From contig CAZAZE010000009.1 in NCBI GenBank assembly GCA_964489545.1, positions 3,035 to 67,034 on the forward strand: a DNA stretch of 64,000 nucleotides, in the 5' to 3' direction. Under the pieces are notes generated by a model, which saw only the letters and a list, made by a program, of their open reading frames with translations, did no database searches and was not told where the DNA came from. The stretch's first letter is position 1, and every line of letters begins with the position of its first letter. The position numbers and the translations under genes were made by a program. This stretch comes from an uncultured Bacteroidales bacterium (GTDB lineage Bacteria > Bacteroidota > Bacteroidia > Bacteroidales > JAGOPY01). This document shows positions 1 to 64,000 of this stretch, in pieces.

Positions 1-3000
1 TATTAACTGTTCGATCATTATTTTTAAGTTGATCCTTGTAAGACTTTTCTAAATTAGCAATCTTATTCATTTTGGATTTCGGAATCCGGATATATTTTTT
101 AGATAAGCCCTTCAATAAGTCTGTCACTTCAAGCTTAATAACGTCTTCTTTATCAGGATTAATATCTCTTTCCGAAATCTCAGTAAAATTATCCAATTCC
201 CTTACATAATCGATGATCTTATGCTTCAATACCGGAATTTCATCATCTGTAACCGTATCGATGTTTTTACCGAGAATTGCCTGACAAAGAGAATTTATCC
301 AGACTTTCTTATTATCCAATAAAGAAACTAAGCGTTTGAAGAAGACATTGTACTTTGGTTGAATCCGGTCTGTCTTAAGTTTTGCGAATCTGTGGCTGAA
401 GGCAGCTTTATTTTTCGGAAATACCAAATCCTCCCCAAAAATTTCAGTATTGATGTAAGTTTCAATATCTTCAATTAAAACATCTAAGGCACCATTTATC
501 TCCTGTACACACTCCTTGATTGAAATGGCAAAGTCCTCAATAGCTTCCTGTTTCTCAAGCAATTCAACAGTGTTGAAACCCAATGCATTAGGGAATTCCT
601 CGAAAAAGGTAATTTCAGGGTCAACAGCATTTGCAATGGCTTGCCTTAAGTTTATGGATTTTTCGGAAAGATTCTTTGTATTTATTGCATAAGCTGAGAG
701 GGATTTGTAAAAAATCACAAAAGGTTTAAAGGTTTCAATAAAGGATGCATTTGTAAATCTTTCCTGTTCAATCTGATTTAAGATTTCCCTGTATTTATTA
801 AACAACTCAAGCCTGGCCGGTGTCAGGTCAAACTTCTTAATATAGAAATCTTGCGGAATCTTATTAATCAAATCAAGAATCTCATCATTGAGATTGGGTA
901 AGAATGTTATTTGATTGTCTGGCCTTCCTCTTTGATAAAGAGCAAAGTCATTTTTATTGGCAATTAAAAAAACGGGGAGCCAAAAATCGACGAATCCCTG
1001 CTTTAGTTTATAAGGTCTTCGTTTCAAAAAATCAGAAAATTCCAAGAGTGATTTCCTCTCATCGCGGCAACTTTCCAGAAATTCCAGACTACCTAACCAT
1101 AATCGTTGAAAGGAGGGGGAAGAAGGGGCTGATAATTGCCATTTGCCGTCCCTGAAATTCCACATACCAGAGCCCTTAATTAATGATAGAAAAATTGATT
1201 TTTCGGGAGGAAACTTCTGATCATCAAAATTCAAGTTCTCCATCGGGGTTTCTTCCAACAAACCGGATATCAGATTTCTCCGTGCAATTGAAATAGATCC
1301 CGAAATTTTAGTCTTGTTTACAAGCTCATTCCTAAATACAGGGGTAGCGGAATAAACCTCGTAACAAATAAAGGTTAATAAATTATTGAATCCCTTCTGT
1401 TTAGCCACAGGTATTAAGTTTCCCTGAAAAAACCACTTAACAGTTTGATCATCTGAATACAATCCATCCAGAACATAGTGGTTTAGCAGATTCCTGTAGT
1501 GTGATTTAATATTTTCAAGCTCTTGGAGGGCAATTATGTCATCGGCATTATCCTCAATAACGCGTTTTATCTTTTCCAGTTCAAAGATCGTATCTTCTAT
1601 CTTGCTTGTATTAGTGAATAACCCATATAAAACAGCATCTTCCACATGTGAAGAATGCTCTTTAATTGTATTCTCGGTAATCTTATCATTAAATATCAAA
1701 TTAATATAACCGTCCAATTCATCTTCCGGCACTTCCTTAACTGGCTCATTACTAATTTTAAAGCTAAACATCCTTGGCGTTCCCGTCAAAAATGAAGCTG
1801 CTTTGGCCATTATTACGGGAAAATCAAAATAGTTATTCAGGTAAAAACTTGAGTCTTTTACACGTTCAATAAGATTACCGGCCTCATTGATTGCCAGTTC
1901 AAAATCAAGATCGGTTCCATGAAAAAGCTTATATCGGTTATCATACTGCGAATGCCTGACTATTTTGAATTTAACCAATTGATTTATAATCTCTTTAGGG
2001 TTATTAATTCCTAAAGAATATTTTCCATAGAGATTAATAAATTCATCGTCAATCGTCCCTCCCTTATTTGAAAAAATGTTAAGCAAGCCAATGGTTTTAA
2101 TCAATTTTCCAGCATCCATTGCCAGCTTTGGCATTCGCACTTCTATCCTGTCTAAAGCTGATCGTATTGAATTCCATTGGTTTAAATAAGGATTGTATTT
2201 GGTAGAAATGATAGAAAAATGATAATAGTTTAAATAATCATAAACACATGCAATATTGAAGAATGGGTTACTTTCTTTATTAAATCCATATAATCCAAAT
2301 TCTTCCTCAGTTTCAATGAAGGAGAAGAGTGACCTCTCATTTTGTCCATACTCTTGTAAAGCGAGGGTTAAGATTGAAGCTGATAATAAATCTAAGGGAT
2401 AGATTCGATTACTAAAATCAAGGGAATCAAATTCCTTCAAAGGATACAATTTTGCTTCACTGATGCTAGAATGAACTTTTTCCAGCTCTACAATTTCATT
2501 TATTACAAATCCATACTCCGCAATCTTCTCAGCAGCTAAAAATAATAGCTGCTCAACCGGTTCATTAAAATTTAATTCAACAAACCTTCCTTTAACCTTA
2601 TTCCATTCATCAATCTGGTTTTGTGTAAGTTCCAAGGAGTATGCGTTGAAATTTTTATGAAGGACCGTGATAAAAATTACCTCATGATTTTTTGAATTAA
2701 CGAACTCGGCCAATTGTTGGAGAAAGTACAATTCTTTCTCCGGATTATTCTTTGCAGCAAATTCAAGGAATTTGCCAAATTCATCAATTACAATAACTAA
2801 TCCTTTGTTTTTTAAATCCTTAAGATAATTTTTTAAACCTTCCAGTACTTTTCCTGTATCATTTGATTTCGAATCAAGCCTTAACAACTCACTGAAAGCC
2901 TGGATTATTGATTTATGCTCGCCGATAAGGTTAATAAACTGAAATTCATCAACATCCCTAAAAAGCCGAGCCCGCTTAAAGATATGGTTAGTTCCATTAA

Positions 3001-3199
3001 GCGATTGTTCTAATGCAACAATAAAACTTGATTTTCCTGATCCATAAGAACCAATAACAGAAAATGACCTACTACCCTTTTGATAGTTAGAAACTATTTG
3101 ATTATAAATGTTTTGGGCATTTGGAGTAGAGATATAATTTATCTCCTCATCAAAATCCCTTATTATATTAACCGAAGGAGTATAGGTTTTAATTTTCAT
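1..3199 (-). CDS. Large P-loop NTPase; N-terminus complete, C-terminus runs off the left window edge (>=1066 codons); SspC-like ATPase partner of the DUF4007 gene
   Basis: Absent from the supplied ORF track because it has no stop inside the window. My translation of the minus strand from the ATG at 3199 (MKIKTYTPSVNIIRDFDEE...) has no in-frame stop down to position 2. Walker A GSYGSGKS (aa 50-57, nt 3029-3052), Walker B LVIVIDE (aa 134-140), then a GQNERSLFSF motif. The ATG overlaps the stop of the upstream gene by 11 nt. Confidence 0.8.
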   Translation of the reverse strand, partial: MKIKTYTPSVNIIRDFDEEINYISTPNAQNIYNQIVSNYQKGSRSFSVIGSYGSGKSSFIVALEQSLNGTNHIFKRARLFRDVDEFQFINLIGEHKSIIQAFSELLRLDSKSNDTGKVLEGLKNYLKDLKNKGLVIVIDEFGKFLEFAAKNNPEKELYFLQQLAEFVNSKNHEVIFITVLHKNFNAYSLELTQNQIDEWNKVKGRFVELNFNEPVEQLLFLAAEKIAEYGFVINEIVELEKVHSSISEAKLYPLKEFDSLDFSNRIYPLDLLSASILTLALQEYGQNERSLFSFIETEEEFGLYGFNKESNPFFNIACVYDYLNYYHFSIISTKYNPYLNQWNSIRSALDRIEVRMPKLAMDAGKLIKTIGLLNIFSNKGGTIDDEFINLYGKYSLGINNPKEIINQLVKFKIVRHSQYDNRYKLFHGTDLDFELAINEAGNLIERVKDSSFYLNNYFDFPVIMAKAASFLTGTPRMFSFKISNEPVKEVPEDELDGYINLIFNDKITENTIKEHSSHVEDAVLYGLFTNTSKIEDTIFELEKIKRVIEDNADDIIALQELENIKSHYRNLLNHYVLDGLYSDDQTVKWFFQGNLIPVAKQKGFNNLLTFICYEVYSATPVFRNELVNKTKISGSISIARRNLISGLLEETPMENLNFDDQKFPPEKSIFLSLIKGSGMWNFRDGKWQLSAPSSPSFQRLWLGSLEFLESCRDERKSLLEFSDFLKRRPYKLKQGFVDFWLPVFLIANKNDFALYQRGRPDNQITFLPNLNDEILDLINKIPQDFYIKKFDLTPARLELFNKYREILNQIEQERFTNASFIETFKPFVIFYKSLSAYAINTKNLSEKSINLRQAIANAVDPEITFFEEFPNALGFNTVELLEKQEAIEDFAISIKECVQEINGALDVLIEDIETYINTEIFGEDLVFPKNKAAFSHRFAKLKTDRIQPKYNVFFKRLVSLLDNKKVWINSLCQAILGKNIDTVTDDEIPVLKHKIIDYVRELDNFTEISERDINPDKEDVIKLEVTDLLKGLSKKYIRIPKSKMNKIANLEKSYKDQLKNNDRTVN

Positions 3200-4073
3200 A
3201 ATAATTCCTGATCAACTGTAATGTGTCGGGAGCTTTATCGATATGCAATAAATAATTACCTGCAGTTTGAGAAAAAGTTACCTGAGGATATTTCGCAGCG
3301 ATTATTTCAATCTTTTCATAAATATCATCCTTACTTAAAAGAAACACGTTTCCAATCGAATTGTTATCCGAAAAAAGTTCATTCAAAGTAATATTGGCTT
3401 CCGTTCCATATTTATTAACGACCGCCCATAACAAGATCAAAGGTGGTAAAGAAGGTCGCTTCTTTTTTGACATAAGATAATATTCTTCTTTGGTAAGTTC
3501 ATCATCTGTCTTTACAACTCTTTCAATCAATTGCAGATCAATAAAAAGCGAAGCAAATTCTTCTTCAATATTGGCTTTTGCAGAAGCCCTGTTCGATGCC
3601 AGGTAACTTCTTAAAAAAACACTTACATCCGGCTCGAATGTTTTTTCCGAGTAAGAGTTAGGATTAAGGTTACCGGTGATCCTTTTCAAAAAACCAACGA
3701 GATGATTCTTGGTGAACTCATTCCTTTCTTTCAGAAACTGGTTAAAAAGCAGATTATACATTGACGCATAATTCTGTGTAACAAGCAAATAGTGCAAAAG
3801 CCAGCTAGTTCCAATATCCTCTAAATAAGGATCATAACCGCGATCTTCAAAAATCATCTTGGCCAATTCGGTCAAGTTGTCATTTTCATCAACTAATCCA
3901 AATGCCTTAAGCCAAAACCGGATTGAGGATACCATATTCTTGCCTACACCCAATTTAACAACGGCATCCTCATCATTGAAACTATTACCTCCTAGAAGAA
4001 ATTCAACACCTTTCTTTGGCCAAAATTGCTTACAGGTAAAGGTTTCGTGACCGGAAAATTTATATGATGTCAT
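3189..4073 (-). CDS. DUF4007-family protein (SspB-like)
   Basis: N-terminus MTSYKFSGHETFTCKQFWPKKG matches my recollection of the DUF4007 signature (F-x-GHE-x-F...W-x-KK). About 294 aa from the ATG at 4073; the track start at 4115 adds 14 unlikely residues. Confidence 0.75.
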   Translation of the reverse strand: MTSYKFSGHETFTCKQFWPKKGVEFLLGGNSFNDEDAVVKLGVGKNMVSSIRFWLKAFGLVDENDNLTELAKMIFEDRGYDPYLEDIGTSWLLHYLLVTQNYASMYNLLFNQFLKERNEFTKNHLVGFLKRITGNLNPNSYSEKTFEPDVSVFLRSYLASNRASAKANIEEEFASLFIDLQLIERVVKTDDELTKEEYYLMSKKKRPSLPPLILLWAVVNKYGTEANITLNELFSDNNSIGNVFLLSKDDIYEKIEIIAAKYPQVTFSQTAGNYLLHIDKAPDTLQLIRNYYEN

Positions 4074-4257
4074 TGAAGTTCTTAATGTATGCCACAATGG
4101 ATGTAAAATTATCAATAATCAGATGCTGATGATTCACATATTGGCAAGAGTTACCATGTTTTTTTTAACGGGTTTACTATAGATTCTTCATTTCCATGTC
4201 TGCCAGCTCACTTAGGGGATTTAGGGATTAAGTATTGGATTAAAATTGTAAAGATTA

Positions 4258-5157
4258 TTACACCACCTTTAAAAACCGCTCATACCGCCAATCCAGCCGC
4301 TCCCTATCCGGATAATCTCGTTTAGAGGATGGCAAAAGGATCTTTCGATTATTCAGTTCCTGGATGCCGTGCTTTAACATTGGGCCATCGATCTCATGAA
4401 GTATATCTTCGCGAATGTGGATGGTATAGTCAGGTGAAATGCCGATGATATTCACATCATAAGCTTTATGATGGATCTTACACAGAGTTAATCCATTTGG
4501 GACGATGGGATGTCCCAAAGGTTCAGTGTCTGGAATAATATGGGCCGCATCTAAAAGCTCTGAATGATTGAGCTTGCATAAACAGCATTGAGAATGATAC
4601 GCTGCCAAGACCCTGATTCGAAACGATTGCTGATGAGCTCTTTGCTCAACCAAGGTGGTAAAATATTTTCTTCGATAGTATTCAAGGGACGCATTCATTG
4701 GATCCGTTTCAATGGAGCCTCCAAGATATTTCTGATCATCCAGGGCTACAGTAAATTCCAGGGCGGTTTGATTGTCATGCAATATATAAGCTGGGAAGTT
4801 GGCTAAATAGTTCCCGGGAGAAATACTCATAAAATATATAAGAGGAGTCTGGCTTTTCCAGGCCATCCTTAGACCTACATTGTTGGGGTGATTGGGATCA
4901 GTTCCCCGATATTTGTAAGATAGAAAGCCATCTTCTGAAATAACATCATTATAAGGTCCTTTATATACCGTCGTTATGGATATGGGCATGAGCTCGAATT
5001 GCCTGGGCTTCCAAATGCCAGCAGGCCCAATTAAAGTAATCCTTTCGCCCTGGAAATCAAACCCGGCTTCGAGAACTATTCGAGATATGACTTCCCCATT
5101 TAGTTCAACCTGTCTTTTCAGCCAGTTAAAAGCCGCGAGTCTTATTTGCTCTTCCAT
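4258..5157 (-). CDS. HNH endonuclease (HNH_2/PF13391-like C-terminus) with an N-terminal putative modified-DNA reader domain; type IV restriction-like
   Basis: C-terminal motif CCLCKLNHSELLDAAHIIPDTEPLGHPIVPNGLTLCKIHHKAYD. The N-terminal ~190 aa carry GIWKP...YKYRGTDPNHPNNVGLRMAWKSQTPLIYF. Start set to the internal Met (MEEQIRLAAF, ATG at 5157) because the longer track ORF overlaps the opposite-strand gene and crosses the composition boundary. Confidence 0.7.
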   Translation of the reverse strand: MEEQIRLAAFNWLKRQVELNGEVISRIVLEAGFDFQGERITLIGPAGIWKPRQFELMPISITTVYKGPYNDVISEDGFLSYKYRGTDPNHPNNVGLRMAWKSQTPLIYFMSISPGNYLANFPAYILHDNQTALEFTVALDDQKYLGGSIETDPMNASLEYYRRKYFTTLVEQRAHQQSFRIRVLAAYHSQCCLCKLNHSELLDAAHIIPDTEPLGHPIVPNGLTLCKIHHKAYDVNIIGISPDYTIHIREDILHEIDGPMLKHGIQELNNRKILLPSSKRDYPDRERLDWRYERFLKVV

Positions 5158-5259
5158 TTTATTATCAATTGAGCGCCGTGCCAAGTCATTTTCAAAGTTA
5201 GCAAAGAATGAATGTGGTTCGTCATATGCTTTATTGAATATACCCCTATTTTTGTGATC

Positions 5260-5826
5260 ATGACCCACGAAATCTACCAACTCCACATCACACTGCTCGG
5301 TTCCAGGCCGAAGATCTGGCGCCGGCTTCGGGTACCGGCTGATATGAAACTGGCCAAAGTGCATAAAACCCTCCAGATCGCCTTTGGATGGACGGATTCG
5401 CACCTGCATCAATTCATTAAGGATGAAAAATTCTATACGGTGCGCTACCCTGATGATGACTTCTGGGATGATCTGAGACATGTGGATTACAAGGGAGCCA
5501 AAACCCGCATCTCCGATCTGCTGCAGTCGGAAAAGGAAGCTGTCGTGTATGAATACGACTTCGGCGATGGGTGGAGGCATGAGATCGTCCTGGAAAAGAT
5601 CCTGCCGCCGAACCCGGAACAAGCCCTGCCGCTGTGCCTCGACGGACGCCGCGCCGGCCCGCCGGAAGACTGCGGCGGAGTTTTTGGCTATGCCGAACTG
5701 CTCCGCATCCTGAAAAATCCGCGGCATAAAGAGTATGAAAGCTACCTCGAGTGGGTGGGAGGAAGGTTCGACCCGGAAGCGTTCGATATCGAAAAGGTCA
5801 ACGCCCGCCTCGCGCGGATGAGGTGA
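5260..5826 (+). CDS. Plasmid pRiA4b ORF-3-like (MM3350-like, PF07929-type) protein
   Basis: IYQLHITLLGSRPKIWRRLRVPADMKLAKVHKTLQIAFGWTDSHLHQF...YEYDFGDGWRHEIVLEKI...CLDGRRAGPPEDCGG is the typical signature of this family. ATG at 5260. Confidence 0.8.
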   Translation: MTHEIYQLHITLLGSRPKIWRRLRVPADMKLAKVHKTLQIAFGWTDSHLHQFIKDEKFYTVRYPDDDFWDDLRHVDYKGAKTRISDLLQSEKEAVVYEYDFGDGWRHEIVLEKILPPNPEQALPLCLDGRRAGPPEDCGGVFGYAELLRILKNPRHKEYESYLEWVGGRFDPEAFDIEKVNARLARMR

Positions 5827-5905
5827 TGCCTCCGCTCCTCCGTATTATTTTTAACCGCAGAGACGCAGAGACCGTTTGCCGTTTGCCTTTGCCCACCTTT
5901 ATTTC

Positions 5906-5978
5906 GCCACCAAAGCACCAATGCACAAAAGAGCACCAAAGGCTTTAGTGAATTTTGGTGTTTTCGTGTTTTTGTGGC
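5906..5978. repeat. GCCAC...GTGGC composite imperfect hairpin element (copy A)
   Basis: gccaccaaagcaccaatgcacaaaagagcaccaaagg / ctttagtgaattttggtgttttcgtgtttttgtggc. The arms are built from 8-10-nt sub-repeats. Confidence 0.7.
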
Positions 5979-6160
5979 TGAAATTCGCCGCAGAGACCGA
6001 TAGCCGTGTGCCGTTTCCAATGTCATCTTGCCTGATTCTTCTGCGGTTCACCAACACAAAAAAAAGAAAACCCCGCCGAAATTTTGATCATCGGATTTTT
6101 CTAACTTGCGCTGCCCCGCGAAACCCGCGGCATTTCCTGATCCTTAACAAACCAAAAACT

Positions 6161-8044
6161 ATGAAAACATTGAGCATGATGCTGTTGGCGCTCGCCCTCG
6201 CGCCGGTACTTTTAATCACCGCCCAGGACGCGCAGTTCGTCAAACAAACCTTTTTCGCCGATAAGAATATCGTGTTCTCGGGAATGACCCGGGGCGCCGA
6301 TGGCGGTATCCTGGTCTGCACCTCCAAGGAAAGCTTCCCGGACGACTTCAGTGGCGTAGCCATCCGCCGCCTGGCGATCAACGGCGACGTGAAAGACAAA
6401 ACGGACCTGAGACTGGATATGGTGCATAACTTCGCCCTCACGCCCGATGGCGGCTTTATCGTGCTGTTCAACTACGATATGTTCAGCGACGCGAAAGGCG
6501 TCAGGCTCGACTTCAGCAACAGCAGCGAATACTATATGGCCGAACGGGATTATGAAAACATGCCGGGGGTGGTCAAAGTGTCGAAGTACGGCAGCCTGGA
6601 ATGGGTGCTGGAACTGAAACCGGCCCAGTACTTCAGCGACGGCGACGAAAGCGCCCTCTTCGTGCTGCCGGATAACCGCTGCTGGATCGTGTTCAACTAC
6701 TCCGCCGAAGATACCACCAGCGAATTCGGCGCCCAGGACGACTTTACGCGCGCCCTGATGATCGCCGCCAACGGGACGGTCCTCTTCGAGAAAGACTTCA
6801 TCGACAACGACCACGGCGTGCTGCGTGCCCCGGTGCTGCTGGAAGACGGCCGCCTGCTGCTGTTCTCCGACACCCGGCACGCCGGCGGCGGACAGGCGCT
6901 CATGACCCTCGACACGCAGGGCAACCTTGTGCAAATGGCCGCCATCCCCGGCCTGGAAGGGGTGTTCCCGAACGATATCGTCGCCGCGGGGAACTTTGGC
7001 TTCGCATTCACCCATCACGAGAACCAGGTGAATTATGTGACGCTGATCGACCGCGCCGGGAAGACCGCCTGGAAACTCCCGGCCACCGGGAACATCCACG
7101 CGATGACCGCGGACGAAAGCGCCCTCTATGCCGTCTCCACCGAAAAAAGCCTGTATGGTGTCGCCGAAGGGACGCCGGTACGCTATACCATCACCCGCTA
7201 TGACTACAGCGGCGCCGTGACCCCGGTGATGACCCTCACCGCCGACGGGCCGGTGGATCCGAAGAAATTGATCCGGACGGAATACAGCTTCGTGATGGCC
7301 GGCAACATCAAGCAGCCAGGCGCGCAAGGGGTGGCTGTCCTGGTCACCGTGCCGGAGACCAACGCCGACATCTTCCGCAATATGAACGCCTACGACTACC
7401 GGGAATATGCCAAAGCGGTCGAAAACAACGACCTGGAACGGATCCGGGCATTGGCCGCCTTCGGGATCGACCCGGACTTCAAAGCGGGCAGTGCCGGCGA
7501 CCGCGAAACGGAAGCCGACAACCCGCTGCTCGTGGCCTTCAAGCTGGGTAAGTACGACCTCGCAGAAGAGCTGCTGAAAAGCGGCGCCGACCCCGACGCA
7601 GTCGACAAAGTTCCGGTGCGCTACTTCATCTACGAACGGGCGGAGATCTACAACCTCCCGGTCACCCCGCTGATGTACATCGCCCTGACGCCCGGCTTTT
7701 ACGACGCACCCAAATATGTAGAGCTGCTGAACAAGTACAACGCCGATTTCAAGCGCATCACGCGCGACGGAACGGCATTCCGTCAGGCGTTCCAGATGCA
7801 GAACACGGAATTCATGGACCTCTACAGCCAGTACGTTACCTTCAGCACCGACGACCTGAATAACTTATTCGCCCCGGCGTACGAGTTCAACCTCCCTCAA
7901 TCCCTGAAATGGATCCTGGACCGCGGCGCCAACGCCAACAGCACCGATTTCATGGGCGACAGCTACCTGGAAAAGGGCATGCAGTCGGACAGCAAAGAGA
8001 TCAAGGCGGTGCTGAAAGAGTGGCAGAAAACGCACAAACATTAG
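6161..8044 (+). CDS. Secreted protein with C-terminal ankyrin-like repeats
   Basis: Signal peptide MKTLSMMLLALALAPVLLITAQD at the ATG at 6161. C-terminal repeats such as NPLLVAFKLGKYDLAEELLKSGADPDAV. The upstream part of the track ORF (from 5876) is translated repeat DNA. Confidence 0.7.
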   Translation: MKTLSMMLLALALAPVLLITAQDAQFVKQTFFADKNIVFSGMTRGADGGILVCTSKESFPDDFSGVAIRRLAINGDVKDKTDLRLDMVHNFALTPDGGFIVLFNYDMFSDAKGVRLDFSNSSEYYMAERDYENMPGVVKVSKYGSLEWVLELKPAQYFSDGDESALFVLPDNRCWIVFNYSAEDTTSEFGAQDDFTRALMIAANGTVLFEKDFIDNDHGVLRAPVLLEDGRLLLFSDTRHAGGGQALMTLDTQGNLVQMAAIPGLEGVFPNDIVAAGNFGFAFTHHENQVNYVTLIDRAGKTAWKLPATGNIHAMTADESALYAVSTEKSLYGVAEGTPVRYTITRYDYSGAVTPVMTLTADGPVDPKKLIRTEYSFVMAGNIKQPGAQGVAVLVTVPETNADIFRNMNAYDYREYAKAVENNDLERIRALAAFGIDPDFKAGSAGDRETEADNPLLVAFKLGKYDLAEELLKSGADPDAVDKVPVRYFIYERAEIYNLPVTPLMYIALTPGFYDAPKYVELLNKYNADFKRITRDGTAFRQAFQMQNTEFMDLYSQYVTFSTDDLNNLFAPAYEFNLPQSLKWILDRGANANSTDFMGDSYLEKGMQSDSKEIKAVLKEWQKTHKH

Positions 8045-8051
8045 AAATTTT

Positions 8052-8075
8052 GAGGTTTAAGGTTTAAGGTTTAAG
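8052..8075. repeat. Heptamer tandem array AGGTTTA x 3
   Basis: gaggtttaaggtttaaggtttaag. The same unit recurs at 31531-31555 and, degenerate, at 26630-26650. Confidence 0.7.
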
Positions 8076-8086
8076 TTGGGGCGGCA

Positions 8087-8153
8087 CCAGTTTCCAGTTC
8101 GCAGTTCCCAGTTCCCAGTTTGCCCGAACCTGGAACTCTGGAACCCTGGAACC
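8087..8153. repeat. Hairpin made of opposed heptamer arrays (CCCAGTT x ~4 versus CTGGAAC x ~3)
   Basis: ccagtttccagttcgcagttcccagttcccagttt gcccg aacctggaactctggaaccctggaacc, directly downstream of the stop at 8044. Confidence 0.65.
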
Positions 8154-8160
8154 AACAATA

Positions 8161-8233
8161 GCCACTAAAGCACAAAAGCACAAAAGGGCACTAAAGGCTT
8201 TGGTGCATTTTAGTGTTTTCGTGTTTTTGTGGC
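8161..8233. repeat. GCCAC...GTGGC composite hairpin element (copy B), direct-repeat partner of copy A
   Basis: gccactaaagcacaaaagcacaaaagggcactaaagg / ctttggtgcattttagtgttttcgtgtttttgtggc. It shares an identical 20-mer, ttttcgtgtttttgtggctg, with copy A. Confidence 0.75.
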
Positions 8234-8287
8234 TGGAATTCACCGCCGAGGCGCAGAGTCGCAGAGCCTGTTAGCCGTTTCCATTTT

Positions 8288-8463
8288 CTTACAGTCCTAC
8301 AGTCCTGCTGTCTTACAGTCTTACAGTCCTACAGTCTTACAGTCCTAAAGTCTTACAGTCTTACCGTCCTACAGTCTTACAGTCTTACCGTCTTACCGTC
8401 TTACTGTCTTACCGTCTTACCGTCCCCGCTCCCCCGCTTCCCCGCTCCCCCGCTTCCCCGCAT
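8288..8463. repeat. Octamer tandem array, about 22 units (CTTACAGT-type grading into CCCCGCTY-type)
   Basis: Read directly. The period of 8 nt is maintained over about 176 nt upstream of the NuoE-like gene. Confidence 0.85.
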
Positions 8464-8549
8464 CTTTAGACTCCCTCCAAATTAGCGCCGGGCCGCTGGG
8501 AAACGGGAAGAAATTTTATTTTTACCACGCCAAAAAACACGGCAATCCT

Positions 8550-9077
8550 ATGCGCATTGAACGATTCATCCCCGCGGTGGGAGCTGAGGCGCAGGAAGAA
8601 ATCGACCTTTCCCTTCTCGACCGCCTCATCGAAAAATACAAGCACAAAAAAGGCAACCTCATCCCGCTGCTGCAGGGCACGCAGAATATCTACGGATTCC
8701 TGCCGCGCGTGGCTTTTGAGAAGATCGCCGCCGAGACGGGCCTCAGCCTGTCGGACATGTATGGCGTGGCCACCTTCTACGCCCAGTTCCGCCTGAAACC
8801 GGTGGGCAAACACATCATCAAAGTATGCCACGGTACGGCCTGCCACGTGCAGAACGCCAACACCATCACCGACTCGCTCCAGGAGTCGCTGAAGATCAAG
8901 GACGGCGAAACGACCGAAGACAGCCTGTTCACGCTCGAGTCGGTGGCCTGCCTGGGCTGCTGCTCCCTGGCGCCGGTGATGATGATCGGCGAGCAGACCT
9001 ACGGCAAACTCACCGGCAGCGAAGCGGTCCGGATCGTGAAGAATATCCGGATGGAAGAAGTGAAACAGAATAACTAA
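8550..9077 (+). CDS. NuoE/HoxE/HydC-like thioredoxin-fold [2Fe-2S] subunit
   Basis: KVCHGTACHV...CLGCCSLAPVMMI cysteine pattern and overall NuoE-like sequence. Confidence 0.85.
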   Translation: MRIERFIPAVGAEAQEEIDLSLLDRLIEKYKHKKGNLIPLLQGTQNIYGFLPRVAFEKIAAETGLSLSDMYGVATFYAQFRLKPVGKHIIKVCHGTACHVQNANTITDSLQESLKIKDGETTEDSLFTLESVACLGCCSLAPVMMIGEQTYGKLTGSEAVRIVKNIRMEEVKQNN

Positions 9078-9119
9078 TGTTTACAACCTCTTCCATTGAA
9101 TGTGGAGATATGAAAAGTT

Positions 9120-9229
9120 TTAACCGCAAAGGCGCACAAAGGACAACACGAAGGCACACAAAGGTCGCCATCGCGCTTATCAACCCTTAGTGCGCCTTAG
9201 TGAAGTACTTCGTGCGCCTTAGTGGTTAA
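9120..9229. repeat. TTAACCGC...GTGGTTAA composite hairpin element between the NuoE-like and NuoF-like genes
   Basis: Left arm of CACAAAGG-type sub-repeats, right arm of CCTTAGTG-type sub-repeats. Confidence 0.7.
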
Positions 9230-9263
9230 ATAAAGATGATAAATATCTCCGGATTTTTGGAGG

Positions 9264-11060
9264 ATGGAAATAAAATATGCAATGCAAAAAACAAAAGTAA
9301 TCGTCGGGCTGGGCAGCTGCGGGGTCGCGGCGGGCGCCGGCAAGGTGTACGATAAAATCAGGGCCATCCGGGAGGTGGAGCACCTCGATTTCGAGCTGAA
9401 GAAGACCTCCTGCGTCGGCATGTGCTACCGCGAGCCGCTGGTGGAGATCATCGACGAAACCGGCTCCTACCTCTACGGCGAGATCACCGAAGACCGGGCG
9501 GTGGAGCTCATCGAGAAGCACGTCAATTTGCACGACCCGGTGCGCGACTACCTCATCCAGAGCGACCTGTTCGAGACGCCGGACCGCACCTTCCTCGAGG
9601 CGCAGGTGAAGATCGTGCTGCGCAACTGCGGCTACATCGACCCGGAGCACATCGAAGAGTACGAGGCGCGCAAAGGCTACGAAGCCATACGCAGGATCGC
9701 CTCGGAGCGGATCGCCCGCACTGAGGTCATCCAGACGGTACTGAATTCCGGCATCCGCGGACGCGGCGGCGGCGGCTTCCCCACCGGCCTGAAGTGGAAG
9801 TTCGCCAACGACAACAAGTCGGACGAAAAGTACATCATCTGCAACGCCGACGAAGGCGACCCGGGCGCGTTCATGGACCGCTCGGTGCTGGAAGGCGACC
9901 CGCACTCGGTCATCGAAGGGATGATCATCGCCGCCTACGCCATCGAGGCCACCGGCGGGGTGATCTACTGCCGCGCCGAGTACCCGCTGGCCATCAAGCG
10001 CCTCAACATCGCGCTCGACCAGGCCCGGGCCAAGGGATACCTGGGGCAAGCGATCCTCGGCATTCCGGACTTCAACTTCGACATCTACATCAAGGAAGGC
10101 GCCGGCGCTTTCGTCTGCGGCGAGGAAACGGCCCTCATCGCCTCGGTGGAAGGCGAGCGCGGCATGCCCCGCAAACGCCCGCCCTTCCCGGCCGCCAGCG
10201 GCCTGTGGCGCAAGCCCACCAACATCAACAACGTGGAAACCTTCGCCAACATCCCCTGGATCATCCTCAACGGCGCGGCCGAATACGCCAAATACGGCAC
10301 CGAGAAGAGCAAGGGCACCAAGGTGTTCGCCCTGGCCGGCAAGATCAAGCGCTCGGGCCTGGTGGAGGTGCCCATGGGCATCACCATCCGCGACATCATC
10401 TTCAAGCTCGGCGGCGGCATCCAGAAAGACCGCAAGTTCAAGGCCGTGCAGATGGGCGGCCCCTCGGGCGGCTGCATCCCGGAATACATGGCCGACACCA
10501 TCGTCGACTACGACAGCGTGAACGCCACCGGCGCCATCATGGGCTCCGGCGGGATGGTCGTCATGGACGAAGACACCTGCATGGTCGACGTGGCCAAGTT
10601 CTTCCTCGACTTCACCCAGAAGGAGAGCTGCGGCAAATGCACCTTCTGCCGCGTGGGCACCAAGCGCATGCTGGAGATCCTGCAGCGCATCACCGAAGGC
10701 AGGGGCGAGGACGGCGACATCGAGCGCCTCGAGGAGCTGGCCTACCAGATCAAGGACAACTCCCTGTGCGGACTGGGCCAGACGGCGCCCAACCCGGTGC
10801 TGACCACCATCCGCTACTTCCGCCACGAGTACGAGGCGCACATCCGCGACAAGAAATGCCCGGCCAAGGCATGCAAGCAACTGCTCACCTACGAGGTCAT
10901 CGCGGAAAACTGCACCGGCTGCACCGTCTGCGCCAAGAACTGCCCGGTCGACGCCATCACCGGCAACCGCAAGGAGGTGCATTTCATCCTGCAGGACGTC
11001 TGCATCAAGTGCGGCATGTGTTACACGAAATGTAAATTCGAAGCGATAAAACTATCATGA
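9264..11060 (+). CDS. NuoF/HydB-like NADH-binding FMN/[4Fe-4S] subunit with an N-terminal 2Fe-2S-like domain and a C-terminal 2x[4Fe-4S] ferredoxin domain
   Basis: GRGGGGFPTGLKWKF (FMN), ICNADEGDPGAFMDR (NADH), ESCGKCTFCRVG, and C-terminal CTGCTVCAKNCP / CIKCGMCYTKC. Confidence 0.9.
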   Translation: MEIKYAMQKTKVIVGLGSCGVAAGAGKVYDKIRAIREVEHLDFELKKTSCVGMCYREPLVEIIDETGSYLYGEITEDRAVELIEKHVNLHDPVRDYLIQSDLFETPDRTFLEAQVKIVLRNCGYIDPEHIEEYEARKGYEAIRRIASERIARTEVIQTVLNSGIRGRGGGGFPTGLKWKFANDNKSDEKYIICNADEGDPGAFMDRSVLEGDPHSVIEGMIIAAYAIEATGGVIYCRAEYPLAIKRLNIALDQARAKGYLGQAILGIPDFNFDIYIKEGAGAFVCGEETALIASVEGERGMPRKRPPFPAASGLWRKPTNINNVETFANIPWIILNGAAEYAKYGTEKSKGTKVFALAGKIKRSGLVEVPMGITIRDIIFKLGGGIQKDRKFKAVQMGGPSGGCIPEYMADTIVDYDSVNATGAIMGSGGMVVMDEDTCMVDVAKFFLDFTQKESCGKCTFCRVGTKRMLEILQRITEGRGEDGDIERLEELAYQIKDNSLCGLGQTAPNPVLTTIRYFRHEYEAHIRDKKCPAKACKQLLTYEVIAENCTGCTVCAKNCPVDAITGNRKEVHFILQDVCIKCGMCYTKCKFEAIKLS

Positions 11061-11078
11061 CCCTTTTCTTTATATTAT

Positions 11079-11173
11079 TTAACCACAAAGGCGCACAAAG
11101 GATTTCACAAAGGCGCACAAAGGAGGATCTTCGCAGTACCACCTTCGTGTTCCTTCGTGTTCTTTCGTGGTAA
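11079..11173. repeat. TTAACCAC...GTGGTAA composite hairpin element between the NuoF-like and fusion genes
   Basis: Four CACAAAGG units face three CCTTCGTG/CTTTCGTG units. Confidence 0.7.
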
Positions 11174-11208
11174 AAAAGAATTAAAGCAAAGCACCAAAAA
11201 GGATAAAT

Positions 11209-14200
11209 ATGAGCGAAAAAGTAAATATAATCTTAAACGGCAGCATCGTCGGCGGCATCAAAGGAGAAACCATCCTGGAACTGGCCAGGCGCCATGGGAT
11301 CGAGATCCCGACCCTGTGCAACGATCCGCGGCTGGAGCCCTATACCTCCTGCTACGTCTGCGTGGTCGAGGTCGAAGGCATGCGCGGGCTGCAGCCTTCC
11401 TGCTCCACGAAGATCTCCGAGGGGATGCGCATCGAGACCGACAACGGCAAGATCCGCCAGGCGCGCAAGACCGCGCTCGACCTGCTGGTGAGCAACCATT
11501 ACGCCGATTGTATCGGGCCCTGCAAGCAGACCTGCCCGGCAGGCGTGGATGTGCAGGGCTACATCAGCCTGATCGAGAAAGGGCAGTACCACGAGGCCGT
11601 CGGGCTCATCAAGGAGACCAACCCGCTGCCGGCCATCTGCGGCCGCGTGTGCGTGCGCCCCTGCGAGGTGGCCTGCCGCCGCAACCTGCTCGACGAAGGC
11701 GCCCCCGTGGGCATCGACTACCTGAAGCGCTTCGCTTCCGACATCGACCTCGAATCGCCCGGCAAATGGAAACCCGTCATCAAGCCTTCCACCGGCAAAA
11801 AGGTCGCCGTGATCGGCGCCGGGCCCGCCGGGCTGTCGTGCGGCTTCTTCCTCCAGAAGGAAGGACACCAGGTCGATATCTTCGAGGCCAGCCCGAAAGC
11901 GGGCGGATGGCTGCGCTATGGCATCCCCGAATACCGGCTTCCGAATGACTTACTTCAGAAAGAAGTTGATAATATAACCGAGATGGGTGTGCGGATTTTC
12001 TTCAATCAGAAGTTCGGGAAAGACATCAGTTATAAGGATATTCAACAGAATTACGACGCCATGATCCTGGGCATCGGGTCGCAGAAAGGCACCCTGATCG
12101 GTTGCGACGGAGAGGATGCGGAAGGCGTTTTTTCCGGAATTGATTTCCTTAAGAACATGGAAATCACCGGAGAACGTTTTGATTTCCGCGGAAAAAAGGT
12201 CGCCGTGATCGGCGGCGGGAACACCGCCATGGACTGCTGCAGGACTTCCATCCGCTGCGGCGCCGACAAAGTGTATGTCATTTACCGCCGTACCGAAAAA
12301 GAAATGCCGGCCAATCCGATCGAGATACATGAGTCGAAACTGGAAGGAGTAGATTACATGTTTCTGACCCTTCCGGTCAAGGTAGTGAAGAGTGAACGGG
12401 GAGCGGTGAAGAGTATTATTTGCCAGAAGATGGCTCTGGGCGAACCGGATGCATCCGGGCGGAGAAGGCCCGTTCCGGTGGAAGGATCGGAATTTGAGGT
12501 GGAAGTCGATTTCATCCTGGCCGCCATCGGGCAGAAGACCGTGCCGGATTTCCTGGAGGATATCAAAGCCAGTGCCGACAACGGGGAGGTGAAAGCCAAC
12601 CGCTGGGGCGACCTCGAAGCCGATCCGGATACGTTGCAGACCGGCATCCCGTCGGTGTTCGCCGCCGGCGACGGCGTGACCGGACCGGCCACGCTCATAC
12701 AGGCCATCGCCCAGGGAAGGAAAGCTGCTCATAGCTGCGACCTCTACCTGAAAGGATTGCCGGTGGTGCCGGAACAGGCCGAATTCTTCAGCAAAAAAGA
12801 CAATTTCAAACCCCAGGTCATGGCCGACTACAAAGGCTATTTCCCGGAGCAGAAGCGCGAGGAGATGCCGACCCTCGACCCGGAGAAGCGGATGAACTTC
12901 GACGAGGTGGAGCTGGGCTACGCCTCTGAGGCCGTGGCCTTCCACGAGACGCAGCGCTGCCTGGAATGCGGCTGCACGGCCCTGTTCACCTGCGACCTGA
13001 AGAAATACTGCACCGAATACGAAGCCGACCAGAAGAAGCTGGCCGGGGAATTTAAAGAGTACCACATCGATTTCCGCCATCCCTACATCGAGATCGACAA
13101 CAACAAATGCATCCTGTGCAGCCGTTGCGTCCGCATCTGCCGCGAGGTCGTGGGCGCCAACGCCCTGGGCCTGGTGAACCGAGGGTTCGAGACCTACGTC
13201 GCGCCCAGCATGGGCAACGCCCTGCAGGACACCTATTGCGAGTCGTGCGGGCTGTGCATCACCACCTGTCCTACGGGCGCCATCACCGAGAACGTGCCGT
13301 TCAAACCCGGCCCCGTCCGGCTGGAGCCGGCAGAGACCATCTGCAACTACTGCTCGGTGGGCTGCGCCATCTCCCTCAACCACAAAAACGGCTTCGTGAT
13401 GCAGGTCACCGGCGCAGAAGGCCATGTGAACCCCGACGGCAACCTTTGCCGCTATGCCAAGTTCGGATACCATTACCTGAACGACCGGCGGCGGATCACC
13501 GCGCCCATGATGAAGGTCAACGGGAAGTTCGAAACGGTTTCCTGGGAGAAGGCATATGATGTGATCGCGCAGAAAATATCGGCCGTAAGTCCCGATGAGA
13601 ACGCCTTCTTTGCCGGCGCACGGCTCACGAACGAGGAGCAGTACCTGGTGCAAAAGCTGGCCAGGGCCGGGGCGAAGACCAACAACGTGACCAGCTTCCA
13701 TTACATGGCCCGGGGCGCCGGATACCGCGGAGACGCGATTGCCGCCACGCCCTTCAGCCAGGTCAAAGACGCCGGGAAGATCTACCTGGTCGGGTCGGAG
13801 ATCAACAGCGACAATGCGGTTTTAGGATTTAGGATTTACAATGTACAATTTGCAAAGGGGATACCGGTTTCGCTGGTAACGGACAAAACGGACAGTTCCA
13901 TGGCGCACAAGGTCGATGAGTTGATGGTGATCAAATCGTACTACCATTTCATCAAGGCCGTGAACCACTACCTGGCCTCTGCCGGGCTGCACAACGGGCT
14001 GTTCATCAAGGACAATTGCACCGGGTATGAGGAATACAAGGCCGCGCTGCTGCAGGAAAGTTTCGCGGAGCTGGTCAAACTTGCCGGTGTTTCGGAGCTG
14101 GACGTGATCGATTTCGCGAAGCGCTACAACGAAGAGCAGAACGCCATCATCGTGTTTTCGGAGAAAGAGCTTTCGTCGAACGCCTGCACCGAGCTGTTCA

Positions 14201-14931
14201 ACCTGGCTTTGCTCACCGGCAAGCTGGGCAAGACCGCCAGCGGGCTGATCGCCCTGAAGGAGAAGAACAACAGCCAGGGGCTGCACGATATGGGCATCTG
14301 CCGGAATTATGGCCCCGGAGGGGTAGCGATTGAGCATGAAGATTTACGGTCGAAGATCTCAGATCTATGGAAGATGGATTCTTTCCCTGACATGGGCAGG
14401 CCGGCCATCATTGAAGGATTGGAAGCGGGATCGCTGAAAAACCTGTTCATCTTCGGCGAGGACCCGGCCGGATGCGCCGCCGACAAGGCCCGGGTTGAGC
14501 AATGGTTTGACAAAGCCGGGTTCATCGTGGTGCAGGATTATTTCATGACTGCCACCGCCGCCCTGGCCGACTTGATCCTGCCGGCCTCATTCCCGGTGGA
14601 AACCGGAGGCAGCTTCACCAATACCCAGAAAGTGATCCAGGAGTTCGGGGCGGTATTGAAGCCTAAGGTGGAAAGGGACAACCTGCGGCAACTCGCCGAT
14701 TTGCTTGGGGCGAAGGGCGTAGGGCAAAGTGGAGATCGCAGCGACGTGATGTCGGAGCTCATCACCCTGCTGCCGGAGGCAAAGGAAAGGACCTATTCGT
14801 TTGCCCCGACGGAAGGCGACAACCCGAACCGGATGTTCCGCCACGGCTGCGACGACATCGTCCGCCGTTTTGACGAAGAATTTGCACAGGCGTTTAACCA
14901 TGTAAAAGCAGGACATTATGAAAGAGTTTAA
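11209..14931 (+). CDS. Fusion oxidoreductase: 2Fe-2S ferredoxin + GltD-like NAD(P)H FAD oxidoreductase + NuoG/FdhA-like 4Fe-4S and molybdopterin-oxidoreductase-like domain
   Basis: N-terminus CNDPRLEPYTSCYVCVVEV. GltD signatures CPAGVDVQGYI, NPLPAICGRVCVRPCEVAC, KKVAVIGAGPAGLSCG and VAVIGGGNTAMDCCRT. Then CILCSRCVRIC, CESCGLCITTCP and ICNYCSVGCAISL (MopB Fe4S4). Confidence 0.85.
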   Translation: MSEKVNIILNGSIVGGIKGETILELARRHGIEIPTLCNDPRLEPYTSCYVCVVEVEGMRGLQPSCSTKISEGMRIETDNGKIRQARKTALDLLVSNHYADCIGPCKQTCPAGVDVQGYISLIEKGQYHEAVGLIKETNPLPAICGRVCVRPCEVACRRNLLDEGAPVGIDYLKRFASDIDLESPGKWKPVIKPSTGKKVAVIGAGPAGLSCGFFLQKEGHQVDIFEASPKAGGWLRYGIPEYRLPNDLLQKEVDNITEMGVRIFFNQKFGKDISYKDIQQNYDAMILGIGSQKGTLIGCDGEDAEGVFSGIDFLKNMEITGERFDFRGKKVAVIGGGNTAMDCCRTSIRCGADKVYVIYRRTEKEMPANPIEIHESKLEGVDYMFLTLPVKVVKSERGAVKSIICQKMALGEPDASGRRRPVPVEGSEFEVEVDFILAAIGQKTVPDFLEDIKASADNGEVKANRWGDLEADPDTLQTGIPSVFAAGDGVTGPATLIQAIAQGRKAAHSCDLYLKGLPVVPEQAEFFSKKDNFKPQVMADYKGYFPEQKREEMPTLDPEKRMNFDEVELGYASEAVAFHETQRCLECGCTALFTCDLKKYCTEYEADQKKLAGEFKEYHIDFRHPYIEIDNNKCILCSRCVRICREVVGANALGLVNRGFETYVAPSMGNALQDTYCESCGLCITTCPTGAITENVPFKPGPVRLEPAETICNYCSVGCAISLNHKNGFVMQVTGAEGHVNPDGNLCRYAKFGYHYLNDRRRITAPMMKVNGKFETVSWEKAYDVIAQKISAVSPDENAFFAGARLTNEEQYLVQKLARAGAKTNNVTSFHYMARGAGYRGDAIAATPFSQVKDAGKIYLVGSEINSDNAVLGFRIYNVQFAKGIPVSLVTDKTDSSMAHKVDELMVIKSYYHFIKAVNHYLASAGLHNGLFIKDNCTGYEEYKAALLQESFAELVKLAGVSELDVIDFAKRYNEEQNAIIVFSEKELSSNACTELFNLALLTGKLGKTASGLIALKEKNNSQGLHDMGICRNYGPGGVAIEHEDLRSKISDLWKMDSFPDMGRPAIIEGLEAGSLKNLFIFGEDPAGCAADKARVEQWFDKAGFIVVQDYFMTATAALADLILPASFPVETGGSFTNTQKVIQEFGAVLKPKVERDNLRQLADLLGAKGVGQSGDRSDVMSELITLLPEAKERTYSFAPTEGDNPNRMFRHGCDDIVRRFDEEFAQAFNHVKAGHYERV

Positions 14932-15373
14932 GGATACCGATTCCATTCTGCTGTTCGCGATCGAGCAGGAACAGAAAGCGGTCGATTTTTATACCGATCT
15001 GGCCCGTGAGGCCCATTCGGAGGAGATGAAGCGCGTCTTCATCGAGTTCGCCGGCGAGGAGATCAAACACAAGCAGCGGCTGACGAAGATCCGGGAAGAG
15101 GGCGTGTTCACCATGCCCATGGAGCGGGTCGCCGATCTGAAGATCAGCGATTACGTGGTCGAGGTGAAGGCCGGCGGCAAGCTCAGCTACGAAGAGGCGC
15201 TGGTGCTGGCCATGAAGCGGGAGAAGGCCGCTTTCCGGTTGTACAGCAGCCTGGCGGAACGCGCGCCGAGCCCGGAGGTGAGAGATATCTTCCTGGCCCT
15301 GGCCCTGGAAGAATCGCGGCATAAGCTGCGGTTCGAGGTGGAGTACGACGAGTACGTGCTGCGGGAGAACTGA
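14918..15373 (+). CDS. Rubrerythrin-like ferritin-fold diiron protein (no rubredoxin domain)
   Basis: LLFAIEQEQKAVDFY...FAGEEIKHKQ...LALALEESRHK E-x-x-H type motifs. The start overlaps the upstream stop by 14 nt. Confidence 0.7.
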   Translation: MKEFKDTDSILLFAIEQEQKAVDFYTDLAREAHSEEMKRVFIEFAGEEIKHKQRLTKIREEGVFTMPMERVADLKISDYVVEVKAGGKLSYEEALVLAMKREKAAFRLYSSLAERAPSPEVRDIFLALALEESRHKLRFEVEYDEYVLREN

Positions 15374-15375
15374 GG

Positions 15376-15457
15376 CATTTCGCATTGCGCAGTGTGGATT
15401 TCGCATTTCGCAGTATCATTGAGAAATGAGAAATTTGTATTGCGAAATGAGCAATAG
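15376..15457 (+). terminator. Imperfect hairpin of opposed heptamer units (ATTTCGC versus GAGAAAT/GCGAAAT) after the rubrerythrin-like gene; possible terminator
   Basis: catttcgcattgcgcagtgtggatttcgcatttcgcag ... gagaaatgagaaatttgtattgcgaaatgagcaat begins 3 nt after the stop codon. Confidence 0.4.
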
Positions 15458-15496
15458 TTCATTATCTTTGTATCGAACTATTGCTTATTTTATATT

Positions 15497-16000
15497 ATGT
15501 CTCCACGGTTAAAAACATTCAGAAAAGTTCTAAGTCCGCCGCCTGTTAAGGGTTTTAAGCCTTATGGCCATAATGGTGATGCCAGGAACACAGAGCCCGT
15601 AAACCTTTTATTTGAAGAATACGAAGCATTGCGGTTGTGCGATTATGACCGGTGCAACCATCAGCAGGCGTCGATGATCATGCGGGTTTCCCGGCCGACA
15701 TTTACCCGGATATATGCTTCGGCCTTGCAGAAGATCTCCGCGGCCTTTGTCGAGGGGAGGCAGATCAGCATTGAAGGAGGTAAGGTTTATTTTGACAGCG
15801 ATTGGTATCGGTGTTCCTCCTGCAGCTGTTATTTTAACCATCCGGATAAGACCATTGAAATGAAAAATTGCCCCCTTTGCGGCGACGGGAATGTCCTTCC
15901 CTTTGATCTGACTTCAGTCGATGAAATATCGGATGAGGGTCAATGTCAGGGACCTCAGCGCAGGCAGTACAGAGGAGGTAGGAGAATCAGGAAATCATGA
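15497..16000 (+). CDS. DUF134 (UPF0251) putative DNA-binding protein with a C-terminal CxxC...CxxC zinc ribbon
   Basis: FKPYG...LLFEEYEALRLCDYDRCNHQQASMIMRVSRPTFTRIYASALQKISAAFVEGRQISIEGG, then CSSCSC...CPLCG. Confidence 0.8.
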   Translation: MSPRLKTFRKVLSPPPVKGFKPYGHNGDARNTEPVNLLFEEYEALRLCDYDRCNHQQASMIMRVSRPTFTRIYASALQKISAAFVEGRQISIEGGKVYFDSDWYRCSSCSCYFNHPDKTIEMKNCPLCGDGNVLPFDLTSVDEISDEGQCQGPQRRQYRGGRRIRKS

Positions 16001-16338
16001 AAGTCGCCATCACTTCAACGGGAAACTCGCCCGAATCGTTCCTGGACCGGCGTTTTGGCCGATGCGCCTGGTTCATCATTTACGACCCGCAGGACGGCTC
16101 CATGGAAATCATCCCCAATCCCAACAGGGATGCGGAAGAACAGGCCGGGCCGGCATCGGTGCATCTGATCGCGGGGAGGAATGCCGGGCGCATCATCTCC
16201 GGTGAATTTGGACTCAGGATCAAAGATCTGCTGGACAGCATGAAAATACAACTGATCGTCATCAAAGACCGAAAGATCAGGATATCGGAGATCATAGAAA
16301 TGTTAAATCGCAAAAACAAGAAAGATGCCCGGACTTAA
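15997..16338 (+). CDS. NifB/NifX-family (dinitrogenase Fe-Mo cofactor biosynthesis-like, PF02579-type) protein
   Basis: MKVAITSTGNSPESFLDRRFGRCAWFIIYD... is a typical N-terminus. ATGA overlap with DUF134. Confidence 0.8.
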   Translation: MKVAITSTGNSPESFLDRRFGRCAWFIIYDPQDGSMEIIPNPNRDAEEQAGPASVHLIAGRNAGRIISGEFGLRIKDLLDSMKIQLIVIKDRKIRISEIIEMLNRKNKKDART

Positions 16339-16528
16339 CGGAACAGGCCCTGAGGGCAAAGGAAGCCGCTCGGGGCGCGGGCTGGGGCGTTGCAGCGACG
16401 CTTCGCCGGAAGAAAAGATTGAGCAGCTGGGTAAGGGAATGGGCCGCAAGCGCCATTCCGGTAAAGGTAAGGGAAAGGGCCGGCGGTTGAAGAGCGGCCT
16501 CAAAAATGATAAACAAGCAAAGGAGTGA
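16325..16528 (+). CDS. DUF5320-family small protein (copy 1)
   Basis: MPGLNGTGPEGKGSRSGRGLGRC resembles the DUF5320 N-terminus (MPrgDGTGPmG.GP.TGRg.G.C). Confidence 0.6.
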   Translation: MPGLNGTGPEGKGSRSGRGLGRCSDASPEEKIEQLGKGMGRKRHSGKGKGKGRRLKSGLKNDKQAKE

Positions 16529-16786
16529 ATGATGCCTGGATTAAACAGACGCGGACCTATGGGGCAAGGCCCCATGACCGGCAGGAAAATGGGGCGGTGC
16601 ACGAATTTCGGTGAAGGCCGGAAAAAAGATGCATTGCCTGAAAAAAACGAGAACGACACCGAACTTCCGGATGATTTTCCCGGCCGGGGCTATGGATTTG
16701 GCCGTGGATTCCGGTTTGGACGAAGATGGGGATTTGGATTAGGTCGTGGAGGCCGGGGGCGAGGAATGGGAAGGAACGATGAATAA
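16529..16786 (+). CDS. DUF5320-family small protein (copy 2) with a Gly/Arg-rich tail
   Basis: MMPGLNRRGPMGQGPMTGRKMGRC, then GRGYGFGRGFRFGRRWGFGLGRGGRGRGMGRN. Confidence 0.6.
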   Translation: MMPGLNRRGPMGQGPMTGRKMGRCTNFGEGRKKDALPEKNENDTELPDDFPGRGYGFGRGFRFGRRWGFGLGRGGRGRGMGRNDE

Positions 16787-16823
16787 GAACAGCCGCATAT
16801 TATGAGGCTTTAATCAATGCCAG

Positions 16824-17267
16824 ATGGAAAAAATTAAAGTAGGAATCATTATCTGCGACCGATACCGTAGTTGCGCGGGGGGAAAGTGTTTCAGGTCGCT
16901 TCAAAACCGGGAAGGAGCCTTTGCCATATATAAGGGCAAAGAGGTTGAGATAGCAGGGTTTACAAGCTGCGGGGGCTGCCCGGGCGGCAATATTGAATAT
17001 GCACTGGAGGAAATGAAGAAAAATGGAGCGACACATGTTCACTTTGCCACCGGGTTCCTGGTCGGTTATCCGCCTTGCCCCTATATGGAGCATTTTGAAA
17101 AATTTATCCGGGAAAAATACGGGATGGAAGTCGTTTTTGGTACCCATCCCATACCCCAAAAGTATTATCTGACGCACACCCGGATGAATACGTGGGATTC
17201 GGAATTTCTGCAGCGAGCCATCCAGCCAACCCTGAATGATGAAAGGACGAGATTGAGTTATGACTGA
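16824..17267 (+). CDS. CGGC-domain protein
   Basis: GFTSCGGCPGGN motif, plus N-terminal IIICDRYRSCAGGKCF. Confidence 0.75.
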   Translation: MEKIKVGIIICDRYRSCAGGKCFRSLQNREGAFAIYKGKEVEIAGFTSCGGCPGGNIEYALEEMKKNGATHVHFATGFLVGYPPCPYMEHFEKFIREKYGMEVVFGTHPIPQKYYLTHTRMNTWDSEFLQRAIQPTLNDERTRLSYD

Positions 17268-18300
17268 TGGGAGGCCATTGAGGATTGCCATTGCCAGCGG
17301 CAAGGGAGGGACGGGGAAGACTTCCATCACGGCATCCCTGGCCATTTTAGCCGGCAAAGATGCGGTGATTGCCGATTGTGACGTGGATGCAGCCAATATG
17401 CACCTGCTGTTGAAACCCGATTATCTTTTTGATTATGAATTTTTCAGCGGCGTTCTCCCCTCAATTGACGAAGATTTATGCTCCAGGTGTGGTCGATGCG
17501 CTGAGGTATGCCGGTTTGATGCCATTCATCATTTTGACGGCCATTACAGAATCAATAATCTGGATTGTGAGGGATGCGGCTACTGTGCACTTGTATGCCC
17601 GGAACAGGCGATCAGCATGCACGAACGAAAAACAGGGCATGTTTATCTTTCGAAGACCCGGACTGGTCATTTTCTGGCGCATGCCCGGCTGGATCCTGGC
17701 GCTGAAAATTCAGGGAAACTGGTTGCCCGGGTCAGGAATGAATCGAAATCATTTGCTAAAGCTGAACATAAACAATATATCCTGGTAGATGGCTCTCCCG
17801 GGATAGTATGCCCGGTGGTCTCATCACTGTCGGGGGCTGACTATGTCATCCTGGTTACAGAGCCGTCTTTGTCGGGACTTCACGACCTCCGGCGGGCTTA
17901 TTCCCTGGTCAGCCGTTTTCGGATCAAGGCCGGATGTATCATCAATAAGAGTGACCTGAACCCGGCCATTACTGATGAAATTCATTCTTTTCTCCGGGAG
18001 ATGGACATCGAACACCTGGCTGATTTAGGCTATGATTCCGATTTTACCAAAGCGATGGTCGAAGGGAAAACAATCGTTGAATGGCAATCAACATACAGGG
18101 GCGCCGGGACCGCCACCGCCCAGAAACTTTCTGCCTTGAAGCCGGATGTGCTGATCACCGGAAATGGTCCCGGAGTATCTGCTTTTAGCGCGTTGAAACA
18201 AATGAATATCAAAATATATGTGGATGCGCATAATTTGACTGTGCGTGAAGCTTATGCACGCTACAAAGAAGGACGGCTTAGTGTCATGGCTGAACAATAA
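17260..18300 (+). CDS. MinD/Mrp-superfamily P-loop ATPase with inserted 2x[4Fe-4S] ferredoxin domain and a C-terminal NifX-like extension
   Basis: IAIASGKGGTGKTS deviant Walker A; CSRCGRCAEVC and CEGCGYCALVCP. The C-terminus (DVLITGNGPGVSAFSALKQMNIKIYVDAHNLTVREAYARYKEG) resembles the NifB/X/Y fold. Confidence 0.8.
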   Translation: MTDGRPLRIAIASGKGGTGKTSITASLAILAGKDAVIADCDVDAANMHLLLKPDYLFDYEFFSGVLPSIDEDLCSRCGRCAEVCRFDAIHHFDGHYRINNLDCEGCGYCALVCPEQAISMHERKTGHVYLSKTRTGHFLAHARLDPGAENSGKLVARVRNESKSFAKAEHKQYILVDGSPGIVCPVVSSLSGADYVILVTEPSLSGLHDLRRAYSLVSRFRIKAGCIINKSDLNPAITDEIHSFLREMDIEHLADLGYDSDFTKAMVEGKTIVEWQSTYRGAGTATAQKLSALKPDVLITGNGPGVSAFSALKQMNIKIYVDAHNLTVREAYARYKEGRLSVMAEQ

Positions 18301-18309
18301 AAAAACCTC

Positions 18310-19263
18310 ATGGAAAATATCATTTATGGACCGGTGCCTTCCCGAAGGTTAGGCAAAAGCCTGGGGGTGAACAATATACCTCCAAAGGTTTGTTCTTATA
18401 GCTGTAAATACTGCCAGGTAGGAATAACACGGAAACTGGAAATCAAGCGGCAAGACTTCTATTCTCCTTCAGAGATTGCCTTCCAGGTCAGGAAGAAGTT
18501 GATGACGCTGTCAAAAGAAGATGTTCCGGATGTCATTTCCATAGTTCCCGATGGCGAGCCGACATTGGATATTCATTTGGGGGAACTGATTGACAGGCTG
18601 GGTTCGTTTGGCCTTCCGGTGGCTGTATTTTCCAATAGTTCCCTTTTACACCTCAAAGACGTTCGCGACGAGTTGAAAAAGGCAGATCTTGTCTCATTAA
18701 AAGTTGATTCGGTGAACGGATTTACCTGGAAGAAGATCAACAGGCCCCATAAAGAACTGGAAATTAAATCAATCCTGGACGGGATCCGTGAATTTTCCGG
18801 AACATTTCGGGGGCACCTGATAACCGAAACGATGGTGATCGAGTATTTGAATGATTATTATGAAGAAATGGAATCGGTTGCCTGTTTTTTACAGGATATC
18901 CGGCCGGAGAAGGCCTATATCGCGATACCCACGCGTCCGCCTGCCGTGGAAGGCATCAGGGGAGCCCATGAGTCTTCGATCATGCTGGCCTATGAAATAT
19001 TCCTTCAACATCAGCTGGATACCGAGCTCCTTACTGGTTATGAAGGCAACGCCTTTGCCGCTTCCGGAAATTTTCAGGAAGATATTTTAAGCATCACCGC
19101 CGTGCACCCCATGAGGAAGGATGCTGTCATGGAATTGATGAAGCGATCGATGGCTGCGGAGGATAGTCTTAATGCGCTGATTGATAATGGATTATTGGTT
19201 AAAGTGAATTATGGCCCCAACGAGTATTATTTACGGCGGTTCAGTGAACAACACATTGCCTGA
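18310..19263 (+). CDS. Radical SAM protein
   Basis: GPVPSRRLGKSLGVNNIPPKVCSYSCKYCQVG contains CxxxCxxC. Confidence 0.8.
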   Translation: MENIIYGPVPSRRLGKSLGVNNIPPKVCSYSCKYCQVGITRKLEIKRQDFYSPSEIAFQVRKKLMTLSKEDVPDVISIVPDGEPTLDIHLGELIDRLGSFGLPVAVFSNSSLLHLKDVRDELKKADLVSLKVDSVNGFTWKKINRPHKELEIKSILDGIREFSGTFRGHLITETMVIEYLNDYYEEMESVACFLQDIRPEKAYIAIPTRPPAVEGIRGAHESSIMLAYEIFLQHQLDTELLTGYEGNAFAASGNFQEDILSITAVHPMRKDAVMELMKRSMAAEDSLNALIDNGLLVKVNYGPNEYYLRRFSEQHIA

Positions 19264-19319
19264 GTGATATGGTCCCCGATTTTTCCATAAATAACTCCGA
19301 CTCCGGGCAACCGGGACCA

Positions 19320-19829
19320 ATGGGATATACCCATGTGTATACCGGCAATGGCAAAGGAAAAACGACCGCGGCCCTGGGCCTGGCACTGAGGGCTGCAGGT
19401 TCCGGAATGAAAGTCTTCATTGCCCAGTTTGTCAAGGGGATGCATTATGGGGAACTGGATTCCATTCAGCACATTCCCAATATCACCCTGAAACAATACG
19501 GACGGGACTGTTTTATTCACCAGGCGCCTGAGCCCGAGGATGTTGAAGCGGCAAGGGCGGGACTGCAGGAGGTCAGTGAGCGGATTAAAAATCATGATGA
19601 TGACCTGGTGATCCTGGATGAAGTGTGTATCGCCCTTTATTTTCATCTTTTTGAAACAGTTGAGGTTATTGAGCTCATCCGGTCGAAGCCCCGTGCAATG
19701 GAGCTCGTCCTGACCGGGAGATACGCACCCGTGGAAATCATTGAAATAGCCGACCTGGTCACGGAGATGAAAGAAGTCAGGCATTATTTCAGCAAGGGGA
19801 TTATGGCCCGAAAGGGCATAGATTATTAA
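19320..19829 (+). CDS. CobA/CobO/BtuR-type ATP:corrinoid adenosyltransferase-like P-loop protein
   Basis: GYTHVYTGNGKGKTTAALGLALRAAGSGMKVFIAQFVKG...LVILDE...LVLTGR. An alternative upstream start exists at 19269. Confidence 0.8.
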   Translation: MGYTHVYTGNGKGKTTAALGLALRAAGSGMKVFIAQFVKGMHYGELDSIQHIPNITLKQYGRDCFIHQAPEPEDVEAARAGLQEVSERIKNHDDDLVILDEVCIALYFHLFETVEVIELIRSKPRAMELVLTGRYAPVEIIEIADLVTEMKEVRHYFSKGIMARKGIDY

Positions 19830-19843
19830 TAAAATCAAACACA

Positions 19844-21028
19844 ATGAACACGAAAGACAAGGGGATCAACACAAAACTGATCCATGCGGGCGCGTTTGAA
19901 GATGAGTTTGGCAGCGCAACTGTGCCTATTTATCAGACATCCACCTTTAAATTTAAAAGTGCCCAACATGGGGCGGATTGCTTTTCCGGGAAAAGCGACG
20001 GGTATATTTACACACGTATTGCCAACCCTACTATCAGGGCATTTGAGCAGAATGTTGCCGAACTGGAAAATGGTTACGATGGCATTGCAACCAGTTCGGG
20101 CATGGCAGCCATCAGCAGTGTTTTTATGGCATTGCTTGGCGGAGGCAGCCATATGATCAGCTCTGATGCTGTATATGGCCCGGTGAGGGGGCTGATTGAG
20201 CAGGATTTTTCGCGGTTTCATGTTGCGGCGACCTTTGTGAATACTTCAAACATCGACGAGATCATTGGGGCACTGCGCCCGGAGACCAAACTGCTTTATG
20301 TTGAAACGCCGGCTAACCCGACGATGAACCTGACGGACCTGGCCGCCTGCCATCGGGTTGCCCGGGAGCATCATTTACTCCTGGTGGTGGACAACACATT
20401 CTGTTCCCCTTATTTGCAAAAACCCCTCGATCTGGGGGCGGATGTCGTGTTGCATTCCATCACCAAGTTCATCAACGGTCATGCCGATATCGTCGGGGGC
20501 ATCGTTGTTGCAAAAGAACGGGAACTTAATCAAAAGATACGGCATTCGATGGTATATCTCGGATGCAATATGGACCCCACGCAGGCTTTCATGGTATTGC
20601 GCGGGATCAAGACCCTGGGGATCCGCATTGAAAGGGCGCAGGAAAATGCCCAGGCCATTGCCCATTTTCTGGAAAAACATCCAAAAGTGGCCTGGATCAA
20701 ATACCCGGGGCTGAAATCTCATCCTCAGCATGAGCTGGTCAAGAAACAAATGCGCGGACCGGGTTCCATGATGAGCTTTGGTTTGAAAGGCGGTTATGAA
20801 GCCGGGCGCGCGCTGATGGATAATGTGCACCTGGCGTTACTGGCCGTATCCCTCGGCGGAGTCGAAACCCTGATCCAGCATCCGGCGTCGATGACCCATG
20901 TGGCGATCAGTAAAGAGAACAAGCTGGCTGCTGGCATCACCGACGACCTGGTCAGGTTTTCCGTTGGCATTGAAGACGTTGAAGATATTATTCATGATCT
21001 GGAACAAGCTTTAAATAAAATTAATTAA
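19844..21028 (+). CDS. Cys/Met-metabolism PLP enzyme, methionine gamma-lyase-like
   Basis: TKLIHAG...TVPIYQTSTF...SITKFINGHADIVGG (PLP lysine). Length 394 aa. Confidence 0.85.
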   Translation: MNTKDKGINTKLIHAGAFEDEFGSATVPIYQTSTFKFKSAQHGADCFSGKSDGYIYTRIANPTIRAFEQNVAELENGYDGIATSSGMAAISSVFMALLGGGSHMISSDAVYGPVRGLIEQDFSRFHVAATFVNTSNIDEIIGALRPETKLLYVETPANPTMNLTDLAACHRVAREHHLLLVVDNTFCSPYLQKPLDLGADVVLHSITKFINGHADIVGGIVVAKERELNQKIRHSMVYLGCNMDPTQAFMVLRGIKTLGIRIERAQENAQAIAHFLEKHPKVAWIKYPGLKSHPQHELVKKQMRGPGSMMSFGLKGGYEAGRALMDNVHLALLAVSLGGVETLIQHPASMTHVAISKENKLAAGITDDLVRFSVGIEDVEDIIHDLEQALNKIN

Positions 21029-21031
21029 GAA

Positions 21032-22393
21032 ATGAAAAACACAGATGTTTTAATTATTGGCGGAAGTGCAGCCGGAATGGTCACTGCATTGACCGGGAAA
21101 ATGCATTGGCCCGGGAAGGACTTTATTTTGGTAAAAAAAGTTAAGGATGTCATGGTTCCGTGCGGCATTCCTTATATTTTCGGTACACTGGGCGACAGCG
21201 GAAAGAACATCATGCCTGTGGACAAGATGATGGAAAGCAATGGTATCTTTTCACTGCTTGATGAAGCTGTGAAAATTGAAACGGATCGTAAGGTGGTAAG
21301 CTTTGCCAGCGGTGAGGAAATTGCCTACCATAAGCTGGTCATTGCGACCGGTTCAACGCCGGTGAAGCCAAGATGGTTGGCAGGCGCAGAGCTGGATAAT
21401 GTTTTTGTGATACCGAAAGACAGGGATTATCTTGATGATATGTTCGGGAAACTGGAGGGGGTTAAAAACATTGTTGTAATTGGCGCCGGCTTCATCGGCG
21501 TGGAATTATCAGATGAACTGAATAAGAAAGGATATCATGTTACCCTGATCGAGAAATTGCCCCATATCCTGAATCTTGCATTTGATGTTGAATTGTCTGA
21601 AATCATTCATGATATGCTGGTGAAACGTGGGGTGAATATTATTACCGGGATAGGGATCAAAAAAGTTTTGGGAAAAGAAAAAGTAGAGTCGATAGAGTTA
21701 GAAAATGGTCAAAGGCTTGAAATGGATGCCGTAGTGCTATCTGTCGGATATAAGCCTAACTCTGAACTGGCAAGGATTTCTGGAATTTATGTTGATGAGG
21801 ACAATTTCATTGCCGTGGATGAGTATATGCGAACGCATGTCCCGGATGTTTTTGCTGTGGGGGATTGCGCACAGAAGCGCGATTTTGTCACCAGAAAAAG
21901 AGTGCCCACCATGCTGGCATCAACAGCATGCGCAGAAGCCCGTATTGCCGGCATGAATCTGTTTAATCTGCATGTGGTTAAAACATTCAGCGGCACCATC
22001 GCCATCTATTCGACAGCGATTGGGGATACGGGTTTCGGCACTGCCGGGGTTACGGAAATCAGAGCCAAAGAGGAGGGAATTGATACTATTACAGGTTTGT
22101 TTGAAGGGGTGGACCGCCATCCGGGCAATCTTCCAAATACGCATAAGCAAATTGTTAAGCTGATTGCAGCTAGAAATTCCGGTGTGATCATCGGTGGTGA
22201 AGTGCTTGGTGGGTTCGAAGCAGGTGAGCTGACCAATGTGATCGGTTTGGCGATTCAAAATCGCATGTCGGTCAATTCTTTCCTGACCATGCAGATTGGC
22301 ACTCATCCTTGCCTGACGGCTTCTCCCGCTGCCTATCCGTTAATCAAGGCGGCTGAAAAAATTGCTATTGATATTTACAGGAGAATGAATTGA
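21032..22393 (+). CDS. FAD-dependent pyridine nucleotide-disulfide oxidoreductase (NADH oxidase / CoA-disulfide reductase family)
   Basis: DVLIIGGSAAGM, single Cys in VPCGIPYIFG, IVVIGAGFIGVE, FAVGDCA. Confidence 0.85.
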   Translation: MKNTDVLIIGGSAAGMVTALTGKMHWPGKDFILVKKVKDVMVPCGIPYIFGTLGDSGKNIMPVDKMMESNGIFSLLDEAVKIETDRKVVSFASGEEIAYHKLVIATGSTPVKPRWLAGAELDNVFVIPKDRDYLDDMFGKLEGVKNIVVIGAGFIGVELSDELNKKGYHVTLIEKLPHILNLAFDVELSEIIHDMLVKRGVNIITGIGIKKVLGKEKVESIELENGQRLEMDAVVLSVGYKPNSELARISGIYVDEDNFIAVDEYMRTHVPDVFAVGDCAQKRDFVTRKRVPTMLASTACAEARIAGMNLFNLHVVKTFSGTIAIYSTAIGDTGFGTAGVTEIRAKEEGIDTITGLFEGVDRHPGNLPNTHKQIVKLIAARNSGVIIGGEVLGGFEAGELTNVIGLAIQNRMSVNSFLTMQIGTHPCLTASPAAYPLIKAAEKIAIDIYRRMN

Positions 22394-22400
22394 AAGGATA

Positions 22401-22437
22401 CAGGGGGCTTTGCATCGTAGTGCTGAAAAGTCCCCTG
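22401..22437. terminator. Hairpin between convergent genes (possible bidirectional terminator)
   Basis: cagggggcttt - 15 nt - aaagtcccctg (one mismatch). Confidence 0.45.
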
Positions 22438-22439
22438 GT

Positions 22440-23048
22440 TTATTTTTTTAAGATTTTACCTGAAAACAGGGTCTGGACTTCATTACTCACCCTGAAATAA
22501 TATAGTCCTGAGGACAGTGCATCTCCCTGGATGATGAATTCCTGGCCGGTGGTAGACATTTCTATGACTAAATTGCCTGAAACTCCTGCTATCATCAGGT
22601 TGTGTTCTGATTTTTCCGGGTTATCAAATTTTAGACGGGTAGATTCATCAAATGGATTGGGGGCCAGCAGGTAGCCTTGTTGGTTATATTGTATGTACTC
22701 CACCATTTTCGCAGAGGTAAATCCATATTGGCCGAGCTGCAGGCGGTAATAAGTTGTCCGGTTGGGAAGGGGCAGCGAATCGCGGAACTCGTAGGTGATG
22801 GATTCGCTGGGGCTGCCGCAGATGCCGCCGATGAGCCCGATCCGCTGAAAACCCCCATCAGGGCGCTCCGACCGCTCGACGTAGGTATCCTGGCAGGTAT
22901 TCCCCGCGGTGATGGTCCACCGCAGGAACACGGTTTCCTCCAGTGGTGTGGCGATAAACTGCGACAGGATGACGTCGGCTTCCTGCGCCGGGGCGGCGAG
23001 GGAAAGAAACAGGGAGCAGGATAGTATGGCGAGTCGTTGATGGACCAT
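22440..23048 (-). CDS. Small secreted protein with a T9SS C-terminal sorting domain
   Basis: Signal peptide MVHQRLAILSCSLFLSLAAPAQE (ATG at 23048). C-terminus LAPNPFDESTRLKF...GLYYFRVSNEVQTLFSGKILKK. Confidence 0.7.
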   Translation of the reverse strand: MVHQRLAILSCSLFLSLAAPAQEADVILSQFIATPLEETVFLRWTITAGNTCQDTYVERSERPDGGFQRIGLIGGICGSPSESITYEFRDSLPLPNRTTYYRLQLGQYGFTSAKMVEYIQYNQQGYLLAPNPFDESTRLKFDNPEKSEHNLMIAGVSGNLVIEMSTTGQEFIIQGDALSSGLYYFRVSNEVQTLFSGKILKK

Positions 23049-23088
23049 GGCACTTAAACAAATGAACAAAGAAAATGTTTTGACCAGC

Positions 23089-23196
23089 AGGGACTCCAAC
23101 AGGGACTCCGTCCCTGTCGGTAATTTATTAATTATCAACTCTCTTAAAATTAGATATTCAAGGGACGGAGTCCCTTATCAAAAGGACGGAGTCCCT
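23089..23196. promoter_or_regulatory. Three copies plus one half-site of the 15-bp palindrome AGGGAC-GGA-GTCCCT in a divergent promoter region
   Basis: agggactccgtccct 23101-23115 (inverted centre), agggacggagtccct 23161-23175, aggacggagtccct 23183-23196, half-site agggactcc 23089-23097. Confidence 0.55.
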
Positions 23197-23245
23197 TTCA
23201 CCAACTTTTTTCTTAAATTTGCTTTATAGATCTAACGAATTCCCC

Positions 23246-26224
23246 ATGCCCTTCTCCAATATCGCCTACCGCGCGCCAAAGTATTATTTCAGCGACACCT
23301 CCTTCCAGAAGCTGATGCGCCGCAGGATCTACCATGTCCTGCTCATATCCAGCGCCTATGACGCGTTCGTGCTCGAAGACGACGGCCGCATCGACGAGCA
23401 GATCTTCATCGAATACGTCAGCCTCAACCTGCGCTACCCGCCGCAGTTCATCCTCGCTTCTTCCGAGAAAAAGGCATTCGACATCCTCCATGATGAAAAG
23501 ATCGACCTCATCATCGTCATGCTCAGCTCGGAAGAGATGGATACTTTCAGCCTCGCCGAGAAGATCAAGGGGAAATACCCGGCTATCCCGATCGTGGTGC
23601 TGACGCCGTTTTCGCGCGAGGTGACCGTGAAGCTGAACGACTCCAGCAAGAGCGTCATCGATTACGTGTTCAGCTGGCTGGGCAACGCCGACCTGCTGCT
23701 GGCCATCATCAAACTGATCGAAGACAAAATGAATGTCGACCATGACATCCGCGAGGTCGGGGTTCAGGCTATACTGCTGGTGGAGGACTCCATCCGGTTT
23801 TATTCCAGCTATCTGCCCAACATCTACAAGATCATTTTCAAGCACTCCAAGGACTTCATGACGGAAGGCCTCAACGAGCACCAGATGATGCTGCGCATGC
23901 GCGGCCGGCCGAAAATCCTGCTGGCCACGACCTATGAGGAGGCGCTGGGACTTTATGAGAAATACAAGCGCAACCTGCTGGGCATCATTACCGACATGAG
24001 CTATCCGCGCAACGGCAAACAGGAAAAATACGCCGGCGTCAAGCTCTGCGAAAAAGTGCAGCGCGACGATCCGTTCATGCCCATCCTGCTGCAGTCGTCC
24101 GACAAGGAGGGCGAGGACCTGGCTGCAAGGTTGAAGGTTGGATTCATCAACAAAAACTCCAAGACCATTTCGGTCGAGTTGAAGAACTATATCCGGGAGT
24201 ATTTCGCCTTTGGCGATTTCGTGTTCATCGATCCGGAAACCGGCGATGAGATCGCCCGGGCCACCGACCTGAAGAGCCTGCAGGAACTGCTCTTCCAGGT
24301 TCCGGACGAGGCGCTGCGGTACCATCTGAGTCTCAATCAGTTGTCGAAATGGCTCCGCGCCAGGGCCTTGTTCCCCCTGGCCGAAATGCTGGTCGACATC
24401 ACACTGGACGACTTCAACGACCTCGATGAAGTCCGCCGCTACCTGTTCGATTCCATCGCCAGTTTCCGCATCAGCAAATCCCGGGGTGTCATCGCCCAGT
24501 TCCGCCGCGAACGCTTCGACGAGTACCTCACCTTCACCCGCATCGGCGAAGGATCCATCGGCGGCAAGGCCCGCGGCCTGGCTTTTCTGGATATGCTGAT
24601 CAAAAGGAACCGAATCCTGGAGAAATGGCCGGGCGTATACATCACCATTCCCCGCACGGTCGTCCTGTGCACGGATGTCTTCGCCGAGTTCATGGAGGAA
24701 AACAACCTCTACGAGATCGCCCTATCAGACCGCAGCGACGAGGAGATCCTGAAGGAGTTCGTCCATGCCCGGCTTCCGTTCCGGATCCATGAGGACCTCT
24801 ACACCCTGATCTCATATGTACGGAACCCCATCGCGGTGCGATCGTCCAGTCAGCTGGAAGACTCTCATTATCAGCCATTTGCTGGTATTTATTCGACCTA
24901 CATGGTGCCTTATGTGATGGATAACGAACGGTTGATGATGGAGATGCTGAGCAACGCCATAAAGAGCGTGTACGCCTCCACGTATTTCAAGGCCAGCAAG
25001 GCATACATGACCGCCACATCCAATATTATCGACGAGGAAAAGATGGGCATCGTGATGCAGACCGTCGCCGGGACGAAATACGGCCACCGGTTTTATCCGT
25101 CGATCTCCGGGGTCGCGCGGTCGATCAACTTCTACCCGCTGGATCCGGAAAAGCCGGAGGATGGCGTGGCCAGCGTGGCGCTCGGGCTCGGGAAATACAT
25201 CGTCGACGGCGGGCTGGCCCTGCATTTCAGCCCGAAGTACCCGAAAAGGGTGTTGCAGACGTATTCCCCGGAAGCCGCGCTTCGGGAAACGCAAAAGTAT
25301 TTCTACGCGCTGGATATGCATCCCGAGACCTTCAAGCCGGATATCGACGACGGGATCAACATCCTGAAACTACCCGTCCGCGAAGCGGAAGCGGACGGCT
25401 CCCTCAAATGGGTGGCTTCCACCTATGACCTGCAGAACGGCGTGCTCCGCGACGGGGTGAATTACGACGGAAAGAAGCTCATCACATTTTCGAATATTTT
25501 AAAGCATAATGTGTTTCCCCTGGCTGAGATCCTCCAGACCATCCTGGAGATCGGGCAGAAGGAGATGGGAAAGCCCGTAGAGATCGAATTTGCGGTCGAC
25601 CTGAACCGGCCGGCGAACGATCCGAAGATCTTTTATTGTCTCCAGATCCGGCCGATCGTCGACAACAAGGAGACCATCAGCGACGACCTGGAGAAGGTTG
25701 ATCCTAAAGACACGATCATCTATTCCAAATCAGCGTTGGGCAACGGTATCATTTCCGATCTGTGCGACCTGGTGTACGTTAAACCCGAATCATTCAACCC
25801 GGCGAAGAACACCGAGCTGGCCGAGCGGATGGGGGTGATCAACGAGCAGTTCCGGCAGCAGAATAAGAATTACATCCTGATCGGCCCGGGACGCTGGGGC
25901 AGCCAGGATCCCTGGCTCGGCATCCCGGTCAAATGGCCCCAAATCTCAGCGGCGCGTGTGATCGTGGAATCGGGGCTGGAGAACTACCGAATCGACCCCA
26001 GCCAGGGGACGCATTTCTTCCAGAACCTGACTTCGTTCAGGGTGGGCTATTTCACAGTCAACCCCTACATGAACGACGGATATTACGACCTGGAATACCT
26101 CAAGGCGCAACCTGCCGTTTATGAGGACGAATTCATCCGCCACATCCGGTTCGAAAAGCCTTTGATGGTGGAGATTGACGGGCGCAAAAACCTGGGCGTT
26201 ATTTTCAAAATCCAGGATCAATAA
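23246..26224 (+). CDS. Degenerate receiver + receiver + PEP/pyruvate-binding (PPDK_N, ATP-grasp) domain protein
   Basis: ILLVEDS...LLGIITDMSYP...PILLQSS (REC-like); GGKARGLAFL and IAVRSSSQLEDSHYQPFAGIYSTY (PPDK_N). No phosphohistidine swivel motif seen. Confidence 0.8.
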   Translation: MPFSNIAYRAPKYYFSDTSFQKLMRRRIYHVLLISSAYDAFVLEDDGRIDEQIFIEYVSLNLRYPPQFILASSEKKAFDILHDEKIDLIIVMLSSEEMDTFSLAEKIKGKYPAIPIVVLTPFSREVTVKLNDSSKSVIDYVFSWLGNADLLLAIIKLIEDKMNVDHDIREVGVQAILLVEDSIRFYSSYLPNIYKIIFKHSKDFMTEGLNEHQMMLRMRGRPKILLATTYEEALGLYEKYKRNLLGIITDMSYPRNGKQEKYAGVKLCEKVQRDDPFMPILLQSSDKEGEDLAARLKVGFINKNSKTISVELKNYIREYFAFGDFVFIDPETGDEIARATDLKSLQELLFQVPDEALRYHLSLNQLSKWLRARALFPLAEMLVDITLDDFNDLDEVRRYLFDSIASFRISKSRGVIAQFRRERFDEYLTFTRIGEGSIGGKARGLAFLDMLIKRNRILEKWPGVYITIPRTVVLCTDVFAEFMEENNLYEIALSDRSDEEILKEFVHARLPFRIHEDLYTLISYVRNPIAVRSSSQLEDSHYQPFAGIYSTYMVPYVMDNERLMMEMLSNAIKSVYASTYFKASKAYMTATSNIIDEEKMGIVMQTVAGTKYGHRFYPSISGVARSINFYPLDPEKPEDGVASVALGLGKYIVDGGLALHFSPKYPKRVLQTYSPEAALRETQKYFYALDMHPETFKPDIDDGINILKLPVREAEADGSLKWVASTYDLQNGVLRDGVNYDGKKLITFSNILKHNVFPLAEILQTILEIGQKEMGKPVEIEFAVDLNRPANDPKIFYCLQIRPIVDNKETISDDLEKVDPKDTIIYSKSALGNGIISDLCDLVYVKPESFNPAKNTELAERMGVINEQFRQQNKNYILIGPGRWGSQDPWLGIPVKWPQISAARVIVESGLENYRIDPSQGTHFFQNLTSFRVGYFTVNPYMNDGYYDLEYLKAQPAVYEDEFIRHIRFEKPLMVEIDGRKNLGVIFKIQDQ

Positions 26225-26260
26225 TTCATTCAGGCATTGTTAAGGAATAAATATTCTTAA

Positions 26261-26354
26261 GCCACAAAAGCACAAAATCACTAAGGAACACAAAACGGTT
26301 GTAATTAGTTAAATTAGAAGTAAATGCGATTTGGTGTTTTTGTGTTTTGGTGGC
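26261..26354. repeat. GCCAC...GTGGC composite hairpin element (copy E)
   Basis: gccacaaaagcacaaaatcactaagg...gatttggtgtttttgtgttttggtggc. Confidence 0.6.
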
Positions 26355-26421
26355 AAGAATAAGACTTATAATACGCCCTACTGACGATGAACAATCAGTG
26401 GTTCCCCTTGCAACATTTAAA

Positions 26422-26625
26422 TCATTTCGTTTTGCAGGTTTTGATGCCAAATATGGCATACAGCGGGCAGAAATTCACCAGGCTGGTCAGGATGAAAATC
26501 GCAGCCAGTGCCAGCAGAATGTAACCGAAAACAACCGGTACGGCATTGAAAACGAAGAGGAGGATGAAAATTGCGGCCAGCAGCAGGCGGACCACTTTGT
26601 CGACGGAACCCATGTTTTTCTTCAT
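26422..26625 (-). CDS. DUF2892 (YgaP-like) small membrane protein
   Basis: MGSVDKVVRLLLAAIFILLF...NFCPLYAIFGIKTC is typical of the family. Confidence 0.7.
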   Translation of the reverse strand: MKKNMGSVDKVVRLLLAAIFILLFVFNAVPVVFGYILLALAAIFILTSLVNFCPLYAIFGIKTCKTK

Positions 26626-26699
26626 TGTTTTAAGATTTGAGGTTTAACGTTACGATAAAAATATGGCGACAAAATTAAATGGCCCCATCGCCTCAAAAA

Positions 26700-26715
26700 G
26701 GTGACCTTAGTCACC
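26700..26715. promoter_or_regulatory. Candidate Crp/Fnr-family binding site GGTGA-CCTTAG-TCACC
   Basis: Perfect 5-N6-5 palindrome straddling the crp-like stop codon, centred about 82 nt upstream of the DUF2892 start codon. Confidence 0.45.
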
Positions 26716-27348
26716 GGAAGCCAAAATTTCTATTCCGTTGGCCTGTTGCCGTATCTTTCCTTCTTTTTCCAGCTTTTTCAGCAGGCGGGTAATGACTTCG
26801 CGTGCTGTGCCTAATTCATTAGCGATCTGTTTATGGCGGATATTGATCGTTTTTTCGCCTTTGAGCCGGCTTTTTTCGATCAGGTAATCCATGATCCGCT
26901 TGTCGAGTTTATGGTACAGGAGATACTTGATGGTATCGAGTAACTCCGCGTACCTGATGTTGTATTGCTGGTAGAAGAGTGTATTGATGCCCGGGTATTG
27001 CCGGATCCATTCCGAAACGCGGTCGACCGGAAGCAGTAGGGCACGGGTGTCTTCTTCCGTGACGGCGAAGATGCGGCTGGGTTCGTTTTTCAGGCTGGCG
27101 GAGAATGACATGATGCAGCTCTGGAACGGCTCGATGTAATACAGCAGCAGTTCTTTATCCTCATAACGGCTGTACACTTTGATCAGGCCATCCAGTACCA
27201 CCGGGATGACCCGGATGTACTGTCCCTCCTGAAGGATCTCCGTCTGACCCGGGATATCCTTTATCAGGCAGTGCCGGAGCACTTCATCCAGCAGCTCGGG
27301 CCCTAGGAAGTGGAGGTGTTTTCTGATCCGCAGTTTGTCGTGATCCAT
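26707..27348 (-). CDS. Crp/Fnr-family transcriptional regulator
   Basis: cNMP-binding-like N-terminus and C-terminal HTH NIRHKQIANELGTAREVITRLLKKLEKEGKI. Confidence 0.85.
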   Translation of the reverse strand: MDHDKLRIRKHLHFLGPELLDEVLRHCLIKDIPGQTEILQEGQYIRVIPVVLDGLIKVYSRYEDKELLLYYIEPFQSCIMSFSASLKNEPSRIFAVTEEDTRALLLPVDRVSEWIRQYPGINTLFYQQYNIRYAELLDTIKYLLYHKLDKRIMDYLIEKSRLKGEKTINIRHKQIANELGTAREVITRLLKKLEKEGKIRQQANGIEILASGD

Positions 27349-27496
27349 TGGTTCTGATGATTTTTCCGGATCGATCTGTTAAATAAATGTTAAATCATTT
27401 CAAATATCGGAATAAAAAAATTACTGGGCAAGTTAAGCAATGCGTTGAATAATAATGAGATAATCATAAGATCACTTGCATTTATGCATTAGAAGA

Positions 27497-27523
27497 TGTA
27501 ACTTTAGTCACCTTTAAGGGTGA
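27497..27523. promoter_or_regulatory. Candidate Crp/Fnr-family site TGTAA-CTTTAG-TCACC overlapping a second palindrome TCACC-TTTAAG-GGTGA
   Basis: Shares ACYTTAGTCACC with the 26700 site and is centred about 77 nt upstream of the CxxCH-protein start. Confidence 0.45.
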
Positions 27524-27581
27524 ATGGGCCTGATAATTTAGCCGATAGAAATTCGCATCATTAACCATAAATACATTGATT

Positions 27582-28397
27582 ATGAAGAGCAGAGGTTTAC
27601 TTTATTTTGTGCTGGCCGCGGCCATTTTTCCGCTTGCATCCTGGGTTTTGTCTCCGGGGGGATCACCGGGCGGCAAGACCGGATCGCCGGGCGACGGCGG
27701 CGCCACGTGCATCCAGTGCCATAGCGGCGCAAACCAGCAGGCTTCCGGCTGGATCACATCCAATATTCCCGGCACCGGATACATTCCGGGCCAGACATAC
27801 ACGATCACGGCGTCGGCGACCCACAGCGGGGCTCTGCGTTACGGTTTTGAGTTAACCGCCGAAGATGCTGCTTCGGCCAAGAAAGGCACCTTCGTTATCA
27901 CCAACGCCGCAGAGACGAAACTGGTGAACAACGCAAAGGCGGTGACCCACACTTCCGGTGGGACGACCCCTTCGGGAAGCGGCAAAACCTGGTCGTTCGA
28001 CTGGACAGCGCCAGTAACCGGCACCGGCCCGGTCACCTTCTACGGGGCGTTCAATGCCGCCAACGGCAACGGAAGCACCAGCGGCGATGTGATCTACGTT
28101 TCGAGCCTGCAGGCCGATGAGTTTTCGACGGGCATCACGGACAACACTGCCGATGCAGTGGGTTTAAAGGCTTATCCCAATCCCTTCTCGGATCACCTTT
28201 CTTTATCCATGGAGCGTGGAAAAGACGTCAGCGAGGTGCGGCTGGTATCTGCCTCAGGCGCCAGGGTATGGTCATCAAAAGAGTACTTGCACGGCTCCTT
28301 ACAGATTGAAGCCAGCGCTATTCCGGCGGGGGTTTATCAGTTGGTGGTACTGTTTTCCGACGGGTCTATGGCTAACAGGATGGTTGTCAGGAGGTAA
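27582..28397 (+). CDS. Secreted protein with one CxxCH motif, a Reeler/DOMON-like beta-sandwich region and a T9SS C-terminal sorting domain
   Basis: Signal peptide MKSRGLLYFVLAAAIF; GATCIQCHSG; C-terminus LKAYPNPFSDHLSLSM...GVYQLVVLFSDGSMANRMVVRR. Confidence 0.7.
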   Translation: MKSRGLLYFVLAAAIFPLASWVLSPGGSPGGKTGSPGDGGATCIQCHSGANQQASGWITSNIPGTGYIPGQTYTITASATHSGALRYGFELTAEDAASAKKGTFVITNAAETKLVNNAKAVTHTSGGTTPSGSGKTWSFDWTAPVTGTGPVTFYGAFNAANGNGSTSGDVIYVSSLQADEFSTGITDNTADAVGLKAYPNPFSDHLSLSMERGKDVSEVRLVSASGARVWSSKEYLHGSLQIEASAIPAGVYQLVVLFSDGSMANRMVVRR

Positions 28398-28405
28398 TGG
28401 GCTAT

Positions 28406-28516
28406 GAGATGACATCTCGCATGATTTTAGCATTTTTTAAATCATTGTTAATCAACATGTAAAATATCAATGTAAGTCGCATATGTGGCTGAAATGTGCC
28501 TGCGAGATGTCATCTC
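28406..28516. repeat. 16-bp perfect inverted repeat (GAGATGACATCTCGCA / TGCGAGATGTCATCTC) with a 79-nt spacer
   Basis: Arms at 28406-28421 and 28501-28516. Each arm also contains the internal palindrome GAGATG-N-CATCTC. Confidence 0.8.
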
Positions 28517-28555
28517 GTGATAATCTTTACCTTTATACGCTCCAAATCTACCCGT

Positions 28556-29101
28556 ATGAACATCAGGATTATTCCACGGCTTACGCTTGCTTTTTTAATA
28601 AGCCTTATGCTGACAGCCTGCGCCACACAGGACAAACAGCACGAAACGCTGGCCTCCAAAATCCAGTATGACGTCCCCATCGTCAGTAACGACCCGCAGC
28701 TTGACTGGTGGATCAACAACATCGAAGGGTCGCGAAGGGAGCCGTTCCTGCAAAGGATCATGGAAGCGGCCGAAAAAGGGGAAGTACGGGTGTACGACTA
28801 TTTCAATAAACCGTTATCCCCGCAACAGGTCCGGGCCATGGGCTCTGACACGGTCTACATGACGCTCATGCGGGAGTATCCACCGTATGAGGAATACGAC
28901 ACCATGGTCGTGCATACGGTTTCTTGGCGCGAGATCACCAAGATCCGGTTCCTGGAAGAATGGACCTGGATCCCGGGAAGCCTGGAGATCTCAAAAAGGC
29001 TGATCGGGCTGGGACCGGTGATCCAGCGGGAAATGGCCGGGGAACAATACAACCAGTTGCTGTTCTGGATCTATCCCGGCCCGGATTCCCCTCAGCCCTG
29101 A
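28556..29101 (+). CDS. Hypothetical lipoprotein
   Basis: MNIRIIPRLTLAFLISLMLTAC lipobox. No recognisable domain. Confidence 0.55.
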   Translation: MNIRIIPRLTLAFLISLMLTACATQDKQHETLASKIQYDVPIVSNDPQLDWWINNIEGSRREPFLQRIMEAAEKGEVRVYDYFNKPLSPQQVRAMGSDTVYMTLMREYPPYEEYDTMVVHTVSWREITKIRFLEEWTWIPGSLEISKRLIGLGPVIQREMAGEQYNQLLFWIYPGPDSPQP

Positions 29102-29139
29102 AGCTTTCTTAGCTATCTTTGCGCTTCATTTTCGCCTTG

Positions 29140-30369
29140 ATGGAATTTCAAACCGCACAGCTGAACAATGGCATCCGCCTGCTGCATCTCCCGGCGCCGG
29201 GCCCCGTGGCCCACGTCGCGGTCTATATCAATGCCGGAACCCGTGATGAACCGGAACACCAGAGCGGCCTGGCCCACTTTATCGAACATACCCTCTTTAA
29301 GGGTACGAAAAAGAGAAAAGCCTATCATGTGCTCACCCGGCTGGAAAATGTGGGCGGCGACCTGAACGCCTTCACCACCAAGGAGGAGACCTGCATTTTC
29401 GCCACGGTGCTTGATGAGCATTTTGCCCGGGCTTTCGAGCTCCTCGCCGATATCATCACGAACCCGACCTTCCCTGAGAAAGAGCTGAAGAAAGAGAAGG
29501 ATGTCATCCTGGAAGAGATCAACGCTTACAAAGACAGCCCTTCTGAGGAGATCTACGATATGCTCGAGGAAAATGTGTACCGAGGGCATGCCATGGGCCG
29601 CAACATCCTGGGCAATCCGGAGCATATATTGAAATTCACCCGCACGGAGGTGCTTGATTTTATCGGGCGGTTTTACCGCGGCGGGAATATGGTGCTGGCT
29701 ACCTCCGGAAACCTTCCGTTCAACCGGGTCAAACGCCTTGCAGAACGGTATTTCGAGGGCGTGGCCGGCGGGCAGGCTGCGGCCCGGCGTATCCCTTTTC
29801 CGGGATACCAGCCTTTTTTCCTCGATCTTCAAAAGAACACCTTCCAGACACATTGCATGCTGGCCAACGTGGCCTACGACCGCCGGGACCCCCGCCGGTA
29901 TCCCCTGTTCCTGCTCAACAACATCCTGGGCGGCCCGGCCATGAATTCCCGGCTCAACCTGGCCGTCAGGGAGCGCCACGGATATGCCTACGCAGTGGAA
30001 TCGGCCTACCTTCCGTACACGGATACCGGGATCTTCAGCATTTACCTGGGCACCGATAACGGAAACCTGCAGCGGTCGCTCCGGCTGATCCGCAAAGAGA
30101 TGGACCGTTTGATGACCGATGCACTGAGCCAGAAGCAGATTTCGCAGGCCCGCCGGCAGCTGTTCGGACAGATCGAGATCGCCAACGAATCGAACCTGAA
30201 TTATCTCACCGCGGCAGGCAAGGCGTATTTGCACGACGACCGGCTCGACAGCCCGGAGGAGATCCGGCAGAAAGTCGATTCCATCACCGCCGGCCAGCTC
30301 GTTGAAACCGCCAGGGAAATCTTCGATCCGGCAAGGATCAGCACCCTGGTATTCCAGAACAAAGCATGA
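29140..30369 (+). CDS. M16-family (pitrilysin/insulinase-like) zinc peptidase
   Basis: Inverted zinc motif in GLAHFIEHTLFKGT (HxxEH). Confidence 0.85.
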   Translation: MEFQTAQLNNGIRLLHLPAPGPVAHVAVYINAGTRDEPEHQSGLAHFIEHTLFKGTKKRKAYHVLTRLENVGGDLNAFTTKEETCIFATVLDEHFARAFELLADIITNPTFPEKELKKEKDVILEEINAYKDSPSEEIYDMLEENVYRGHAMGRNILGNPEHILKFTRTEVLDFIGRFYRGGNMVLATSGNLPFNRVKRLAERYFEGVAGGQAAARRIPFPGYQPFFLDLQKNTFQTHCMLANVAYDRRDPRRYPLFLLNNILGGPAMNSRLNLAVRERHGYAYAVESAYLPYTDTGIFSIYLGTDNGNLQRSLRLIRKEMDRLMTDALSQKQISQARRQLFGQIEIANESNLNYLTAAGKAYLHDDRLDSPEEIRQKVDSITAGQLVETAREIFDPARISTLVFQNKA

Positions 30370-30935
30370 TGATCCCGAAAGACATAGAAGAGTATATTCT
30401 GGTGCATACTTCCCCGGAGCCGCCTTTGCTGCGGGAATTGCACCGCAAAACCTTTCTGCACACCCCTTACCCCAGGATGATGTCGGGTCCGGTTCAGGGC
30501 CGGTTGTTATCACTGATCAGCCACATGGTACGCCCCGCCCGGATCCTGGAGATCGGGACCTTTACCGGTTATTCCGCCCTGTGCCTTTCGGAAGGGCTTG
30601 CTCCCGGAGGCATTATCCACACCATCGAGGCCGATCCTGTCTATGCCGCCATCGCGCAGGAGTTCTTCGCCAGGTCGGGCATCCCCGGCCGGATCATACT
30701 GCATTCCGGTGATGCCCTGTCGATCATTCCCGGGCTCAATGAGATCTTTGACCTGGTGTTCATCGACGCGGCCAAGGAGCAGTATGTCGATTATTATGAA
30801 TCGATTTTTGAAAAAGTCAGGCACGGAGGCTTCATCCTGGCCGACAACACCTTATGGGACGGAAAAGTACTCGAAGGGCCTGATGCGAACGACCCGGAAA
30901 CCCGGGGCATCATCCGGTTCAATGAAATGATTTAG
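30366..30935 (+). CDS. Class I SAM-dependent O-methyltransferase (caffeoyl-CoA OMT-like)
   Basis: ILEIGTFTGYSALCL, FDLVFIDAAKEQY. ATGA overlap with the M16 gene. Confidence 0.8.
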   Translation: MMIPKDIEEYILVHTSPEPPLLRELHRKTFLHTPYPRMMSGPVQGRLLSLISHMVRPARILEIGTFTGYSALCLSEGLAPGGIIHTIEADPVYAAIAQEFFARSGIPGRIILHSGDALSIIPGLNEIFDLVFIDAAKEQYVDYYESIFEKVRHGGFILADNTLWDGKVLEGPDANDPETRGIIRFNEMI

Positions 30936-31012
30936 GCGGATCAGCGGGTGGAAAATGTCCTGCTGGCTGTAAGGGACGGGCTGATGGTGGCGCGGAAGAT
31001 CTGAGCCTGCAG

Positions 31013-31516
31013 CTACACCTTGTACTCAAACTTCACCTTAGCCAGTTCTTCGTTGGCCTTAATGATCTTCTCCTTCAGTTCGTCCTTGAACCTTATCATC
31101 TTTTCCATCAGATCTTTGTCGCCTGTGGCGATGATCTGTGCGGCGAGGATTCCGGCGTTGCGGGCGCCGTTGATGGCCACGGTGGCCACCGGGATCCCCG
31201 GGGGCATCTGGACGATGGCCAGCAGTGAGTCGAGCCCGTCGAGCGACGCTTTGATCGGCACACCGATGACCGGGAGCGGGGTCATTGCGGCGATTACGCC
31301 CGGCAGGTGGGCCGCCATGCCCGCTCCTGCTATGATCACCTTCACGCCCCGGTAGGCCGCCGACCTGGCGAACTCTTCTACTTTGTCCGGCGTGCGGTGT
31401 GCCGACAGGGCGTTGATTTCAAAAGGTATATGCAATTCGTTCAATACTTTGGCCGCCTCTTCCATGACCGGAAGATCGGAAGTGGAACCCATAATGATGC
31501 TTACGAGTGGAACCAT
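31013..31516 (-). CDS. purE: 5-(carboxyamino)imidazole ribonucleotide mutase
   Basis: [14 protein letters not shown]...SAHRTP...[28 protein letters not shown]. Confidence 0.9.
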
Positions 31517-31530
31517 GCTTTTTTCAGTGT

Positions 31531-31633
31531 TAAGGTTTGAGGTTTAAGGTTTAAGTTCAATTTTCAGTATTCTAAGCTCTAAGCTCCAAGCTCTAAGCCC
31601 TAAGCTCTGAGCTCTAAGCCCTAAGCCCTGAGG
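31531..31633. repeat. Heptamer arrays AGGTTTA (x3) and CTAAGCT (x~9) in the purE/hpt divergent spacer
   Basis: taaggtttgaggtttaaggtttaag; ctaagctctaagctccaagctctaagccctaagctctgagctctaagccctaagccctgagg. Confidence 0.85.
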
Positions 31634-31711
31634 ATTAGTTTCAGGCTATGTCGGCAAATTTAACTCTTTTCCTTAATTTTGGCTGTTCAGCGTTCCCAAA
31701 AGCCAAACCGA

Positions 31712-32245
31712 ATGAAAACTGTATCAGTTAAGGATAAAGACTTCCGCCTTTCCATTCCCGCTTCGGATCTGGAGGCGGCCATAGACCGGATCGCCGGGGA
31801 GATCAACCGCGACCTCGACGGGACAAAACCGGTGTTCCTCGTAGTCCTGAACGGCGCGTTCATTTTCGCCGCCGATCTGTACCGGAAGATCACCATCGAG
31901 AGCGAGATCAGTTTCGTCAAACTGGCTTCTTATTCCGGCACCCAGTCCACTTCTTCAGTGAAAGAACTGATTGGTTTAAACGAAAAACTGAAGGGGCGGA
32001 CGGTTGTTATCCTCGAGGATATCATCGACACGGGCACCACCATGCAATTCCTGATGAACAAACTGGAATACCTGGGCGCCGCCAGGGTATACCTGGCTGC
32101 GTTGTTGTTCAAGCCTTCCGCTTTTCGTGAAAACTTCCGGATCGATTACCTTGGCCTGGAGATCCCCAACGAATTCATCGTGGGATACGGGCTCGATTAT
32201 GATGGTTATGGAAGGAATTACGCGGATATTTACAAGATCATCTAG
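31712..32245 (+). CDS. hpt: Hypoxanthine(-guanine) phosphoribosyltransferase
   Basis: VVILEDIIDTGTTM PRPP motif and typical length from the ATG at 31712. Confidence 0.85.
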   Translation: MKTVSVKDKDFRLSIPASDLEAAIDRIAGEINRDLDGTKPVFLVVLNGAFIFAADLYRKITIESEISFVKLASYSGTQSTSSVKELIGLNEKLKGRTVVILEDIIDTGTTMQFLMNKLEYLGAARVYLAALLFKPSAFRENFRIDYLGLEIPNEFIVGYGLDYDGYGRNYADIYKII

Positions 32246-32311
32246 CCCGAACGTAGTAGAGCAAAGTATGAACTATTGAGACGTCAACGGGTTCACCCGT
32301 TGGTAAATAAT

Positions 32312-32343
32312 AAAAAAGGGCGCTCCCGATTCGGGAAGCGCCC
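32312..32343 (-). terminator. Rho-independent terminator (GC-rich stem followed by a U-run on the minus strand)
   Basis: Minus strand reads GGGCGCTTCCCGAATCGGGAGCGCCC TTTTTT, 24 nt after the stop of the giant gene. It also lies downstream of hpt. Confidence 0.8.
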
Positions 32344-33428
32344 TTTGCTTTGAAGCATGATTTCGGTTACCGGGTGACGATGATCTTCCGCATGACCTGG
32401 CTCTGGCCGGTGCGGATGGTCAGGGTGTAGATGCCTTTGGGCACGTTGCCCAGGTCGATGTCGAGCCGGCCCTGTCCGCTGATGACCACGTCGGCCTTTT
32501 CGTAGATGCGGATACCAAGGTGGTTCACCACTTCGGCCTGGTAGGTGGTTTCTGTCTTATTGACAAAGGCCACGGTGAACTTCCCGCTGTTGGGTATGGG
32601 GAAGATATTCAGGCTGGTGCCGGGCAGTTCGTCGATCCCCACGAAGATGACCTCCACGTGGTTGGATTCCTGTGAGGAGCAACCGTTGAGGGTGACGATG
32701 GTCCAGTAGAAGCCTTCCTCTTCGGCCTGGTGGGTCTGCCCGGTGGCGCCTTCGATGGGGTTACCGTTGAAGTACCACTGGTTTCCGTCGGGTGCGCTGC
32801 TGGTGAGCAGGTAGTCGCCGTCGACGGTCACGACCGGTGCGGGCGGGATGGGGTTGACGGTGACGAAGAAGGCGGGCGAGGCCGGTCCGTTACCGCAGTT
32901 GTTGACTGCGGCCACGGTGATGTTGCCGGAGCTGGCGCCGGGTCCGAAGAAGACCTTGATGGCGGGTGTTCCTTCGCCTTCGAAGATGGTGGCGCCGGCG
33001 GGCACGGTCCAGTCGTAGGAGAGGGCTCCGGCGACGGGCGCCACGCTGTAGCTGGCGTTTTGGCCCATGCAGAGTTCGTCAACGCCGGTGATGGCGCCGG
33101 GTGCCACGGGCACGCCCATGACGGTGACGGCGAAGCTGGCCGGTGTTGCGGCGGGGCATCCGGAAGCGTTGTCATAATTGACCGTGACGGTCTTGCTGCC
33201 CGGGGTGGTCCAGTTGACTTCGATCTGGTAGGTTCCCTGGCCGGAGACGATGGTGCCGCCGGTGGAGACGGTCCAGGAATAGTCGCTGAATCCCTGCTCG
33301 GTGGTGTAGACGAACAGGCCGGAGTTGGCGCACATCATATTCGATCCGGAGATGGTCGGCGAAGGCAGCCCGCTGACCTGGACGGGCATCACGGCGGGCG
33401 CGGCGGCGGGGCAGCCGGCGGCGCTGGT
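32312..33428. repeat. 1117-bp block identical to 39015-40131 (copy 1)
   Basis: Identical C-terminal 354 codons. Antisense-frame track ORFs are also identical (32828..33175 versus 39531..39878, both 115 aa), and spot checks of the DNA lines agree. The first difference is at 33429 (g) versus 40132 (a). Confidence 0.85.
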
Positions 33429-36400
33429 GTACGTCACGCTGAGCGACTGGGCGCCCGTGCTGTTCCACTGCACGTCGACCGTGGCGGTTCCTGCGCCGGC
33501 AATGATCTGGCCTCCGGCAGATACGGTCCAGACATACGATGACATTCCGGCTTCGGTGCTGTAGGTGTAGATGGACCCCAGGCAGGCCGGGTCGGCGCCG
33601 GTGATGGTGGGCACCGGCAGCGGGTTCACGGCGACGGCCAGGCTGCTTTGGGCGCCATTGCCGCAATTGCTGGAGCCGTAAACCGTAATGTCGCCAGAAA
33701 CCGACGTTTCATCAAAACTGACCGTGATGCTGTTAGTGCCTGCACCGGCGGTGATGGTCGCTCCTGCGGGAACGGTCCACACATAGGTTGTTGCATCCTG
33801 GATGGGAGCAACGGTATACACATTGCCCGCGCTGGGCTTGCAGATATTCTGCGGGCCGGTAATGGGCCCTGCGGCCGCCGGCGGCGGGCAGTAAGTGTTG
33901 AACATCTGGTCGGCGCCATAAGTGGTCCCCTCGGCGTTGGTACCGACGCAACGGAAATGGTATTCGGTATTGTCCAGCAGGCCCGCTATCTGGGCACTGA
34001 CTGCGGTTGGGCTCATGCCGTTGACCGTCAGCGGTGTGGCATTGGCAACATTGCCATACGCAGGAGTAAGACCCCATTCGAAGGTGACCGTGGTTTCCTG
34101 GTTGTTGGCTGTTACCGTTCCGTTCAGTTGTGCCGTGCTGATGAGCACGTTGCTGGCCGGGTTGGTCACCACCACCGGCAGTTCACCCAGTGTGGTAAAG
34201 GTCATATCGCTGCCGTATGAGGTTCCGCCGCTGTTGGTGGCATAGACGCGGTAGTGATACGTCGAGAAGATTTCCAGGCCGGAAAGGTCGACGGTGACGG
34301 CGACATCGGTGCTGCCGCTGACCTGTGCCGGTACCGCTGGCACGACCGTTCCGTAGCTGTCGGTCGGGCCGTATTCGAAGTAGACCATGGTATTGGAGTT
34401 GTTGGCGTTGACCAGCCCGTTGAGCGTTGCCCCGGTCGAAGTGATCCCGGTAGCCGCCTGGGTGGTCACCGTTGGCGGGGGAACCGTTTCGAAGGTCATG
34501 TCGTCGCCATAGATGATCAGACCGCCCGCACCGATGACACGTGCACGGAAGTGGTATACCGCGGAGGTAGTCAGCCCGGCCAGGTCGGCCGAATAGGCTG
34601 TCGGGCTGTTTCCGGTAACCGATGAAGGTACCCCGGCAACGCTATTACCGTAATTGGTATCAAATCCGTAATCGAAGTAGGTGGACACGTTCTGGCCAAC
34701 CGGGTTCACCGAAGCGTTCAATGTGGCCGAAACGGGGGTCACGCTGGTGGCCGGCATGGTCATGAGGTCAGGATCGTTCCCGAATTCGTAAGCGCCCATA
34801 TCCGGAGGACTGGTGCGGTTCTGGCCGGTAAAGTCCTTGGGCACATCCGGCAGGTAAACGCCCTGGTTGTTCAGCATGGTGTTCGTTGGCAGCGGGTTGG
34901 TCGGTGAAACGAAATTCGGGTTCATGTTTTCCGAGTTGAAATCCTGTCCTGTGGCTGCTTTCCATGCAGTGAAATCGGCTACCTCGGCTCCGTAATACCC
35001 GAAAGCGCTTCCGGTGGTATAATAATCATTGTAGTCGATGGCAGCAAAAGTGGTCGTCGAGGGTGTATAAACCGTATATGCTCTCGGATCAACCCCTGTA
35101 CGCGTGTTGGAGAAGATGTTGTTGCGAACGTCAATATTGCTGGTTGCCGTCGAAATGAACAGGCAGTGAGAATAAACACCGGCGGTGGTGCTTCCGAACG
35201 CACCGGTCAGGCTGATGGTGTTGTGCCACACTTTGTACCCGTTGCCGCCGACGATACGGATCCCGATGGGGCCATAGAAGTTCGACGTGCTGCCGTACAT
35301 ATCCAGGTCATAGATCAGGTTATTAGATACCTGGTTATTAACGGTGCCTGTCGTTGTAGCGAAATACATGGCGATGCAATAGTAGCTTGCCGTAGTATTG
35401 GTCTGGCCCATAGCATGGATATGGTTGTTGTGGAAGAGCGAATTGGCAATGGTGGTTCCGGTGTACAAACCATACTTGCTGCCGTTGTAGATCATATTAT
35501 AGATCTCGTTGTCGCTGACGACGGCGCCGTTGATGCTCTGGAACCGCATTCCGTACCCGGTGATGTAATCGGTATCGACGTCGGCGCCGATGGTGTTGTT
35601 TTTTACGACCAGGTTATCCAATTCCCCGACCGCCGGCAGACCATGGGCGATCAGGCCGTAATAAGCCCTGGAGATCCGGTTGTTTTCAATGGTGATCCCG
35701 TCGTTGTCCGCACCGGTGCCACTGGTGCTGATCGAGGTTCCGCCGACGAAGATGCCGATCTGGGATGTTACGGTATTGCTGCCGCCCTTGATGTGGCAGT
35801 TTTTGATGGTATTGTTGGAGGACCCCTGTTCCACGCCCAGGCTTGAGATCCAGATGGTGGCCGTGGAAGTGGAGGTGGCCGTGTTTTCGATCGTCAGGTT
35901 CCGGGTGGTGCCGCCGGGCACATTCGAGCCGTCGAAGACATAGTATTGTCCGCCTTCAAACTTAATGATGGAAGTCCCGGACCCGGTGATTGTGGGTGAT
36001 GCGCCGCTGGCCGGCCGGATGGTGATGGTGTTGGCGCTGCTGGCCCCGGCGACGGGCAACAGGACAATGGGCACGGTTTCGGCGTCGTAGGTGGCATCCG
36101 TCAGCTCAAACACGACCGGGCAGGTCACTTCGTAATTGACCAGGTCGGCTATGGCTGCGGTGAGCGTGGCATAGTCGCCGCCGGTACCCACCTGGAATGT
36201 ACCGCAGAGGGGCAGCAGGATGGTGTACGTCAGCGGCGGGTCAGGCGGGGTTGAGCAGGCCGGCGGGTTGCTGGTATAACCGCTGGCGCCCGCGGCGGGC
36301 ATTGCGCCGATATTCAAAGGATCGGCTTCGTCCTGTGCCACCAGGTAATAGGAAACCACATCTCCCACGGCAACCCCGGCGCCCAGGGTGAAGGAATACT

Positions 36401-38807
36401 GGTCGGTGCCGAGGTAGGTGGCTTGAACAGCGGTATATGCCCCGTTATTGATCTTCCAGTAGAGCATGGGTAAACCGGACCCGGCCGTGGGCACTCCGGA
36501 AGCATCGGTAATGGTGGTCACCAATGTTCTTTGGGTGAGTGATGCAGTATTGGGAAGTTGCGTAAACTGAATGGAGGGCGCCGTCAGGTCGGAGCCCAGG
36601 CCTCCGAATTCATCCGCGCCGATATCCGGGGCGGTAGGCGGGAAGGAGGCATTGACAGGATATCCTGCATTGGGATAACGGGCATCTCCGTCAAAGTCAG
36701 TCAGAATGTCCACAGGCGTTGACACGGTGATCCCGCCGCTTTCCAGCTGGGATGGGACATTGGTCCGCATGTGCAGATTGTAAGGGGCCGCGGTCTTGTT
36801 CTGGAAGGCAGGGTTCACGGCGACGGAAGCGGCGTCAGCGGGCGATACGAGCGCCTTGTAATCCATCAGGGTCTCGGCATTGTTGGTGCCGTCGGAGTAG
36901 ATCAGCCTGCTGGGGCCCGGGGTGCCTGCATAGAAGTTATTGTTATTCGATGTCGTCGCATAGGTCCCTATGGTGGTGGAACTGCGGCGGTAGGCAATGG
37001 TCGTGCCGTTGACCCCGGGGGTGGAAACATTGACAATGATGTTGTTCTTCAGTTCCAGAATCGGGGTGGTGGAGGCATAAAGACCAATCGTTCCGAAGTC
37101 ATCGCTGCTGGAGCTCGCATCCAGGTAAATCGTGTTGTTGTAAGCCCCATGTGATGTACCTCCGGAGAAATAGATGCCGTAGATAGAGGTGGCCAGCGTG
37201 GAAGCAGGCGCATATAATTCGGAAATAAAGTTGTTGTAGAGATAAACATTCGTTCCCGTCGAAACATAGATGCCATAAAGTGTTCCGGTTGCGGAAACCT
37301 TGTTCGCGTTCTTAATTTCATTGCCGTAAAAATTAACGGTGGTGCCGCCTGAAAGATAAGTGCTATACAAGGTTCCGTTTCCGTTAAACAGATTCTTCAC
37401 GGTGTTGCCGTAAATGTTTTTGGTCACGGCTGAATTGGTGACATACAATCCGTAAGTCGTACCCGAGGAGGCAATGTTGATGTTGTCCACAATATTATCG
37501 TGGCACTCCAGAATCGTTCCGCTTCCGGGGACATAGAATAAGTAATTGGCCCCGCCGCCGACCACGCTTTGCCGCCTGGAGTTGTTGGTTACGGTGTTGT
37601 TGTAAACCTGCGTTGTGCCGGCGGTGCTTGGCGAGCTGGAGAAATAGCAGTAGTAGATCGATCCGGTGGAAGTCGACGTCCCTGAACCAATTTCATTTCC
37701 TGAAACGGTATTGTTGTGGAAATAGGCCGTTACTCCGCCCGTGGAAATATACATCAGGTATACGGTACCGCTGGTGTGATTGGGAAGTTGATTGTTGATG
37801 ACGCTGTTGTTGTTATAATTTACGGTGTTTGTTGTGCCTGACGAACCCATGCCGGAATTGTAGATCCCGTAAAATGAGCCGGTCCCGTTATAGGTCATGC
37901 TGATGGTATTGTTGTATACCTCGACATTGGCATTGGTACTGGTCATCAGGTACATATTGTACAGCGAGGCAGAGCCCAGGTCGGCGGTGCCGGTGAAGTT
38001 ATTATTGGCGATCTTGATGTTATTCTGGTAATAACAATAGAGGCCGTAGCAGGCGGTGGTTCCGCCGCTGTTGCCCAGGCCGTTCACCACGTTGGTCCCT
38101 TCGACGCCCAGTTCGTTGTTCTGATCGTAAAAATCGTACGGAGCGGCGTCAGCCCGCCCGTAAATATAGAATGCATGATAGCAGTTGCTGACATTCAGGC
38201 TGAAGAATCTATTGTATGAATTGGTACCTGCAATGTCAGTAATGACCAGCTGTGTGGTCGAAGCTGTAGTGTGGTTGTTGGAGTAAATCGCCCGGGAGCT
38301 GGTATTGGCCGGGTTCAGGGAGATGGAAGAGTTTTTGATCACATTGTTCTGCGAGCCGTTGGTTTCGGATGCTTTGAGGATGGCGAAGGCCCATTCCATT
38401 TGCATCGCGCTGGTGGTGTTGGCCGCATTTTCCTGGATGTCGATCCCGTCGAACGTGACGTAATCGGCTCCGGAGAGGCAGATGACATAGTCCATGGTAC
38501 CGCTGCCGGGCGTGGCCGCCGTGATCAGCGGGTTGGCGCCCGCGCCGCTTTTCTGGAAGAAGATGGGGCTGGTCGACGAACCGGTCGTGGTGGTGATCAG
38601 ACCTGCGGTTGGAACGGAGAATGTCTCCGTATGGCCGGCTGCGACGCTGAATGTAACTCCGCCCGAGCCGGCGCCCTGGGCGTTCAAGGCGGTGATGGCC
38701 GCCTCGATCGTTGCGTAATCGCCGGGAATGGTCTTGGTACCGGTAAGCTGCCCAAAGACAATCTGGACGGCAATTACACATGAAATCAATAGTAGAAATC
38801 TTTTCAT
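32367..38807 (-). CDS. Giant (2146 aa) secreted surface protein: parallel beta-helix-like repeats, three FN3-like modules, four Cys-containing Ig/PKD-like modules, T9SS C-terminal domain
   Basis: Signal peptide MKRFLLLISCVIAVQIVFGQ; recurring NN-x-I/V turns; repeated Y-x-WT-V-P/S-x-G module; C-terminus LNIFPIPNSGKFTVAF...GIYTLTIRTGQSQVMRKIIVTR. Confidence 0.85.
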   Translation of the reverse strand: MKRFLLLISCVIAVQIVFGQLTGTKTIPGDYATIEAAITALNAQGAGSGGVTFSVAAGHTETFSVPTAGLITTTTGSSTSPIFFQKSGAGANPLITAATPGSGTMDYVICLSGADYVTFDGIDIQENAANTTSAMQMEWAFAILKASETNGSQNNVIKNSSISLNPANTSSRAIYSNNHTTASTTQLVITDIAGTNSYNRFFSLNVSNCYHAFYIYGRADAAPYDFYDQNNELGVEGTNVVNGLGNSGGTTACYGLYCYYQNNIKIANNNFTGTADLGSASLYNMYLMTSTNANVEVYNNTISMTYNGTGSFYGIYNSGMGSSGTTNTVNYNNNSVINNQLPNHTSGTVYLMYISTGGVTAYFHNNTVSGNEIGSGTSTSTGSIYYCYFSSSPSTAGTTQVYNNTVTNNSRRQSVVGGGANYLFYVPGSGTILECHDNIVDNINIASSGTTYGLYVTNSAVTKNIYGNTVKNLFNGNGTLYSTYLSGGTTVNFYGNEIKNANKVSATGTLYGIYVSTGTNVYLYNNFISELYAPASTLATSIYGIYFSGGTSHGAYNNTIYLDASSSSDDFGTIGLYASTTPILELKNNIIVNVSTPGVNGTTIAYRRSSTTIGTYATTSNNNNFYAGTPGPSRLIYSDGTNNAETLMDYKALVSPADAASVAVNPAFQNKTAAPYNLHMRTNVPSQLESGGITVSTPVDILTDFDGDARYPNAGYPVNASFPPTAPDIGADEFGGLGSDLTAPSIQFTQLPNTASLTQRTLVTTITDASGVPTAGSGLPMLYWKINNGAYTAVQATYLGTDQYSFTLGAGVAVGDVVSYYLVAQDEADPLNIGAMPAAGASGYTSNPPACSTPPDPPLTYTILLPLCGTFQVGTGGDYATLTAAIADLVNYEVTCPVVFELTDATYDAETVPIVLLPVAGASSANTITIRPASGASPTITGSGTSIIKFEGGQYYVFDGSNVPGGTTRNLTIENTATSTSTATIWISSLGVEQGSSNNTIKNCHIKGGSNTVTSQIGIFVGGTSISTSGTGADNDGITIENNRISRAYYGLIAHGLPAVGELDNLVVKNNTIGADVDTDYITGYGMRFQSINGAVVSDNEIYNMIYNGSKYGLYTGTTIANSLFHNNHIHAMGQTNTTASYYCIAMYFATTTGTVNNQVSNNLIYDLDMYGSTSNFYGPIGIRIVGGNGYKVWHNTISLTGAFGSTTAGVYSHCLFISTATSNIDVRNNIFSNTRTGVDPRAYTVYTPSTTTFAAIDYNDYYTTGSAFGYYGAEVADFTAWKAATGQDFNSENMNPNFVSPTNPLPTNTMLNNQGVYLPDVPKDFTGQNRTSPPDMGAYEFGNDPDLMTMPATSVTPVSATLNASVNPVGQNVSTYFDYGFDTNYGNSVAGVPSSVTGNSPTAYSADLAGLTTSAVYHFRARVIGAGGLIIYGDDMTFETVPPPTVTTQAATGITSTGATLNGLVNANNSNTMVYFEYGPTDSYGTVVPAVPAQVSGSTDVAVTVDLSGLEIFSTYHYRVYATNSGGTSYGSDMTFTTLGELPVVVTNPASNVLISTAQLNGTVTANNQETTVTFEWGLTPAYGNVANATPLTVNGMSPTAVSAQIAGLLDNTEYHFRCVGTNAEGTTYGADQMFNTYCPPPAAAGPITGPQNICKPSAGNVYTVAPIQDATTYVWTVPAGATITAGAGTNSITVSFDETSVSGDITVYGSSNCGNGAQSSLAVAVNPLPVPTITGADPACLGSIYTYSTEAGMSSYVWTVSAGGQIIAGAGTATVDVQWNSTGAQSLSVTYTSAAGCPAAAPAVMPVQVSGLPSPTISGSNMMCANSGLFVYTTEQGFSDYSWTVSTGGTIVSGQGTYQIEVNWTTPGSKTVTVNYDNASGCPAATPASFAVTVMGVPVAPGAITGVDELCMGQNASYSVAPVAGALSYDWTVPAGATIFEGEGTPAIKVFFGPGASSGNITVAAVNNCGNGPASPAFFVTVNPIPPAPVVTVDGDYLLTSSAPDGNQWYFNGNPIEGATGQTHQAEEEGFYWTIVTLNGCSSQESNHVEVIFVGIDELPGTSLNIFPIPNSGKFTVAFVNKTETTYQAEVVNHLGIRIYEKADVVISGQGRLDIDLGNVPKGIYTLTIRTGQSQVMRKIIVTR

Positions 38808-38912
38808 GCTTGATAGATTTAAGTTAATTTTAGAATTTATTGAGGTGTAAATATTTAATTATCAATATTTAAAATAGTCATAGATAATTTGTCCTGCTAA
38901 AAATATGAATTA

Positions 38913-38930
38913 TTGACTAATTAAAGTCAA
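38913..38930. promoter_or_regulatory. Palindrome TTGACT-aattaa-AGTCAA upstream of giant gene 1
   Basis: Perfect 6-N6-6 inverted repeat about 106-123 nt upstream of the start at 38807. Confidence 0.25.
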
Positions 38931-39014
38931 AATGAAATGTTAAATTTTAATGGAATTACTAGTTAGCGGATGATTAATGTCGGCTGATTCAGAATTTGAA
39001 ACAAGAAATGAATG

Positions 39015-39046
39015 AAAAAAGGGCGCTCCCGATTCGGGAAGCGCCC
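39015..39046 (-). terminator. Identical copy of the terminator at 32312-32343
   Basis: Same sequence, at an offset of 6703 nt. Confidence 0.8.
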
Positions 39047-40131
39047 TTTGCTTTGAAGCATGATTTCGGTTACCGGGTGACGATGATCTTCCGCATGACC
39101 TGGCTCTGGCCGGTGCGGATGGTCAGGGTGTAGATGCCTTTGGGCACGTTGCCCAGGTCGATGTCGAGCCGGCCCTGTCCGCTGATGACCACGTCGGCCT
39201 TTTCGTAGATGCGGATACCAAGGTGGTTCACCACTTCGGCCTGGTAGGTGGTTTCTGTCTTATTGACAAAGGCCACGGTGAACTTCCCGCTGTTGGGTAT
39301 GGGGAAGATATTCAGGCTGGTGCCGGGCAGTTCGTCGATCCCCACGAAGATGACCTCCACGTGGTTGGATTCCTGTGAGGAGCAACCGTTGAGGGTGACG
39401 ATGGTCCAGTAGAAGCCTTCCTCTTCGGCCTGGTGGGTCTGCCCGGTGGCGCCTTCGATGGGGTTACCGTTGAAGTACCACTGGTTTCCGTCGGGTGCGC
39501 TGCTGGTGAGCAGGTAGTCGCCGTCGACGGTCACGACCGGTGCGGGCGGGATGGGGTTGACGGTGACGAAGAAGGCGGGCGAGGCCGGTCCGTTACCGCA
39601 GTTGTTGACTGCGGCCACGGTGATGTTGCCGGAGCTGGCGCCGGGTCCGAAGAAGACCTTGATGGCGGGTGTTCCTTCGCCTTCGAAGATGGTGGCGCCG
39701 GCGGGCACGGTCCAGTCGTAGGAGAGGGCTCCGGCGACGGGCGCCACGCTGTAGCTGGCGTTTTGGCCCATGCAGAGTTCGTCAACGCCGGTGATGGCGC
39801 CGGGTGCCACGGGCACGCCCATGACGGTGACGGCGAAGCTGGCCGGTGTTGCGGCGGGGCATCCGGAAGCGTTGTCATAATTGACCGTGACGGTCTTGCT
39901 GCCCGGGGTGGTCCAGTTGACTTCGATCTGGTAGGTTCCCTGGCCGGAGACGATGGTGCCGCCGGTGGAGACGGTCCAGGAATAGTCGCTGAATCCCTGC
40001 TCGGTGGTGTAGACGAACAGGCCGGAGTTGGCGCACATCATATTCGATCCGGAGATGGTCGGCGAAGGCAGCCCGCTGACCTGGACGGGCATCACGGCGG
40101 GCGCGGCGGCGGGGCAGCCGGCGGCGCTGGT
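39015..40131. repeat. 1117-bp block identical to 32312-33428 (copy 2)
   Basis: As for copy 1. Confidence 0.85.
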
Positions 40132-43100
40132 ATACGTCACGCTGATGCTCTGGGAGCCGAGGCTGTTCCACTGTACGGTAACGGAAGCCGTTCCGGCTCC
40201 GGCAGTGATCTGTCCGCCTGCCGAGACGGTCCAGGCATATCCGGTCATACCCGATTCAGTGGTATAGGTATAGCTGGAACCGATACAGCCAATGGTGGCG
40301 CCTGTTATAGACGGCACCGGCAGAGGGTTCACGGTGACTGCCAGGTTGCTTGCAGCGCCGTTGCCGCAGACACTGGTGCCATATACAGATACATTTCCTG
40401 AAACGGCCTGAGCGCCGAAGTCAACCGTGATGGAATTGGTGTTCGCCCCGGCCACGATGGTTGCTCCTGTGGGAACAGTCCATGCATATCCGGTGGCATA
40501 GGTGATCGGCGCCACCGTATATACCTGTCCGGGTGTGGACTGGCACAAGGCGGTGGGTCCGGTAATGGCTCCTGCCGTTTCCGGGATCGGGCATGCTGTA
40601 GTAAACATCATGTCCTGGCCGTAGGTTGTCCCGGCTGGATTCTGAGCGACGCAGCGGAAATGATAGGAGGTATTGTAGCTCAGGCCGGAAAGGTTAGCCA
40701 GGACCGGTGTTGTGACATCTCCCGAGACGCTGGCCGGAACACCGGGGGCGGTGCTGCCGTAACCGTTGGTCAGGCCCCATTCGAACCAGACCGTCGTGAG
40801 CTGGTTGTTGGCATTGACCGTGCCGTTGAGGGTAGCGGTGAAGTTACCGATCCCCGACGCCGGGTTGGTCACAACAGTGGGCGGGTTAGCACCGGTGGTG
40901 AAGGTCGCATCTGCGCCGTAGGTCGTTCCTGCCGTGCTTGTGGCCACAACGCGGTAATGATAGACCTGGCCGGTCAGCAGGCCGGTAAGATCAAAGCTCA
41001 CGGGGGTCAGGACGCCTCCCGAGATCGGGCTTTCTGCCGCTGTGACCATTGTGCCGTAGGCAGGAGAGGTGCCATATTCAAATGATACGGTTGCAGTCTC
41101 GCAATTGGCATTGACTGTTCCGTTCATGGTGGCAGAATTCGTGCCGATATTGCTGGCGTTGTTGGTTACTGCAGTTGGCGCGGCGGTTGCGTCGGTCATG
41201 AACATCATGTCCCCGCCATAAGAAGTCACATTGTCGGCCGTGATCACGCGGATCCTGAAATGATACGTCGTTGCAGGATCAAGACTGGCAATACTGGCCG
41301 TGACATTTACAGGCGTGTTGCCCGTCACCTGCGCTGGCGTACCGGCGATGGTGCTGCCGTATGCATTGGTCAGACCGTAGTCGAAGTAGGTGTTAACAGT
41401 ATTGCCGTTGGCCATGACCGTTCCGTTTATTACTGCGCTTTCGCATGTAATATTACTGGCAGCTGTTGTGGTAATCTGCGGGTTATTACCAAATTCCAGT
41501 GCGCCCATGTCAGGTGGGTTGGTCCGTGTGATACCAGCCTGGTCTTTGGGAACGGTGGCCAGGTAATATCCCAGGTTATCCAGCGCGGTATTGGTCGGGT
41601 GCAGGTCGGAGGGGCTTGCAAAGGATGGATTGATGTTCTTCGAGTAGATATCCTTTCCTGTGGCAGCCTGCCAGTCGGCCAGCGTCAGCTTGTCTGAACC
41701 CATGTAACCGATAAACGGACTGATTCCATCAACATAATAGTTGTTGTAATCGATATCCGTGAATTGTGTATTGGTGCCGGCAGTTAAAACAGCGTATGTT
41801 TTATGTGCCATTGAACCCGAAATGGGCTGAAGAGAATTCTTCAGGATGTTGTCGCGGATATCCAGCAAAGTGACACTGCTCAGCGCTGTGATACAGCCTG
41901 TCCAGCTGCTGTATGAAGACGAGAGCACATTGCCTTCCAGGTTGATGGTGTTGTGATAGATCTTCATATTCCCGCCGGCCCCGATATAAATTCCATGCGG
42001 GTTGAGAGAACTGACGCTGGCGGAATATCCGTCGGCTTTGATATTGTAAATGGAATTATTGATGATCTCGGTGACTGTCGTGGCATCGGCTGAAATATAA
42101 ATGCCGTATTGCCCCCAGCCGCCGGTCCCGGTGTAATACCAGTCGTGGATGTTGTTGCTGTGTATTTTCGTGTTGGTAGATCCGGTTATCATGTAGATTC
42201 CGGCCTGGGAGTAATTCGCATTGCCCAGCGGAGCCCCCATGATTTCGTTGTCCCTGATCAGCGTATTGTCGGCATAACTCACAACAATGCCCCGGTACTG
42301 GATGGCTTCCGCGTCGACAGAGGAACCGATGATGTTGTTGGTGACCTGTCCGTTGGTGGCCACAGAGCCGGCGACACCGGCGAACTGGATCCCGTACCGG
42401 GCGTGGCTGATGGTATTGTTGTGGATCACAATATTGTCATATCCGCCGCCGGATGCATTTAAAATAATGGCATATGTGCTGTTGGTCACCTGCGGAGTTG
42501 CCTTTATAGTGCAATTCTTAATGGTGCAATTGCTGGCAGGATTGCCTCCACTGTTAAAGACGCCTATGGTGTAGGAACTGGAAGTGGTACTGGTATTCTC
42601 CCAGGTCAGGCTTTTATCATCGCCGCCGCTGTTCGATCCGTCAATAGTAAGGTAATCAACACCATACAGTACAATTATGCCGGTTGTGGAACTTCCGGTG
42701 ACTGTGGCGGTTACGCCGGCTTTGGGCTTGATGGTGACTGGCCTCGACGGATCTTCGCCCAGGTACGGAATTACGATCAGCGGGAAGGTTTCTCCGGCCG
42801 AGTAGCTGGCATCCCACAACTCAAACGTCACGGGCCCGATCACATCCTTCAGGTTGAGATCGGCTATTGCGGCGGTAAGGGTAGGATAGGTCTGGCCGGC
42901 GCCAACCGCATAGGTTCCCGAAAGGGTCCCGACGATCACATAACTGGCGGGCGTGGTGGGCGGTGTACTGCAGGCCGGTGGATTTGCCGTAAATCCGGCA
43001 GCGCCTCCCGAAGGATTGGCCCCGATATTGGGCGTGGGGGCGACATTATCCTGTGCAACGATGTAATAGGAAACCTCATCATTCAAAACAACCCCTGTAC

Positions 43101-45747
43101 CAAAGGTAAAGCTGTAATCGTTACCGCCGAGATATGCCGCCTGTACCCCGGTATAGGCGCCGGCGTTGATCTTCCAGTAGAGCATCGGAAGCCCTGTTCC
43201 AACGGTCGGTACCCCTGAAGCATCAGTGATGGTGGCTGTCAGGGTGCGTGCTCCTGTGCCGGAAGTGTTGCTCAGCGGGGTGTATACAATATTCGGGGGC
43301 GTCAGGTCGATCGGAATGCCCGTAAATTCGTCCGCTCCGACATCGGGAGTGCTGCCGTTGCGTGCCTGGCCGTCGAAGTCGTCAGTGATACCGGCAACGG
43401 GCGTCCCGCCGCTTTCGATCTGCGTGGCTATGGCTTCATTGATGTGCAGGAAATCTGCACTTGTGCCGGTCAGGCTCTTGAAATTGGGATCTTCGGTAAA
43501 GGAGGAACCCTCAGCAGGCGCCACCAGGGCCTTATAATCACCAATACCCTGCGCCAGGTTGGTTCCGTCGTAAAAAACGAGACGTGTGGCACCGGGCGTA
43601 CCTGCATAGTAAAGGTTGTTGTTGGAGGCTGACGCGAAGTTGGTAAGCGATGTGCTGGAACGCTGATAGGCCACAGTGTAACCGGTTCCCGCCGGGGTGG
43701 ATTTGTTGACGATGACGTTGTTTTTCAGCGTGAGCGCAGCCGTGGTTGCAGTCGTGGAGGTAGTGACATACAATCCTGCAGTGGCAAAGTTCGCTCCGGT
43801 ACTGCTGGCGCTGAGGTAAACAGAGTTAAATGAAATATTGATCGCAGTAGTCGTGCTGGTGGTGGTCACATTGATCCCCCGGACCGATGGGGCGGTGGGA
43901 CCCGTGGAACTGGCGGCCGGGGCCCTGAGGTCGCCGATCAGGTTGTTGTAAATGCTGGCAACACCTGATGTTCCCAGGCTGCCCTGGAGGATACCAGATA
44001 CGGTGGGCGCGCCCGTAGAAGTGCTCTGAATGTTCCAGATCTTGTTCTTGAAGATGTTCGGGGAACTGCTCGCCATATTGATCCCGGCAATTGTAGTCCC
44101 CGCGCCGGTAATGTTGTATATCTGGTTTAAGCTGACCGTGCGTGTGCCGGTGGTAGTGAAGGCATACAAGCCGTATACGGTTCCGGTGCCGTTGTGGGTC
44201 AGGTTCCTGATAACGTTGTCGTTGTAATTTTCATTCGTCGGGGAACTGATATTGTACATTCCGTATAAGGCACTGGTCCCGGTGGTCTTGATGCAGCTTA
44301 GGTTCTCTATAATGTTGTTGTTAGCCACGACAGTGGTCCCCGAAGTCTGGATCCCGTAAAGCGTGCTCGTCGATCCTGTGCCGTCAATACTAAGGTTAGA
44401 CACCGAATTGTTGCTTACGGTCTGGGTAGTTCCGCTGGAAACATAAATGCCAATGGTCGTTCCGCCCGTAGTGCCGGTCCGGAAATGATTGGAAACAGTG
44501 TTATCGGTGACATTCACTGCCGTCGCCGACCCGGAGTTGTAGAGCAGGTAATTCACCCCGGACCCGGCCAGCGACACTGCACTGTAATTCGTATTGGATA
44601 CAGTGTTGTCGTTGATGTTGACTGTTGCCGCCGATGCTGAACTCCATATTCCGTAAAACACCCCGGTAGTGGCAGTAAGATATTCCCCGGTCAGGACATT
44701 ATTGTTGATATTCACGGTATTGCCTGCTGCGGTAGAACCGATGACATTCTCGATCATCGCCACCTGCGAGGTGGTGCCGCCGCCTTTAATCGTGATATTA
44801 TTGTAATTAATGCTGGCATTGGCACTGGTACCGGCCTGCGCATAGATGCCCCGCAGAGTGGAGGGATGGTTAACACCTGCCCCGTTGTTGTTGTTGATGG
44901 TGTTGTAAGAGATGTTCACATCCCAGACATTGTTTACCCGGATTCCGGCAGAAGGGTTGGTGGACCCGGTTCCACCCCCGAAATTAAGAATGGTGTTGCC
45001 GGTGGTGGGTGAGGATCCCCCGATATCATTGCCGGTGTCGCCCAGCGTGAACGGTGTGGCTGCGGCATACCCGTTGATCACAATACCATAGTTACAGTTC
45101 TGCAAAGTGTTGGAATAAAACATGTTGAAAGAGTTGGTTCCATTTGCCGAGGTTGGGGTCAGTGCTGTGGTTTGCGCGGCGGCGGTCGCGTTGATCACAT
45201 TGATCGCCTTGGAACCTTCCACTGAAGGGCCGCTTCCGGATGCGAAGTTCTGCCTGTTGAGCGTCACCACGCAGTTCTTGATGGTGTTGTACTGGCAGCC
45301 ATTGTCGGCGTCGGCCTTGAAGAAGGCAAACCCGTACTCCATCATGGCATTGCCGCTGGCATTGGGATCGACCAGCTCGATACCATCGATGGTTACGTAA
45401 TCCGAACCGGCCAGGTTCCAGATCCCGTCCTGCACGGCCGAGTTGGGCGCGTTGGCTCCGGCATAAGCGGTGATCAGCGGAAGAGCGCCCGCCCCGCTTT
45501 TCTGGAAGATGATGGGATTGGCGGCCGTACCTGTGGCGGTCACTGATAAGGGCGCCGTGATGAGCTCAGTGTAGCCGGAGGCAATGTTAAACGTGACTCC
45601 GCCGGCACCCACGCCCTGGGCGTTGAGCGCGGTGATGGCGGCCTCAACGGTCGCATAGTCGCCCGGAATCGTTTTGACGCCGGATAACTGCCCGAAGGAT
45701 AGCTGGAAAGCTGCCAGGGCAAAAGTAAAAAGAAGCAGTTTTTTCAT
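39070..45747 (-). CDS. Giant (about 2225 aa) paralog of the adjacent surface protein; the last 354 codons are identical
   Basis: Signal peptide MKKLLLFTFALAAFQLSFGQ (ATG at 45747; track start 45768). Same architecture as 32367..38807. Confidence 0.85.
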   Translation of the reverse strand: MKKLLLFTFALAAFQLSFGQLSGVKTIPGDYATVEAAITALNAQGVGAGGVTFNIASGYTELITAPLSVTATGTAANPIIFQKSGAGALPLITAYAGANAPNSAVQDGIWNLAGSDYVTIDGIELVDPNASGNAMMEYGFAFFKADADNGCQYNTIKNCVVTLNRQNFASGSGPSVEGSKAINVINATAAAQTTALTPTSANGTNSFNMFYSNTLQNCNYGIVINGYAAATPFTLGDTGNDIGGSSPTTGNTILNFGGGTGSTNPSAGIRVNNVWDVNISYNTINNNNGAGVNHPSTLRGIYAQAGTSANASINYNNITIKGGGTTSQVAMIENVIGSTAAGNTVNINNNVLTGEYLTATTGVFYGIWSSASAATVNINDNTVSNTNYSAVSLAGSGVNYLLYNSGSATAVNVTDNTVSNHFRTGTTGGTTIGIYVSSGTTQTVSNNSVSNLSIDGTGSTSTLYGIQTSGTTVVANNNIIENLSCIKTTGTSALYGMYNISSPTNENYNDNVIRNLTHNGTGTVYGLYAFTTTGTRTVSLNQIYNITGAGTTIAGINMASSSPNIFKNKIWNIQSTSTGAPTVSGILQGSLGTSGVASIYNNLIGDLRAPAASSTGPTAPSVRGINVTTTSTTTAINISFNSVYLSASSTGANFATAGLYVTTSTTATTAALTLKNNVIVNKSTPAGTGYTVAYQRSSTSLTNFASASNNNLYYAGTPGATRLVFYDGTNLAQGIGDYKALVAPAEGSSFTEDPNFKSLTGTSADFLHINEAIATQIESGGTPVAGITDDFDGQARNGSTPDVGADEFTGIPIDLTPPNIVYTPLSNTSGTGARTLTATITDASGVPTVGTGLPMLYWKINAGAYTGVQAAYLGGNDYSFTFGTGVVLNDEVSYYIVAQDNVAPTPNIGANPSGGAAGFTANPPACSTPPTTPASYVIVGTLSGTYAVGAGQTYPTLTAAIADLNLKDVIGPVTFELWDASYSAGETFPLIVIPYLGEDPSRPVTIKPKAGVTATVTGSSTTGIIVLYGVDYLTIDGSNSGGDDKSLTWENTSTTSSSYTIGVFNSGGNPASNCTIKNCTIKATPQVTNSTYAIILNASGGGYDNIVIHNNTISHARYGIQFAGVAGSVATNGQVTNNIIGSSVDAEAIQYRGIVVSYADNTLIRDNEIMGAPLGNANYSQAGIYMITGSTNTKIHSNNIHDWYYTGTGGWGQYGIYISADATTVTEIINNSIYNIKADGYSASVSSLNPHGIYIGAGGNMKIYHNTINLEGNVLSSSYSSWTGCITALSSVTLLDIRDNILKNSLQPISGSMAHKTYAVLTAGTNTQFTDIDYNNYYVDGISPFIGYMGSDKLTLADWQAATGKDIYSKNINPSFASPSDLHPTNTALDNLGYYLATVPKDQAGITRTNPPDMGALEFGNNPQITTTAASNITCESAVINGTVMANGNTVNTYFDYGLTNAYGSTIAGTPAQVTGNTPVNVTASIASLDPATTYHFRIRVITADNVTSYGGDMMFMTDATAAPTAVTNNASNIGTNSATMNGTVNANCETATVSFEYGTSPAYGTMVTAAESPISGGVLTPVSFDLTGLLTGQVYHYRVVATSTAGTTYGADATFTTGANPPTVVTNPASGIGNFTATLNGTVNANNQLTTVWFEWGLTNGYGSTAPGVPASVSGDVTTPVLANLSGLSYNTSYHFRCVAQNPAGTTYGQDMMFTTACPIPETAGAITGPTALCQSTPGQVYTVAPITYATGYAWTVPTGATIVAGANTNSITVDFGAQAVSGNVSVYGTSVCGNGAASNLAVTVNPLPVPSITGATIGCIGSSYTYTTESGMTGYAWTVSAGGQITAGAGTASVTVQWNSLGSQSISVTYTSAAGCPAAAPAVMPVQVSGLPSPTISGSNMMCANSGLFVYTTEQGFSDYSWTVSTGGTIVSGQGTYQIEVNWTTPGSKTVTVNYDNASGCPAATPASFAVTVMGVPVAPGAITGVDELCMGQNASYSVAPVAGALSYDWTVPAGATIFEGEGTPAIKVFFGPGASSGNITVAAVNNCGNGPASPAFFVTVNPIPPAPVVTVDGDYLLTSSAPDGNQWYFNGNPIEGATGQTHQAEEEGFYWTIVTLNGCSSQESNHVEVIFVGIDELPGTSLNIFPIPNSGKFTVAFVNKTETTYQAEVVNHLGIRIYEKADVVISGQGRLDIDLGNVPKGIYTLTIRTGQSQVMRKIIVTR

Positions 45748-46030
45748 GATTTTAGGATTAAAGTTCATATGAAGACTTAAAAAATCATTACATGATTATT
45801 ACAAAATCAACAAAATCAAAAACGAGAAACTGGAAGAATTTTGAGAGAACCCGGGAAAGAAATATGAGTATAAAGTTACGAAATAACCTTTCGAAATATT
45901 AAGCTATGTGTTAAAAAAATGATGATTTCGATCACTTTTTGAATACAGATCTGATAAGGAGCACAGGGTGGCCTGATTTCAGGTTGACCGGGATTCTGAT
46001 TATCTTTGCCCTTCATTAAACAGTTCAACC

Positions 46031-47035
46031 ATGTCTGTCCCCAATTTCGTCGATTATGTCAAGATCCACTGCCGCAGCGGCAAGGGCGGTGCGGGCTCGG
46101 CGCACCTGCACCGGGCGAAGTACATCCCAAAGGGCGGCCCCGATGGGGGCGACGGGGGGCGCGGCGGCCACATCATCCTGAAAGGAAACCGACAACTCTG
46201 GACCCTGCTCCATCTGAAATACACCAAACACATCAAGGCCGGTAACGGCGAGCCAGGAGGGCCGTCGCTCAGCACCGGCGCCAGCGGGGACGACAAGATC
46301 ATCGAGGTGCCCCTGGGCACCGTGGCCCGGTTGGATGAAACCGGGGAAACGCTGTTTGAGATCACCGAACACGACGAAACCCGAATCCTGCTGCCCGGCG
46401 GCAGGGGCGGCCTCGGCAACGACCATTTCAAATCGGCCACCAACCAGACCCCGCGCTTTGCCCAGCCCGGCGAACCGGCACAGGAAGCCTGGATCATCCT
46501 GGAACTGAAACTGCTGGCCGACGTCGGACTGGTGGGCTTTCCCAACGCCGGGAAATCCACCCTGCTGTCCGTCGTCAGTGCCGCCAAACCCGAAATCGCC
46601 GATTATCCGTTCACGACGCTTACACCAAACCTTGGAATTGTTTCTTATCGCGACGGGACCTCGTTTATCATGGCCGATATCCCCGGGATCATAGAAGGCG
46701 CACACGAAGGCCGCGGCCTGGGACTTCGCTTCCTGCGTCATATCGAACGAAATTCACTGCTGTTGTTCATGATCCCGGTCGATGCGGACGATATCAGGAA
46801 AGAATTTGAGATCCTGCTCAATGAATTGAAGCAGTATAACCCCGAACTCCTTGACAAGCCCCGCCTGCTGGCCCTGACCAAAACCGATATGATCGACGAA
46901 CAGATGAAGGAGGAAATGCGCCGCGAACTGCCGCCCGTGCCTTACGTGTTTATTTCGTCAATAACCGGCGACGGCATCATGAAACTGAAGGACATGATCT
47001 GGAAAGAACTGAACCGCAGCCATTCATTCGACTGA
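46031..47035 (+). CDS. obg: GTPase Obg
   Basis: [53 protein letters not shown]. Confidence 0.92.
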
Positions 47036-47037
47036 TC

Positions 47038-47616
47038 ATGCTCGAAACCCTGAATAATATTGATACCAGCGTCTTCCTCGCTGTCAATGGCGCCCACAAC
47101 GCGTTTTTCGACACGGTCATGTTCTGGGTTTCCGACAAATGGATCTGGATCCCGTTGTATGTGTTCCTGGCCTACCTGGTCATCAGGCATTACGGGCGTA
47201 AAAGCTGGATTTTCCTGGCCATGGCCGGCCTCGTTGTCGTATTCACCGACCAGACTTCGGTGAACCTGTTTAAATTCGTTTTTCTCCGCCCCAGGCCCTG
47301 CCACGAGCCGGAACTGGCCGGCCTCGTCCACCTGGTCAATGGAAAATGCGGCGGTCCGTATGGTTTTATTTCCTCGCACGCGGCGAATTCCTTCGGGATC
47401 GCAGCCTACCTGGCGCTGGTTCTGGGAAAGAAGATCCGGTTTTTCACCCCGGCCATCCTGCTCTGGGCCGCCTTGCTATCCTACAGCCGGGTTTACCTGG
47501 GCGTGCACTACCCCGGCGACATCCTCGCCGGCGCCCTCTGGGGTTCCGCCCTCGGCGCCGCCGTTTTCATCCTCACAATAAAAATACCCCCCCCAACATC
47601 AATCACTAAACCTTAA
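47038..47616 (+). CDS. PAP2-family lipid phosphatase
   Basis: FISSHAANSF and YSRVYLGVHYPGDILAG motifs. Confidence 0.8.
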   Translation: MLETLNNIDTSVFLAVNGAHNAFFDTVMFWVSDKWIWIPLYVFLAYLVIRHYGRKSWIFLAMAGLVVVFTDQTSVNLFKFVFLRPRPCHEPELAGLVHLVNGKCGGPYGFISSHAANSFGIAAYLALVLGKKIRFFTPAILLWAALLSYSRVYLGVHYPGDILAGALWGSALGAAVFILTIKIPPPTSITKP

Positions 47617-47696
47617 TAATTAAGCATTAATAATTAAGCACTAATAATTAAACATTAAACATTAAACATTAAACATTAAACATTAAACACTAAACA
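47617..47696. repeat. AT-rich tandem arrays (TAATAATTAAGCAY x ~2.5, then TTAAACA heptamer x ~7) filling a convergent spacer
   Basis: Runs from the TAA of the PAP2 gene (47614-47616) to the TAA of the minus-strand gene (47697-47699). Confidence 0.85.
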
Positions 47697-48158
47697 TTAG
47701 TACCCATACGCCCTTCCTTCCATCCTGTCAATCTTTACCCGCATCACCATCACATCCCGCACCGCCGGTCCGCTGTAATCAAACTCCCGCGGCGAGTATT
47801 GTTTCATGACTACATTCAGGCACCGGATCTTCTCCTCCGGCGATTCGATGAATTCCGCCCGGCCGTAAACATTCACGCTCCGGTACCGCATGCCCCAGCT
47901 GCAGGCCACCTCTTCGTTGACATACCGGAGTTCATGGTCCGTGCTGAAGTTGATGCAGACTTCCGCATTCTTCAGCAGCGCGTCGACTTTTTTCCCCTTC
48001 TGCGCGCCGTGGAAATAAACATATTCCCCGTCGTAGCCGAAATTCATCGGGAGCACATAGGGCTTTCCCTCTGCATCGATCATCCCGACGGAACAAAACT
48101 GGCACCGGGCGATGATGCCATCTAATTCGGGCTTAAAGGTTAAGGCGCGGCTTTTCAT
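47697..48158 (-). CDS. Pyridoxamine 5'-phosphate oxidase-like flavin-binding protein
   Basis: CSVGMIDAEGKPYVLPMNFGYDGEYVYFHGAQKGKK is a split-barrel-type sequence. ATG at 48158. Confidence 0.65.
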   Translation of the reverse strand: MKSRALTFKPELDGIIARCQFCSVGMIDAEGKPYVLPMNFGYDGEYVYFHGAQKGKKVDALLKNAEVCINFSTDHELRYVNEEVACSWGMRYRSVNVYGRAEFIESPEEKIRCLNVVMKQYSPREFDYSGPAVRDVMVMRVKIDRMEGRAYGY

Positions 48159-48514
48159 GGCTCTTCCCTTCTGACAATGGTGGTGGAACTGGTGCCGAAC
48201 AAAGAGGCGATGATGCTCAGGATCACGCTGAACAGCAGGGCCCACCAGAAGCCGTCGACGGTAAATCCGGGCACGATCCTGCCGATCAGCACAATGATGA
48301 ACGCGTTGATCACAAGCAGGAACAGCCCAAGAGTGATCACCGTAACGGGGATCGTCAGGAAGATCAGGATGGGCCGGATAAAGGTGTTGATGATGGCCAG
48401 GGCGATCGCCACCATCAGTGCGGTGACGAACTTGTCGATGTGCACGCCGGGCAGCAGCCAGGCCGTCAGCAGCACCGCGCCGGTATAGATCAGCAAACGA
48501 AGGATAACTTTCAT
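48155..48514 (-). CDS. DUF360 / phage-holin-4_2-family membrane protein
   Basis: Four hydrophobic spans and a typical family sequence (LLTAWLLPGVHIDKFVTALMVAIALAIINTFIRPIL). ATGA overlap with the downstream gene. Confidence 0.7.
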   Translation of the reverse strand: MKVILRLLIYTGAVLLTAWLLPGVHIDKFVTALMVAIALAIINTFIRPILIFLTIPVTVITLGLFLLVINAFIIVLIGRIVPGFTVDGFWWALLFSVILSIIASLFGTSSTTIVRREEP

Positions 48515-48585
48515 CGAATTAGATTAAGTATTACAAATATAGTTCTTTTAAAGCCGGGATGAAAAGAGGATGGCTCAAATGTATA

Positions 48586-48689
48586 TAACCACAGAGAAAT
48601 CAGAGTATTCACAGAGGGAGCAGAGAGTTGAGTGTCTTTTAAATAACCCTCTGTTAACTCTGCGTATCCTCTAATACCTCCGTGGTTAA
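48586..48689. repeat. TAACCAC...GTGGTTA composite hairpin element (CAGAG-type sub-repeats)
   Basis: taaccacagagaaatcagagtattcacagagggagcagagag ... ccctctgttaactctgcgtatcctctaatacctccgtggttaa. Confidence 0.65.
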
Positions 48690-48744
48690 CAGAAAATGGG
48701 CTATTGAGAAAACCGTCCCGCGCCTCCGCGGTGAAAAGAAGTGC

Positions 48745-51582
48745 TTAATAAATCCCCTCCAGGTTCAACCGGTAGAGGAATTCAAAAACGACATCATTTT
48801 CCCCGGGAAGGTACACTGTGCGCAATCCCGCCTCCAGCGGGGCGAACAGCCGGAATAAGTGAAAGTCAAAACTTACGTCCAGCCCGATGGAGTTATAATG
48901 TTGAAAGGGTGAAGCATCGAAAGAAGTCAGGTGGTCGAAGAAGAGCCCCGCCTTGATGCGTTTCAGGTAGAAGACCGGTCCTGCGTTCCAGTCGGGATAG
49001 AACAAGGGCAGCACATATCCGGCCGAAAAACTGACAGCCCGGTCGGCAGAGATGCCGCCGTAGCCCCTGGGCGCGTTGATCAGCCCGCCATAGCGGTAAT
49101 AAGCGCTGAAGCGGTCCTGGTACCCTGCATATAGCCGCAAACCGTGGTGACGGGCCAGGCCGGGCAGGTAAAAGAGGGCCTCGGCGGCGAAGATGGAGCT
49201 GATGGAGTCTCCTTCCCCGGGAGTGAACCGGTAATTGAACTCGAGTACCTGTCCCCATCGGGGCTGCAGGTCGCGTTGCGCCATGCGCGACTGGGCGTAT
49301 CCAAAGATGCGGTTCTCTGAGGAATGGATGCGGTCTTTCCTGAATTCCAGCTCTTCGCCTTCCGCCATCTTCAGGCGCTTGTAAGCATAACCCGCATAGG
49401 GCTGAAACCCCATAAACCAGCTGCGGACGTTCCAGTTCAGCGGGATGCGGACGCCGCCGCCCACATTGAATTCATGATACCGGAACTCATCCACCTGGCC
49501 GTGCCCCAGGTCTTTGGTCCCGCGGCGCAGGCTGTAGTCCGTGAAAAGATTGAATGCCGGGTATAATCCTTCGTAGCTGTAATCCAGGTAATACCTTCCG
49601 GTTTCCTCATAGAGGTCATATTCATACCCGAGCGTCATGTAGCTGGTCCCCAGGAGGTTTTGCGACAAAAGCGTCACGCCGGGGTTGGCGTCCATATTGT
49701 CCAGGTCGACCGCCAGCGGCGCCCAGCTGTGGAGATTGAACAGTGTACCGGCTTTCCGGTAAGGTTTGATCGCATAGGCCGAATCGGGGACCGCTTCGGC
49801 ATCGAAGATGAAGTTTTCCTGGCCGGCCAGCTTTTCTGCCAGCGGGAAAACGGGCTCTGTCAGGGGATCCGCCGGGATCCATTGCGAGCGGATCAGCGGC
49901 GTGCGCACGATCCGGTACCCCGATGCGGTGTAGTCGGAATAATAAAGCAGGTCTTGTGCCGGATCGGGTGCGGCATCGGTGGCGCCGAAGCGGGCTTCGG
50001 TCACCTGGTACAGTTTCCGGCTGTCGCGATGGAGTGCGAAGATGTTGTCGGTCCCGGTGTAGGCGCCGGTAAAGAGGATGAATTCTCCGTAGAATGCGGG
50101 TTTTGAGATTTCCGTATTTGAAAAAGGCAGAAGATGATGGAATTCCCCGGTCTCCGCATCGGCCAGGGCGAGTGTTTTTCCCTCATCCCGCGTCATGATG
50201 AGCGCAATCGTCCGCCCGTCGTCCGCCCAGGCGGGATAGCTCAGGAAGTACTGCTCCGGGGCCGGGTGCCGGTGGATGACCCTGGCCGAATCCACATTGA
50301 TAATGACCAGGAATGACTCACCGGTTATCCTGACTTCGATGGCGGCGATCCTGCTGCCATCCCGGCTGATATCGGGGGAGAAGTATCTGCTTTTTCCGGT
50401 GATCCGCCGGATCTGGCCGGTTTCAGTGTCGAGCATTTTGATCACGGTATGATTGCGCAGGTCCCAGCGCGGATCGGGCGCCAGCTCGGCCCAGCACACC
50501 CATCTGCCCCTTCCGCCCAGGCCTTCGTCGATCATGCTGCCGGGCGTGGTCACGATCTGCTCATTCCCCGCGCTGTCGATCGATACGATCCTGGCGATGT
50601 CCCCGATCGAAGTGCGGCGGGCGATGACGGCGCCGGCGCCTGCGACAACGGCCTGGGTGCGGCTGGTATAGAGCTTGTCGGTTTTTTGCAACAGCGGGGT
50701 CAGCAAAGTAAGATCTTTTGAGGCGTCATCGGCCTTCCACTCAGCCATCATATCCTGGGTGATATCGCGGTACAGCCTGGCTTTGCCGAAGCCGGTTTCC
50801 CTGTAAAGCGTATTGCTGAACGGCACCATCATCAGCGGAACGTTTCCTGTTTTGCGCAGTGCCCGCTCCCAGGTTTTACTCCCGAATTCCGTGCGGGTGC
50901 GCCCGACGAGCTGGTACCCGAGTTCGTAGCGGTTGGGAGTGAAGTCTTTGAAGGATTCGTTGACGGCTTTGTCATACGAGTAAATGCCCTTTTCGAGGAA
51001 CTGGGCGCGGAGCCTCATTTCAAAGGAAGGCAGCCGGCCCCGGCCGGTCTGGCTGTTGGCCGTTTCGATGGCGACGGCGTCGCCTTCGATGAACCAGAGC
51101 GGGACGAACAGGCCGATGACGGCTGGCACGGCCTGCTGGCCAAAGAGCACCGAAAACGCCCTGGTCATGCCCCGGTTGATGGCCGTGTATTGCGCCACAT
51201 GCCGGAATTCATGGATGATCAGCCCGTCGGTCCACGACTGGGCATGATTGTCCTGGGGTGGGGTGGTCAGGATCTCCACCCTTTTGGGCGCGTACGGGAC
51301 AAAGGCATTGGAGATGAGCGTCCGGTTGTGCAGGATCACCGGCCATTTCCGGGTTTGCACGCCCAGCGACGCCGATCCTGCCTCCCGGAAGTACTCCAGC
51401 GCATTGGCCATGTAAACCGCCTGGCTGTCCAGCTCCCTGGGATATATGATCTTAAAATGCTCCGTTTTAATCTTGTCCCATCTGACCGATGCCGGGTCCG
51501 TGCCGATGGTAAAGTACTGCCCGAAGAGGGCGATGGGCAGGGTGAATATTCCGATGAGCGCCGTGCGCAGGAAACCGGGCAT
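48745..51582 (-). CDS. 945-aa exported protein with an N-terminal HExxH motif, a TolB-like propeller-like middle and a beta-rich C-terminus
   Basis: Signal peptide MPGFLRTALIGIFTLPIALFGQ; LIIHEFRHVAQ; repeated Y/F-SPD-x-S-x-DG-like strands (YFSPDISRDGSRIA). Confidence 0.65.
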   Translation of the reverse strand: MPGFLRTALIGIFTLPIALFGQYFTIGTDPASVRWDKIKTEHFKIIYPRELDSQAVYMANALEYFREAGSASLGVQTRKWPVILHNRTLISNAFVPYAPKRVEILTTPPQDNHAQSWTDGLIIHEFRHVAQYTAINRGMTRAFSVLFGQQAVPAVIGLFVPLWFIEGDAVAIETANSQTGRGRLPSFEMRLRAQFLEKGIYSYDKAVNESFKDFTPNRYELGYQLVGRTRTEFGSKTWERALRKTGNVPLMMVPFSNTLYRETGFGKARLYRDITQDMMAEWKADDASKDLTLLTPLLQKTDKLYTSRTQAVVAGAGAVIARRTSIGDIARIVSIDSAGNEQIVTTPGSMIDEGLGGRGRWVCWAELAPDPRWDLRNHTVIKMLDTETGQIRRITGKSRYFSPDISRDGSRIAAIEVRITGESFLVIINVDSARVIHRHPAPEQYFLSYPAWADDGRTIALIMTRDEGKTLALADAETGEFHHLLPFSNTEISKPAFYGEFILFTGAYTGTDNIFALHRDSRKLYQVTEARFGATDAAPDPAQDLLYYSDYTASGYRIVRTPLIRSQWIPADPLTEPVFPLAEKLAGQENFIFDAEAVPDSAYAIKPYRKAGTLFNLHSWAPLAVDLDNMDANPGVTLLSQNLLGTSYMTLGYEYDLYEETGRYYLDYSYEGLYPAFNLFTDYSLRRGTKDLGHGQVDEFRYHEFNVGGGVRIPLNWNVRSWFMGFQPYAGYAYKRLKMAEGEELEFRKDRIHSSENRIFGYAQSRMAQRDLQPRWGQVLEFNYRFTPGEGDSISSIFAAEALFYLPGLARHHGLRLYAGYQDRFSAYYRYGGLINAPRGYGGISADRAVSFSAGYVLPLFYPDWNAGPVFYLKRIKAGLFFDHLTSFDASPFQHYNSIGLDVSFDFHLFRLFAPLEAGLRTVYLPGENDVVFEFLYRLNLEGIY

Positions 51583-51620
51583 TGCGGGGAATTTTTTTTA
51601 CGAATTTAGCGAAGAATGGC

Positions 51621-51731
51621 GAATGTACTATGTAGTAATTACTATGTTCTAATTTCTAAGTAATGCATTCTCTATTTTCTTCCCCGCTTCCCTTAGAACA
51701 TAGAACATAGTAATTACTACATAGTACATTC
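51621..51731. repeat. 31-bp perfect inverted repeat with a 49-nt spacer
   Basis: gaatgtactatgtagtaattactatgttcta (51621-51651) and its exact reverse complement (51701-51731). The right arm begins 1 nt from the stop codon of the 51732..52196 gene. The left arm ends 39 nt from the start at 51582. Confidence 0.9.
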
Positions 51732-52196
51732 TCAGATTTTCTCCGGATCCTGCGTGAGATCCCGGATGCCCTTGTAAAGCTCTATAAGGAGGGTGATGAT
51801 GGTTATACCAAACAGCACCAGCAGGCCGATCTTGATCCACTTCGTCCAGGTTTCATCGAAGTTGAACGGAAAGATGACGTAGGTCATGATCAGGGAGAGC
51901 GCCCCGAAGACATTGGTGACGGCCTGGGCCAGGTGTTTGAACCAGCGGTTGTCGTAGAAGATGAACAGGGCCTGGGCGATGATGGAGGCGTAGATGGACA
52001 GTTCGATGTAGAACAGCGCTTTGTCCCAGTCTTCGTTCAGGAAATTCACCCCCCAGTCCTGCAGGTTGCGCAGCACCCAGATAAAGGCGATCATGAACAG
52101 GATGGCGGCGATATAGCCAATGCGGCGGGCGGGACCTGCAGATTTCCCGGAAGATCTTTTCCCGGAAGCAGGTTTCTTTTTGGGTTTGGATTGCAT
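51732..52196 (-). CDS. Hypothetical membrane protein with a Lys-rich N-terminus
   Basis: MQSKPKKKPASGKRSSGKS followed by four hydrophobic segments. ATG at 52196. Confidence 0.5.
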   Translation of the reverse strand: MQSKPKKKPASGKRSSGKSAGPARRIGYIAAILFMIAFIWVLRNLQDWGVNFLNEDWDKALFYIELSIYASIIAQALFIFYDNRWFKHLAQAVTNVFGALSLIMTYVIFPFNFDETWTKWIKIGLLVLFGITIITLLIELYKGIRDLTQDPEKI

Positions 52197-52273
52197 GGTT
52201 GAAATTTTTCGGAAAGTTAAAAAAAACCTGTGAGGTCCATAGGGCCTCACAGGTTTATTATGGTTGGCAAGCG

Positions 52274-55200
52274 CTATGGATTGAGCACTTCCAGCCTGGC
52301 GCCCGGCAGGACGTTGACGGTTTTTCCGGTTTCAATCCTCAATCCGAAGCAGGTCGCTGTTCCGGCGGGAACCTCAGGCAGCAGTGGCCCCGGGTGGCTG
52401 GAGGGAATGATGGCTATACAAGTTGCATCGGGCACGGCGCCACGGTCCCAGTTGCCCGCATCGAACCACGAAGCACTGCTGCCCAGTCCCGTCCAGTAAT
52501 ACAATGCCTGTACCCTGATATCATCCACAACAAGATAAAACATATTGGCGTTGCTGTAACCATGCCATCCGACATAATAATCGCCGGCCGATGTGACGGT
52601 GATGGTCCCTGTGCCCTCGGCGTAGGTTGCGTTGGTGATGTAATTGTTGTCAAAGACGGGGCCGTTGGTCATACCTGCGGCAGAAGGGGCTGAACCCCAT
52701 TTGACTTCGAGTTTTTCGGGGAAAGTAATGCCCGATCCTCTGTACCAGAAGCTTACCCAGTAGTTGCCGGGAGTCATGCTGAGCGCAGGGGTGAAAAACC
52801 AGTCATTCATGGGCAGGGTAGAATTGTACCCGACATACATACTATTGGGGCTGGATTTTGGATATGAAGCTGATGTTTTCCAGGTAACTGCGTCGCTATT
52901 GTGATCATTTACAGTCATGCAGAGCGGAATCTGTGGCGCAGTCACCCCGTCGAAGTTCTGCACATAGGGTATTGGGAATGCCCCGCAGGCGGTTGTAAAT
53001 GTCGCGGGGCCTCCCCAGTCGCTCATGCTTTCCTTGGGCAGGCATTCATGGACGATGAGGCCTCCGGGCATGCCGGGCAGCCAGTAGGTCAGCAGCGGCG
53101 ATCCGGCCGGGGGTGAAGCAGGGACCTGTTCAATGATGATGTTCTCTCCCCACAGGTCGACCGATACCCATTCGGGATTGTATTCCGGGACGATGAAATA
53201 CAGTTCAACCCATTGCGGGGTGTTTGGAGAGATATCCAGCGGGCCATTGGTGGGCGATCTCCTCACAAAGGCCTCGTTGGCGGGCAAAGGGAATCCCGTA
53301 CCCTGCCATGAACTGTCGCTCCAGTTGATCACATAGTAAAGCGTTCCCGGATTGAGCGGGTTATAAGTGTTGATCCAGAATCCCATCCTGATCTTCTTGA
53401 TGCGGGTAGTGTCGGGCGGATCGTTGTAGAACCAGATGTTCCACCACTGCCGGCCTCCCGGGGCGTTGGGGTACAGATACCAGGTTCCGTTTTCCCCCTG
53501 CTCCGGTTCATCGATCGTCCCGCCGCTGAGTGCGGGATCAAGGCCGCCCAGGGTGGGCATGGCCATCCAGAAATTGTCCACTTTAGGCGTTTCAAAACCG
53601 CAGTCGGTCCTGACGTTCCAGGAGTATTCAGTAGATGGTTCCAGGCCTGAAATGACCAATGGCGGTTCGGGAACGCCAAACAGTCGGGTGCCGTCTTCTT
53701 CAGGATCTCCGCCGACAGGCATGTAGAACACATCGAAGAAGGAATCCGGCCATGACTCCCAGTCGAGCGTGGCGGAGCTGCCGGTGATATCCGACGCCTG
53801 CAGGCTGGTGGGCGCCGGGCATGCCGGAAGTGCACACATCACTGTGCCCGTATATAATACCTCTCCAACATTTCCTGAGCCGACAGGGACCTGGTAATAT
53901 AATTGGTTGAGAAAAGCATCCAGGATTTCCAGGCCACATTCAGCTGGCCATGAACCGCCATTGCTCCAGAATACTGAGAAATCAATGCCGTCGCAAAGCA
54001 TAACGATTTCTTGATCAGTTTCACCATCAGTAAATCCTGTGCCCAGGGTAGCGACAACAGAGCCGTTTTGAAGCACCTGCATACTCGCCCCGTTCCAGCC
54101 GTCACCATATGTGTCAATGAGGTTAAAGGTATATGCGCACTGATCTTCCGGATCACACAAAGATGTGGTGAAGCTGGCTTTGGCCGACCAGTCGCTGAAC
54201 TCACGGCTGGCTCCGCAATCCGCTCTGACATACCAGTCGTAAGTAGTGACGGGATTCAGGAGGTTCAGGGTATAAGGTTTTGCTGTGACCCCGCTGATCA
54301 GCGTGCCCTCAGTGGCCGGATCGAAGCCTTCTGCTCCATAGATGATATCCCATGTAGCAGCATCTCCGATTTGGGTCCAGTTGAGATCAGCGGCGGTCGC
54401 TGTAATATTTTCAGTAATCAGATCTATAGGTGCCGGGCAGGAGGGCGGCAGAGCCAGTTCCAGATCATCGAATGAGCAAAAATCCGGATCGAATGTGGCG
54501 GTGACATGAATGCCGATATAATACTCTCCGCTTACGGCAGGTGTAAGGTAAGCCGTATATTGCTGATAGGTTGTATTGATGGGGTTGACAAGGGCCGCTC
54601 CAAATGATTCTGTCATGGCGTTTACCGATTGAAAAGCACCATATTTTGTTTCGATTGTCCAGGGTGTGGCGCCATCCATGATATACCAGAAGCTGAATGC
54701 ATAAGTCTGACCTCCGGTCAGGTTAAAGCCGCCGGTGATCAGCCAGTCATCAGCAGAGTAATAAGTATAGATATAATTCGTTCCTGAATGTGGCGAACGG
54801 TTATAGGTAGCGGATTCATTGTGCGTTGTCCAGTCGCCAATCTCCAGCATACATTCGGGTATGATCCCTGAACCGACCTCGCTGAGGGATTCAAAACCTT
54901 CAGCCCAGGGGATAGAATAAGGAGCACATAAGGTCGTGAAATTGCCAGGGCCGGCCCACGCGCTGGTTTCCCGCGCAGCTCCGCAGTCCGTGCGCACATA
55001 CCAGTCATAAGAGGTGGAAGGATTCAGGGGAGGATCTAAAGTGTACGGGTGTGCGGAGATTCCCTGGATCAGAGTTCCGGATGTATTGGGATCGAAACCG
55101 GTAGGACCGTAAATGACCTCCCAGAGGGTTTCGTTTCCCACAGGGGTCCATTCAAGGACGGCTGAGTGGCTGTTAATACCGGAGGTATTCAGTGCATAGG

Positions 55201-58200
55201 GCTGAGGGCAGCTTGGCGGCGTTTGTATGATCACATTGTTGACCATCAGGTCATTGTCAGCGTTTTCAACAGTGGATTCAGCGTAAAATCCGATCTTCAC
55301 CACACCGGAATAGGCCGATAGATCAAGGATGATCTTTTCCCCGTTTGGGTTGATGTTGTTGTATACATAGGGTGAACCGGCATTATCCCATAGCCGTAAA
55401 GTATTGGCCGCAGTCCAGGTGGTTCCGCCGTCGGTGCTGATGACCACGGCGAATTTATCATCCGTCCCTGTCGTCTCAGGAGGACTGGAGGTGCCATATT
55501 CATTGAGGGTGAGTTCGAATTCCAGCTGGTATGCTCCGGTTCCCAGATCGACGGCGGGTGTGACCAGCCAATGTTTCACTGCCGTACTCCACACATTAAT
55601 TTTTGCAGCCCTGTCAACAGGACTCGTCACGTTCCGCCAGTCGTCCTGATACCAATTTAATGTAGAGGGCAATAAGGTGCTTGGACTGGCAAGAAATCCT
55701 GTTAATCGTGACCAGCATGGTGGCGGAAATTGGCTGGCTTCGAAATCCTGCTCATAAGGAAGTGCGTAAATGTCGCAAAAAGTGGTGTCGTTGGCCATTA
55801 TGCCGGTAGTGGAGTAAATGGTAGCCGCATCTACCGACCAGGCTTTGTAATAATAAATAGTTCCCCAGTTGAGCGCTGTATGTGAGAAAGCAGTAGCAGG
55901 CCCGTTGTAAATGACGGTACCGGCGGTCGGCAGGGAATTGCCTGTGCTGTATGTGGTTCCATTGGCCGGTTGACCGAAGGAATTACTGCTGTTGTATGCG
56001 ATAATGACATTGTGGCCGGATGCGTTTTGCGTCCAGGAAAGATCAATCTGAGTCGGGCTGATGCCTGTTGCAGTCAGGGATAAAGGAGCAGGTACTGCCG
56101 GAGCGGTTTGAGTGTTAACCCCGGTGGAGTAATTGTTCGTCCCATCAATCGACCAGGCACTGTAGTAATATGTTACGCCAAACGTCAGGCCGGTGTGGGT
56201 AACCGGCGATGTGGTTCCGTTGTAGAGCAGTGTTCCCCCGGCAAAGGGCTCACCCACGGCCGGTGGTGCGCCGCTGGGCGCATCGAAGGTGCCCAGATTA
56301 TTCCACACGATAACTACATTGTTCACCGGGTCGCCCGTGGGTGTGAAGGTGATTTGATTTGCGGTTGAACTGTAAGGGGCGGCTGAGAATCCTGTTGGTG
56401 GCAGCAGGGATAATGCGGTGAATTCACCTTCATCAGCTCCGATATCCGGTGCGCTGCCGGTCCCCATATAACCCGTTTCGCCCTGCCGGATATCCCCGTC
56501 AATATCATCTGCAACGGCCACCGGCGTGGTGATGCGAGCGCCGCCGCTTTCGATGAAGGTTATCACATCAGGATCGATGTGCAGGTCTGTCAGGCTTTGA
56601 AATGGAGCGTCTTCAGTGACGGCAAGAGCATCTCTCGGACTTACCCTTGCCTGGTATGCAATTAGCGTCTGATCTGAATTTGTGCCGTCATAAAAGATTA
56701 AATTTTTGGTCCCGGGGGTGCCGGCATAATAAAGATTGTTGTTTGTATTGGCTCCGATATTGGTCAGCGATGTGGTGGTTTTATAAAACGCTACAGCCCT
56801 CATGCCTGTGGCCACATTGGCTTTATTGATAAAAATGTTGTTCCGCAGATCTACAGTGGAAGGTCCGGCGGTGACATAGAGGGCGGCGCTTTGGTTTGAT
56901 GTAGATGTGGAAACATAATCCACCAGAACGGAATTATTGAAAATATTATTCGTCGTTCCGCCAGAGAGGTTTAGCGCCCTGACGCCCGGCGTGCCGGTGG
57001 ATCCGGGGGCTTTAATATCACTGATGAAGTTGTTGTACACATTATTTGTGGTCCCTCCGGTAATGGCCATGCCGTAAGCGATATAGCTTGAAGTGCCGGT
57101 ATAATGGACTGAATATATTTTGTTTTTGTATATGTTATTCGTGCTGCCAGAAGAGACATGAAGTCCAAAAACACTGTAGGCAGCGGTAATATTGTGAATC
57201 TTATTCAGATAGATGTTATGCGCTGATCCTGCGGTAATGTTAATACCATAAATAGCAGAGGAGGTCGAGGTCCCTGTTATTGAGTGAATGTCATTGGAGT
57301 GATAAGTGACCGTGTTGCTGCTGCCCAGGTTCTCATATATGCCAAACATGGCTGTAGCCGCCGTCAGGTTGCTGATGGTGGTATTGGCGATCGTCAGGTT
57401 GGTCTGGTAAGCAATATAAATACCGTAAACCGTGCTTACTAAATTGTTTCCGATATCTGTGATCACACTCGACCCGCCCCCTTCCGTGTTCACTTCATTG
57501 CCATTATCAGGATAACTGATGGAGCCATAAAAATAATAGCCATTGTATGCCTCCCTGATGGTGTTGTTGTAAAACTTGTTATTCGCGTTGGTCGTTCCTG
57601 AGCTGGACGCAAGCGAGTAAAGGTATACGCCTCTGCTGTTGGTGTTGGATTTGGTCAGATCGATGATGCAGTTCCGTATCGTGTTGTTCTGGCAACCGTC
57701 AGACGAGCTGCCTGCAAGGTAGAAACCAAACTCAACATAATCTGACGACGCCGTTCCGGCATCGCGGATATCCAGTCCGTTGAAAGTCAAATAGTCACAT
57801 CGATCAAGTTTGAAGCAGGCATTTGTACCGAGGGCCGTACCTGTGAAATTGATGACCGGCTTTGTGCCGGCACCGGATTGCTGGAAAATGATCGGATTGC
57901 TTGAAGTCCCGGTTGCCGTTATGGTTATTTCTGTTTCATTGAACGTAGCGCCGTCGGCAACAAGAAATGTTACGCCCCCGGTTCCTGGTCCATTTAAGTT
58001 AAGGCTTGACACCGCTGCCGCAAACGTGGTGAAGTTGTTGCTGCCGCTTCCGTTGGGATCGATCGTATAAGTGCCGGTCATCGGGACGGGGGTGAAAGAG
58101 ATCAGCGAAATATTGTCGATAGCAGCAGGGGGTTGTGTGCCTGCCGAGTTGTCATTCCGCCAGCTGAACACTAGACGCTGCGTGGTCCCGGCTGCACTGC

Positions 58201-58684
58201 CGGGTATGGTTATTGATTCGGATGTATAAGAAGTTTGCTGATTATAATATGTCAATCCCAATTGCCCCGTTGTGAGTTGGGTCCCGGCAACAGGAGTGGT
58301 GGTCGTAGGCACGAGGAACACCCTGAGGTAATCATAAGTGGATTCACCGAAGCCTTTCCAGTCAAATGACAGCGTAATGGCCGTCTCTCCGGAAGGAAAT
58401 GTCACATCCCGATAAAAATGCGAAACCTGCGAAGTAGTAATTGTGTAAGCATTGCTTGCACCGGCATCGTTGGAAACATAGGCGCCATTTACGCCTCCAT
58501 TGCTCGTGGCGGTCCCTATCGCCCAGATATTCGTCGTGTGGTTCACAACAGTCCAGCCATTGGCCGGGAATGTGCTGCCATTTTCAAATCCCCCATCGCC
58601 CGAAGGGGAGATCAGGGTGGTCTGTCCCAGGATCATCCCTGGAACACTGAGCAGTAAAACGATAAGCGTTGATGTCCTTTTCAT
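52274..58684 (-). CDS. Giant (2136 aa) secreted protein: MAM/cleaved-adhesin-like modules, beta-helix-like repeats related to the other two giants, FN3-like modules; no T9SS CTD at the end
   Basis: Signal peptide MKRTSTLIVLLLSVPGMILGQ (ATG at 58684). TGTYTIDPNGSGSNNFTTFAAAVSSLNLNGPGTGGVTF parallels the N-termini of the other giants. Ends in WTGLGSSASWFDAGNWDRG... Confidence 0.85.
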   Translation of the reverse strand: MKRTSTLIVLLLSVPGMILGQTTLISPSGDGGFENGSTFPANGWTVVNHTTNIWAIGTATSNGGVNGAYVSNDAGASNAYTITTSQVSHFYRDVTFPSGETAITLSFDWKGFGESTYDYLRVFLVPTTTTPVAGTQLTTGQLGLTYYNQQTSYTSESITIPGSAAGTTQRLVFSWRNDNSAGTQPPAAIDNISLISFTPVPMTGTYTIDPNGSGSNNFTTFAAAVSSLNLNGPGTGGVTFLVADGATFNETEITITATGTSSNPIIFQQSGAGTKPVINFTGTALGTNACFKLDRCDYLTFNGLDIRDAGTASSDYVEFGFYLAGSSSDGCQNNTIRNCIIDLTKSNTNSRGVYLYSLASSSGTTNANNKFYNNTIREAYNGYYFYGSISYPDNGNEVNTEGGGSSVITDIGNNLVSTVYGIYIAYQTNLTIANTTISNLTAATAMFGIYENLGSSNTVTYHSNDIHSITGTSTSSAIYGINITAGSAHNIYLNKIHNITAAYSVFGLHVSSGSTNNIYKNKIYSVHYTGTSSYIAYGMAITGGTTNNVYNNFISDIKAPGSTGTPGVRALNLSGGTTNNIFNNSVLVDYVSTSTSNQSAALYVTAGPSTVDLRNNIFINKANVATGMRAVAFYKTTTSLTNIGANTNNNLYYAGTPGTKNLIFYDGTNSDQTLIAYQARVSPRDALAVTEDAPFQSLTDLHIDPDVITFIESGGARITTPVAVADDIDGDIRQGETGYMGTGSAPDIGADEGEFTALSLLPPTGFSAAPYSSTANQITFTPTGDPVNNVVIVWNNLGTFDAPSGAPPAVGEPFAGGTLLYNGTTSPVTHTGLTFGVTYYYSAWSIDGTNNYSTGVNTQTAPAVPAPLSLTATGISPTQIDLSWTQNASGHNVIIAYNSSNSFGQPANGTTYSTGNSLPTAGTVIYNGPATAFSHTALNWGTIYYYKAWSVDAATIYSTTGIMANDTTFCDIYALPYEQDFEASQFPPPCWSRLTGFLASPSTLLPSTLNWYQDDWRNVTSPVDRAAKINVWSTAVKHWLVTPAVDLGTGAYQLEFELTLNEYGTSSPPETTGTDDKFAVVISTDGGTTWTAANTLRLWDNAGSPYVYNNINPNGEKIILDLSAYSGVVKIGFYAESTVENADNDLMVNNVIIQTPPSCPQPYALNTSGINSHSAVLEWTPVGNETLWEVIYGPTGFDPNTSGTLIQGISAHPYTLDPPLNPSTSYDWYVRTDCGAARETSAWAGPGNFTTLCAPYSIPWAEGFESLSEVGSGIIPECMLEIGDWTTHNESATYNRSPHSGTNYIYTYYSADDWLITGGFNLTGGQTYAFSFWYIMDGATPWTIETKYGAFQSVNAMTESFGAALVNPINTTYQQYTAYLTPAVSGEYYIGIHVTATFDPDFCSFDDLELALPPSCPAPIDLITENITATAADLNWTQIGDAATWDIIYGAEGFDPATEGTLISGVTAKPYTLNLLNPVTTYDWYVRADCGASREFSDWSAKASFTTSLCDPEDQCAYTFNLIDTYGDGWNGASMQVLQNGSVVATLGTGFTDGETDQEIVMLCDGIDFSVFWSNGGSWPAECGLEILDAFLNQLYYQVPVGSGNVGEVLYTGTVMCALPACPAPTSLQASDITGSSATLDWESWPDSFFDVFYMPVGGDPEEDGTRLFGVPEPPLVISGLEPSTEYSWNVRTDCGFETPKVDNFWMAMPTLGGLDPALSGGTIDEPEQGENGTWYLYPNAPGGRQWWNIWFYNDPPDTTRIKKIRMGFWINTYNPLNPGTLYYVINWSDSSWQGTGFPLPANEAFVRRSPTNGPLDISPNTPQWVELYFIVPEYNPEWVSVDLWGENIIIEQVPASPPAGSPLLTYWLPGMPGGLIVHECLPKESMSDWGGPATFTTACGAFPIPYVQNFDGVTAPQIPLCMTVNDHNSDAVTWKTSASYPKSSPNSMYVGYNSTLPMNDWFFTPALSMTPGNYWVSFWYRGSGITFPEKLEVKWGSAPSAAGMTNGPVFDNNYITNATYAEGTGTITVTSAGDYYVGWHGYSNANMFYLVVDDIRVQALYYWTGLGSSASWFDAGNWDRGAVPDATCIAIIPSSHPGPLLPEVPAGTATCFGLRIETGKTVNVLPGARLEVLNP

Positions 58685-58921
58685 GATATTGGCGTTGGTT
58701 AAGATTTTTCGTTGAAGGAACTGTGATCGAAAGCAAGGCGGTAATCCTGCCTTGCCATTAAGCGAAGACAACCCAGGCCCGGAAATGCGTAAAGTAATAA
58801 AGAGGAGTCATGGCTTGGTCTTTTTCCAGGAATGAGTAAATATAGAAAAAGATCAAATACTAATTGAACAGAGGATCTCCTGATCAATAATTTAGAATGA
58901 TTATTAGCAACGACGAGTGCC

Positions 58922-59902
58922 CTATTTCGCCTCGCTCAGGTCCCGGAACAACTTCATCAGCACCAGCGTCAGCGGAACGCCCAGCACCGCACCCGGCATG
59001 CCCAGGATCCACCCCCAGACGATCAGCGACATAAAAGTGGTCAGCAATGAAATATTCAGGCTCTCCTTCATGAAGATCGGCCGGACAACGTTCTCCACCA
59101 CCGCGTTGATCAGCCAGAAGCCGATGAACACGGCCAGGGCCTGCCAGCCGCCCAGCATCAGCAGGGCGATAAGCATCGGCGGAATGAATGAGATGATGAA
59201 CCCGATGTTGGGGATGAAATTCATCAGGAACGAGAGAAAGGCCCAGAGGAACGGGAAATCGACCCCGAGGATCAGCAGCAGGAAGAAATTAAGCACTGCC
59301 GTGATCACACCCGTGAGCGCCGTGATGTTCACGTACTTCCTCAGGTCGCCGCCCATGCCGGTCAGCCATTTGAGGTGCGTTGCCTCATCGCGTTTTCCCT
59401 TCCGCATATCGACCTGGTAACTGATGATCTCGATGACCATGAAGGCGATCAGCATCGCGATGATGAACGACGAACTGATGATATTGGTCAGCCCGCCGAA
59501 TATCTTACCGGCGTAGCCCAGGATCTTTTCCGGGCTGATGTTCACCTTGTGCAGCAGATCGGAGATATCCACATTGTTCAGCGCGGCGAATTCCTGGAGA
59601 TCATTGTAAAAAACAGTAAGCTTTTCTTCATACACCGGCAGTTTCTCCACGATGCTGGCGATGGAGTTGGCCAGCAGCAGGGTGATCAGAAATCCGCCCA
59701 CCAGGATCACGACCAGTGCAATGCCGATCGAGAGCCCTTTTGGCACGCCTTTCCGGTTCAGCCAGTCGGGCAGGGGCGTGATGCACATGGTCAGCAGGAA
59801 GGCCAGCAGGATCTGGTTGATGATCCCGGCGCCCAGTTTCAATCCGGCAATGATGACGACCACAGCCGCGGCGCCGACTAAATATTGCACAATGGGTTTC
59901 AT
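58922..59902 (-). CDS. AI-2E (PerM/UPF0118) family transporter
   Basis: Multi-span membrane protein with family-typical sequence (NFIPNIGFIISFIPPMLIALL). Confidence 0.75.
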   Translation of the reverse strand: MKPIVQYLVGAAAVVVIIAGLKLGAGIINQILLAFLLTMCITPLPDWLNRKGVPKGLSIGIALVVILVGGFLITLLLANSIASIVEKLPVYEEKLTVFYNDLQEFAALNNVDISDLLHKVNISPEKILGYAGKIFGGLTNIISSSFIIAMLIAFMVIEIISYQVDMRKGKRDEATHLKWLTGMGGDLRKYVNITALTGVITAVLNFFLLLILGVDFPFLWAFLSFLMNFIPNIGFIISFIPPMLIALLMLGGWQALAVFIGFWLINAVVENVVRPIFMKESLNISLLTTFMSLIVWGWILGMPGAVLGVPLTLVLMKLFRDLSEAK

Positions 59903-59980
59903 AAGGTGAAGAATTTGGCGGCCGAAAGTTACTGATTTCCCCGCCTCAAAAACCAGAAATAATTTCGCACCCCGAAAATC

Positions 59981-60092
59981 AGAATTCAGAACTCAGAACT
60001 CAGAACTCAGAACTCAGAACTCAGAACTCAGAACTCAGAACTCATAACTCAGAACTCAGAACTCAGAACTCAGAACTCAGAACTCAGAACAC
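59981..60092. repeat. Heptamer tandem array AGAACTC x ~16
   Basis: Read directly. Variants are agaattc (first unit) and ataactc (one internal unit). It overlaps the last 6 codons and the stop of the RluA-family gene. Confidence 0.9.
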
Positions 60093-60774
60093 TCCAAACC
60101 TTCTCCTCCGGAACCGGCGCCGTAACGCTGATGAACGCCCCGCTCACCGGGTGCGTGAATTCCAGGAGCCGGGCGTGCAGGTGGATGGAGCCGTCAGGGT
60201 TGGAACGGGGATAGCCGTATTTCAGATCGCCGCGAATGGCGAACCCGACAGCCGAAAGCTGCGCCCGGATCTGGTGGTGCCGCCCGGTGAGCAGTTCCAC
60301 TTCCAGCAGGCTGTACCGGTCGCCCGTGGCGAGGATCCGGTATTTCAGCTCCGCTCTCAGGCGACCCGGGCCGGGCAGATCGTAAACGTATGACTTATTT
60401 TGCGATTCGTTCTTTTTGAGGTAGTGGGTCAGGTGGTTCCAGGTTCCAGGTTCCAGGGTTCCAGGTTCCTGATGCCGACTGCACACCGCCCAATACACCT
60501 TCCTGATCTCCCGTTTCTGCAGCATCGCATTCATCCGGGCCAGCGCCTTGCTGGTCCGCGCGAAGATGACCGCCCCGCTGACGGGCCGGTCGAGGCGGTG
60601 CACCACGCCCAGGAAGACATTCCCGGGTTTCTGATATTTCTCTTTCAGGTATCGCTTTACCGCTTCCCCTAATGGCTCATCTCCGGTCTTATCCCCCTGC
60701 GTGATCTCCCCTGGCCGCTTGTTCACAACCAGCAGGTGATTGTCTTCGTAAATTATACGGTCACGGACCATCAA
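60070..60774 (-). CDS. RluA-family pseudouridine synthase
   Basis: VVHRLDRPVSG catalytic-Asp motif and GRHHQIRAQL. Confidence 0.85.
   Translation of the reverse strand: MMVRDRIIYEDNHLLVVNKRPGEITQGDKTGDEPLGEAVKRYLKEKYQKPGNVFLGVVHRLDRPVSGAVIFARTSKALARMNAMLQKREIRKVYWAVCSRHQEPGTLEPGTWNHLTHYLKKNESQNKSYVYDLPGPGRLRAELKYRILATGDRYSLLEVELLTGRHHQIRAQLSAVGFAIRGDLKYGYPRSNPDGSIHLHARLLEFTHPVSGAFISVTAPVPEEKVWSVLSSEF
60435..60469. repeat. Heptamer array GGTTCCA x ~5 inside the RluA-family coding sequence
   Basis: ggttccaggttccaggttccagggttccaggttcc encodes ...QEPGTLEPGTWNH... in frame on the minus strand. Confidence 0.85.
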
Positions 60775-61593
60775 TCAGTACTGCTCGCGTTCGTTCGGGA
60801 AATCCACCGATTTCACATCATCGATGTAGGCCTGCACCGAGCCTTTGATCTCTTCGTTGAGGTTGTGGTAGCGGCGCAGGAAACGCGGGGAGAACTTCTG
60901 ATTGATGCCGAGCATGTCGTGCAGTACGAGCACCTGCCCGTCGACGTGCGGACCGGCCCCGATGCCGATCGTTGGGATCTTGACGCTGCCGGTCACCTCA
61001 TTGGCCAGCCGGGCGGGGATCTTTTCGAGCACAATGGCGAAACATCCGGCATTTTCCAGCAGTCCGGCGTCTTCCTTGAGCTTTTCGGCCTCCATATCTT
61101 CGGTGGCCCGGACGACATAGGTCCCGAATTTGTTGATCGACTGAGGGGTGAGGCCCAGGTGTCCCATCACGGGGATGCCGGCCGAAAGGATCCGGTCGAT
61201 CGACTCCAGGATTTCCTTGCCTCCTTCCATTTTCACTGCGTTGGCGCCGGATTCCTTCATGATCCGTATGGCCGAATACAACGCTTCCTTGCTGTTGCCC
61301 TGGTAGGTTCCGAAAGGCAGATCGACCACCACCAGCGCCCTTTTGACCCCGCGCATGACCGATGAAGCATGGTAGATCATCTGTTCGAGCGTAATGGGCA
61401 GGGTGGTCGTGTGCCCGGCCATCACGTTCGAAGCGGAATCGCCGACCAGGATGACGTCTATGCCGGCATCGTCAAGAATCGTGGCGAACGAAAAATCATA
61501 CGCCGTCAGCATCGCGATCTTTTCACCCTTGAGTTTCATCTCCTGCAGTACGTGCGTGGTGATCTTGGCATATTTTCTGGAATCAGGCTGCAT
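60775..61593 (-). CDS. panB: 3-methyl-2-oxobutanoate hydroxymethyltransferase
   Basis: [36 protein letters not shown]..., KMEGG. Confidence 0.9.
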
Positions 61594-61800
61594 TATTTTT
61601 CAGTTTTTGGCGTTATATACTGCAAAGTTAACAACAAATAATTCGAACCGCCGGCTAATTTATGGGTTAATAACCTAATTTTGCCCCCGCTGCAGACCAA
61701 TACATCAATCTGGGAGCATAGCCCATGATTTTAATGAAATATAAAATGCTGATAAGAATTTTTGGGAAACTCCGCTCCCGTATTTTCTCTCTTTTGCAAA

Positions 61801-61822
61801 CTGCCAACTGCCAACTGCCAAG
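61801..61822. repeat. Heptamer array CTGCCAA x 3
   Basis: ctgccaactgccaactgccaag, just upstream of the likely lipoprotein start. Confidence 0.7.
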
Positions 61823-61841
61823 TGTTTCCGGCCGACAGCTC

Positions 61842-62828
61842 ATGCTCGTGCCCCTGCTCATGCTGCTTCTGTTCGCCCCGGGCTGCGAAGAGGATTTCGA
61901 CATCACGGCGCCCTACCAGGACATTACCGTAGTCTTCGGCCTGGTCGACCCGGGCGAAGATTCTATCTTCGTCAAGATCAATAAAGCGTTCCTTGGTGAC
62001 GGTGACATTCTGGAGATGGCCAGAATAGAGGATTCCAGCAATTATGTCACTGCACTCCAGGCCGTGATCGAAGAATGGGAAAACGGCAGCATGGCCCGGT
62101 CTTACACCCTCGACACCATTACAATCAAGAACAAGGAGGAAGGCGTTTTTTACAATCCCTACCAGGTGGTATATTATGCCCCGTACGAGCCGGCGACGAC
62201 CCGCGAATACCGGCTGAAGATCAATGTGAACAACCGGGAGATCACCGCCAGTACGCCCCTGGTCAGGAATTTCAATATTGAAAAACCCAGCGCCGGTACC
62301 CGGTTTATCCAGTTCAAACCGGAGACCACAGGGGAAGTCGCCTGGGTTTCCGCAAAAAACGGCCGCCGCTATGAAGTGGTGATCCGTTTTAACTACAAGG
62401 AACTGTTCATCGGCAACCCGGATACCGTTTATCGCTCTATCGACTGGGCGATGGGGACCCGGAAATCCGTCAATACAAACGGGGGCGAGGAAATGAGCAT
62501 TTCCTACAGCAATGATGGCTTCTATACCCTGCTGGCCAACAAGGTCCCCTATTCTGATCCTGCCATGGAAGCCAGCGTCGCGGAGCGGTTTACCAATAAT
62601 GTCGACGTGTTCGTCGCCGTAGCCGTAGAAGAACTCAACACCTACATGGAGGTTAACGAGCCCTCCAGCAGCATCGTACAGGATAAGCCCGAATATACCA
62701 ACATCTCCGGCGGCACCGGGATCTTCTCCAGCCGTTTCCGGAACACCCGGAACAAAAAGGTCCACCCCGAAACCGTTGAATTCATCCAGACCCGGGAGGA
62801 AACCAGGGACCTGAAGTTCGTCTTCTGA
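61842..62828 (+). CDS. Hypothetical lipoprotein
   Basis: MLVPLLMLLLFAPGC lipobox. The start is uncertain: the track starts at 61725, upstream of a heptamer array. Confidence 0.5.
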   Translation: MLVPLLMLLLFAPGCEEDFDITAPYQDITVVFGLVDPGEDSIFVKINKAFLGDGDILEMARIEDSSNYVTALQAVIEEWENGSMARSYTLDTITIKNKEEGVFYNPYQVVYYAPYEPATTREYRLKINVNNREITASTPLVRNFNIEKPSAGTRFIQFKPETTGEVAWVSAKNGRRYEVVIRFNYKELFIGNPDTVYRSIDWAMGTRKSVNTNGGEEMSISYSNDGFYTLLANKVPYSDPAMEASVAERFTNNVDVFVAVAVEELNTYMEVNEPSSSIVQDKPEYTNISGGTGIFSSRFRNTRNKKVHPETVEFIQTREETRDLKFVF

Positions 62829-62944
62829 CCCTGCCTTTATGCCTTTCTGACGTTTTGTCACTTTATGTCAGTTTTCAGCGATTGGCATAATCATTGACGA
62901 TGATCGGTCATTTAAAGGAATAATCATCGTAAAAAATCTGATAT

Positions 62945-64000
62945 ATGGGAAAGATTATAGGCATTGACCTGGGAACGACCAACTCCTGCGTGGCCGTTAT
63001 GGAAGGCAACGAACCCGTGGTGATCCCCAACAGCGAAGGAAGAAGGACCACGCCTTCCATCGTGGCATTCACGGACAATAACGAGCGGAAAGTGGGCGAT
63101 CCGGCCAAACGGCAGGCCATCACCAACCCGAAACGGACGGTTTCCTCGATCAAGAGGATGATGGGTGAGCCCTACGACCGCATCACCACCGAACTGAACC
63201 GGGTGACTTACGAAGTGATTCGCGGCGACAACAACACCCCGAGGGTGAAGATCGACGACCGTTTTTATTCTCCGCAGGAGATCTCCGCCATGGTGCTTCA
63301 AAAGATGAAGAAGACCGCGGAGGATTACCTGGGCACCACGGTTAGCGAAGCGGTCATCACCGTACCGGCGTATTTCAGCGATTCGCAGCGGCAGGCCACC
63401 AAGGAAGCCGGCGAGATCGCGGGACTGAAGGTCCGCCGCATCATCAACGAACCCACCGCGGCCGCGCTGGCCTATGGGCTCGATAAAAAGAACAAAGACA
63501 TCAAAGTGGCCGTGTTCGACCTGGGCGGCGGCACCTTCGACATCTCCATCCTCGAACTGGGCGACGGCGTGTTTGAAGTGAAGTCGACCAATGGCAATAC
63601 GCACCTGGGCGGCGACGATTTTGACCAGACCGTGATCGACTGGCTGGCGGAGGAGTTTAAAAGCGATGAGGGCCTGGACCTGCGCAAGGACGCCATGGCC
63701 ATGCAGCGCCTGAAGGAAGCCGCCGAAAAGGCCAAGATCGAACTCTCCAGCTCCACGGAAACCGAGATCAACCTGCCGTACATCATGCCGGTCGACGGCG
63801 TGCCGAAGCACCTGGTGCGCAAACTCACACGCGCCAGGTTCGAACAGCTTATCGACAAGTATGTGCGCATGACGATAGACCCCTGCCGCCAGGCCCTCAA
63901 GGATGCCGGAATGAAGCCCGAAGAGGTTGACGAGGTCATCCTCGTCGGAGGGTCCACCCGCATCCCGGTGATCCAGCAGGTGGTTAAGGATTTCTTCGGA
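62945..64000 (+). CDS. dnaK: Chaperone DnaK (Hsp70), N-terminal 352 codons; continues beyond the right edge
   Basis: Not in the ORF track (no stop in the window). My translation from the ATG at 62945: [29 protein letters not shown]... Confidence 0.95.

Follow-up and report, generated by a model that had tools for sequence, protein, structure and literature searches.

The left end of the window (as we call the whole 64,000-nucleotide stretch analysed here) is very probably the right-hand portion of a defence island that a Bacteroidota-type genome acquired by horizontal transfer and that consists of three independent units. It is an ordinary defence island that holds a known system and not a new Ssp-HNH system: judged from its sequence, the sspBCD cassette is a known DNA-phosphorothioation system that appears to have been acquired horizontally, and the HNH gene beside it is an unrelated stand-alone nuclease without conserved Ssp partnership.

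The GC content is 34.2% over positions 1-4257, 42.9% in the HNH gene (4258-5157) and 54.2% over 5212-64000. Windowed values were 0.32-0.38 over 1-4250, 0.41-0.43 over 4250-5250 and 0.51-0.66 rightwards, and GC3 rose from 0.33-0.34 in sspB and sspC through 0.42 in the HNH gene to 0.66 in the first right-hand gene. An earlier sequence-only reading had described an AT-rich left end of foreign composition that carries three genes on one strand and ends abruptly at about 5260. Windowed GC and GC3 bear out the AT-rich, foreign character, and all three genes indeed lie on the minus strand. The single edge did not hold, because the composition changes in two steps (34, 43 and 54%), and based on gene starts and GC the lower-GC DNA really ends on the right at a 54-bp divergent spacer (5158-5211). 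As that reading had also noted, no integrase or tRNA boundary is visible; tRNA genes were absent from the entire 64-kb window, and no Rfam family scored above threshold in 1-9000. Beyond the spacer, a PRiA4_ORF3-family gene (5212-5826, plus strand; Pfam PF07929, 1.2e-65; GC3 0.66) is the first host-like gene and marks the boundary from outside the module. The GC-rich side codes for type IX secretion system (T9SS) cargo proteins typical of Bacteroidota.

Within the AT-rich part, sspB (3189-4073, minus strand) encodes a 294-aa protein matching DUF4007 (Pfam PF13182, 6.9e-74; profile positions 1-288 of 288) and the PADLOC SspB model (1.5e-96), and exactly the same protein is encoded on two Logan contigs, L001 and L002. 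Towards its 3' end, the gene shares 11 nt with the start of sspC, an overlap through which the two genes are translationally coupled. The sspC gene (1-3199, minus strand) runs off the left edge, with codons 1-1066 of 1084 inside the window and the remaining 18 beyond it. It encodes a P-loop ATPase that matched PADLOC PDLC02776 (E=0, 1222 bits; residues 13-1053 against profile positions 1-1036 of 1039) and carries a Walker A motif, GSYGSGKS, at residues 50-57 and a Walker B-like VIVIDEFGK; matches to BrxC (5.9e-54) and to KAP/AAA Pfam families were weaker. These searches agree with the initial assignment of the two proteins to DUF4007/SspB and to the giant ATPase SspC. A PAPS-reductase-like SspD, predicted to lie past the left edge, was found on L001 and L002. 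These two contigs match the window at 100% identity (over 5977 and 5333 bp, respectively) and extend it through the 3' end of sspC and through sspD into the following gene; the complete 1084-aa sspC ORF is present on L001. There, sspD lies directly downstream of sspC, and the ssp genes overlap one another. The 368-aa SspD matched the 277-position PADLOC SspD profile (1.3e-88) in two separate stretches as well as Pfam PAPS_reduct (3.8e-06), and has the PP-loop motif SGGKDS at residues 11-16. A tblastn search with Bacteroidota SspA revealed no cysteine desulfurase in the 64-kb window. In 31 of 80 related loci, sspA was among the first five genes after sspD; in this genome, that zone lies past the sequence available. 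The absence of sspA from the window is not disqualifying, as the gene is frequently unlinked or has iscS in its place (PMC12914056).

Four different backbones, namely the window, the sister contig L084 and contigs L003 and L086, carry the cassette at about 93% nucleotide identity, and it is AT-rich in all of them. Homology stops at the sspD stop codon in the compared backbones and, in L003 and L086, sets in no more than 4-13 nt from the sspB start (for L003, blastn places this point at window position 4077, 4 bp ahead of the sspB ATG). Likewise, a Bacteroidales MAG holds a 92% identical copy that extends from 4 bp before the sspB start to the sspD stop. The relatives of the cassette come from the same phylum, Bacteroidota. 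Such SspABCD phosphorothioation modules were reportedly described by Xiong et al. in 2020 and Wang et al. in 2021 in Vibrio cyclitrophicus FF75 and E. coli 3234/A. The module studied here shares with them the order sspB (DUF4007)-sspC-sspD, the overlapping genes, end-to-end PADLOC matches for all three proteins, the PP-loop in SspD and the Walker A motif in SspC; like many other systems, it has no sspA next to it. It differs in that neither SspE nor SspFGH adjoins it, and in being a Bacteroidota-type cassette with a 368-aa SspD and other downstream partners. There is also a likeness to BREX type 4 (BrxP-BrxC), as both SspB and SspD align with portions of BrxP, and SspC with BrxC, which agrees with the view of BrxP as an SspD-SspB fusion (PMC12914056). 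However, the genes are not fused in this module, the scores against the SspB, SspC and SspD models are much higher, and neither brxZ nor brxL was seen.

The gene upstream of sspB (5157-4258, minus strand) encodes a 299-aa SRA-HNH nuclease, identified by Pfam HNH_2 (1.3e-07) and an AlphaFold2 model searched with Foldseek. A 489-aa ORF (5727-4258), which is also the Logan gene call, was rejected as an over-extension because it overlaps the plus-strand PRiA4_ORF3 gene and because homologues are about 300 aa long (293-305 aa in 37 of the 41 aligned) and share the start at the same MEEQIRL methionine. The protein consists of an SRA-like beta domain (about residues 20-140), a long helix (153-187) and the HNH_2 domain, whose CCCH and H-N-H residues (C191, C194, H206, N221, C226, H229 and H230) are invariant among the 41 homologues. 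It belongs to a separate family of proteins about 300 aa long, with over 7500 homologues, in which a second HNH_2 paralogue is often found next door. With a pLDDT of 81.6 overall and about 90 over residues 1-140, the model retrieved TagI (PDB 6GHS), a Type IV nuclease acting on modified-cytosine DNA, as top match over its whole length (E 8e-7, probability 1.0), followed by the SRA domains of SUVH5 (5e-4, probability 1.0), UHRF1 and ScoMcrA (5zmn, E 0.018), while the TM-score to isolated SRA domains was only about 0.47-0.50. No Pfam SRA match was obtained, and the SRA assignment is at fold level; on this footing, the N-terminal reader-like domain suspected from the sequence proved to be an SRA fold. 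According to the model, the protein is thus a predicted TagI-like SRA-HNH nuclease with the architecture of Type IV modification-dependent enzymes. Its size is similar (299 versus 285-311 aa), it shows the same order of an N-terminal SRA-like beta domain and an HNH (beta-beta-alpha-Me) nuclease, and its family typically occurs as a stand-alone gene, whereas sequence similarity to TagI is marginal (family profile E 0.44, HNH region only).

The variable Ssp partner slot appears, from gene order in the related loci, to lie downstream of sspD and not upstream of sspB. In most of the 80 loci, the genes after sspD are on the same strand and about -37 to +30 nt from it, and they belong to a limited set of recurrent modules; the first of them varies, being DUF262 in 18 loci, a paraMORC-histidine kinase (paraMORC-HK) in 11 and one of several others elsewhere. 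Between the window and its sister L084, the slot content differs precisely from the sspD stop onwards, suggesting that it was swapped. In this genome, the gene after sspD, which lies outside the window, encodes a paraMORC GHKL ATPase fused to a histidine kinase, with Bergerat ATP-binding (GHKL) motifs, an invariant H-box YHELxQP (H569) and a C-terminal HATPase_c domain. All assemblies found come to an end within this gene, so that its first 618-636 aa are available from this genome. It matched none of the PADLOC SspE, SspF, SspG and SspH models, and no SspF, SspG or SspH match was obtained for the flanking genes or the tested downstream cluster representatives. In relatives of the paraMORC-HK, the next gene encodes a receiver-domain protein of roughly 380 aa (side by side with the kinase gene in L170, in L173 and in 14 of 15 loci), for which a model gave a REC domain with a TM-score of 0.72-0.77 to the PhoB REC and in which D58, S92 and K112 are invariant. 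Since it occupies the slot of exchangeable Ssp effector partners, the paraMORC-HK is the most plausible PT-coupled arm. It need not read phosphorothioate (PT), however, because the same pair also occurs beside a Dcm-EcoRII-Vsr system without ssp genes (L173). Two-component-like elements of the type HATPase_c_3+HEF_HK+HATPase_c / Response_reg_2 are known to accompany restriction-modification (R-M) systems (Bellieny-Rabelo et al. 2021, PMC8011034). The gene that follows sspD is built in the same way (N-terminal paraMORC GHKL domain, H-box, C-terminal HATPase_c), the adjacent receiver-like partner of its relatives is without known output domain, and Dcm, Vsr and HNH_2 neighbourhoods are common to both. 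In contrast, the Bacteroidota proteins (P0141, P0237, P0261, P0352 and the local fragment) match neither PF19191 nor PF19192 at E<=1, the gene here is located beyond the window edge and cut short in all assemblies found, and the text of PMC8011034, which contains none of the terms PAPS, DUF4007, Dnd or phosphorothio-, reports no sspBCD association.

The sequence-only reading had placed the HNH reader-nuclease as the dedicated Ssp restriction arm, that is, a new Ssp-HNH pairing that would separate PT-marked self from unmarked foreign DNA. It is true that the gene lies upstream of sspB on the same strand, across a 184-bp intergenic region (4074-4257), that a scan of this spacer predicted no terminator-like site, and that the one promoter-like match touching it (4273-4245) runs across the HNH stop codon, such matches being no commoner in the region than in shuffles. 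The junction is kept in the sister lineage, about 7% diverged, whose contig L084 shows the same PRiA4|HNH|sspBCD layout at 92-94% nucleotide identity. Furthermore, Dnd systems often adjoin wHTH(SBD)+SRA+HNH proteins, proposed as alternative restriction components (PMC10853773), and the HNH domain is nearest to that of PT-DNA-binding restriction enzymes (NCBIfam NF045808, 1e-17). We nevertheless consider the pairing very unlikely. The junction is common only to this sister lineage (about 93% identical); no HNH homologue was found within 10 kb of sspBCD in any of the 80 related loci, nor any sspB, sspC or sspD at 80 HNH-homologue loci (583 kb in total), and three further homologues with 80%, 76% and 75% identity sit in unrelated contexts without ssp genes. 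The boundary of the mobile cassette leaves the HNH gene out, and its GC differs (43 versus 34%). While its HNH_2-type nuclease domain is related to that of the PT-dependent SBD-(SRA)-HNH enzymes ScoMcrA, SprMcrA and EcoWI, and its SRA domain resembles that of ScoMcrA, the protein has no sulfur-binding wHTH domain (SBD), its N-terminal domain being beta-rich and SRA-like, and NF045808 aligns over the HNH part only (profile positions 157-281) with 64.2 bits, far under the cutoff of 180. An SRA fold is expected to read bases rather than the backbone, and a nuclease that depended on PT would be toxic to a host that itself makes PT marks. Nor does the protein match any PADLOC SspE model, as would the established partner (DUF262 NTPase + DUF1524/HNH nickase). 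As the junction is conserved in the sister lineage and no terminator was detected, the HNH gene and sspBCD may still be co-transcribed and show functional cross-talk.

Less improbable, though still unlikely in our view, is that sspBCD is an orphan modification module without dedicated effector, serving epigenetic or redox roles or protecting from another PT-reading system, with independent defence genes as neighbours. This would fit the lack of PADLOC SspE, SspF, SspG or SspH in the downstream gene, the occurrence of the paraMORC-HK pair beside a Dcm R-M system, and the observation that 84% of sspBCD modules lack both sspE and sspFGH, for which bona fide orphans are one possibility raised (PMC8092258). 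Against it, the close same-strand spacing after sspD, the limited recurrent modules and the exact swap at the sspD stop look like an exchangeable effector slot and not like random neighbours. A chimeric origin of the AT-rich block, through assembly or binning of DNA from two organisms, is scarcely credible, even though GC jumps abruptly by 20 points, the closest cassette relative sits in another MAG and all assemblies break at the same point in the next gene: the 5158-5211 junction is present, identical to the window, in the independent Logan assemblies SRR12489243 and SRR12489248, and the same layout appears in SRR27676599 and SRR6924042 from the sister lineage (about 93% identical, also given as "about 93% diverged"). 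In addition, the T9SS cargo places the GC-rich side in the phylum of the cassette relatives.

Taken as a defence island with a known system, the region suggests the following division of labour. By homology with known modules, the sspB-sspC-sspD operon would install single-strand PT marks, presumably of the CpsCA type, on host DNA, with SspB as the putative DNA-binding and nicking subunit, SspC as the ATPase and SspD as the predicted PP-loop (SGGKDS) sulfur-inserting enzyme; the PT chemistry and its motif are predictions, and a cysteine desulfurase (SspA or IscS) encoded elsewhere would be the sulfur donor. The paraMORC-HK, perhaps with a receiver partner as in its relatives, occupies the exchangeable effector slot after sspD and may be coupled to PT. 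The SRA-HNH protein would be a Type IV restriction enzyme in its own right, separate from the other units and self-sufficient: the SRA domain would flip out a modified cytosine, the presumed substrate, the HNH domain would cut nearby, and phage or plasmid DNA with 5mC, 5hmC or similar bases would be the target. Backbone PT would be irrelevant to such an enzyme, which could therefore coexist with sspBCD.

The left end of the window carries a cassette for phosphorothioate (PT) modification, sspBCD. The 294-aa product of sspB (4073..3189, minus strand) matched Pfam DUF4007 from end to end (6.9e-74) and the PADLOC SspB model (1.5e-96), in agreement with the sequence-only reading, which had taken this DUF4007 protein for SspB. 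The 3' end of sspB overlaps by 11 nt the start of sspC, a long minus-strand ORF with its start at 3199, which the left edge truncates after 1066 codons. The giant P-loop ATPase it encodes, likewise suspected to be SspC, matched the corresponding PADLOC model over nearly its whole length (PDLC02776, E=0, 1222 bits, profile positions 1-1036 of 1039), and its matches to BrxC and generic AAA/KAP models were much weaker. An exact-protein look-up of SspB retrieved two Logan contigs (L001 and L002, runs SRR12489243 and SRR12489248) which match the window at 100% identity for 5977 and 5333 bp and reach 3009 bp further left; the corresponding look-ups for the HNH (299 aa) and PRiA4 proteins returned no indexed contig. 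These identical contigs complete sspC (1084 aa) and place an overlapping sspD at its end, whose 368-aa product matched the PADLOC SspD model (1.3e-88) and Pfam PAPS_reduct and contains the PP-loop motif SGGKDS. A PAPS-reductase-like gene just past the left edge, as predicted earlier, is thereby confirmed. The 64-kb window has no cysteine desulfurase gene; Ssp systems commonly lack a linked desulfurase, and IscS can substitute (PMC12914056).

The three island genes all lie on one strand, as had been described, namely the minus strand, and the proposed AT-rich left block with its large composition shift was evident from windowed GC (0.32-0.38 at 1-4250, 0.41-0.43 at 4250-5250 and 0.51-0.66 further right), segment GC (34.2% for 1-4257, 42.9% for 4258-5157 and 54.2% for 5212-64000) and GC3 (0.33-0.34 in sspB and sspC, 0.42 in the HNH gene at 5157..4258 and 0.66 in the first gene to the right). 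The position of the shift, previously given as about 5260, had to be revised. A 489-aa HNH ORF reaching up to 5727 proved to be an artefact, as its first 190 codons overlap the plus-strand PRiA4_ORF3 gene (5212-5826; Pfam 1.2e-65) and the HNH homologues, at about 300 aa, start at the same methionine as the 299-aa reading; this puts the island edge at the 54-bp divergent spacer (5158-5211). An assembly chimera was rejected: the junction recurs in the assemblies of four separate runs, of which two match the window exactly and two have diverged by about 7%. The window contains no tRNA, consistent with the earlier remark that no tRNA boundary is visible, positions 1-9000 held no Rfam family at threshold, and at the boundary itself neither an Rfam family nor a tRNA nor a convincing att-like repeat was present. 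A scan of 3000-5400 for sigma-70 promoters and terminators, which does not cover Bacteroidota promoters, performed no better than on shuffles.

The GC-rich side encodes T9SS cargo proteins typical of Bacteroidota. Three minus-strand genes (32367-38807, 39070-45768 and 52274-58771) encode proteins of 2100-2200 aa, two of which combine PKD_6 repeats with T9SS C-terminal sorting domains (Por_Secre_tail), pointing to a Bacteroidota host, and NADH-dependent Fe-S/molybdopterin oxidoreductase genes at 9264-14931 (a Nuo51-like subunit and a 1240-aa fusion protein) indicate that the host lives anaerobically. A 722-aa ankyrin-repeat ORF (5876-8044) is bracketed by a 101-nt direct repeat (5906-6006 and 8161-8261, 84% identical), to which 30-nt copies at 5864-5893, 5989-6018 and 8260-8289 are related; the true start of this ORF probably lies downstream of the first repeat. 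The gap after it holds an 8-nt unit in about 18 tandem copies (TCTTACAG / CCTACAGT variants, 8287-8430).

Comparison with relatives delimited the cassette sharply. Against L003, a locus from a Bacteroidales MAG, the window joined to L001 gave an alignment of exactly 5226 bp with 92% identity; it opens at window 4077, 4 bp ahead of the sspB ATG, and closes at the sspD stop, and the flanking DNA on both sides is unrelated. The same limits were seen in locus L086, which has a subtilase gene upstream, and in locus L084 the homology runs on across the HNH gene into the backbone, yet ends at the sspD stop. Across these four backbones sspBCD is about 93% identical and retains a GC content of 31-38%, while the backbones themselves range from 47% to 59%. 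By its homology limits and its AT-rich composition in all backbones, sspBCD is a recently exchanged unit with sharp ends, one at the start of sspB and the other at the stop of sspD. The HNH gene (43% GC) lies outside these limits.

The HNH reader-nuclease had been proposed as the restriction arm of the Ssp system, and gene neighbourhoods did not bear this out from either side. Scanning 185,579 species-representative genomes for SspD yielded 80 loci, mostly from Bacteroidota, each with a flank of up to 10 kb. The same sspB, sspC, sspD order was present in most; an HNH homologue (tblastn, E<=1e-5) was encoded in none of the 80, and the genes upstream of sspB formed no recurrent family. Conversely, around HNH homologues of 46-71% identity in 80 metagenomic loci, together 583 kb, there was no homologue of SspB, SspC, SspD or paraMORC-HK, the GHKL ATPase-histidine kinase fusion encoded directly after sspD. 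Homologues of 80%, 76% and 75% identity adjoin an HNH-HIT gene, lie near an IS110 transposase and stand among housekeeping genes, respectively. The layout PRiA4_ORF3 / HNH / sspB-sspC-sspD was repeated only by a 95% identical homologue (L084, L085), and since L084 shares the GC-rich backbone (94% nucleotide identity), it represents a sister lineage with an inherited junction and not an independent occurrence. The Ssp assignment is correct. With 0/80 Ssp loci and 0/80 HNH loci showing the association, there is no support for a novel Ssp-HNH pairing, and the locus amounts to a standard sspBCD cassette, belonging to a known system, within a typical defence island.

The nuclease itself carries a Pfam HNH_2 domain and belongs to a large, tightly conserved family, with more than 7500 members about 300 aa long; those that carry a name are mostly called 'putative restriction endonuclease'. 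Among its homologues the zinc and catalytic residues C191, C194, H206, N221, C226, H229 and H230 are invariant. Its AlphaFold2 model (pLDDT 81.6 overall, about 90 across the N-terminal 140 residues) consists of an N-terminal beta-rich domain, a long connecting helix and then the HNH domain. Below TagI (PDB 6ghs), the top Foldseek match in the PDB, ranked the SRA domains of SUVH5, UHRF1/NP95, KRYPTONITE/SUVH6 and ScoMcrA. By sequence the match to TagI was marginal (E 0.44), and searching PDB sequences with either the protein or its profile brought no significant match; only the structure comparison was informative. The HNH half resembles its counterpart in PT-DNA-binding restriction enzymes (NF045808), yet reached 64 bits, far under the family cutoff of 180, and covered profile positions 157-281 only. 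A winged-helix sulfur-binding domain (SBD) is absent, and an SBD identity of the N-terminus was rejected. The protein is best read, from its predicted fold, as a stand-alone Type IV enzyme that would read modified cytosine and not PT. Within the metagenomic set (L090-L169), the SRA-HNH gene has a further HNH_2 paralogue directly beside it on the same strand in 16/72 loci, shorter at about 257 aa, and type I HsdR is encoded near SRA-HNH homologues in 7 loci.

The position 3' of sspD is a hypervariable slot. In the 80 sspBCD loci the next gene usually starts about -37 to +30 nt away on the same strand, and the occupants come from a limited set of alternatives. First after sspD stood a DUF262/GmrSD_N protein in 18 loci, with a protein kinase or SIR2_2 protein next to it downstream, and paraMORC-HK in 11 (present in 15); other options were a DndB-like pair, a nucleoside-deoxyribosyltransferase-like pair and several further sets, including a trio of 541+370+303 aa and a set of 228+130 aa. 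The first five genes after sspD include sspA in 31 loci, one for a PbeA-like helicase in 29 and one for a PbeC-like ATPase in 25. The window and its sister L084 differ in slot content, the exchange falling exactly on the stop of sspD, and L084 has DUF262 + kinase in this place. In loci L003-L082 the slot set is often followed by sspA and PbeA-like/PbeC-like genes, and by a convergent gene for an ~800-830-aa protein with a weak HATPase_c_3 match.

Here, the slot is occupied by the paraMORC-HK gene (L001:7131-8984, just left of window position 1), which is cut by the contig end; both Logan contigs stop at the same base inside it. Its N-terminus matched HATPase_c_3 with GHKL (Bergerat ATP-binding) motifs, and the invariant H-box YHELxQP lies at residue 569 of the local fragment. 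In full-length relatives, about 775 aa long, an HATPase_c domain that contains N and G boxes forms the C-terminus; the best match to the fragment was 70% identical, and this genome's full-length protein was not among the matches. In relatives (L004, L170 and L173 among them) a protein of about 380 aa follows, the model of which (pLDDT 88) has an N-terminal receiver domain (TM 0.72-0.77 to PhoB REC) with invariant D58, S92 and K112. Foldseek matches of the whole 378-aa partner model were dominated by this domain, and PADLOC and Pfam found nothing in the 377-aa and 246-aa partners. The architecture is the same as that of the paraMORC-related two-component-like elements found in association with R-M systems (PMC8011034), although the Pfam models from that work (HEF_HK, Response_reg_2) did not match these proteins. 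In locus L170, which has the same sspBCD + paraMORC-HK order, a tyrosine integrase is encoded upstream of sspB (L170:221-1453), and convergent genes on the far side (L170:11094-16624) encode a 573-aa protein, an HNH_2 protein (321 aa) and an 828-aa GHKL-like protein; this HNH_2 protein differs from the SRA-HNH protein, with only the HNH domain in common (27% identity).

What the analysis shows are the gene identities and motifs, the gene overlaps, the limits of the cassette and the neighbourhood statistics; the mechanism is inferred from characterised Ssp systems (PMC9646914, PMC8092258, PMC10853773, PMC12914056). By analogy, SspB would bind DNA and nick it at a short motif, SspC would contribute ATP-driven scanning or remodelling, and SspD would use sulfur from a desulfurase for single-strand PT, CpsCA-type in known systems, which a downstream effector would take as a self mark. 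Following the TagI/SRA-HNH paradigm, the upstream SRA-HNH enzyme may cut DNA with modified cytosines, which would complement the PT-based barrier against phages with hypermodified DNA. A bolder possibility, which we regard as rather doubtful, is that the slot is a plug-in site for alternative PT-coupled effectors, with the paraMORC-HK relay as an undescribed Ssp restriction arm and the SRA-HNH enzyme as an independent add-on. Such a relay would be a cytoplasmic two-component system of the paraMORC GHKL-histidine kinase fusion and a receiver protein with an output domain of about 250 aa, in which the MORC-like module may sense DNA or PT status and phosphotransfer would engage the effector. The paraMORC-HK pair gave no PADLOC match to SspE, SspF, SspG or SspH, and an SspE or SspFGH identity of the neighbouring genes was rejected. 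The pair also adjoins Vsr-Dcm-EcoRII without ssp genes (L173, Mucilaginibacter), so that it need not depend on PT.

The main value of these analyses is corrective, in that an attractive Ssp-HNH pairing fails neighbourhood analysis; that sspBCD behaves as a mobile unit with precise limits is a useful by-product. Of more interest as a lead, if still hypothetical, are the exchangeable slot and the paraMORC kinase that occupies it, both outside the window. SspE and SspFGH are absent from 84% of sspBCD modules, and the missing partners of these modules have been raised as a question (PMC8092258). As a second useful by-product, the slot occupants, namely DUF262+kinase, DUF262+SIR2, DndB-like, deoxyribosyltransferase-like, paraMORC-histidine kinase+receiver and further trios, supply specific candidates for the restriction partners that such modules lack.

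Follow-up and report, generated by a model that had tools for sequence, protein, structure and literature searches.

A stop-free frame at the edge of a DNA window from an uncultured Bacteroidales bacterium is very probably sspC, the ATPase gene of an SspBCD DNA phosphorothioation module

The sspB-sspC-sspD system puts sulfur into the DNA backbone, and the published Ssp modification motif in Vibrio is 5'-CpsCA-3'. Ssp systems, comprising SspABCD with SspE or SspFGH as possible additions, carry out single-strand phosphorothioation in Vibrio cyclitrophicus FF75, E. coli 3234/A and V. anguillarum FF-93 (Xiong et al. 2020 via PMC10853773; PMC8092258). Within this machinery, SspC is a P-loop ATPase that is essential for phosphorothioate (PT) synthesis and "essentially" homologous to BrxC (PMC12914056); a second source places it in the ORC/Cdc6 clade and offers a scanning model in which SspB takes part (PMC10853773). 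Bacteroidales have sspBCD, CpsC has been detected by LC-MS in gut members that carry it, and carriers often encode the cysteine desulfurase elsewhere (PMC12914056).

An unlisted sspC gene and its operon

The locus lies at the left end of the window, a 64,000-nt stretch of a contig from an uncultured Bacteroidales bacterium. The features of this region are as follows.

1..3199, minus strand: sspC, first 1066 of its 1084 codons, truncated at the window edge (open frame; PADLOC SspC; contig L001)
904..1155, plus strand: spurious 83-aa ORF, wholly inside the conserved sspC reading frame, antisense
3189..4073, minus strand: sspB (DUF4007), 294 aa if started at the ATG at 4073, or 308 aa with a TTG start at 4115 (Pfam DUF4007; PADLOC SspB)
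3189..3199, minus strand: sspB/sspC overlap ATGAAAATTAA, 11 nt, with the sspC start codon within the last sspB codons
4258..5157, minus strand: HNH endonuclease gene, 299 aa, upstream of sspB (Pfam HNH_2; PADLOC HNH PDLC04132, E 9e-24)

Translation of the window bore out the first-pass annotation, which had noted a long minus-strand frame absent from the ORF list: from the ATG at 3199 to position 1 there are 1066 codons and zero stops. With a stop probability of 0.0775 per codon, taken from the base composition of the strand, such a run would arise by chance with a probability of about 1e-37. The remaining five frames of 1-3199 contain 47-149 stops, with a longest open stretch of 87 codons, and the only listed ORF of at least 80 aa in the first 3.2 kb is the 83-aa antisense frame, rightly called spurious before. 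ORFs that run off the ends of the source go unreported, and the absence of sspC is therefore an edge artefact of the listing and no biological oddity. The complete gene was recovered from an independent contig (L001) that is 100% identical to window positions 24-6000; there it encodes 1084 aa and is followed by sspD, so the window lacks only the last 18 codons.

The protein matches the PADLOC SspC profile PDLC02776 from end to end (E=0, 1222 bits, aa 13-1053 on profile 1-1036/1039), and 11 further PADLOC SspC sub-family profiles match with E values of 1e-163 to 4e-35. It belongs to a Bacteroidota sub-family, for which PDLC02776 is the best profile, and is at most 94% identical to previously clustered sequences. 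Searches returned 4559 homologues at E<=1e-10, the full-length top matches being 1070-1096 aa long, and at least 525 genomic relatives, of which the best 80 are almost all from Bacteroidota. The nearest relatives of this SspC are in Bacteroidales MAGs. Neither SspC nor SspB hit any NCBIfam model, and their names are therefore taken from PADLOC profiles and operon context; as NCBIfam has no SspC/SspB family, the homologues are named "hypothetical protein" or "ATP-binding protein" in public records. A sequence search of SspC against PDB chains found no match. On these grounds the ORF is, with high confidence, sspC. Its product would be the large ATPase subunit in a DNA phosphorothioation module of the SspBCD type, and is an ordinary member of an already known family.

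SspC, BrxC/PglY and KAP NTPases had been proposed at the outset as comparators, and the choice was a sensible one. A KAP-family or STAND-type NTPase acting in signalling or abortive infection, unrelated to DNA modification, is suggested by weak Pfam matches to KAP_NTPase (24.4 bits, aa 27-115 only), nSTAND1, AAA_16 and AAA_22. These matches are limited to the generic P-loop region and most fall under curated cut-offs; for KAP, only positions 4-88 of 293 in PF07693 align, and this is the generic stretch around Walker A. The whole protein, by contrast, is explained by its match to SspC over the full length and by the setting of its gene in the operon, leaving the KAP/STAND reading with a negligible probability. 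A DUF499 ATPase (with a C-terminal RRM-like domain) was likewise rejected, with no Pfam DUF499 match at E<=0.01.

The neighbouring genes complete the expected trio. The sspB product matches Pfam DUF4007 over its full profile (E 6.9e-74, 1-288/288) and PADLOC SspB PDLC02760 (E 1.5e-96), and its 294-aa form is the one called on two independent contigs. On L001, just outside the window, sspD encodes 368 aa (PADLOC SspD 1.3e-88, Pfam PAPS_reduct) and overlaps sspC by 14 nt. Among 85 related ssp loci, SspD is found in 85 and SspB in 82, the trio being present in 82, and the window SspC likewise lies between sspB and sspD.

The earlier placement of the sspC ATG inside the last codons of the DUF4007 gene agrees with the junction, ...AGG AAT TAT TAT GAA AAT TAA, in which the same 11 nt close sspB (stop at 3189-3191) and open sspC (ATG at 3197-3199), the ATG being embedded in the codons for the conserved SspB C-terminal Tyr-Tyr. 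An overlap between the two genes is seen at 80 of 82 related loci and measures exactly 11 nt at 51; sspC overlaps sspD in 75 of 82. Because the stop and start codons overlap, sspB, sspC and sspD are probably carried on one transcript in linked amounts, and the conserved overlap makes translational coupling of sspB and sspC plausible. The window has AGGA 6 nt upstream of the overlapped sspC ATG. As a general rule, coupling driven by a Shine-Dalgarno sequence was rejected, since only 5 of 48 junctions have an SD-like purine run ahead of the overlapped start codon.

This gene order also bears on whether the ORF could be BrxC/PglY of a BREX system (type 4, phosphorothioation-based) instead of SspC. 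BrxC and SspC are treated as homologues (PMC12914056, PMC12839542), the best solved-structure match is Acinetobacter BrxC, and the PADLOC BrxC-PglY profile aligns to aa 114-910 (E 6e-54). Yet 10 of the 12 SspC profiles outscore BrxC-PglY, the best by >1000 bits; DUF4007 and PAPS reductase are encoded by separate genes flanking the ATPase and not as the BrxP fusion that marks type 4; neither BrxL nor PglZ, the other gene universal to BREX, was found among the genes scanned in L001 and window positions 1-8044 (HNH, SspB, SspD, GHKL, PRiA4_ORF3 and Ank); and, at 1084 aa, the protein is shorter than BrxC (1200-1300 aa, PMC12839542). A BREX assignment is accordingly improbable, and the gene is referred to below as sspC.

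ATPase core and C-terminal region of SspC

The following elements were located on the SspC protein.

3029..3052, minus strand: Walker A / P-loop GSYGSGKS, aa 50-57; G50, G53, G55, K56 and S57 invariant in 61 homologues; follows strand 45-50 (AF2)
2771..2800, minus strand: Walker B LVIVIDEFGK, aa 134-143; D139, E140, G142 and K143 invariant (61 homologues); on strand 132-139 (AF2)
2585..2587, minus strand: R205, candidate arginine finger, motif KVKGR; K201, V202, G204 and R205 invariant; just before model strand 207-210
2318..2347, minus strand: GQNERSLFSF, aa 285-294, in the helical region after the ATPase core; Q286, N287, R289, S290, L291, F292 and F294 invariant; between helices 271-284 and 291-296
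1..1882, minus strand: SspC C-terminal region, aa 440-1066 (AF2 model; BrxC sequence homology up to aa 910)

The N-terminal P-loop NTPase recognised earlier from GSYGSGKS, LVIVIDEFGK and GQNERSLFSF was thus found with all three motifs in place, and in the 61-sequence alignment invariant and near-invariant columns run along the whole of SspC. In a Foldseek search of the AF2 model (pLDDT 84.6), the best PDB matches of the N-terminal half were BrxC (9zll and 9zdx, E 4e-7), followed by ORC/Cdc6 proteins (E ~2e-6, ~11-16% identity). These data support the assignment of SspC as an AAA+ ATPase of the ORC/Cdc6 clade with intact Walker A and Walker B motifs, which would be expected to have ATPase activity. 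By analogy with the description of BrxC/BrxD (PMC12839542), R205 is a candidate arginine finger, and R289 in GQNERSLFSF is a candidate sensor-2 arginine with a presumed function.

The protein had been described as mostly unannotatable and as the place where novel function would sit. This view did not hold: the SspC profile matches from end to end, the operon is the canonical sspB-sspC-sspD, and the C-terminal region is, by sequence comparison, homologous to the published DNA-binding scaffold of BrxC, a protein with a known domain layout (PMC12839542). As to its fold, we claim nothing beyond what is published for BrxC. The observation that this region carries no recognisable catalytic motif was correct, with none found in its ~630 aa. 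Modelled separately, the C-terminal 627 aa gave a pLDDT of 87.0 and a pTM of 0.72, and Foldseek against the PDB, a comparison that the first-pass annotation had proposed for the C-terminal two thirds, returned nothing significant (best E 0.27) and no housekeeping or catalytic domain; these ~630 aa thus have a confidently predicted fold and no solved relative. In our reading of the model, by comparison with PMC12839542, the region appears to combine an alpha+beta domain, which contains two long helices, with two to three units resembling winged helices and a bundle of helices; a beta-hairpin and a helix form its end.

We propose a working model for the module. The N-terminal third of SspC would bind and hydrolyse ATP, while its C-terminal part, with the winged-helix units, alpha+beta domain and helical arm, would hold DNA and partner proteins. 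SspC together with SspB, a DNA-binding and nicking protein, would find the target sites. SspD, with ATP and persulfide sulfur from a cysteine desulfurase (SspA or IscS, encoded elsewhere), would then exchange, on one strand, a non-bridging oxygen of the phosphate for sulfur. The resulting phosphorothioate mark may identify DNA as self to a putative partner, the product of a linked restriction or effector gene. Any modification motif assigned to the window module is likewise presumptive.

A low-GC island and the gene after sspD

The ssp cassette is a low-GC mobile island (~34-37% GC against 54% in the rest of the window): positions 1-5200 have a GC content of 35.7%, compared with 54.2% for the remainder, and across hosts of 35-58% GC the cassette itself stays at 32-37%. 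Scans of the whole window for tRNA genes and Rfam families returned nothing, and no tRNA gene marks an integration site at the island boundary.

The HNH gene has full-length homologues of 299-302 aa at 55-95% identity and, by sequence, no relative in the PDB. Considered as a conserved Ssp partner or a PT-dependent nuclease, it was rejected as a conserved partner: none of the 85 related ssp loci carries it, and its match to the NCBIfam model PT-DNA_restrict is confined to the HNH part, with 64 bits where the cut-off is 180. It probably belongs to the same low-GC island as a restriction-type gene in its own right, and not as a conserved Ssp component.

No cysteine desulfurase gene (sspA) adjoins the ssp operon in L001; SspA follows sspD in only 4 of 73 ssp loci, so its absence is common. 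The canonical restriction partners SspE and SspFGH were not detected in the flanks either, and the module could therefore be an orphan modification system. One might go further and suppose that sspBCD is decaying or already inactive, a leftover orphan cassette that arrived with a recent island and has ceased to modify DNA. The low GC content of the island in a higher-GC genome, the lack of adjacent sspA, SspE or SspFGH, and decay in relatives, where sspB is split by an IS element in one locus (L005) and sspC is apparently truncated in another (L042), would fit such a history. Against it, sspB, sspC and sspD are full length, with family-typical sizes (294, 1084 and 368 aa) and no frameshift that would indicate a pseudogene, every invariant residue of the family that was checked in the alignment is retained, and two further samples independently yielded an assembly of the identical sequence. 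We therefore consider loss of function very unlikely, and favour an intact sspBCD module.

In the contig of the window, the slot after sspD, outside the window itself, encodes an uncharacterised protein that runs into the contig end and so has at least 636 aa. Its full-length relatives have ~730-780 aa and two GHKL domains, an N-terminal HATPase_c_3 and a C-terminal HATPase_c. The slot is variable in the Bacteroidota clade, with GmrSD_N-type, double-GHKL and GIY-YIG genes, and in 19 of 73 loci the gene immediately after sspD encodes a double-GHKL protein. Identity with SspE, SspF, SspG or SspH was rejected, as PADLOC gave no such matches, only weak ones of "REase_II" and MzaB to the ATPase domain; the protein had no match to DndFGH, and a search of the literature for links between sspBCD and GHKL, MORC or HATPase gave nothing relevant. 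We tentatively suggest that the double-GHKL protein could act in restriction or as an effector, as a partner of a new kind that depends on phosphorothioate, although we rate this as less likely than not. About 84% of sspBCD modules appear orphan, and such a partner, if real, would help to explain this state. More broadly, the survey of genes after sspD points to candidate partners for many "orphan" sspBCD modules.

The left end of the window is thus a horizontally acquired defence island with DNA phosphorothioation, an assignment that aids annotation of the contig, and the presence of sspBCD helps to predict DNA backbone modification in an uncultured bacterium. With the unlisted ORF explained as an edge artefact and its product a standard SspC, the sspC gene alone raises no new question; the sole open lead is the uncharacterised double-GHKL ATPase downstream of sspD.

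Comparison with known systems

In the phosphorothioation machinery of DndABCDE, DndD has an analogous ATPase role. It is an SMC/ABC-type ATPase not homologous to SspC (PMC10853773), and the PADLOC DndD profile gave no match to the window protein. The ORC1/Cdc6 initiators share with SspC the fold of the ATPase core, the following helical region and the next winged helix. At ~11-16% identity, they differ from SspC in having no C-terminal extension of ~630 aa and in an unrelated biological role.

BrxC/PglY (PDB 9zdx, 9zll) shares with SspC the ORC/Cdc6-clade AAA+ N-terminal half (Foldseek E 4e-7) and sequence homology to aa 910. Beyond this half, our reading of the SspC model suggests that the two share one order of units: first a wHTH, next an alpha+beta domain that contains two long helices, then wHTH units, and last an arm of helices at the C terminus. 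SspC differs in being shorter (1084 against 1200-1300 aa), in the absence of PglZ, BrxL and PglX partners, and in pairing with separate SspB and SspD proteins and not with a BrxP fusion or a methyltransferase. In one published swap, Bacteroides ovatus sspC failed to complement a B. salyersiae brxC mutant (PMC12914056), so functional equivalence across the BrxC/SspC family is not simple.

The described Ssp systems are closest to the window locus, with which they share the end-to-end profile match, the sspB-sspC-sspD order with overlaps, the P-loop motifs and a size of ~1040-1100 aa. The window locus differs from them in having no adjacent sspA, sspE or sspFGH, and in carrying a double-GHKL ATPase after sspD.

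The open frame at the left edge and its assignment to sspC

Translation of the minus strand from the ATG at 3199 to base 1 of the window gave 1066 codons and zero stops, as the first-pass annotation had reported. The coding strand is rich in A (0.34) and T (0.32), giving a per-codon stop probability of 0.0775 and a chance of ~1e-37 for an open run of this length. In these 3.2 kb each of the remaining frames carries 47-149 stops, with open stretches of at most 87 codons. The sole ORF listed for this region, that annotation had further noted, is an 83-aa plus-strand frame; it lies at 904-1155, antisense within the large ORF. The latter is missing because the lister omits ORFs running off a sequence end, and its absence is an edge artefact, not biology. 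The full-length gene was recovered from contig L001, whose reverse complement is 100% identical to window 24-6000 and which extends 3 kb beyond the left edge. There the protein is 1084 aa (L001:2779-6033), so that only 18 codons are absent from the window; an 88.7-kb NCBI contig, presumably the one from which the window comes, encodes exactly this 1084-aa protein as well.

The large ORF matches the PADLOC SspC profile PDLC02776 over its full length (E=0, 1222 bits, aa 13-1053, profile positions 1-1036 of 1039), and eleven further SspC sub-family profiles also match (E 1e-163 to 4e-35). The BrxC-PglY profile, a comparator suggested at first pass together with SspC and KAP NTPases, aligns over aa 114-910 (6e-54). 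Pfam gave weak generic P-loop matches only (KAP_NTPase, AAA_22, AAA_16, nSTAND1, BrxC_BrxD) and an NCBIfam scan matched no family, which is why the protein looks unannotatable without tools and why public copies are labelled 'hypothetical protein' or 'ATP-binding protein'. The upstream gene encodes 294 aa from the ATG at 4073 and occurs on two contigs that were assembled independently; it is sspB (Pfam DUF4007, E 6.9e-74 over the full profile; PADLOC SspB, E 1.5e-96). On L001, sspC is followed with a 14-nt overlap by sspD, encoding 368 aa (PADLOC SspD, 1.3e-88; Pfam PAPS_reduct). Such an arrangement of three genes is that of the canonical sspBCD modification operon (PMC12914056; PMC8092258), and the large ORF is sspC, an already known gene. 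The observation of a large unlisted ORF is confirmed; its portrayal as mostly unannotatable and a likely place of novel function finds no support.

In the published account, SspC works together with SspB, which binds and nicks DNA, and consumes ATP in locating or holding target sites. A cysteine desulfurase mobilises the sulfur that SspD, a PAPS-reductase-type ATP pyrophosphatase, then places in the backbone of one strand (PMC12914056; PMC10853773; PMC8092258). The CpsC dinucleotide is present in gut Bacteroidales isolates that have sspBCD (PMC12914056).

Structure, conservation and gene overlap

The features of the large ORF, numbered from the ATG at 3199, are listed below; all three motifs quoted at first pass were found in its translation.

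Features of SspC (motifs from the translation; C-terminal elements from our reading of the model)
aa 50-57: Walker-type motif GSYGSGKS
aa 134-143: motif LVIVIDEFGK
aa 285-294: motif GQNERSLFSF
aa ~450-615: alpha+beta domain with two long helices
aa ~634-790: two or three winged-helix-like units
aa ~794-1004: helical bundle
aa ~1018-1061: terminal beta-hairpin and helix

The 1066 aa were modelled with AlphaFold2 (mean pLDDT 84.6), and the model bears out the proposed N-terminal P-loop NTPase, with five core strands (45-50, 85-92, 132-139, 174-181, 207-210), a helical insert between strands two and three, and then a helical region and a winged-helix-like unit (385-425). The best Foldseek matches in the PDB are Acinetobacter BrxC structures 9zll and 9zdx (E 4e-7 to 1e-5, ~550-590 aligned columns); ORC/Cdc6 proteins of archaea and eukaryotes come next. 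The invariant R205 directly precedes strand 207-210 and probably occupies the arginine-finger position of BrxC-type ATPases, and R289 of GQNERSLFSF, in the helical region, is a candidate sensor-2 residue. A ring-translocase picture has been put forward (PMC10853773); since 9zdx describes BrxC as an ATP-bound dimer, that picture is not settled.

Modelled separately, aa 440-1066 (pLDDT 87.0, pTM 0.72) gave nothing significant in the Foldseek search proposed at first pass, run here against the PDB (best E 0.27), consistent with the lack of a recognisable catalytic motif noted there. This region is homologous to the described non-catalytic, putatively DNA-binding scaffold, and is not unique to the present locus. 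Homologues at E<=1e-10 number 4559 in a protein search, and the best 120 of them are nearly all 1070-1096 aa long and 43-94% identical. When one genome per species was scanned, at least 525 genomic relatives appeared; Bacteroidota contribute almost all of the best 80 (Bacteroidales, Chitinophagaceae, Cytophagales, Flavobacteriales and others). In a 61-sequence alignment, invariant or near-invariant columns run along the whole protein, including the C-terminal two thirds (for example W701, P729, K731, L732, K733, G735, W740, P861, E862, P870 and W967); the gene is thus intact, and its family is under purifying selection along its full length.

SspD accompanies SspC in all 85 related loci and SspB in 82. 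Two relatives show signs of decay: an IS3-family transposase pair interrupts sspB at L005:5799-8032, and in L042 sspC, at 894 aa, is apparently cut short and separated from sspD by 533 nt.

The sspB/sspC junction reads AGG AAT TAT TAT GAA AAT TAA. As described at first pass, the two genes share 11 nt: the sspC ATG (3197-3199) lies within the last codons of the DUF4007 gene, which stops at 3189-3191. Of 82 loci, 80 have an sspB/sspC overlap, and in 51 it is exactly 11 nt long, making this architecture a family trait; sspC overlaps sspD in 75 of 82. The ATG falls within the codons of a Tyr-Tyr pair that is conserved close to the C-terminus of SspB. AGGA lies 6 nt upstream of it here; a Shine-Dalgarno-like purine run precedes it at only 5 of 48 junctions. 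Translational coupling of sspB and sspC is a reasonable reading of the conserved overlap.

The low-GC island and its neighbours

GC content is 35.7% in window 1-5200 versus 54.2% in the rest (5800-64000), with a sharp boundary. Across hosts of about 35-58% GC, sspBCD stays at 32-37% GC; it is apparently a mobile cassette of low GC, its constant composition pointing to recent horizontal transfer. Scans of the whole window for tRNA genes and Rfam families gave no match, and the island boundary therefore has no tRNA integration site.

Genes beyond sspB in the window
4258-5157, minus: HNH_2 endonuclease, 299 aa, upstream of sspB
5212-5826, plus: PRiA4_ORF3-like gene (plasmid pRiA4b ORF-3 family, E 1e-65), at the island boundary, divergent from the HNH gene
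8550-14931, plus (within): NuoE-like 2Fe-2S protein, 175 aa
8550-14931, plus (within): NuoF-like FMN/Fe-S protein, 598 aa
8550-14931, plus (within): 1240-aa fusion of 2Fe-2S, GltD-like pyridine-nucleotide oxidoreductase and molybdopterin oxidoreductase
14918-15373: rubrerythrin-like gene, after the redox cluster

The HNH_2 family is very widespread and highly conserved (7514 matches; 55-95% identity among the 120 listed), and in none of the 85 related loci is it linked to ssp. Automatic calls lengthen this gene to 489 aa (to 5727), antisense over the PRiA4_ORF3 gene. Its homologues are 296-305 aa long, which supports a start at the ATG at 5157. A long plus-strand ORF at 5876-8044 (722 aa from a TTG, start uncertain) has weak C-terminal ankyrin-repeat matches, and several long antisense ORFs in this GC-rich stretch appear spurious. 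The redox gene cluster lies in the host-GC part.

The variable slot downstream of sspD

We surveyed the gene immediately after sspD in 73 related loci (L004-L087), and this slot is variable.

Gene directly after sspD (loci of 73)
GmrSD_N/DUF262 type (PADLOC NsnA-like): 21
Double-GHKL ATPase, ~730-780 aa: 19
GIY-YIG protein: 8
SspA/DndA-type cysteine desulfurase: 4
Weak SspE match: 2
PbeA gene: 1

On L001, beyond the window's left edge, a double-GHKL ATPase gene likewise lies directly downstream of sspD (7077-8984, cut at 636 aa). The double-GHKL proteins combine an N-terminal HATPase_c_3 with a C-terminal HATPase_c domain; further examples are L007:12351-14678, L047:10322-12532 and L062:5621-7798. 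They match none of the SspE, SspFGH or DndFGH profiles, and a literature search for a link between ssp and GHKL ATPases found no paper. This gene is the sole lead with some novelty, and lies outside both the window and the original finding. The mix of genes after sspD fits the published figure of 84% of sspBCD modules without SspE or SspFGH (PMC8092258).

Follow-up and report, generated by a model that had tools for sequence, protein, structure and literature searches.

A putative type IV restriction endonuclease with an SRA-like reader and an HNH_2 nuclease, encoded beside ssp phosphorothioation genes in an uncultured Bacteroidales bacterium

In a 64,000-nucleotide stretch of DNA from an uncultured Bacteroidales bacterium (the whole stretch is called the window below), a gene for an HNH nuclease lies beside genes for phosphorothioate (PT) modification of DNA. 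This arrangement raises the question of whether the nuclease is the restriction arm of the neighbouring system, a reader of the PT mark, or an independent type IV enzyme. The first-pass annotation, made from the letters of the DNA, had left these possibilities side by side. The following features were assigned, with the basis of each in brackets.

4258..5157, minus strand: gene for the SRA-like + HNH_2 nuclease, P0001, 299 aa (translation, full-length homologs, AF2 model)
4738..5157, minus strand: predicted SRA-like reader domain, residues 1-140 (domain-only AF2 model, Foldseek)
5005..5019, minus strand: G47-I-W-K-P51 motif (invariance, hhalign to UHRF1)
4915..4953, minus strand: putative flipped-base pocket Y69/D71/Y81 (conservation, SUVH5/TagI spacing)
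4951-4953, minus strand: codon of Y69 (pocket triad)
4945-4947, minus strand: codon of D71 (pocket triad)
4915-4917, minus strand: codon of Y81 (pocket triad)
4597..4737, minus strand: predicted flexible linker (141-152) and long connecting helix (153-187) (AF2 model, profile starts)
4258..4596, minus strand: HNH_2 (beta-beta-alpha-Me) nuclease core, residues 188-299 (Pfam PF13391, invariant residues)
4540-4542, minus strand: predicted general base H206 (invariance, TagI alignment)
4495-4497, minus strand: N221 (invariance)
4468-4470, minus strand: predicted metal ligand H230 (invariance)
within 4258..4596, minus strand: predicted metal ligand D234 (invariance, TagI alignment)
3189..4115, minus strand: sspB (DUF4007), context (Pfam DUF4007 6.9e-74, PADLOC SspB 1.5e-96)
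2..3199, minus strand: sspC, context (PADLOC SspC E=0, 1222 bits)

The gene and its HNH_2 nuclease half

The 299-aa ORF is read on the minus strand from an ATG at 5157 to a TAA at 4258-4260. A longer ORF of 489 aa (4258-5727) was rejected as a shadow, because the plus strand from 5212 to 5826 codes for a PRiA4_ORF3 protein (E 1e-65) and the family consensus begins at the Met of the 299-aa ORF. Judged by its homologs, the 299-aa ORF is a real gene and no chance ORF, because more than 7,500 clusters (90% identity level) match its product at E<=1e-3, the best of them with 95% identity over the full length. An exact-sequence lookup found no identical protein on record. The full-length AF2 model has a pLDDT of 85.5. 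Both motifs quoted in the first-pass annotation were found in the translation, GIWKP...YKYRGTDPNHPNNVGLRMAWKSQTPLIYF as residues 47-109 and AAHIIP...NGLTLCKIHHKAYD as residues 204-234. A scan for promoters and terminators was uninformative; it used the sigma-70 consensus, which is probably wrong for Bacteroidota.

The C-terminus had been described as HNH_2-type, and this description agrees with the Pfam search, in which HNH_2 (PF13391) matched residues 191-240 with 30.3-31.8 bits against a cutoff of 21. The zinc site C191/C194/C226/H229 (Cys3His) and the catalytic residues H206, N221, H230 and D234 are invariant in 58 sequences, so that neither the catalytic His nor the Asn is substituted. When the family profile was aligned with TagI, AAHI fell on GAHI and NGLxLCxxHHxxFD fell on NMLCLCPNDHVRFD; Asp258 of TagI is a ligand of the catalytic metal (PMC6212794). 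By its sequence, the C-terminal half is an intact HNH_2 nuclease. In the AF2 model, residues 147-152 have pLDDT values below 50 and residues 153-187 are helical, and profile matches start at residues 155 (PADLOC HNH) and 171 (NCBIfam). As modelled, the helix 153-187 belongs with the nuclease half of the protein.

The N-terminal domain and its candidate base pocket

The N-terminal domain was modelled separately, with a pLDDT of 90 and a pTM of 0.85. In a Foldseek search with this model, every match at E<0.1 was an SRA domain. The best match was SUVH5 (E 2e-4, probability 1.0, about 20% identity over about 135 columns), with a moderate TM-score of 0.44-0.50 and an rmsd above 7 A, and further matches were SUVH4, SUVH6, SUVH9 and the SRA part of ScoMcrA. 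EVE structures were not retrieved by the N-domain model alone. Among sequence profiles, no Pfam family was found on this domain in 59 members, SAD_SRA (PF02182) gave no match at E<=10, and neither NCBIfam nor PADLOC placed a family on it. An hhalign comparison of the family profile with the UHRF1 SRA, whose query sequence was checked against PDB chains, gave insignificant E values of 0.05-0.22 with a consistent register, and a forced long alignment was uninformative outside a 42-column core. On the strength of the model, the N-terminal domain is SRA-like by fold and divergent.

For this part of the protein, a reader domain of about 190 aa resembling SRA or sulfur-binding (SBD) domains had been suggested. 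The reader fold was recovered in the predicted model as an SRA fold, which is a DNA-base-flipping fold and not a non-DNA-binding one, and the profile searches for SRA and SBD were both negative. The extent was not retained; the domain ends near residue 140 and is followed by a low-confidence linker at 141-152.

Within this domain, the pattern Y69-x-D71-x9-Y81 shows no variation among the 58 sequences, and its conservation stays at 90% or above in a set of greater diversity. Its spacing, Y-x-D-x9-Y, is identical to that of Tyr416, Asp418 and Tyr428, which form the 5mC/5hmC pocket of SUVH5 (PMC4740795). Y69 and Y81 are 12 residues apart, as are the pocket tyrosines Tyr55 and Tyr67 of TagI (PMC6212794), and in the weak hhalign alignment, which is not significant, they fall on Y466 and Y478 of UHRF1. 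In the GIWKP motif, G47, I48, K50 and P51 are invariant in the 58 sequences, and hhalign, again with an insignificant E value, placed G47-P51 on G440-V-H-R-P444 of UHRF1, the GVHRP at the base of the SRA thumb loop. From this register we infer a thumb role for the motif.

Genomic contexts of the gene and its family

Downstream of the HNH gene, and separated from it by at least 142 nt, the same strand carries sspB; the end of sspB overlaps with sspC, which continues past the edge of the window. The PADLOC SspC match spans profile positions 1-1036 of 1039. The supposition that the neighbouring genes write phosphorothioate is borne out by these matches (SspB, 1.5e-96; SspC, E=0). A sister contig with 93.4% identical DNA keeps the arrangement of HNH gene, sspB and sspC, and adds sspD, a gene for a 369-aa DUF262-only protein and a gene for a Ser/Thr kinase; there, the genes from sspB through the kinase overlap or abut. 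SspE and SspFGH are absent from the ssp cluster of the sister contig, and its 369-aa DUF262 protein has no nuclease domain. The GC content is 42.9% for the HNH gene, 34-35% for the ssp genes and about 53-58% for the host. Because the HNH gene resembles neither the ssp genes nor the host in GC, the island is a mosaic, and the HNH gene sits at the edge of this mosaic low-GC defence island. No C5- or N-methyltransferase motif was found in the long ORFs of the window, which is consistent with a published rule by which methyltransferases do not stand next to PUA/SRA-HNH genes (PMC6765204). When the 299-aa protein was searched with PADLOC, only generic 'HNH' models matched, and no SspE, SspF, SspG or SspH model did.

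The family reaches far beyond this lineage. Its N-terminal domain has 1,304 representatives at the 50% level, members occur in at least 557 species genomes from many phyla, and across the family the N-terminal domain is always fused to an HNH-type C-terminal domain, a constant two-domain architecture. Across 85 homolog loci no conserved neighbour was found, only sporadic partners, and the recurrent clusters were generic families. In 1.3 Mb of flanking DNA at 91 other loci with homologs, none of SspB, SspC, the DUF262 protein and the kinase was present, and the neighbours of relatives at 75-80% identity are already unrelated to Ssp. Neighbours of the relatives include McrBC, Mrr, type I R-M and other HNH_2 genes: one context holds McrBC and a second HNH_2, another Mrr, Abi_2, a DUF1156 methylase-like protein and an SNF2 helicase, and a third type I hsdRMS. 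A metagenome scan with SspB yielded 3 loci only, a small sample, and neither of the two SspB loci nearest in sequence (53% identity) has the HNH gene. The Methylibium plasmid RPME01 carries a homolog with 40% identity, 23-28 kb from a full Ssp cluster that has its own DUF262 SspE-like and FtsK-like genes. The family is autonomous, and its linkage to Ssp is lineage-specific.

Functional reading, alternatives and comparison with known enzymes

We read the 299-aa protein as an autonomous, NTP-independent type IV SRA-HNH restriction endonuclease directed against modified-cytosine DNA, with a probability of about 0.7. The SRA-like beta-barrel would bind DNA and flip out a cytosine with a modification such as 5mC or 5hmC. 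The base would be received in a pocket walled by Y69 and Y81, where D71 would read its Watson-Crick edge. The flexible linker and the long helix would tether the zinc-stabilised HNH_2 domain, which is probably dimeric, as in TagI, and may cut at a site away from the modified base. In this reaction H230 and D234 would hold a divalent metal, and H206 would act as the general base. Such an enzyme would guard the cell from phages and plasmids with modified cytosines, and its gene would adjoin sspBCD because defence genes cluster, not through phosphorothioate reading. The protein is thus most likely a self-contained enzyme that stands beside the phosphorothioation system and is not part of it.

The position of the gene gives some ground for another reading, in which the enzyme serves the local Ssp system as restriction arm or accessory nuclease and cuts DNA without the PT mark; SspBCD would mark the host, and the HNH protein would cut on its own or after licensing by the DUF262 sensor and the kinase. 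The gene directly precedes sspB-sspC and shares their strand, the order is kept in the sister contig at 93.4% DNA identity, and the sister locus, with neither SspE nor SspFGH and with a nuclease-free DUF262 protein, looks as if its nuclease were 'missing'. Moreover, the Methylibium homolog shares its plasmid with a full Ssp cluster, and SRA+HNH nucleases with an extra wHTH/SBD lie beside dnd genes in published surveys (PMC10853773). We nevertheless consider this reading unlikely. Ssp genes at 0 of 91 other loci, the unrelated neighbours of relatives at 75-80% identity and the two closest SspB loci that have no HNH gene all argue against it, and so do the gap before sspB, where the genes from sspB to the kinase overlap or abut, and the difference in GC from the ssp genes. 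The protein has no SBD and no match to SspE/F/G/H, and the Methylibium cluster is more than 23 kb away and equipped with DUF262 SspE-like and FtsK-like genes of its own. The restriction-arm role raised in the first-pass annotation is disfavoured in the light of an autonomous family that is Ssp-linked only in the immediate lineage. It is quite improbable that in this Bacteroidota lineage a nuclease-free ssp cluster, which may have lost or never had a nuclease-bearing SspE, co-opted the adjacent SRA-like HNH enzyme as its cutting arm; if this were true, PT status would license or restrain the activity, and the locus would represent a new PT-sensing restriction module made of three parts.

It is highly improbable that the protein is a type IV enzyme dependent on phosphorothioate, like EcoWI and ScoMcrA, with an N-terminal domain that binds the PT sulfur. 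Its gene does adjoin PT writers, ScoMcrA is among the structural matches, and the top NCBIfam match is named 'phosphorothioated DNA-binding restriction endonuclease'. However, this match reaches 65.5 bits, with the cutoff at 180, and covers profile positions 157-281, which is the HNH half only, so the suggested sulfur-binding alternative finds no footing in it. The SRA and HNH parts of ScoMcrA account for its place among the matches, because a better score is reached by the SUVH5 SRA alone. A winged helix, the fold of the SBD (PMC10853773), is not seen in the AF2 models. In addition, a PT-dependent nuclease beside a PT writer would be expected to attack host DNA. There is, on the other hand, a small but real chance that the SRA-like domain has another specificity, such as N4mC, 6mA, a hypermodified pyrimidine, an abasic site or mismatch, or a short sequence, and that the protein is a type II-like, nicking or repair HNH nuclease. 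Sequence alone cannot tell specificity, no SRA sequence profile recognises the N-terminal domain, which has diverged too far, and the TM-scores are modest. PUA-superfamily HNH enzymes include the 6mA-stimulated nickase ScoA3V, and some members are modification-independent in vitro (PMC6765204). Modified cytosine is favoured over these targets by the invariant Tyr/Asp/Tyr, spaced as in the SUVH5 triad that sandwiches and hydrogen-bonds the flipped cytosine, by the structural neighbours of the N-terminal domain, all of them 5mC/5hmC readers, and by homolog contexts that are defence islands with other type IV enzymes (McrBC, Mrr).

The closest known counterpart is TagI of Thermocrispum agreste, an SRA-HNH enzyme and the best Foldseek match of the full-length model (PDB 6ghs, E 3e-7); ScoA3IV/Sco5333 and TbiR51I are of the same type IV kind. 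The two proteins share a size of about 300 aa, an N-terminal SRA-type reader, a flexible linker and a C-terminal zinc HNH, their AHI...N.L.LC...H...D catalytic patterns align, and both are encoded by stand-alone genes with no methyltransferase. They differ in that the SRA of TagI is found by the UHRF1 SRA at 2e-20, whereas the present N-terminal domain is found by no SRA profile. Likeness to TagI in sequence is marginal and restricted to the HNH region (family profile, E 0.49), and a single-sequence search of solved structures with the 299-aa protein gave no match. The action of TagI on 5mC/5hmC is demonstrated, whereas the 299-aa protein is known from its sequence and a model. The SUVH5 SRA of Arabidopsis (3q0b/3q0c/3q0d/3q0f/4ygi) is the best match of the N-terminal domain, and its pocket residues have the identical spacing to the candidate pocket residues here, but SUVH5 reads chromatin in a eukaryote and is joined to a SET methyltransferase and not to a nuclease, and its thumb-loop residues (Gln392 etc.) have no demonstrated counterparts here.

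ScoMcrA (SBD-SRA-HNH) and the dnd-linked wHTH+SAD+HNH nucleases have the SRA and HNH modules in common with the 299-aa protein, and the latter, which lie beside dnd, are a precedent for nucleases near PT-modification genes (PMC10853773). This kind exceeds 500 aa and carries an N-terminal sulfur-binding winged helix that the protein of about 300 aa lacks; the present gene lies beside ssp and not beside dnd, and in this lineage only. The SBD-HNH enzymes EcoWI and SprMcrA (NF045808) are similar in length and have a related HNH half (positions 157-281), but their N-terminal half is unmatched, and the reader described here is SRA-like and not an SBD (65.5 versus 180 bits). VcaM4I/TspA15I (EVE-HNH, PDB 6yex) also combine a PUA-superfamily reader with an HNH, and matched the full-length model more weakly (E about 2e-3); their reader is an EVE domain, which the N-terminal domain alone did not retrieve.

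Our verdict is that the 299-aa protein is an ordinary, uncharacterised type IV enzyme of the SRA-HNH kind, with a predicted specificity, and that it should be annotated as a putative type IV (SRA-like/HNH) restriction endonuclease and not as a phosphorothioate reader or an Ssp component. No concept is changed by this, since the SRA-HNH architecture and mechanism are already established. No assayed member of this exact family was found in the literature. The analysis does flag a very large and phylogenetically broad family whose reader domain is covered by no Pfam model. Work on a single member would give thousands of genes an annotation, and a new enzyme that depends on modified cytosine might come from it for use in epigenomic mapping. 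A homolog, WP_012972335, is encoded on pALVIN01 of the cultured strain Allochromatium vinosum DSM 180, and other members of the family are present in cultured strains of Methylibium, Azospirillum, Actinomyces and Bradyrhizobium.

The HNH gene and its nuclease domain

The HNH gene runs on the minus strand from 5157 to 4258 and, by translation, encodes P0001, a protein of 299 amino acids, with TAA as the stop codon. A mechanical ORF list gave a 489-aa minus-strand ORF (4258-5727), but the 190 codons at the N-terminal end of this ORF merely shadow a plus-strand gene, because the opposite strand codes for a PRiA4_ORF3 protein (5212-5826; Pfam, E 1.2e-65) and the consensus of the P0001 family opens with 'ME.QIRLAAF', exactly at the Met of the 299-aa protein. 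The PRiA4_ORF3 (MM3350-like) gene and the HNH gene are divergent, with 54 bp between them. More than 7,500 relatives of P0001 were found at E<=1e-3 among 8,000 candidates scored, nearly all of them 293-305 aa long and aligned over the full length, with a top identity of 95%.

P0001 matched HNH_2 (PF13391) above the Pfam cutoff, in agreement with the HNH_2-type C-terminus proposed in the first-pass annotation, and matched no other family in the Pfam search. The two motifs quoted there lie at residues 47-109 and 204-234. Residue conservation was scored in an alignment of 58 sequences with 55-95% identity. C191, C194, C226 and H229, which constitute a Cys3His zinc site, are invariant, as are D203, H206, N221, H230 and D234. 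The profile from this alignment, compared with solved structures, gave TagI, an SRA-HNH type IV restriction enzyme, as the sole sequence match, a weak one (E 0.49), in which 'DAAHIIP' of P0001 lies on 'QGAHIRP' and 'NGLSLCKIHHAAFD' on 'NMLCLCPNDHVRFD'. Asp258 of TagI, within the latter motif, binds the catalytic metal (PMC6212794). The first-pass annotation had raised a possible substitution of the catalytic His/Asn residues; none was seen, since H206, N221 and H230 are invariant and the catalytic residues align with the TagI motifs.

The N-terminal domain

Residues 1-150 of P0001 are covered by no Pfam, NCBIfam or PADLOC model, and a Pfam search with 59 diverse family members, extended to E<=10, detected no SAD_SRA, EVE, DUF3427 or other reader family. 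The full-length AlphaFold2 model (pLDDT 85.5) matched TagI best in the PDB (E 3e-7), followed by the SUVH5 SRA domains, the EVE-HNH enzyme VcaM4I and ScoMcrA. When residues 1-150 were modelled alone (pLDDT 90, pTM 0.85), the matches at E<0.1 were SRA domains only. SUVH5 was matched with E 2e-4 to 7e-4, probability 1.0 and TM 0.44-0.50, at about 20% identity over about 135 columns, and SUVH4, SUVH6, SUVH9 and ScoMcrA came after it. Of the resemblances suggested in the first-pass annotation, the SRA-like one thus held, while the proposed size of about 190 aa was too long, because it counted in a linker helix: the domain stops at about residue 140, confidence is low over residues 141-152, and residues 153-187 form a long helix that runs into the HNH core.

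Y69, D71 and Y81 do not vary across the 58-sequence alignment, and a more diverse set, reaching 31-54% identity, retains them at 90% or more. In SUVH5, Tyr416 and Tyr428 sandwich a flipped 5mC or 5hmC, to which Asp418 forms a hydrogen bond (PMC4740795), and the Y-x-D-x9-Y spacing is identical in the two proteins. The pocket walls of TagI, Tyr55 and Tyr67 (PMC6212794), are 12 residues apart, the same distance as Y69 and Y81. The alignment by hhalign of the family profile with the UHRF1 SRA, whose sequence and numbering were confirmed against PDB chains, was short and not significant (E 0.05-0.22), and placed GIWKP on GVHRP, Y69 on Y466 and Y81 on Y478. On the models, the N-domain is a divergent SRA-type domain in its fold, and the conserved residues suggest that it keeps a pocket for a flipped cytosine.

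The adjoining ssp genes and the other homolog loci

The DNA-phosphorothioation (PT) genes sspB and sspC adjoin the HNH gene, as the first-pass annotation had supposed of its neighbours. The sister contig L093, from another sample, is collinear with and 93.4% identical to window 1-8072, and carries the continuation of the sspBCD operon beyond the left edge of the window (L093:8114-13766).

Genes of the island, with their GC contents
4258-5157, minus strand: HNH gene, 43% (42.9%) GC
3189-4115, minus strand, downstream of the HNH gene: sspB (DUF4007, 6.9e-74; PADLOC SspB, 1.5e-96), 34-36% GC
2-3199, off the window edge, minus strand, downstream: sspC (PADLOC SspC, E=0), 34-36% GC
L093: sspD (PADLOC, 5.5e-90), 34-36% GC
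L093: DUF262/GmrSD_N protein, 369 aa, NsnA-like (PADLOC, 2.4e-29), without a nuclease domain (DUF1524 half of SspE absent), 29-30% GC
L093: Ser/Thr kinase, Stk2/PD-T4-6-like, overlapping the DUF262 gene and continuing the sspBCD operon, 29-30% GC
L093, opposite strand: HATPase_c_3 protein, 825 aa, 38.5% GC

From sspB through the kinase gene in L093 the genes overlap or abut, and a gap of 142-183 nt separates the HNH gene from the ssp genes. SspE, SspFGH and sspA were not found at the Ssp locus of L093, and its DUF262 protein and kinase may be a variant Ssp effector module. The GC boundary of the island (window 1-5260) is abrupt; the ssp genes inside the window are at 34-35%, the adjacent host genes are at 54-62%, and everything to the right of the island is at 52-64%. 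The island genes in L093 span 29% to 43% GC, so that this low-GC island, which has the HNH gene at its right-hand end, is a mosaic of pieces that were acquired separately. Just outside it, and kept in L093, a 722-aa protein with ankyrin repeats near the C-terminus is encoded (5876-8044, plus strand).

Leaving L093 out, we compared 91 homolog loci from 80 species genomes, metagenome contigs and plasmids; the genomes span Bacteroidota, Bacillota, Chloroflexota, Spirochaetota, Desulfobacterota, Gemmatimonadota, Pseudomonadota and other phyla, 51 of the loci are flanked on each side by 5 kb or more, and the flanking sequence adds up to 1.3 Mb. Relatives of SspB, SspC, the DUF262 protein and the kinase were found at none of them, the single match being a generic PAPS-reductase domain in a Neomarinimicrobiota genome (L033). 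No neighbour family is conserved across 85 homolog loci, where the recurrent clusters were generic families, McrC (4 loci) and other HNH_2 paralogs (about 11 loci). Relatives at 75-80% identity already differ in their neighbours: a RelA_SpoT-domain protein upstream (L001), an HNH-HIT fusion (L095/L096), or ORF6N with an IS110 transposase (L097). Defence-island contexts included EVE-McrB/McrC with a second HNH_2 protein; Mrr with Abi_2, a DUF1156 methylase-like protein and an SNF2 helicase; and type I hsdRMS on Allochromatium pALVIN01.

Conversely, the HNH gene is absent upstream of the two closest SspB loci among those retrieved (53% identity), where a BsoBI-type R-M system lies in one and an unrelated gene in the other. 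In the former (L087:2206-4908), a BsoBI-type restriction endonuclease, a methyltransferase and a controller-like HTH protein precede the SspB relative, the closest found with upstream sequence, which is a further case of ssp genes among unrelated R-M genes. The conjugative megaplasmid RPME01 of Methylibium petroleiphilum PM1 carries a complete Ssp cluster and a 40%-identical HNH homolog 23-28 kb apart, with an IS element, partition genes and a recombinase in between. The plasmid stretches concerned are L091 (145322-167784) and L090:6974-7900. Besides DUF4007, an SspC-like protein of 1110 aa and PAPS reductase, the cluster encodes a DUF262 SspE-like protein, an FtsK/SpoIIIE protein of 1807 aa, two hypothetical proteins and a 'PT-associated methyltransferase'. 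The homolog on an Azospirillum plasmid has no PT genes within 20 kb. Between the restriction arm of the PT system and an independent enzyme, the choice left by the first-pass annotation, these loci favour the latter; among the loci compared, adjacency to ssp was seen only here and in L093. The P0001 family is autonomous, and the adjacency to ssp is best explained by defence-island clustering.

Proposed mode of action and companions of the family

We consider P0001 to be a self-contained type IV enzyme built on the SRA-HNH plan, a base-flipping reader with a metal-dependent HNH cutter, at a probability of about 0.7. The SRA-like domain would flip a modified cytosine into the Y69/D71/Y81 pocket, and the tethered, zinc-stabilised HNH domain would use a divalent metal to cut nearby, in a presumed geometry and, by analogy with TagI, probably as a dimer. 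The same way of working is thus proposed as for TagI, ScoA3IV and TbiR51I, although P0001 is not a member of their family by sequence; we place it in the known SRA/PUA-HNH kind and not in the TagI family because the searches with SRA profiles and for TagI sequence homology did not support membership. A divergent reader with a different ligand or sequence specificity is a less likely reading. Recruitment as the Ssp cutting arm in the sspBCD-linked lineage, to which the adjacency might point, is doubtful, given the lack of Ssp genes at the 91 loci outside L093.

Dependence on PT is the least probable reading. The top NCBIfam match of P0001 is NF045808 ('phosphorothioated DNA-binding restriction endonuclease'), at 65.5 bits against a cutoff of 180 and confined to profile positions 157-281, the HNH half. 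In ScoMcrA the sulfur-binding domain (SBD) has a winged-helix fold (PMC10853773), which neither the full-length nor the N-domain model shows. The SBD alternative of the first-pass annotation was therefore abandoned, and dependence of the nuclease on PT would presumably be self-destructive next to a PT writer.

The N-domain is joined essentially only to an HNH-type C-domain, found in 30 of the 42 representatives of at least 260 aa; of the remaining 12, most carry a frameshift, a truncation or an IS insertion, and one has a variant HNH-like tail. Full-length copies are present on plasmids, and none was found in phage records. Literature searches returned characterised SRA-HNH, EVE-HNH and SBD-HNH enzymes, none of which could be tied to the P0001 family. 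The value of the result lies in annotation and in a candidate for enzymology, and conceptually it holds no surprise.

At about 11 of 85 loci the enzyme has one or two further HNH_2 proteins as neighbours, in most cases encoded immediately upstream and in the same orientation (L002:7084-7857, L011:10958-11920, L020:662-1666, L030:8987-9967, L040:672-2570, L061:8833-9768, L078:9455-10387, L083:8887-9762 and 12630-13559). Their N-terminal domains are different and matched no Pfam family, and these sets look like arrays of HNH_2 nucleases with swapped reader domains. A fusion of HNH (HNH_5) with a HIT domain also recurs beside family members, including an 80%-identical homolog (L095:1381-2361, L096:1450-2361, L014:9025-9999). 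Directly downstream of the family member in L033 (11197-14517), four co-oriented genes encode ParB_N-HTH, HTH_ParB, a weak AlwI-like endonuclease and the PAPS-reductase-domain protein, a set that may resemble IbrAB or BrxP-type modules.
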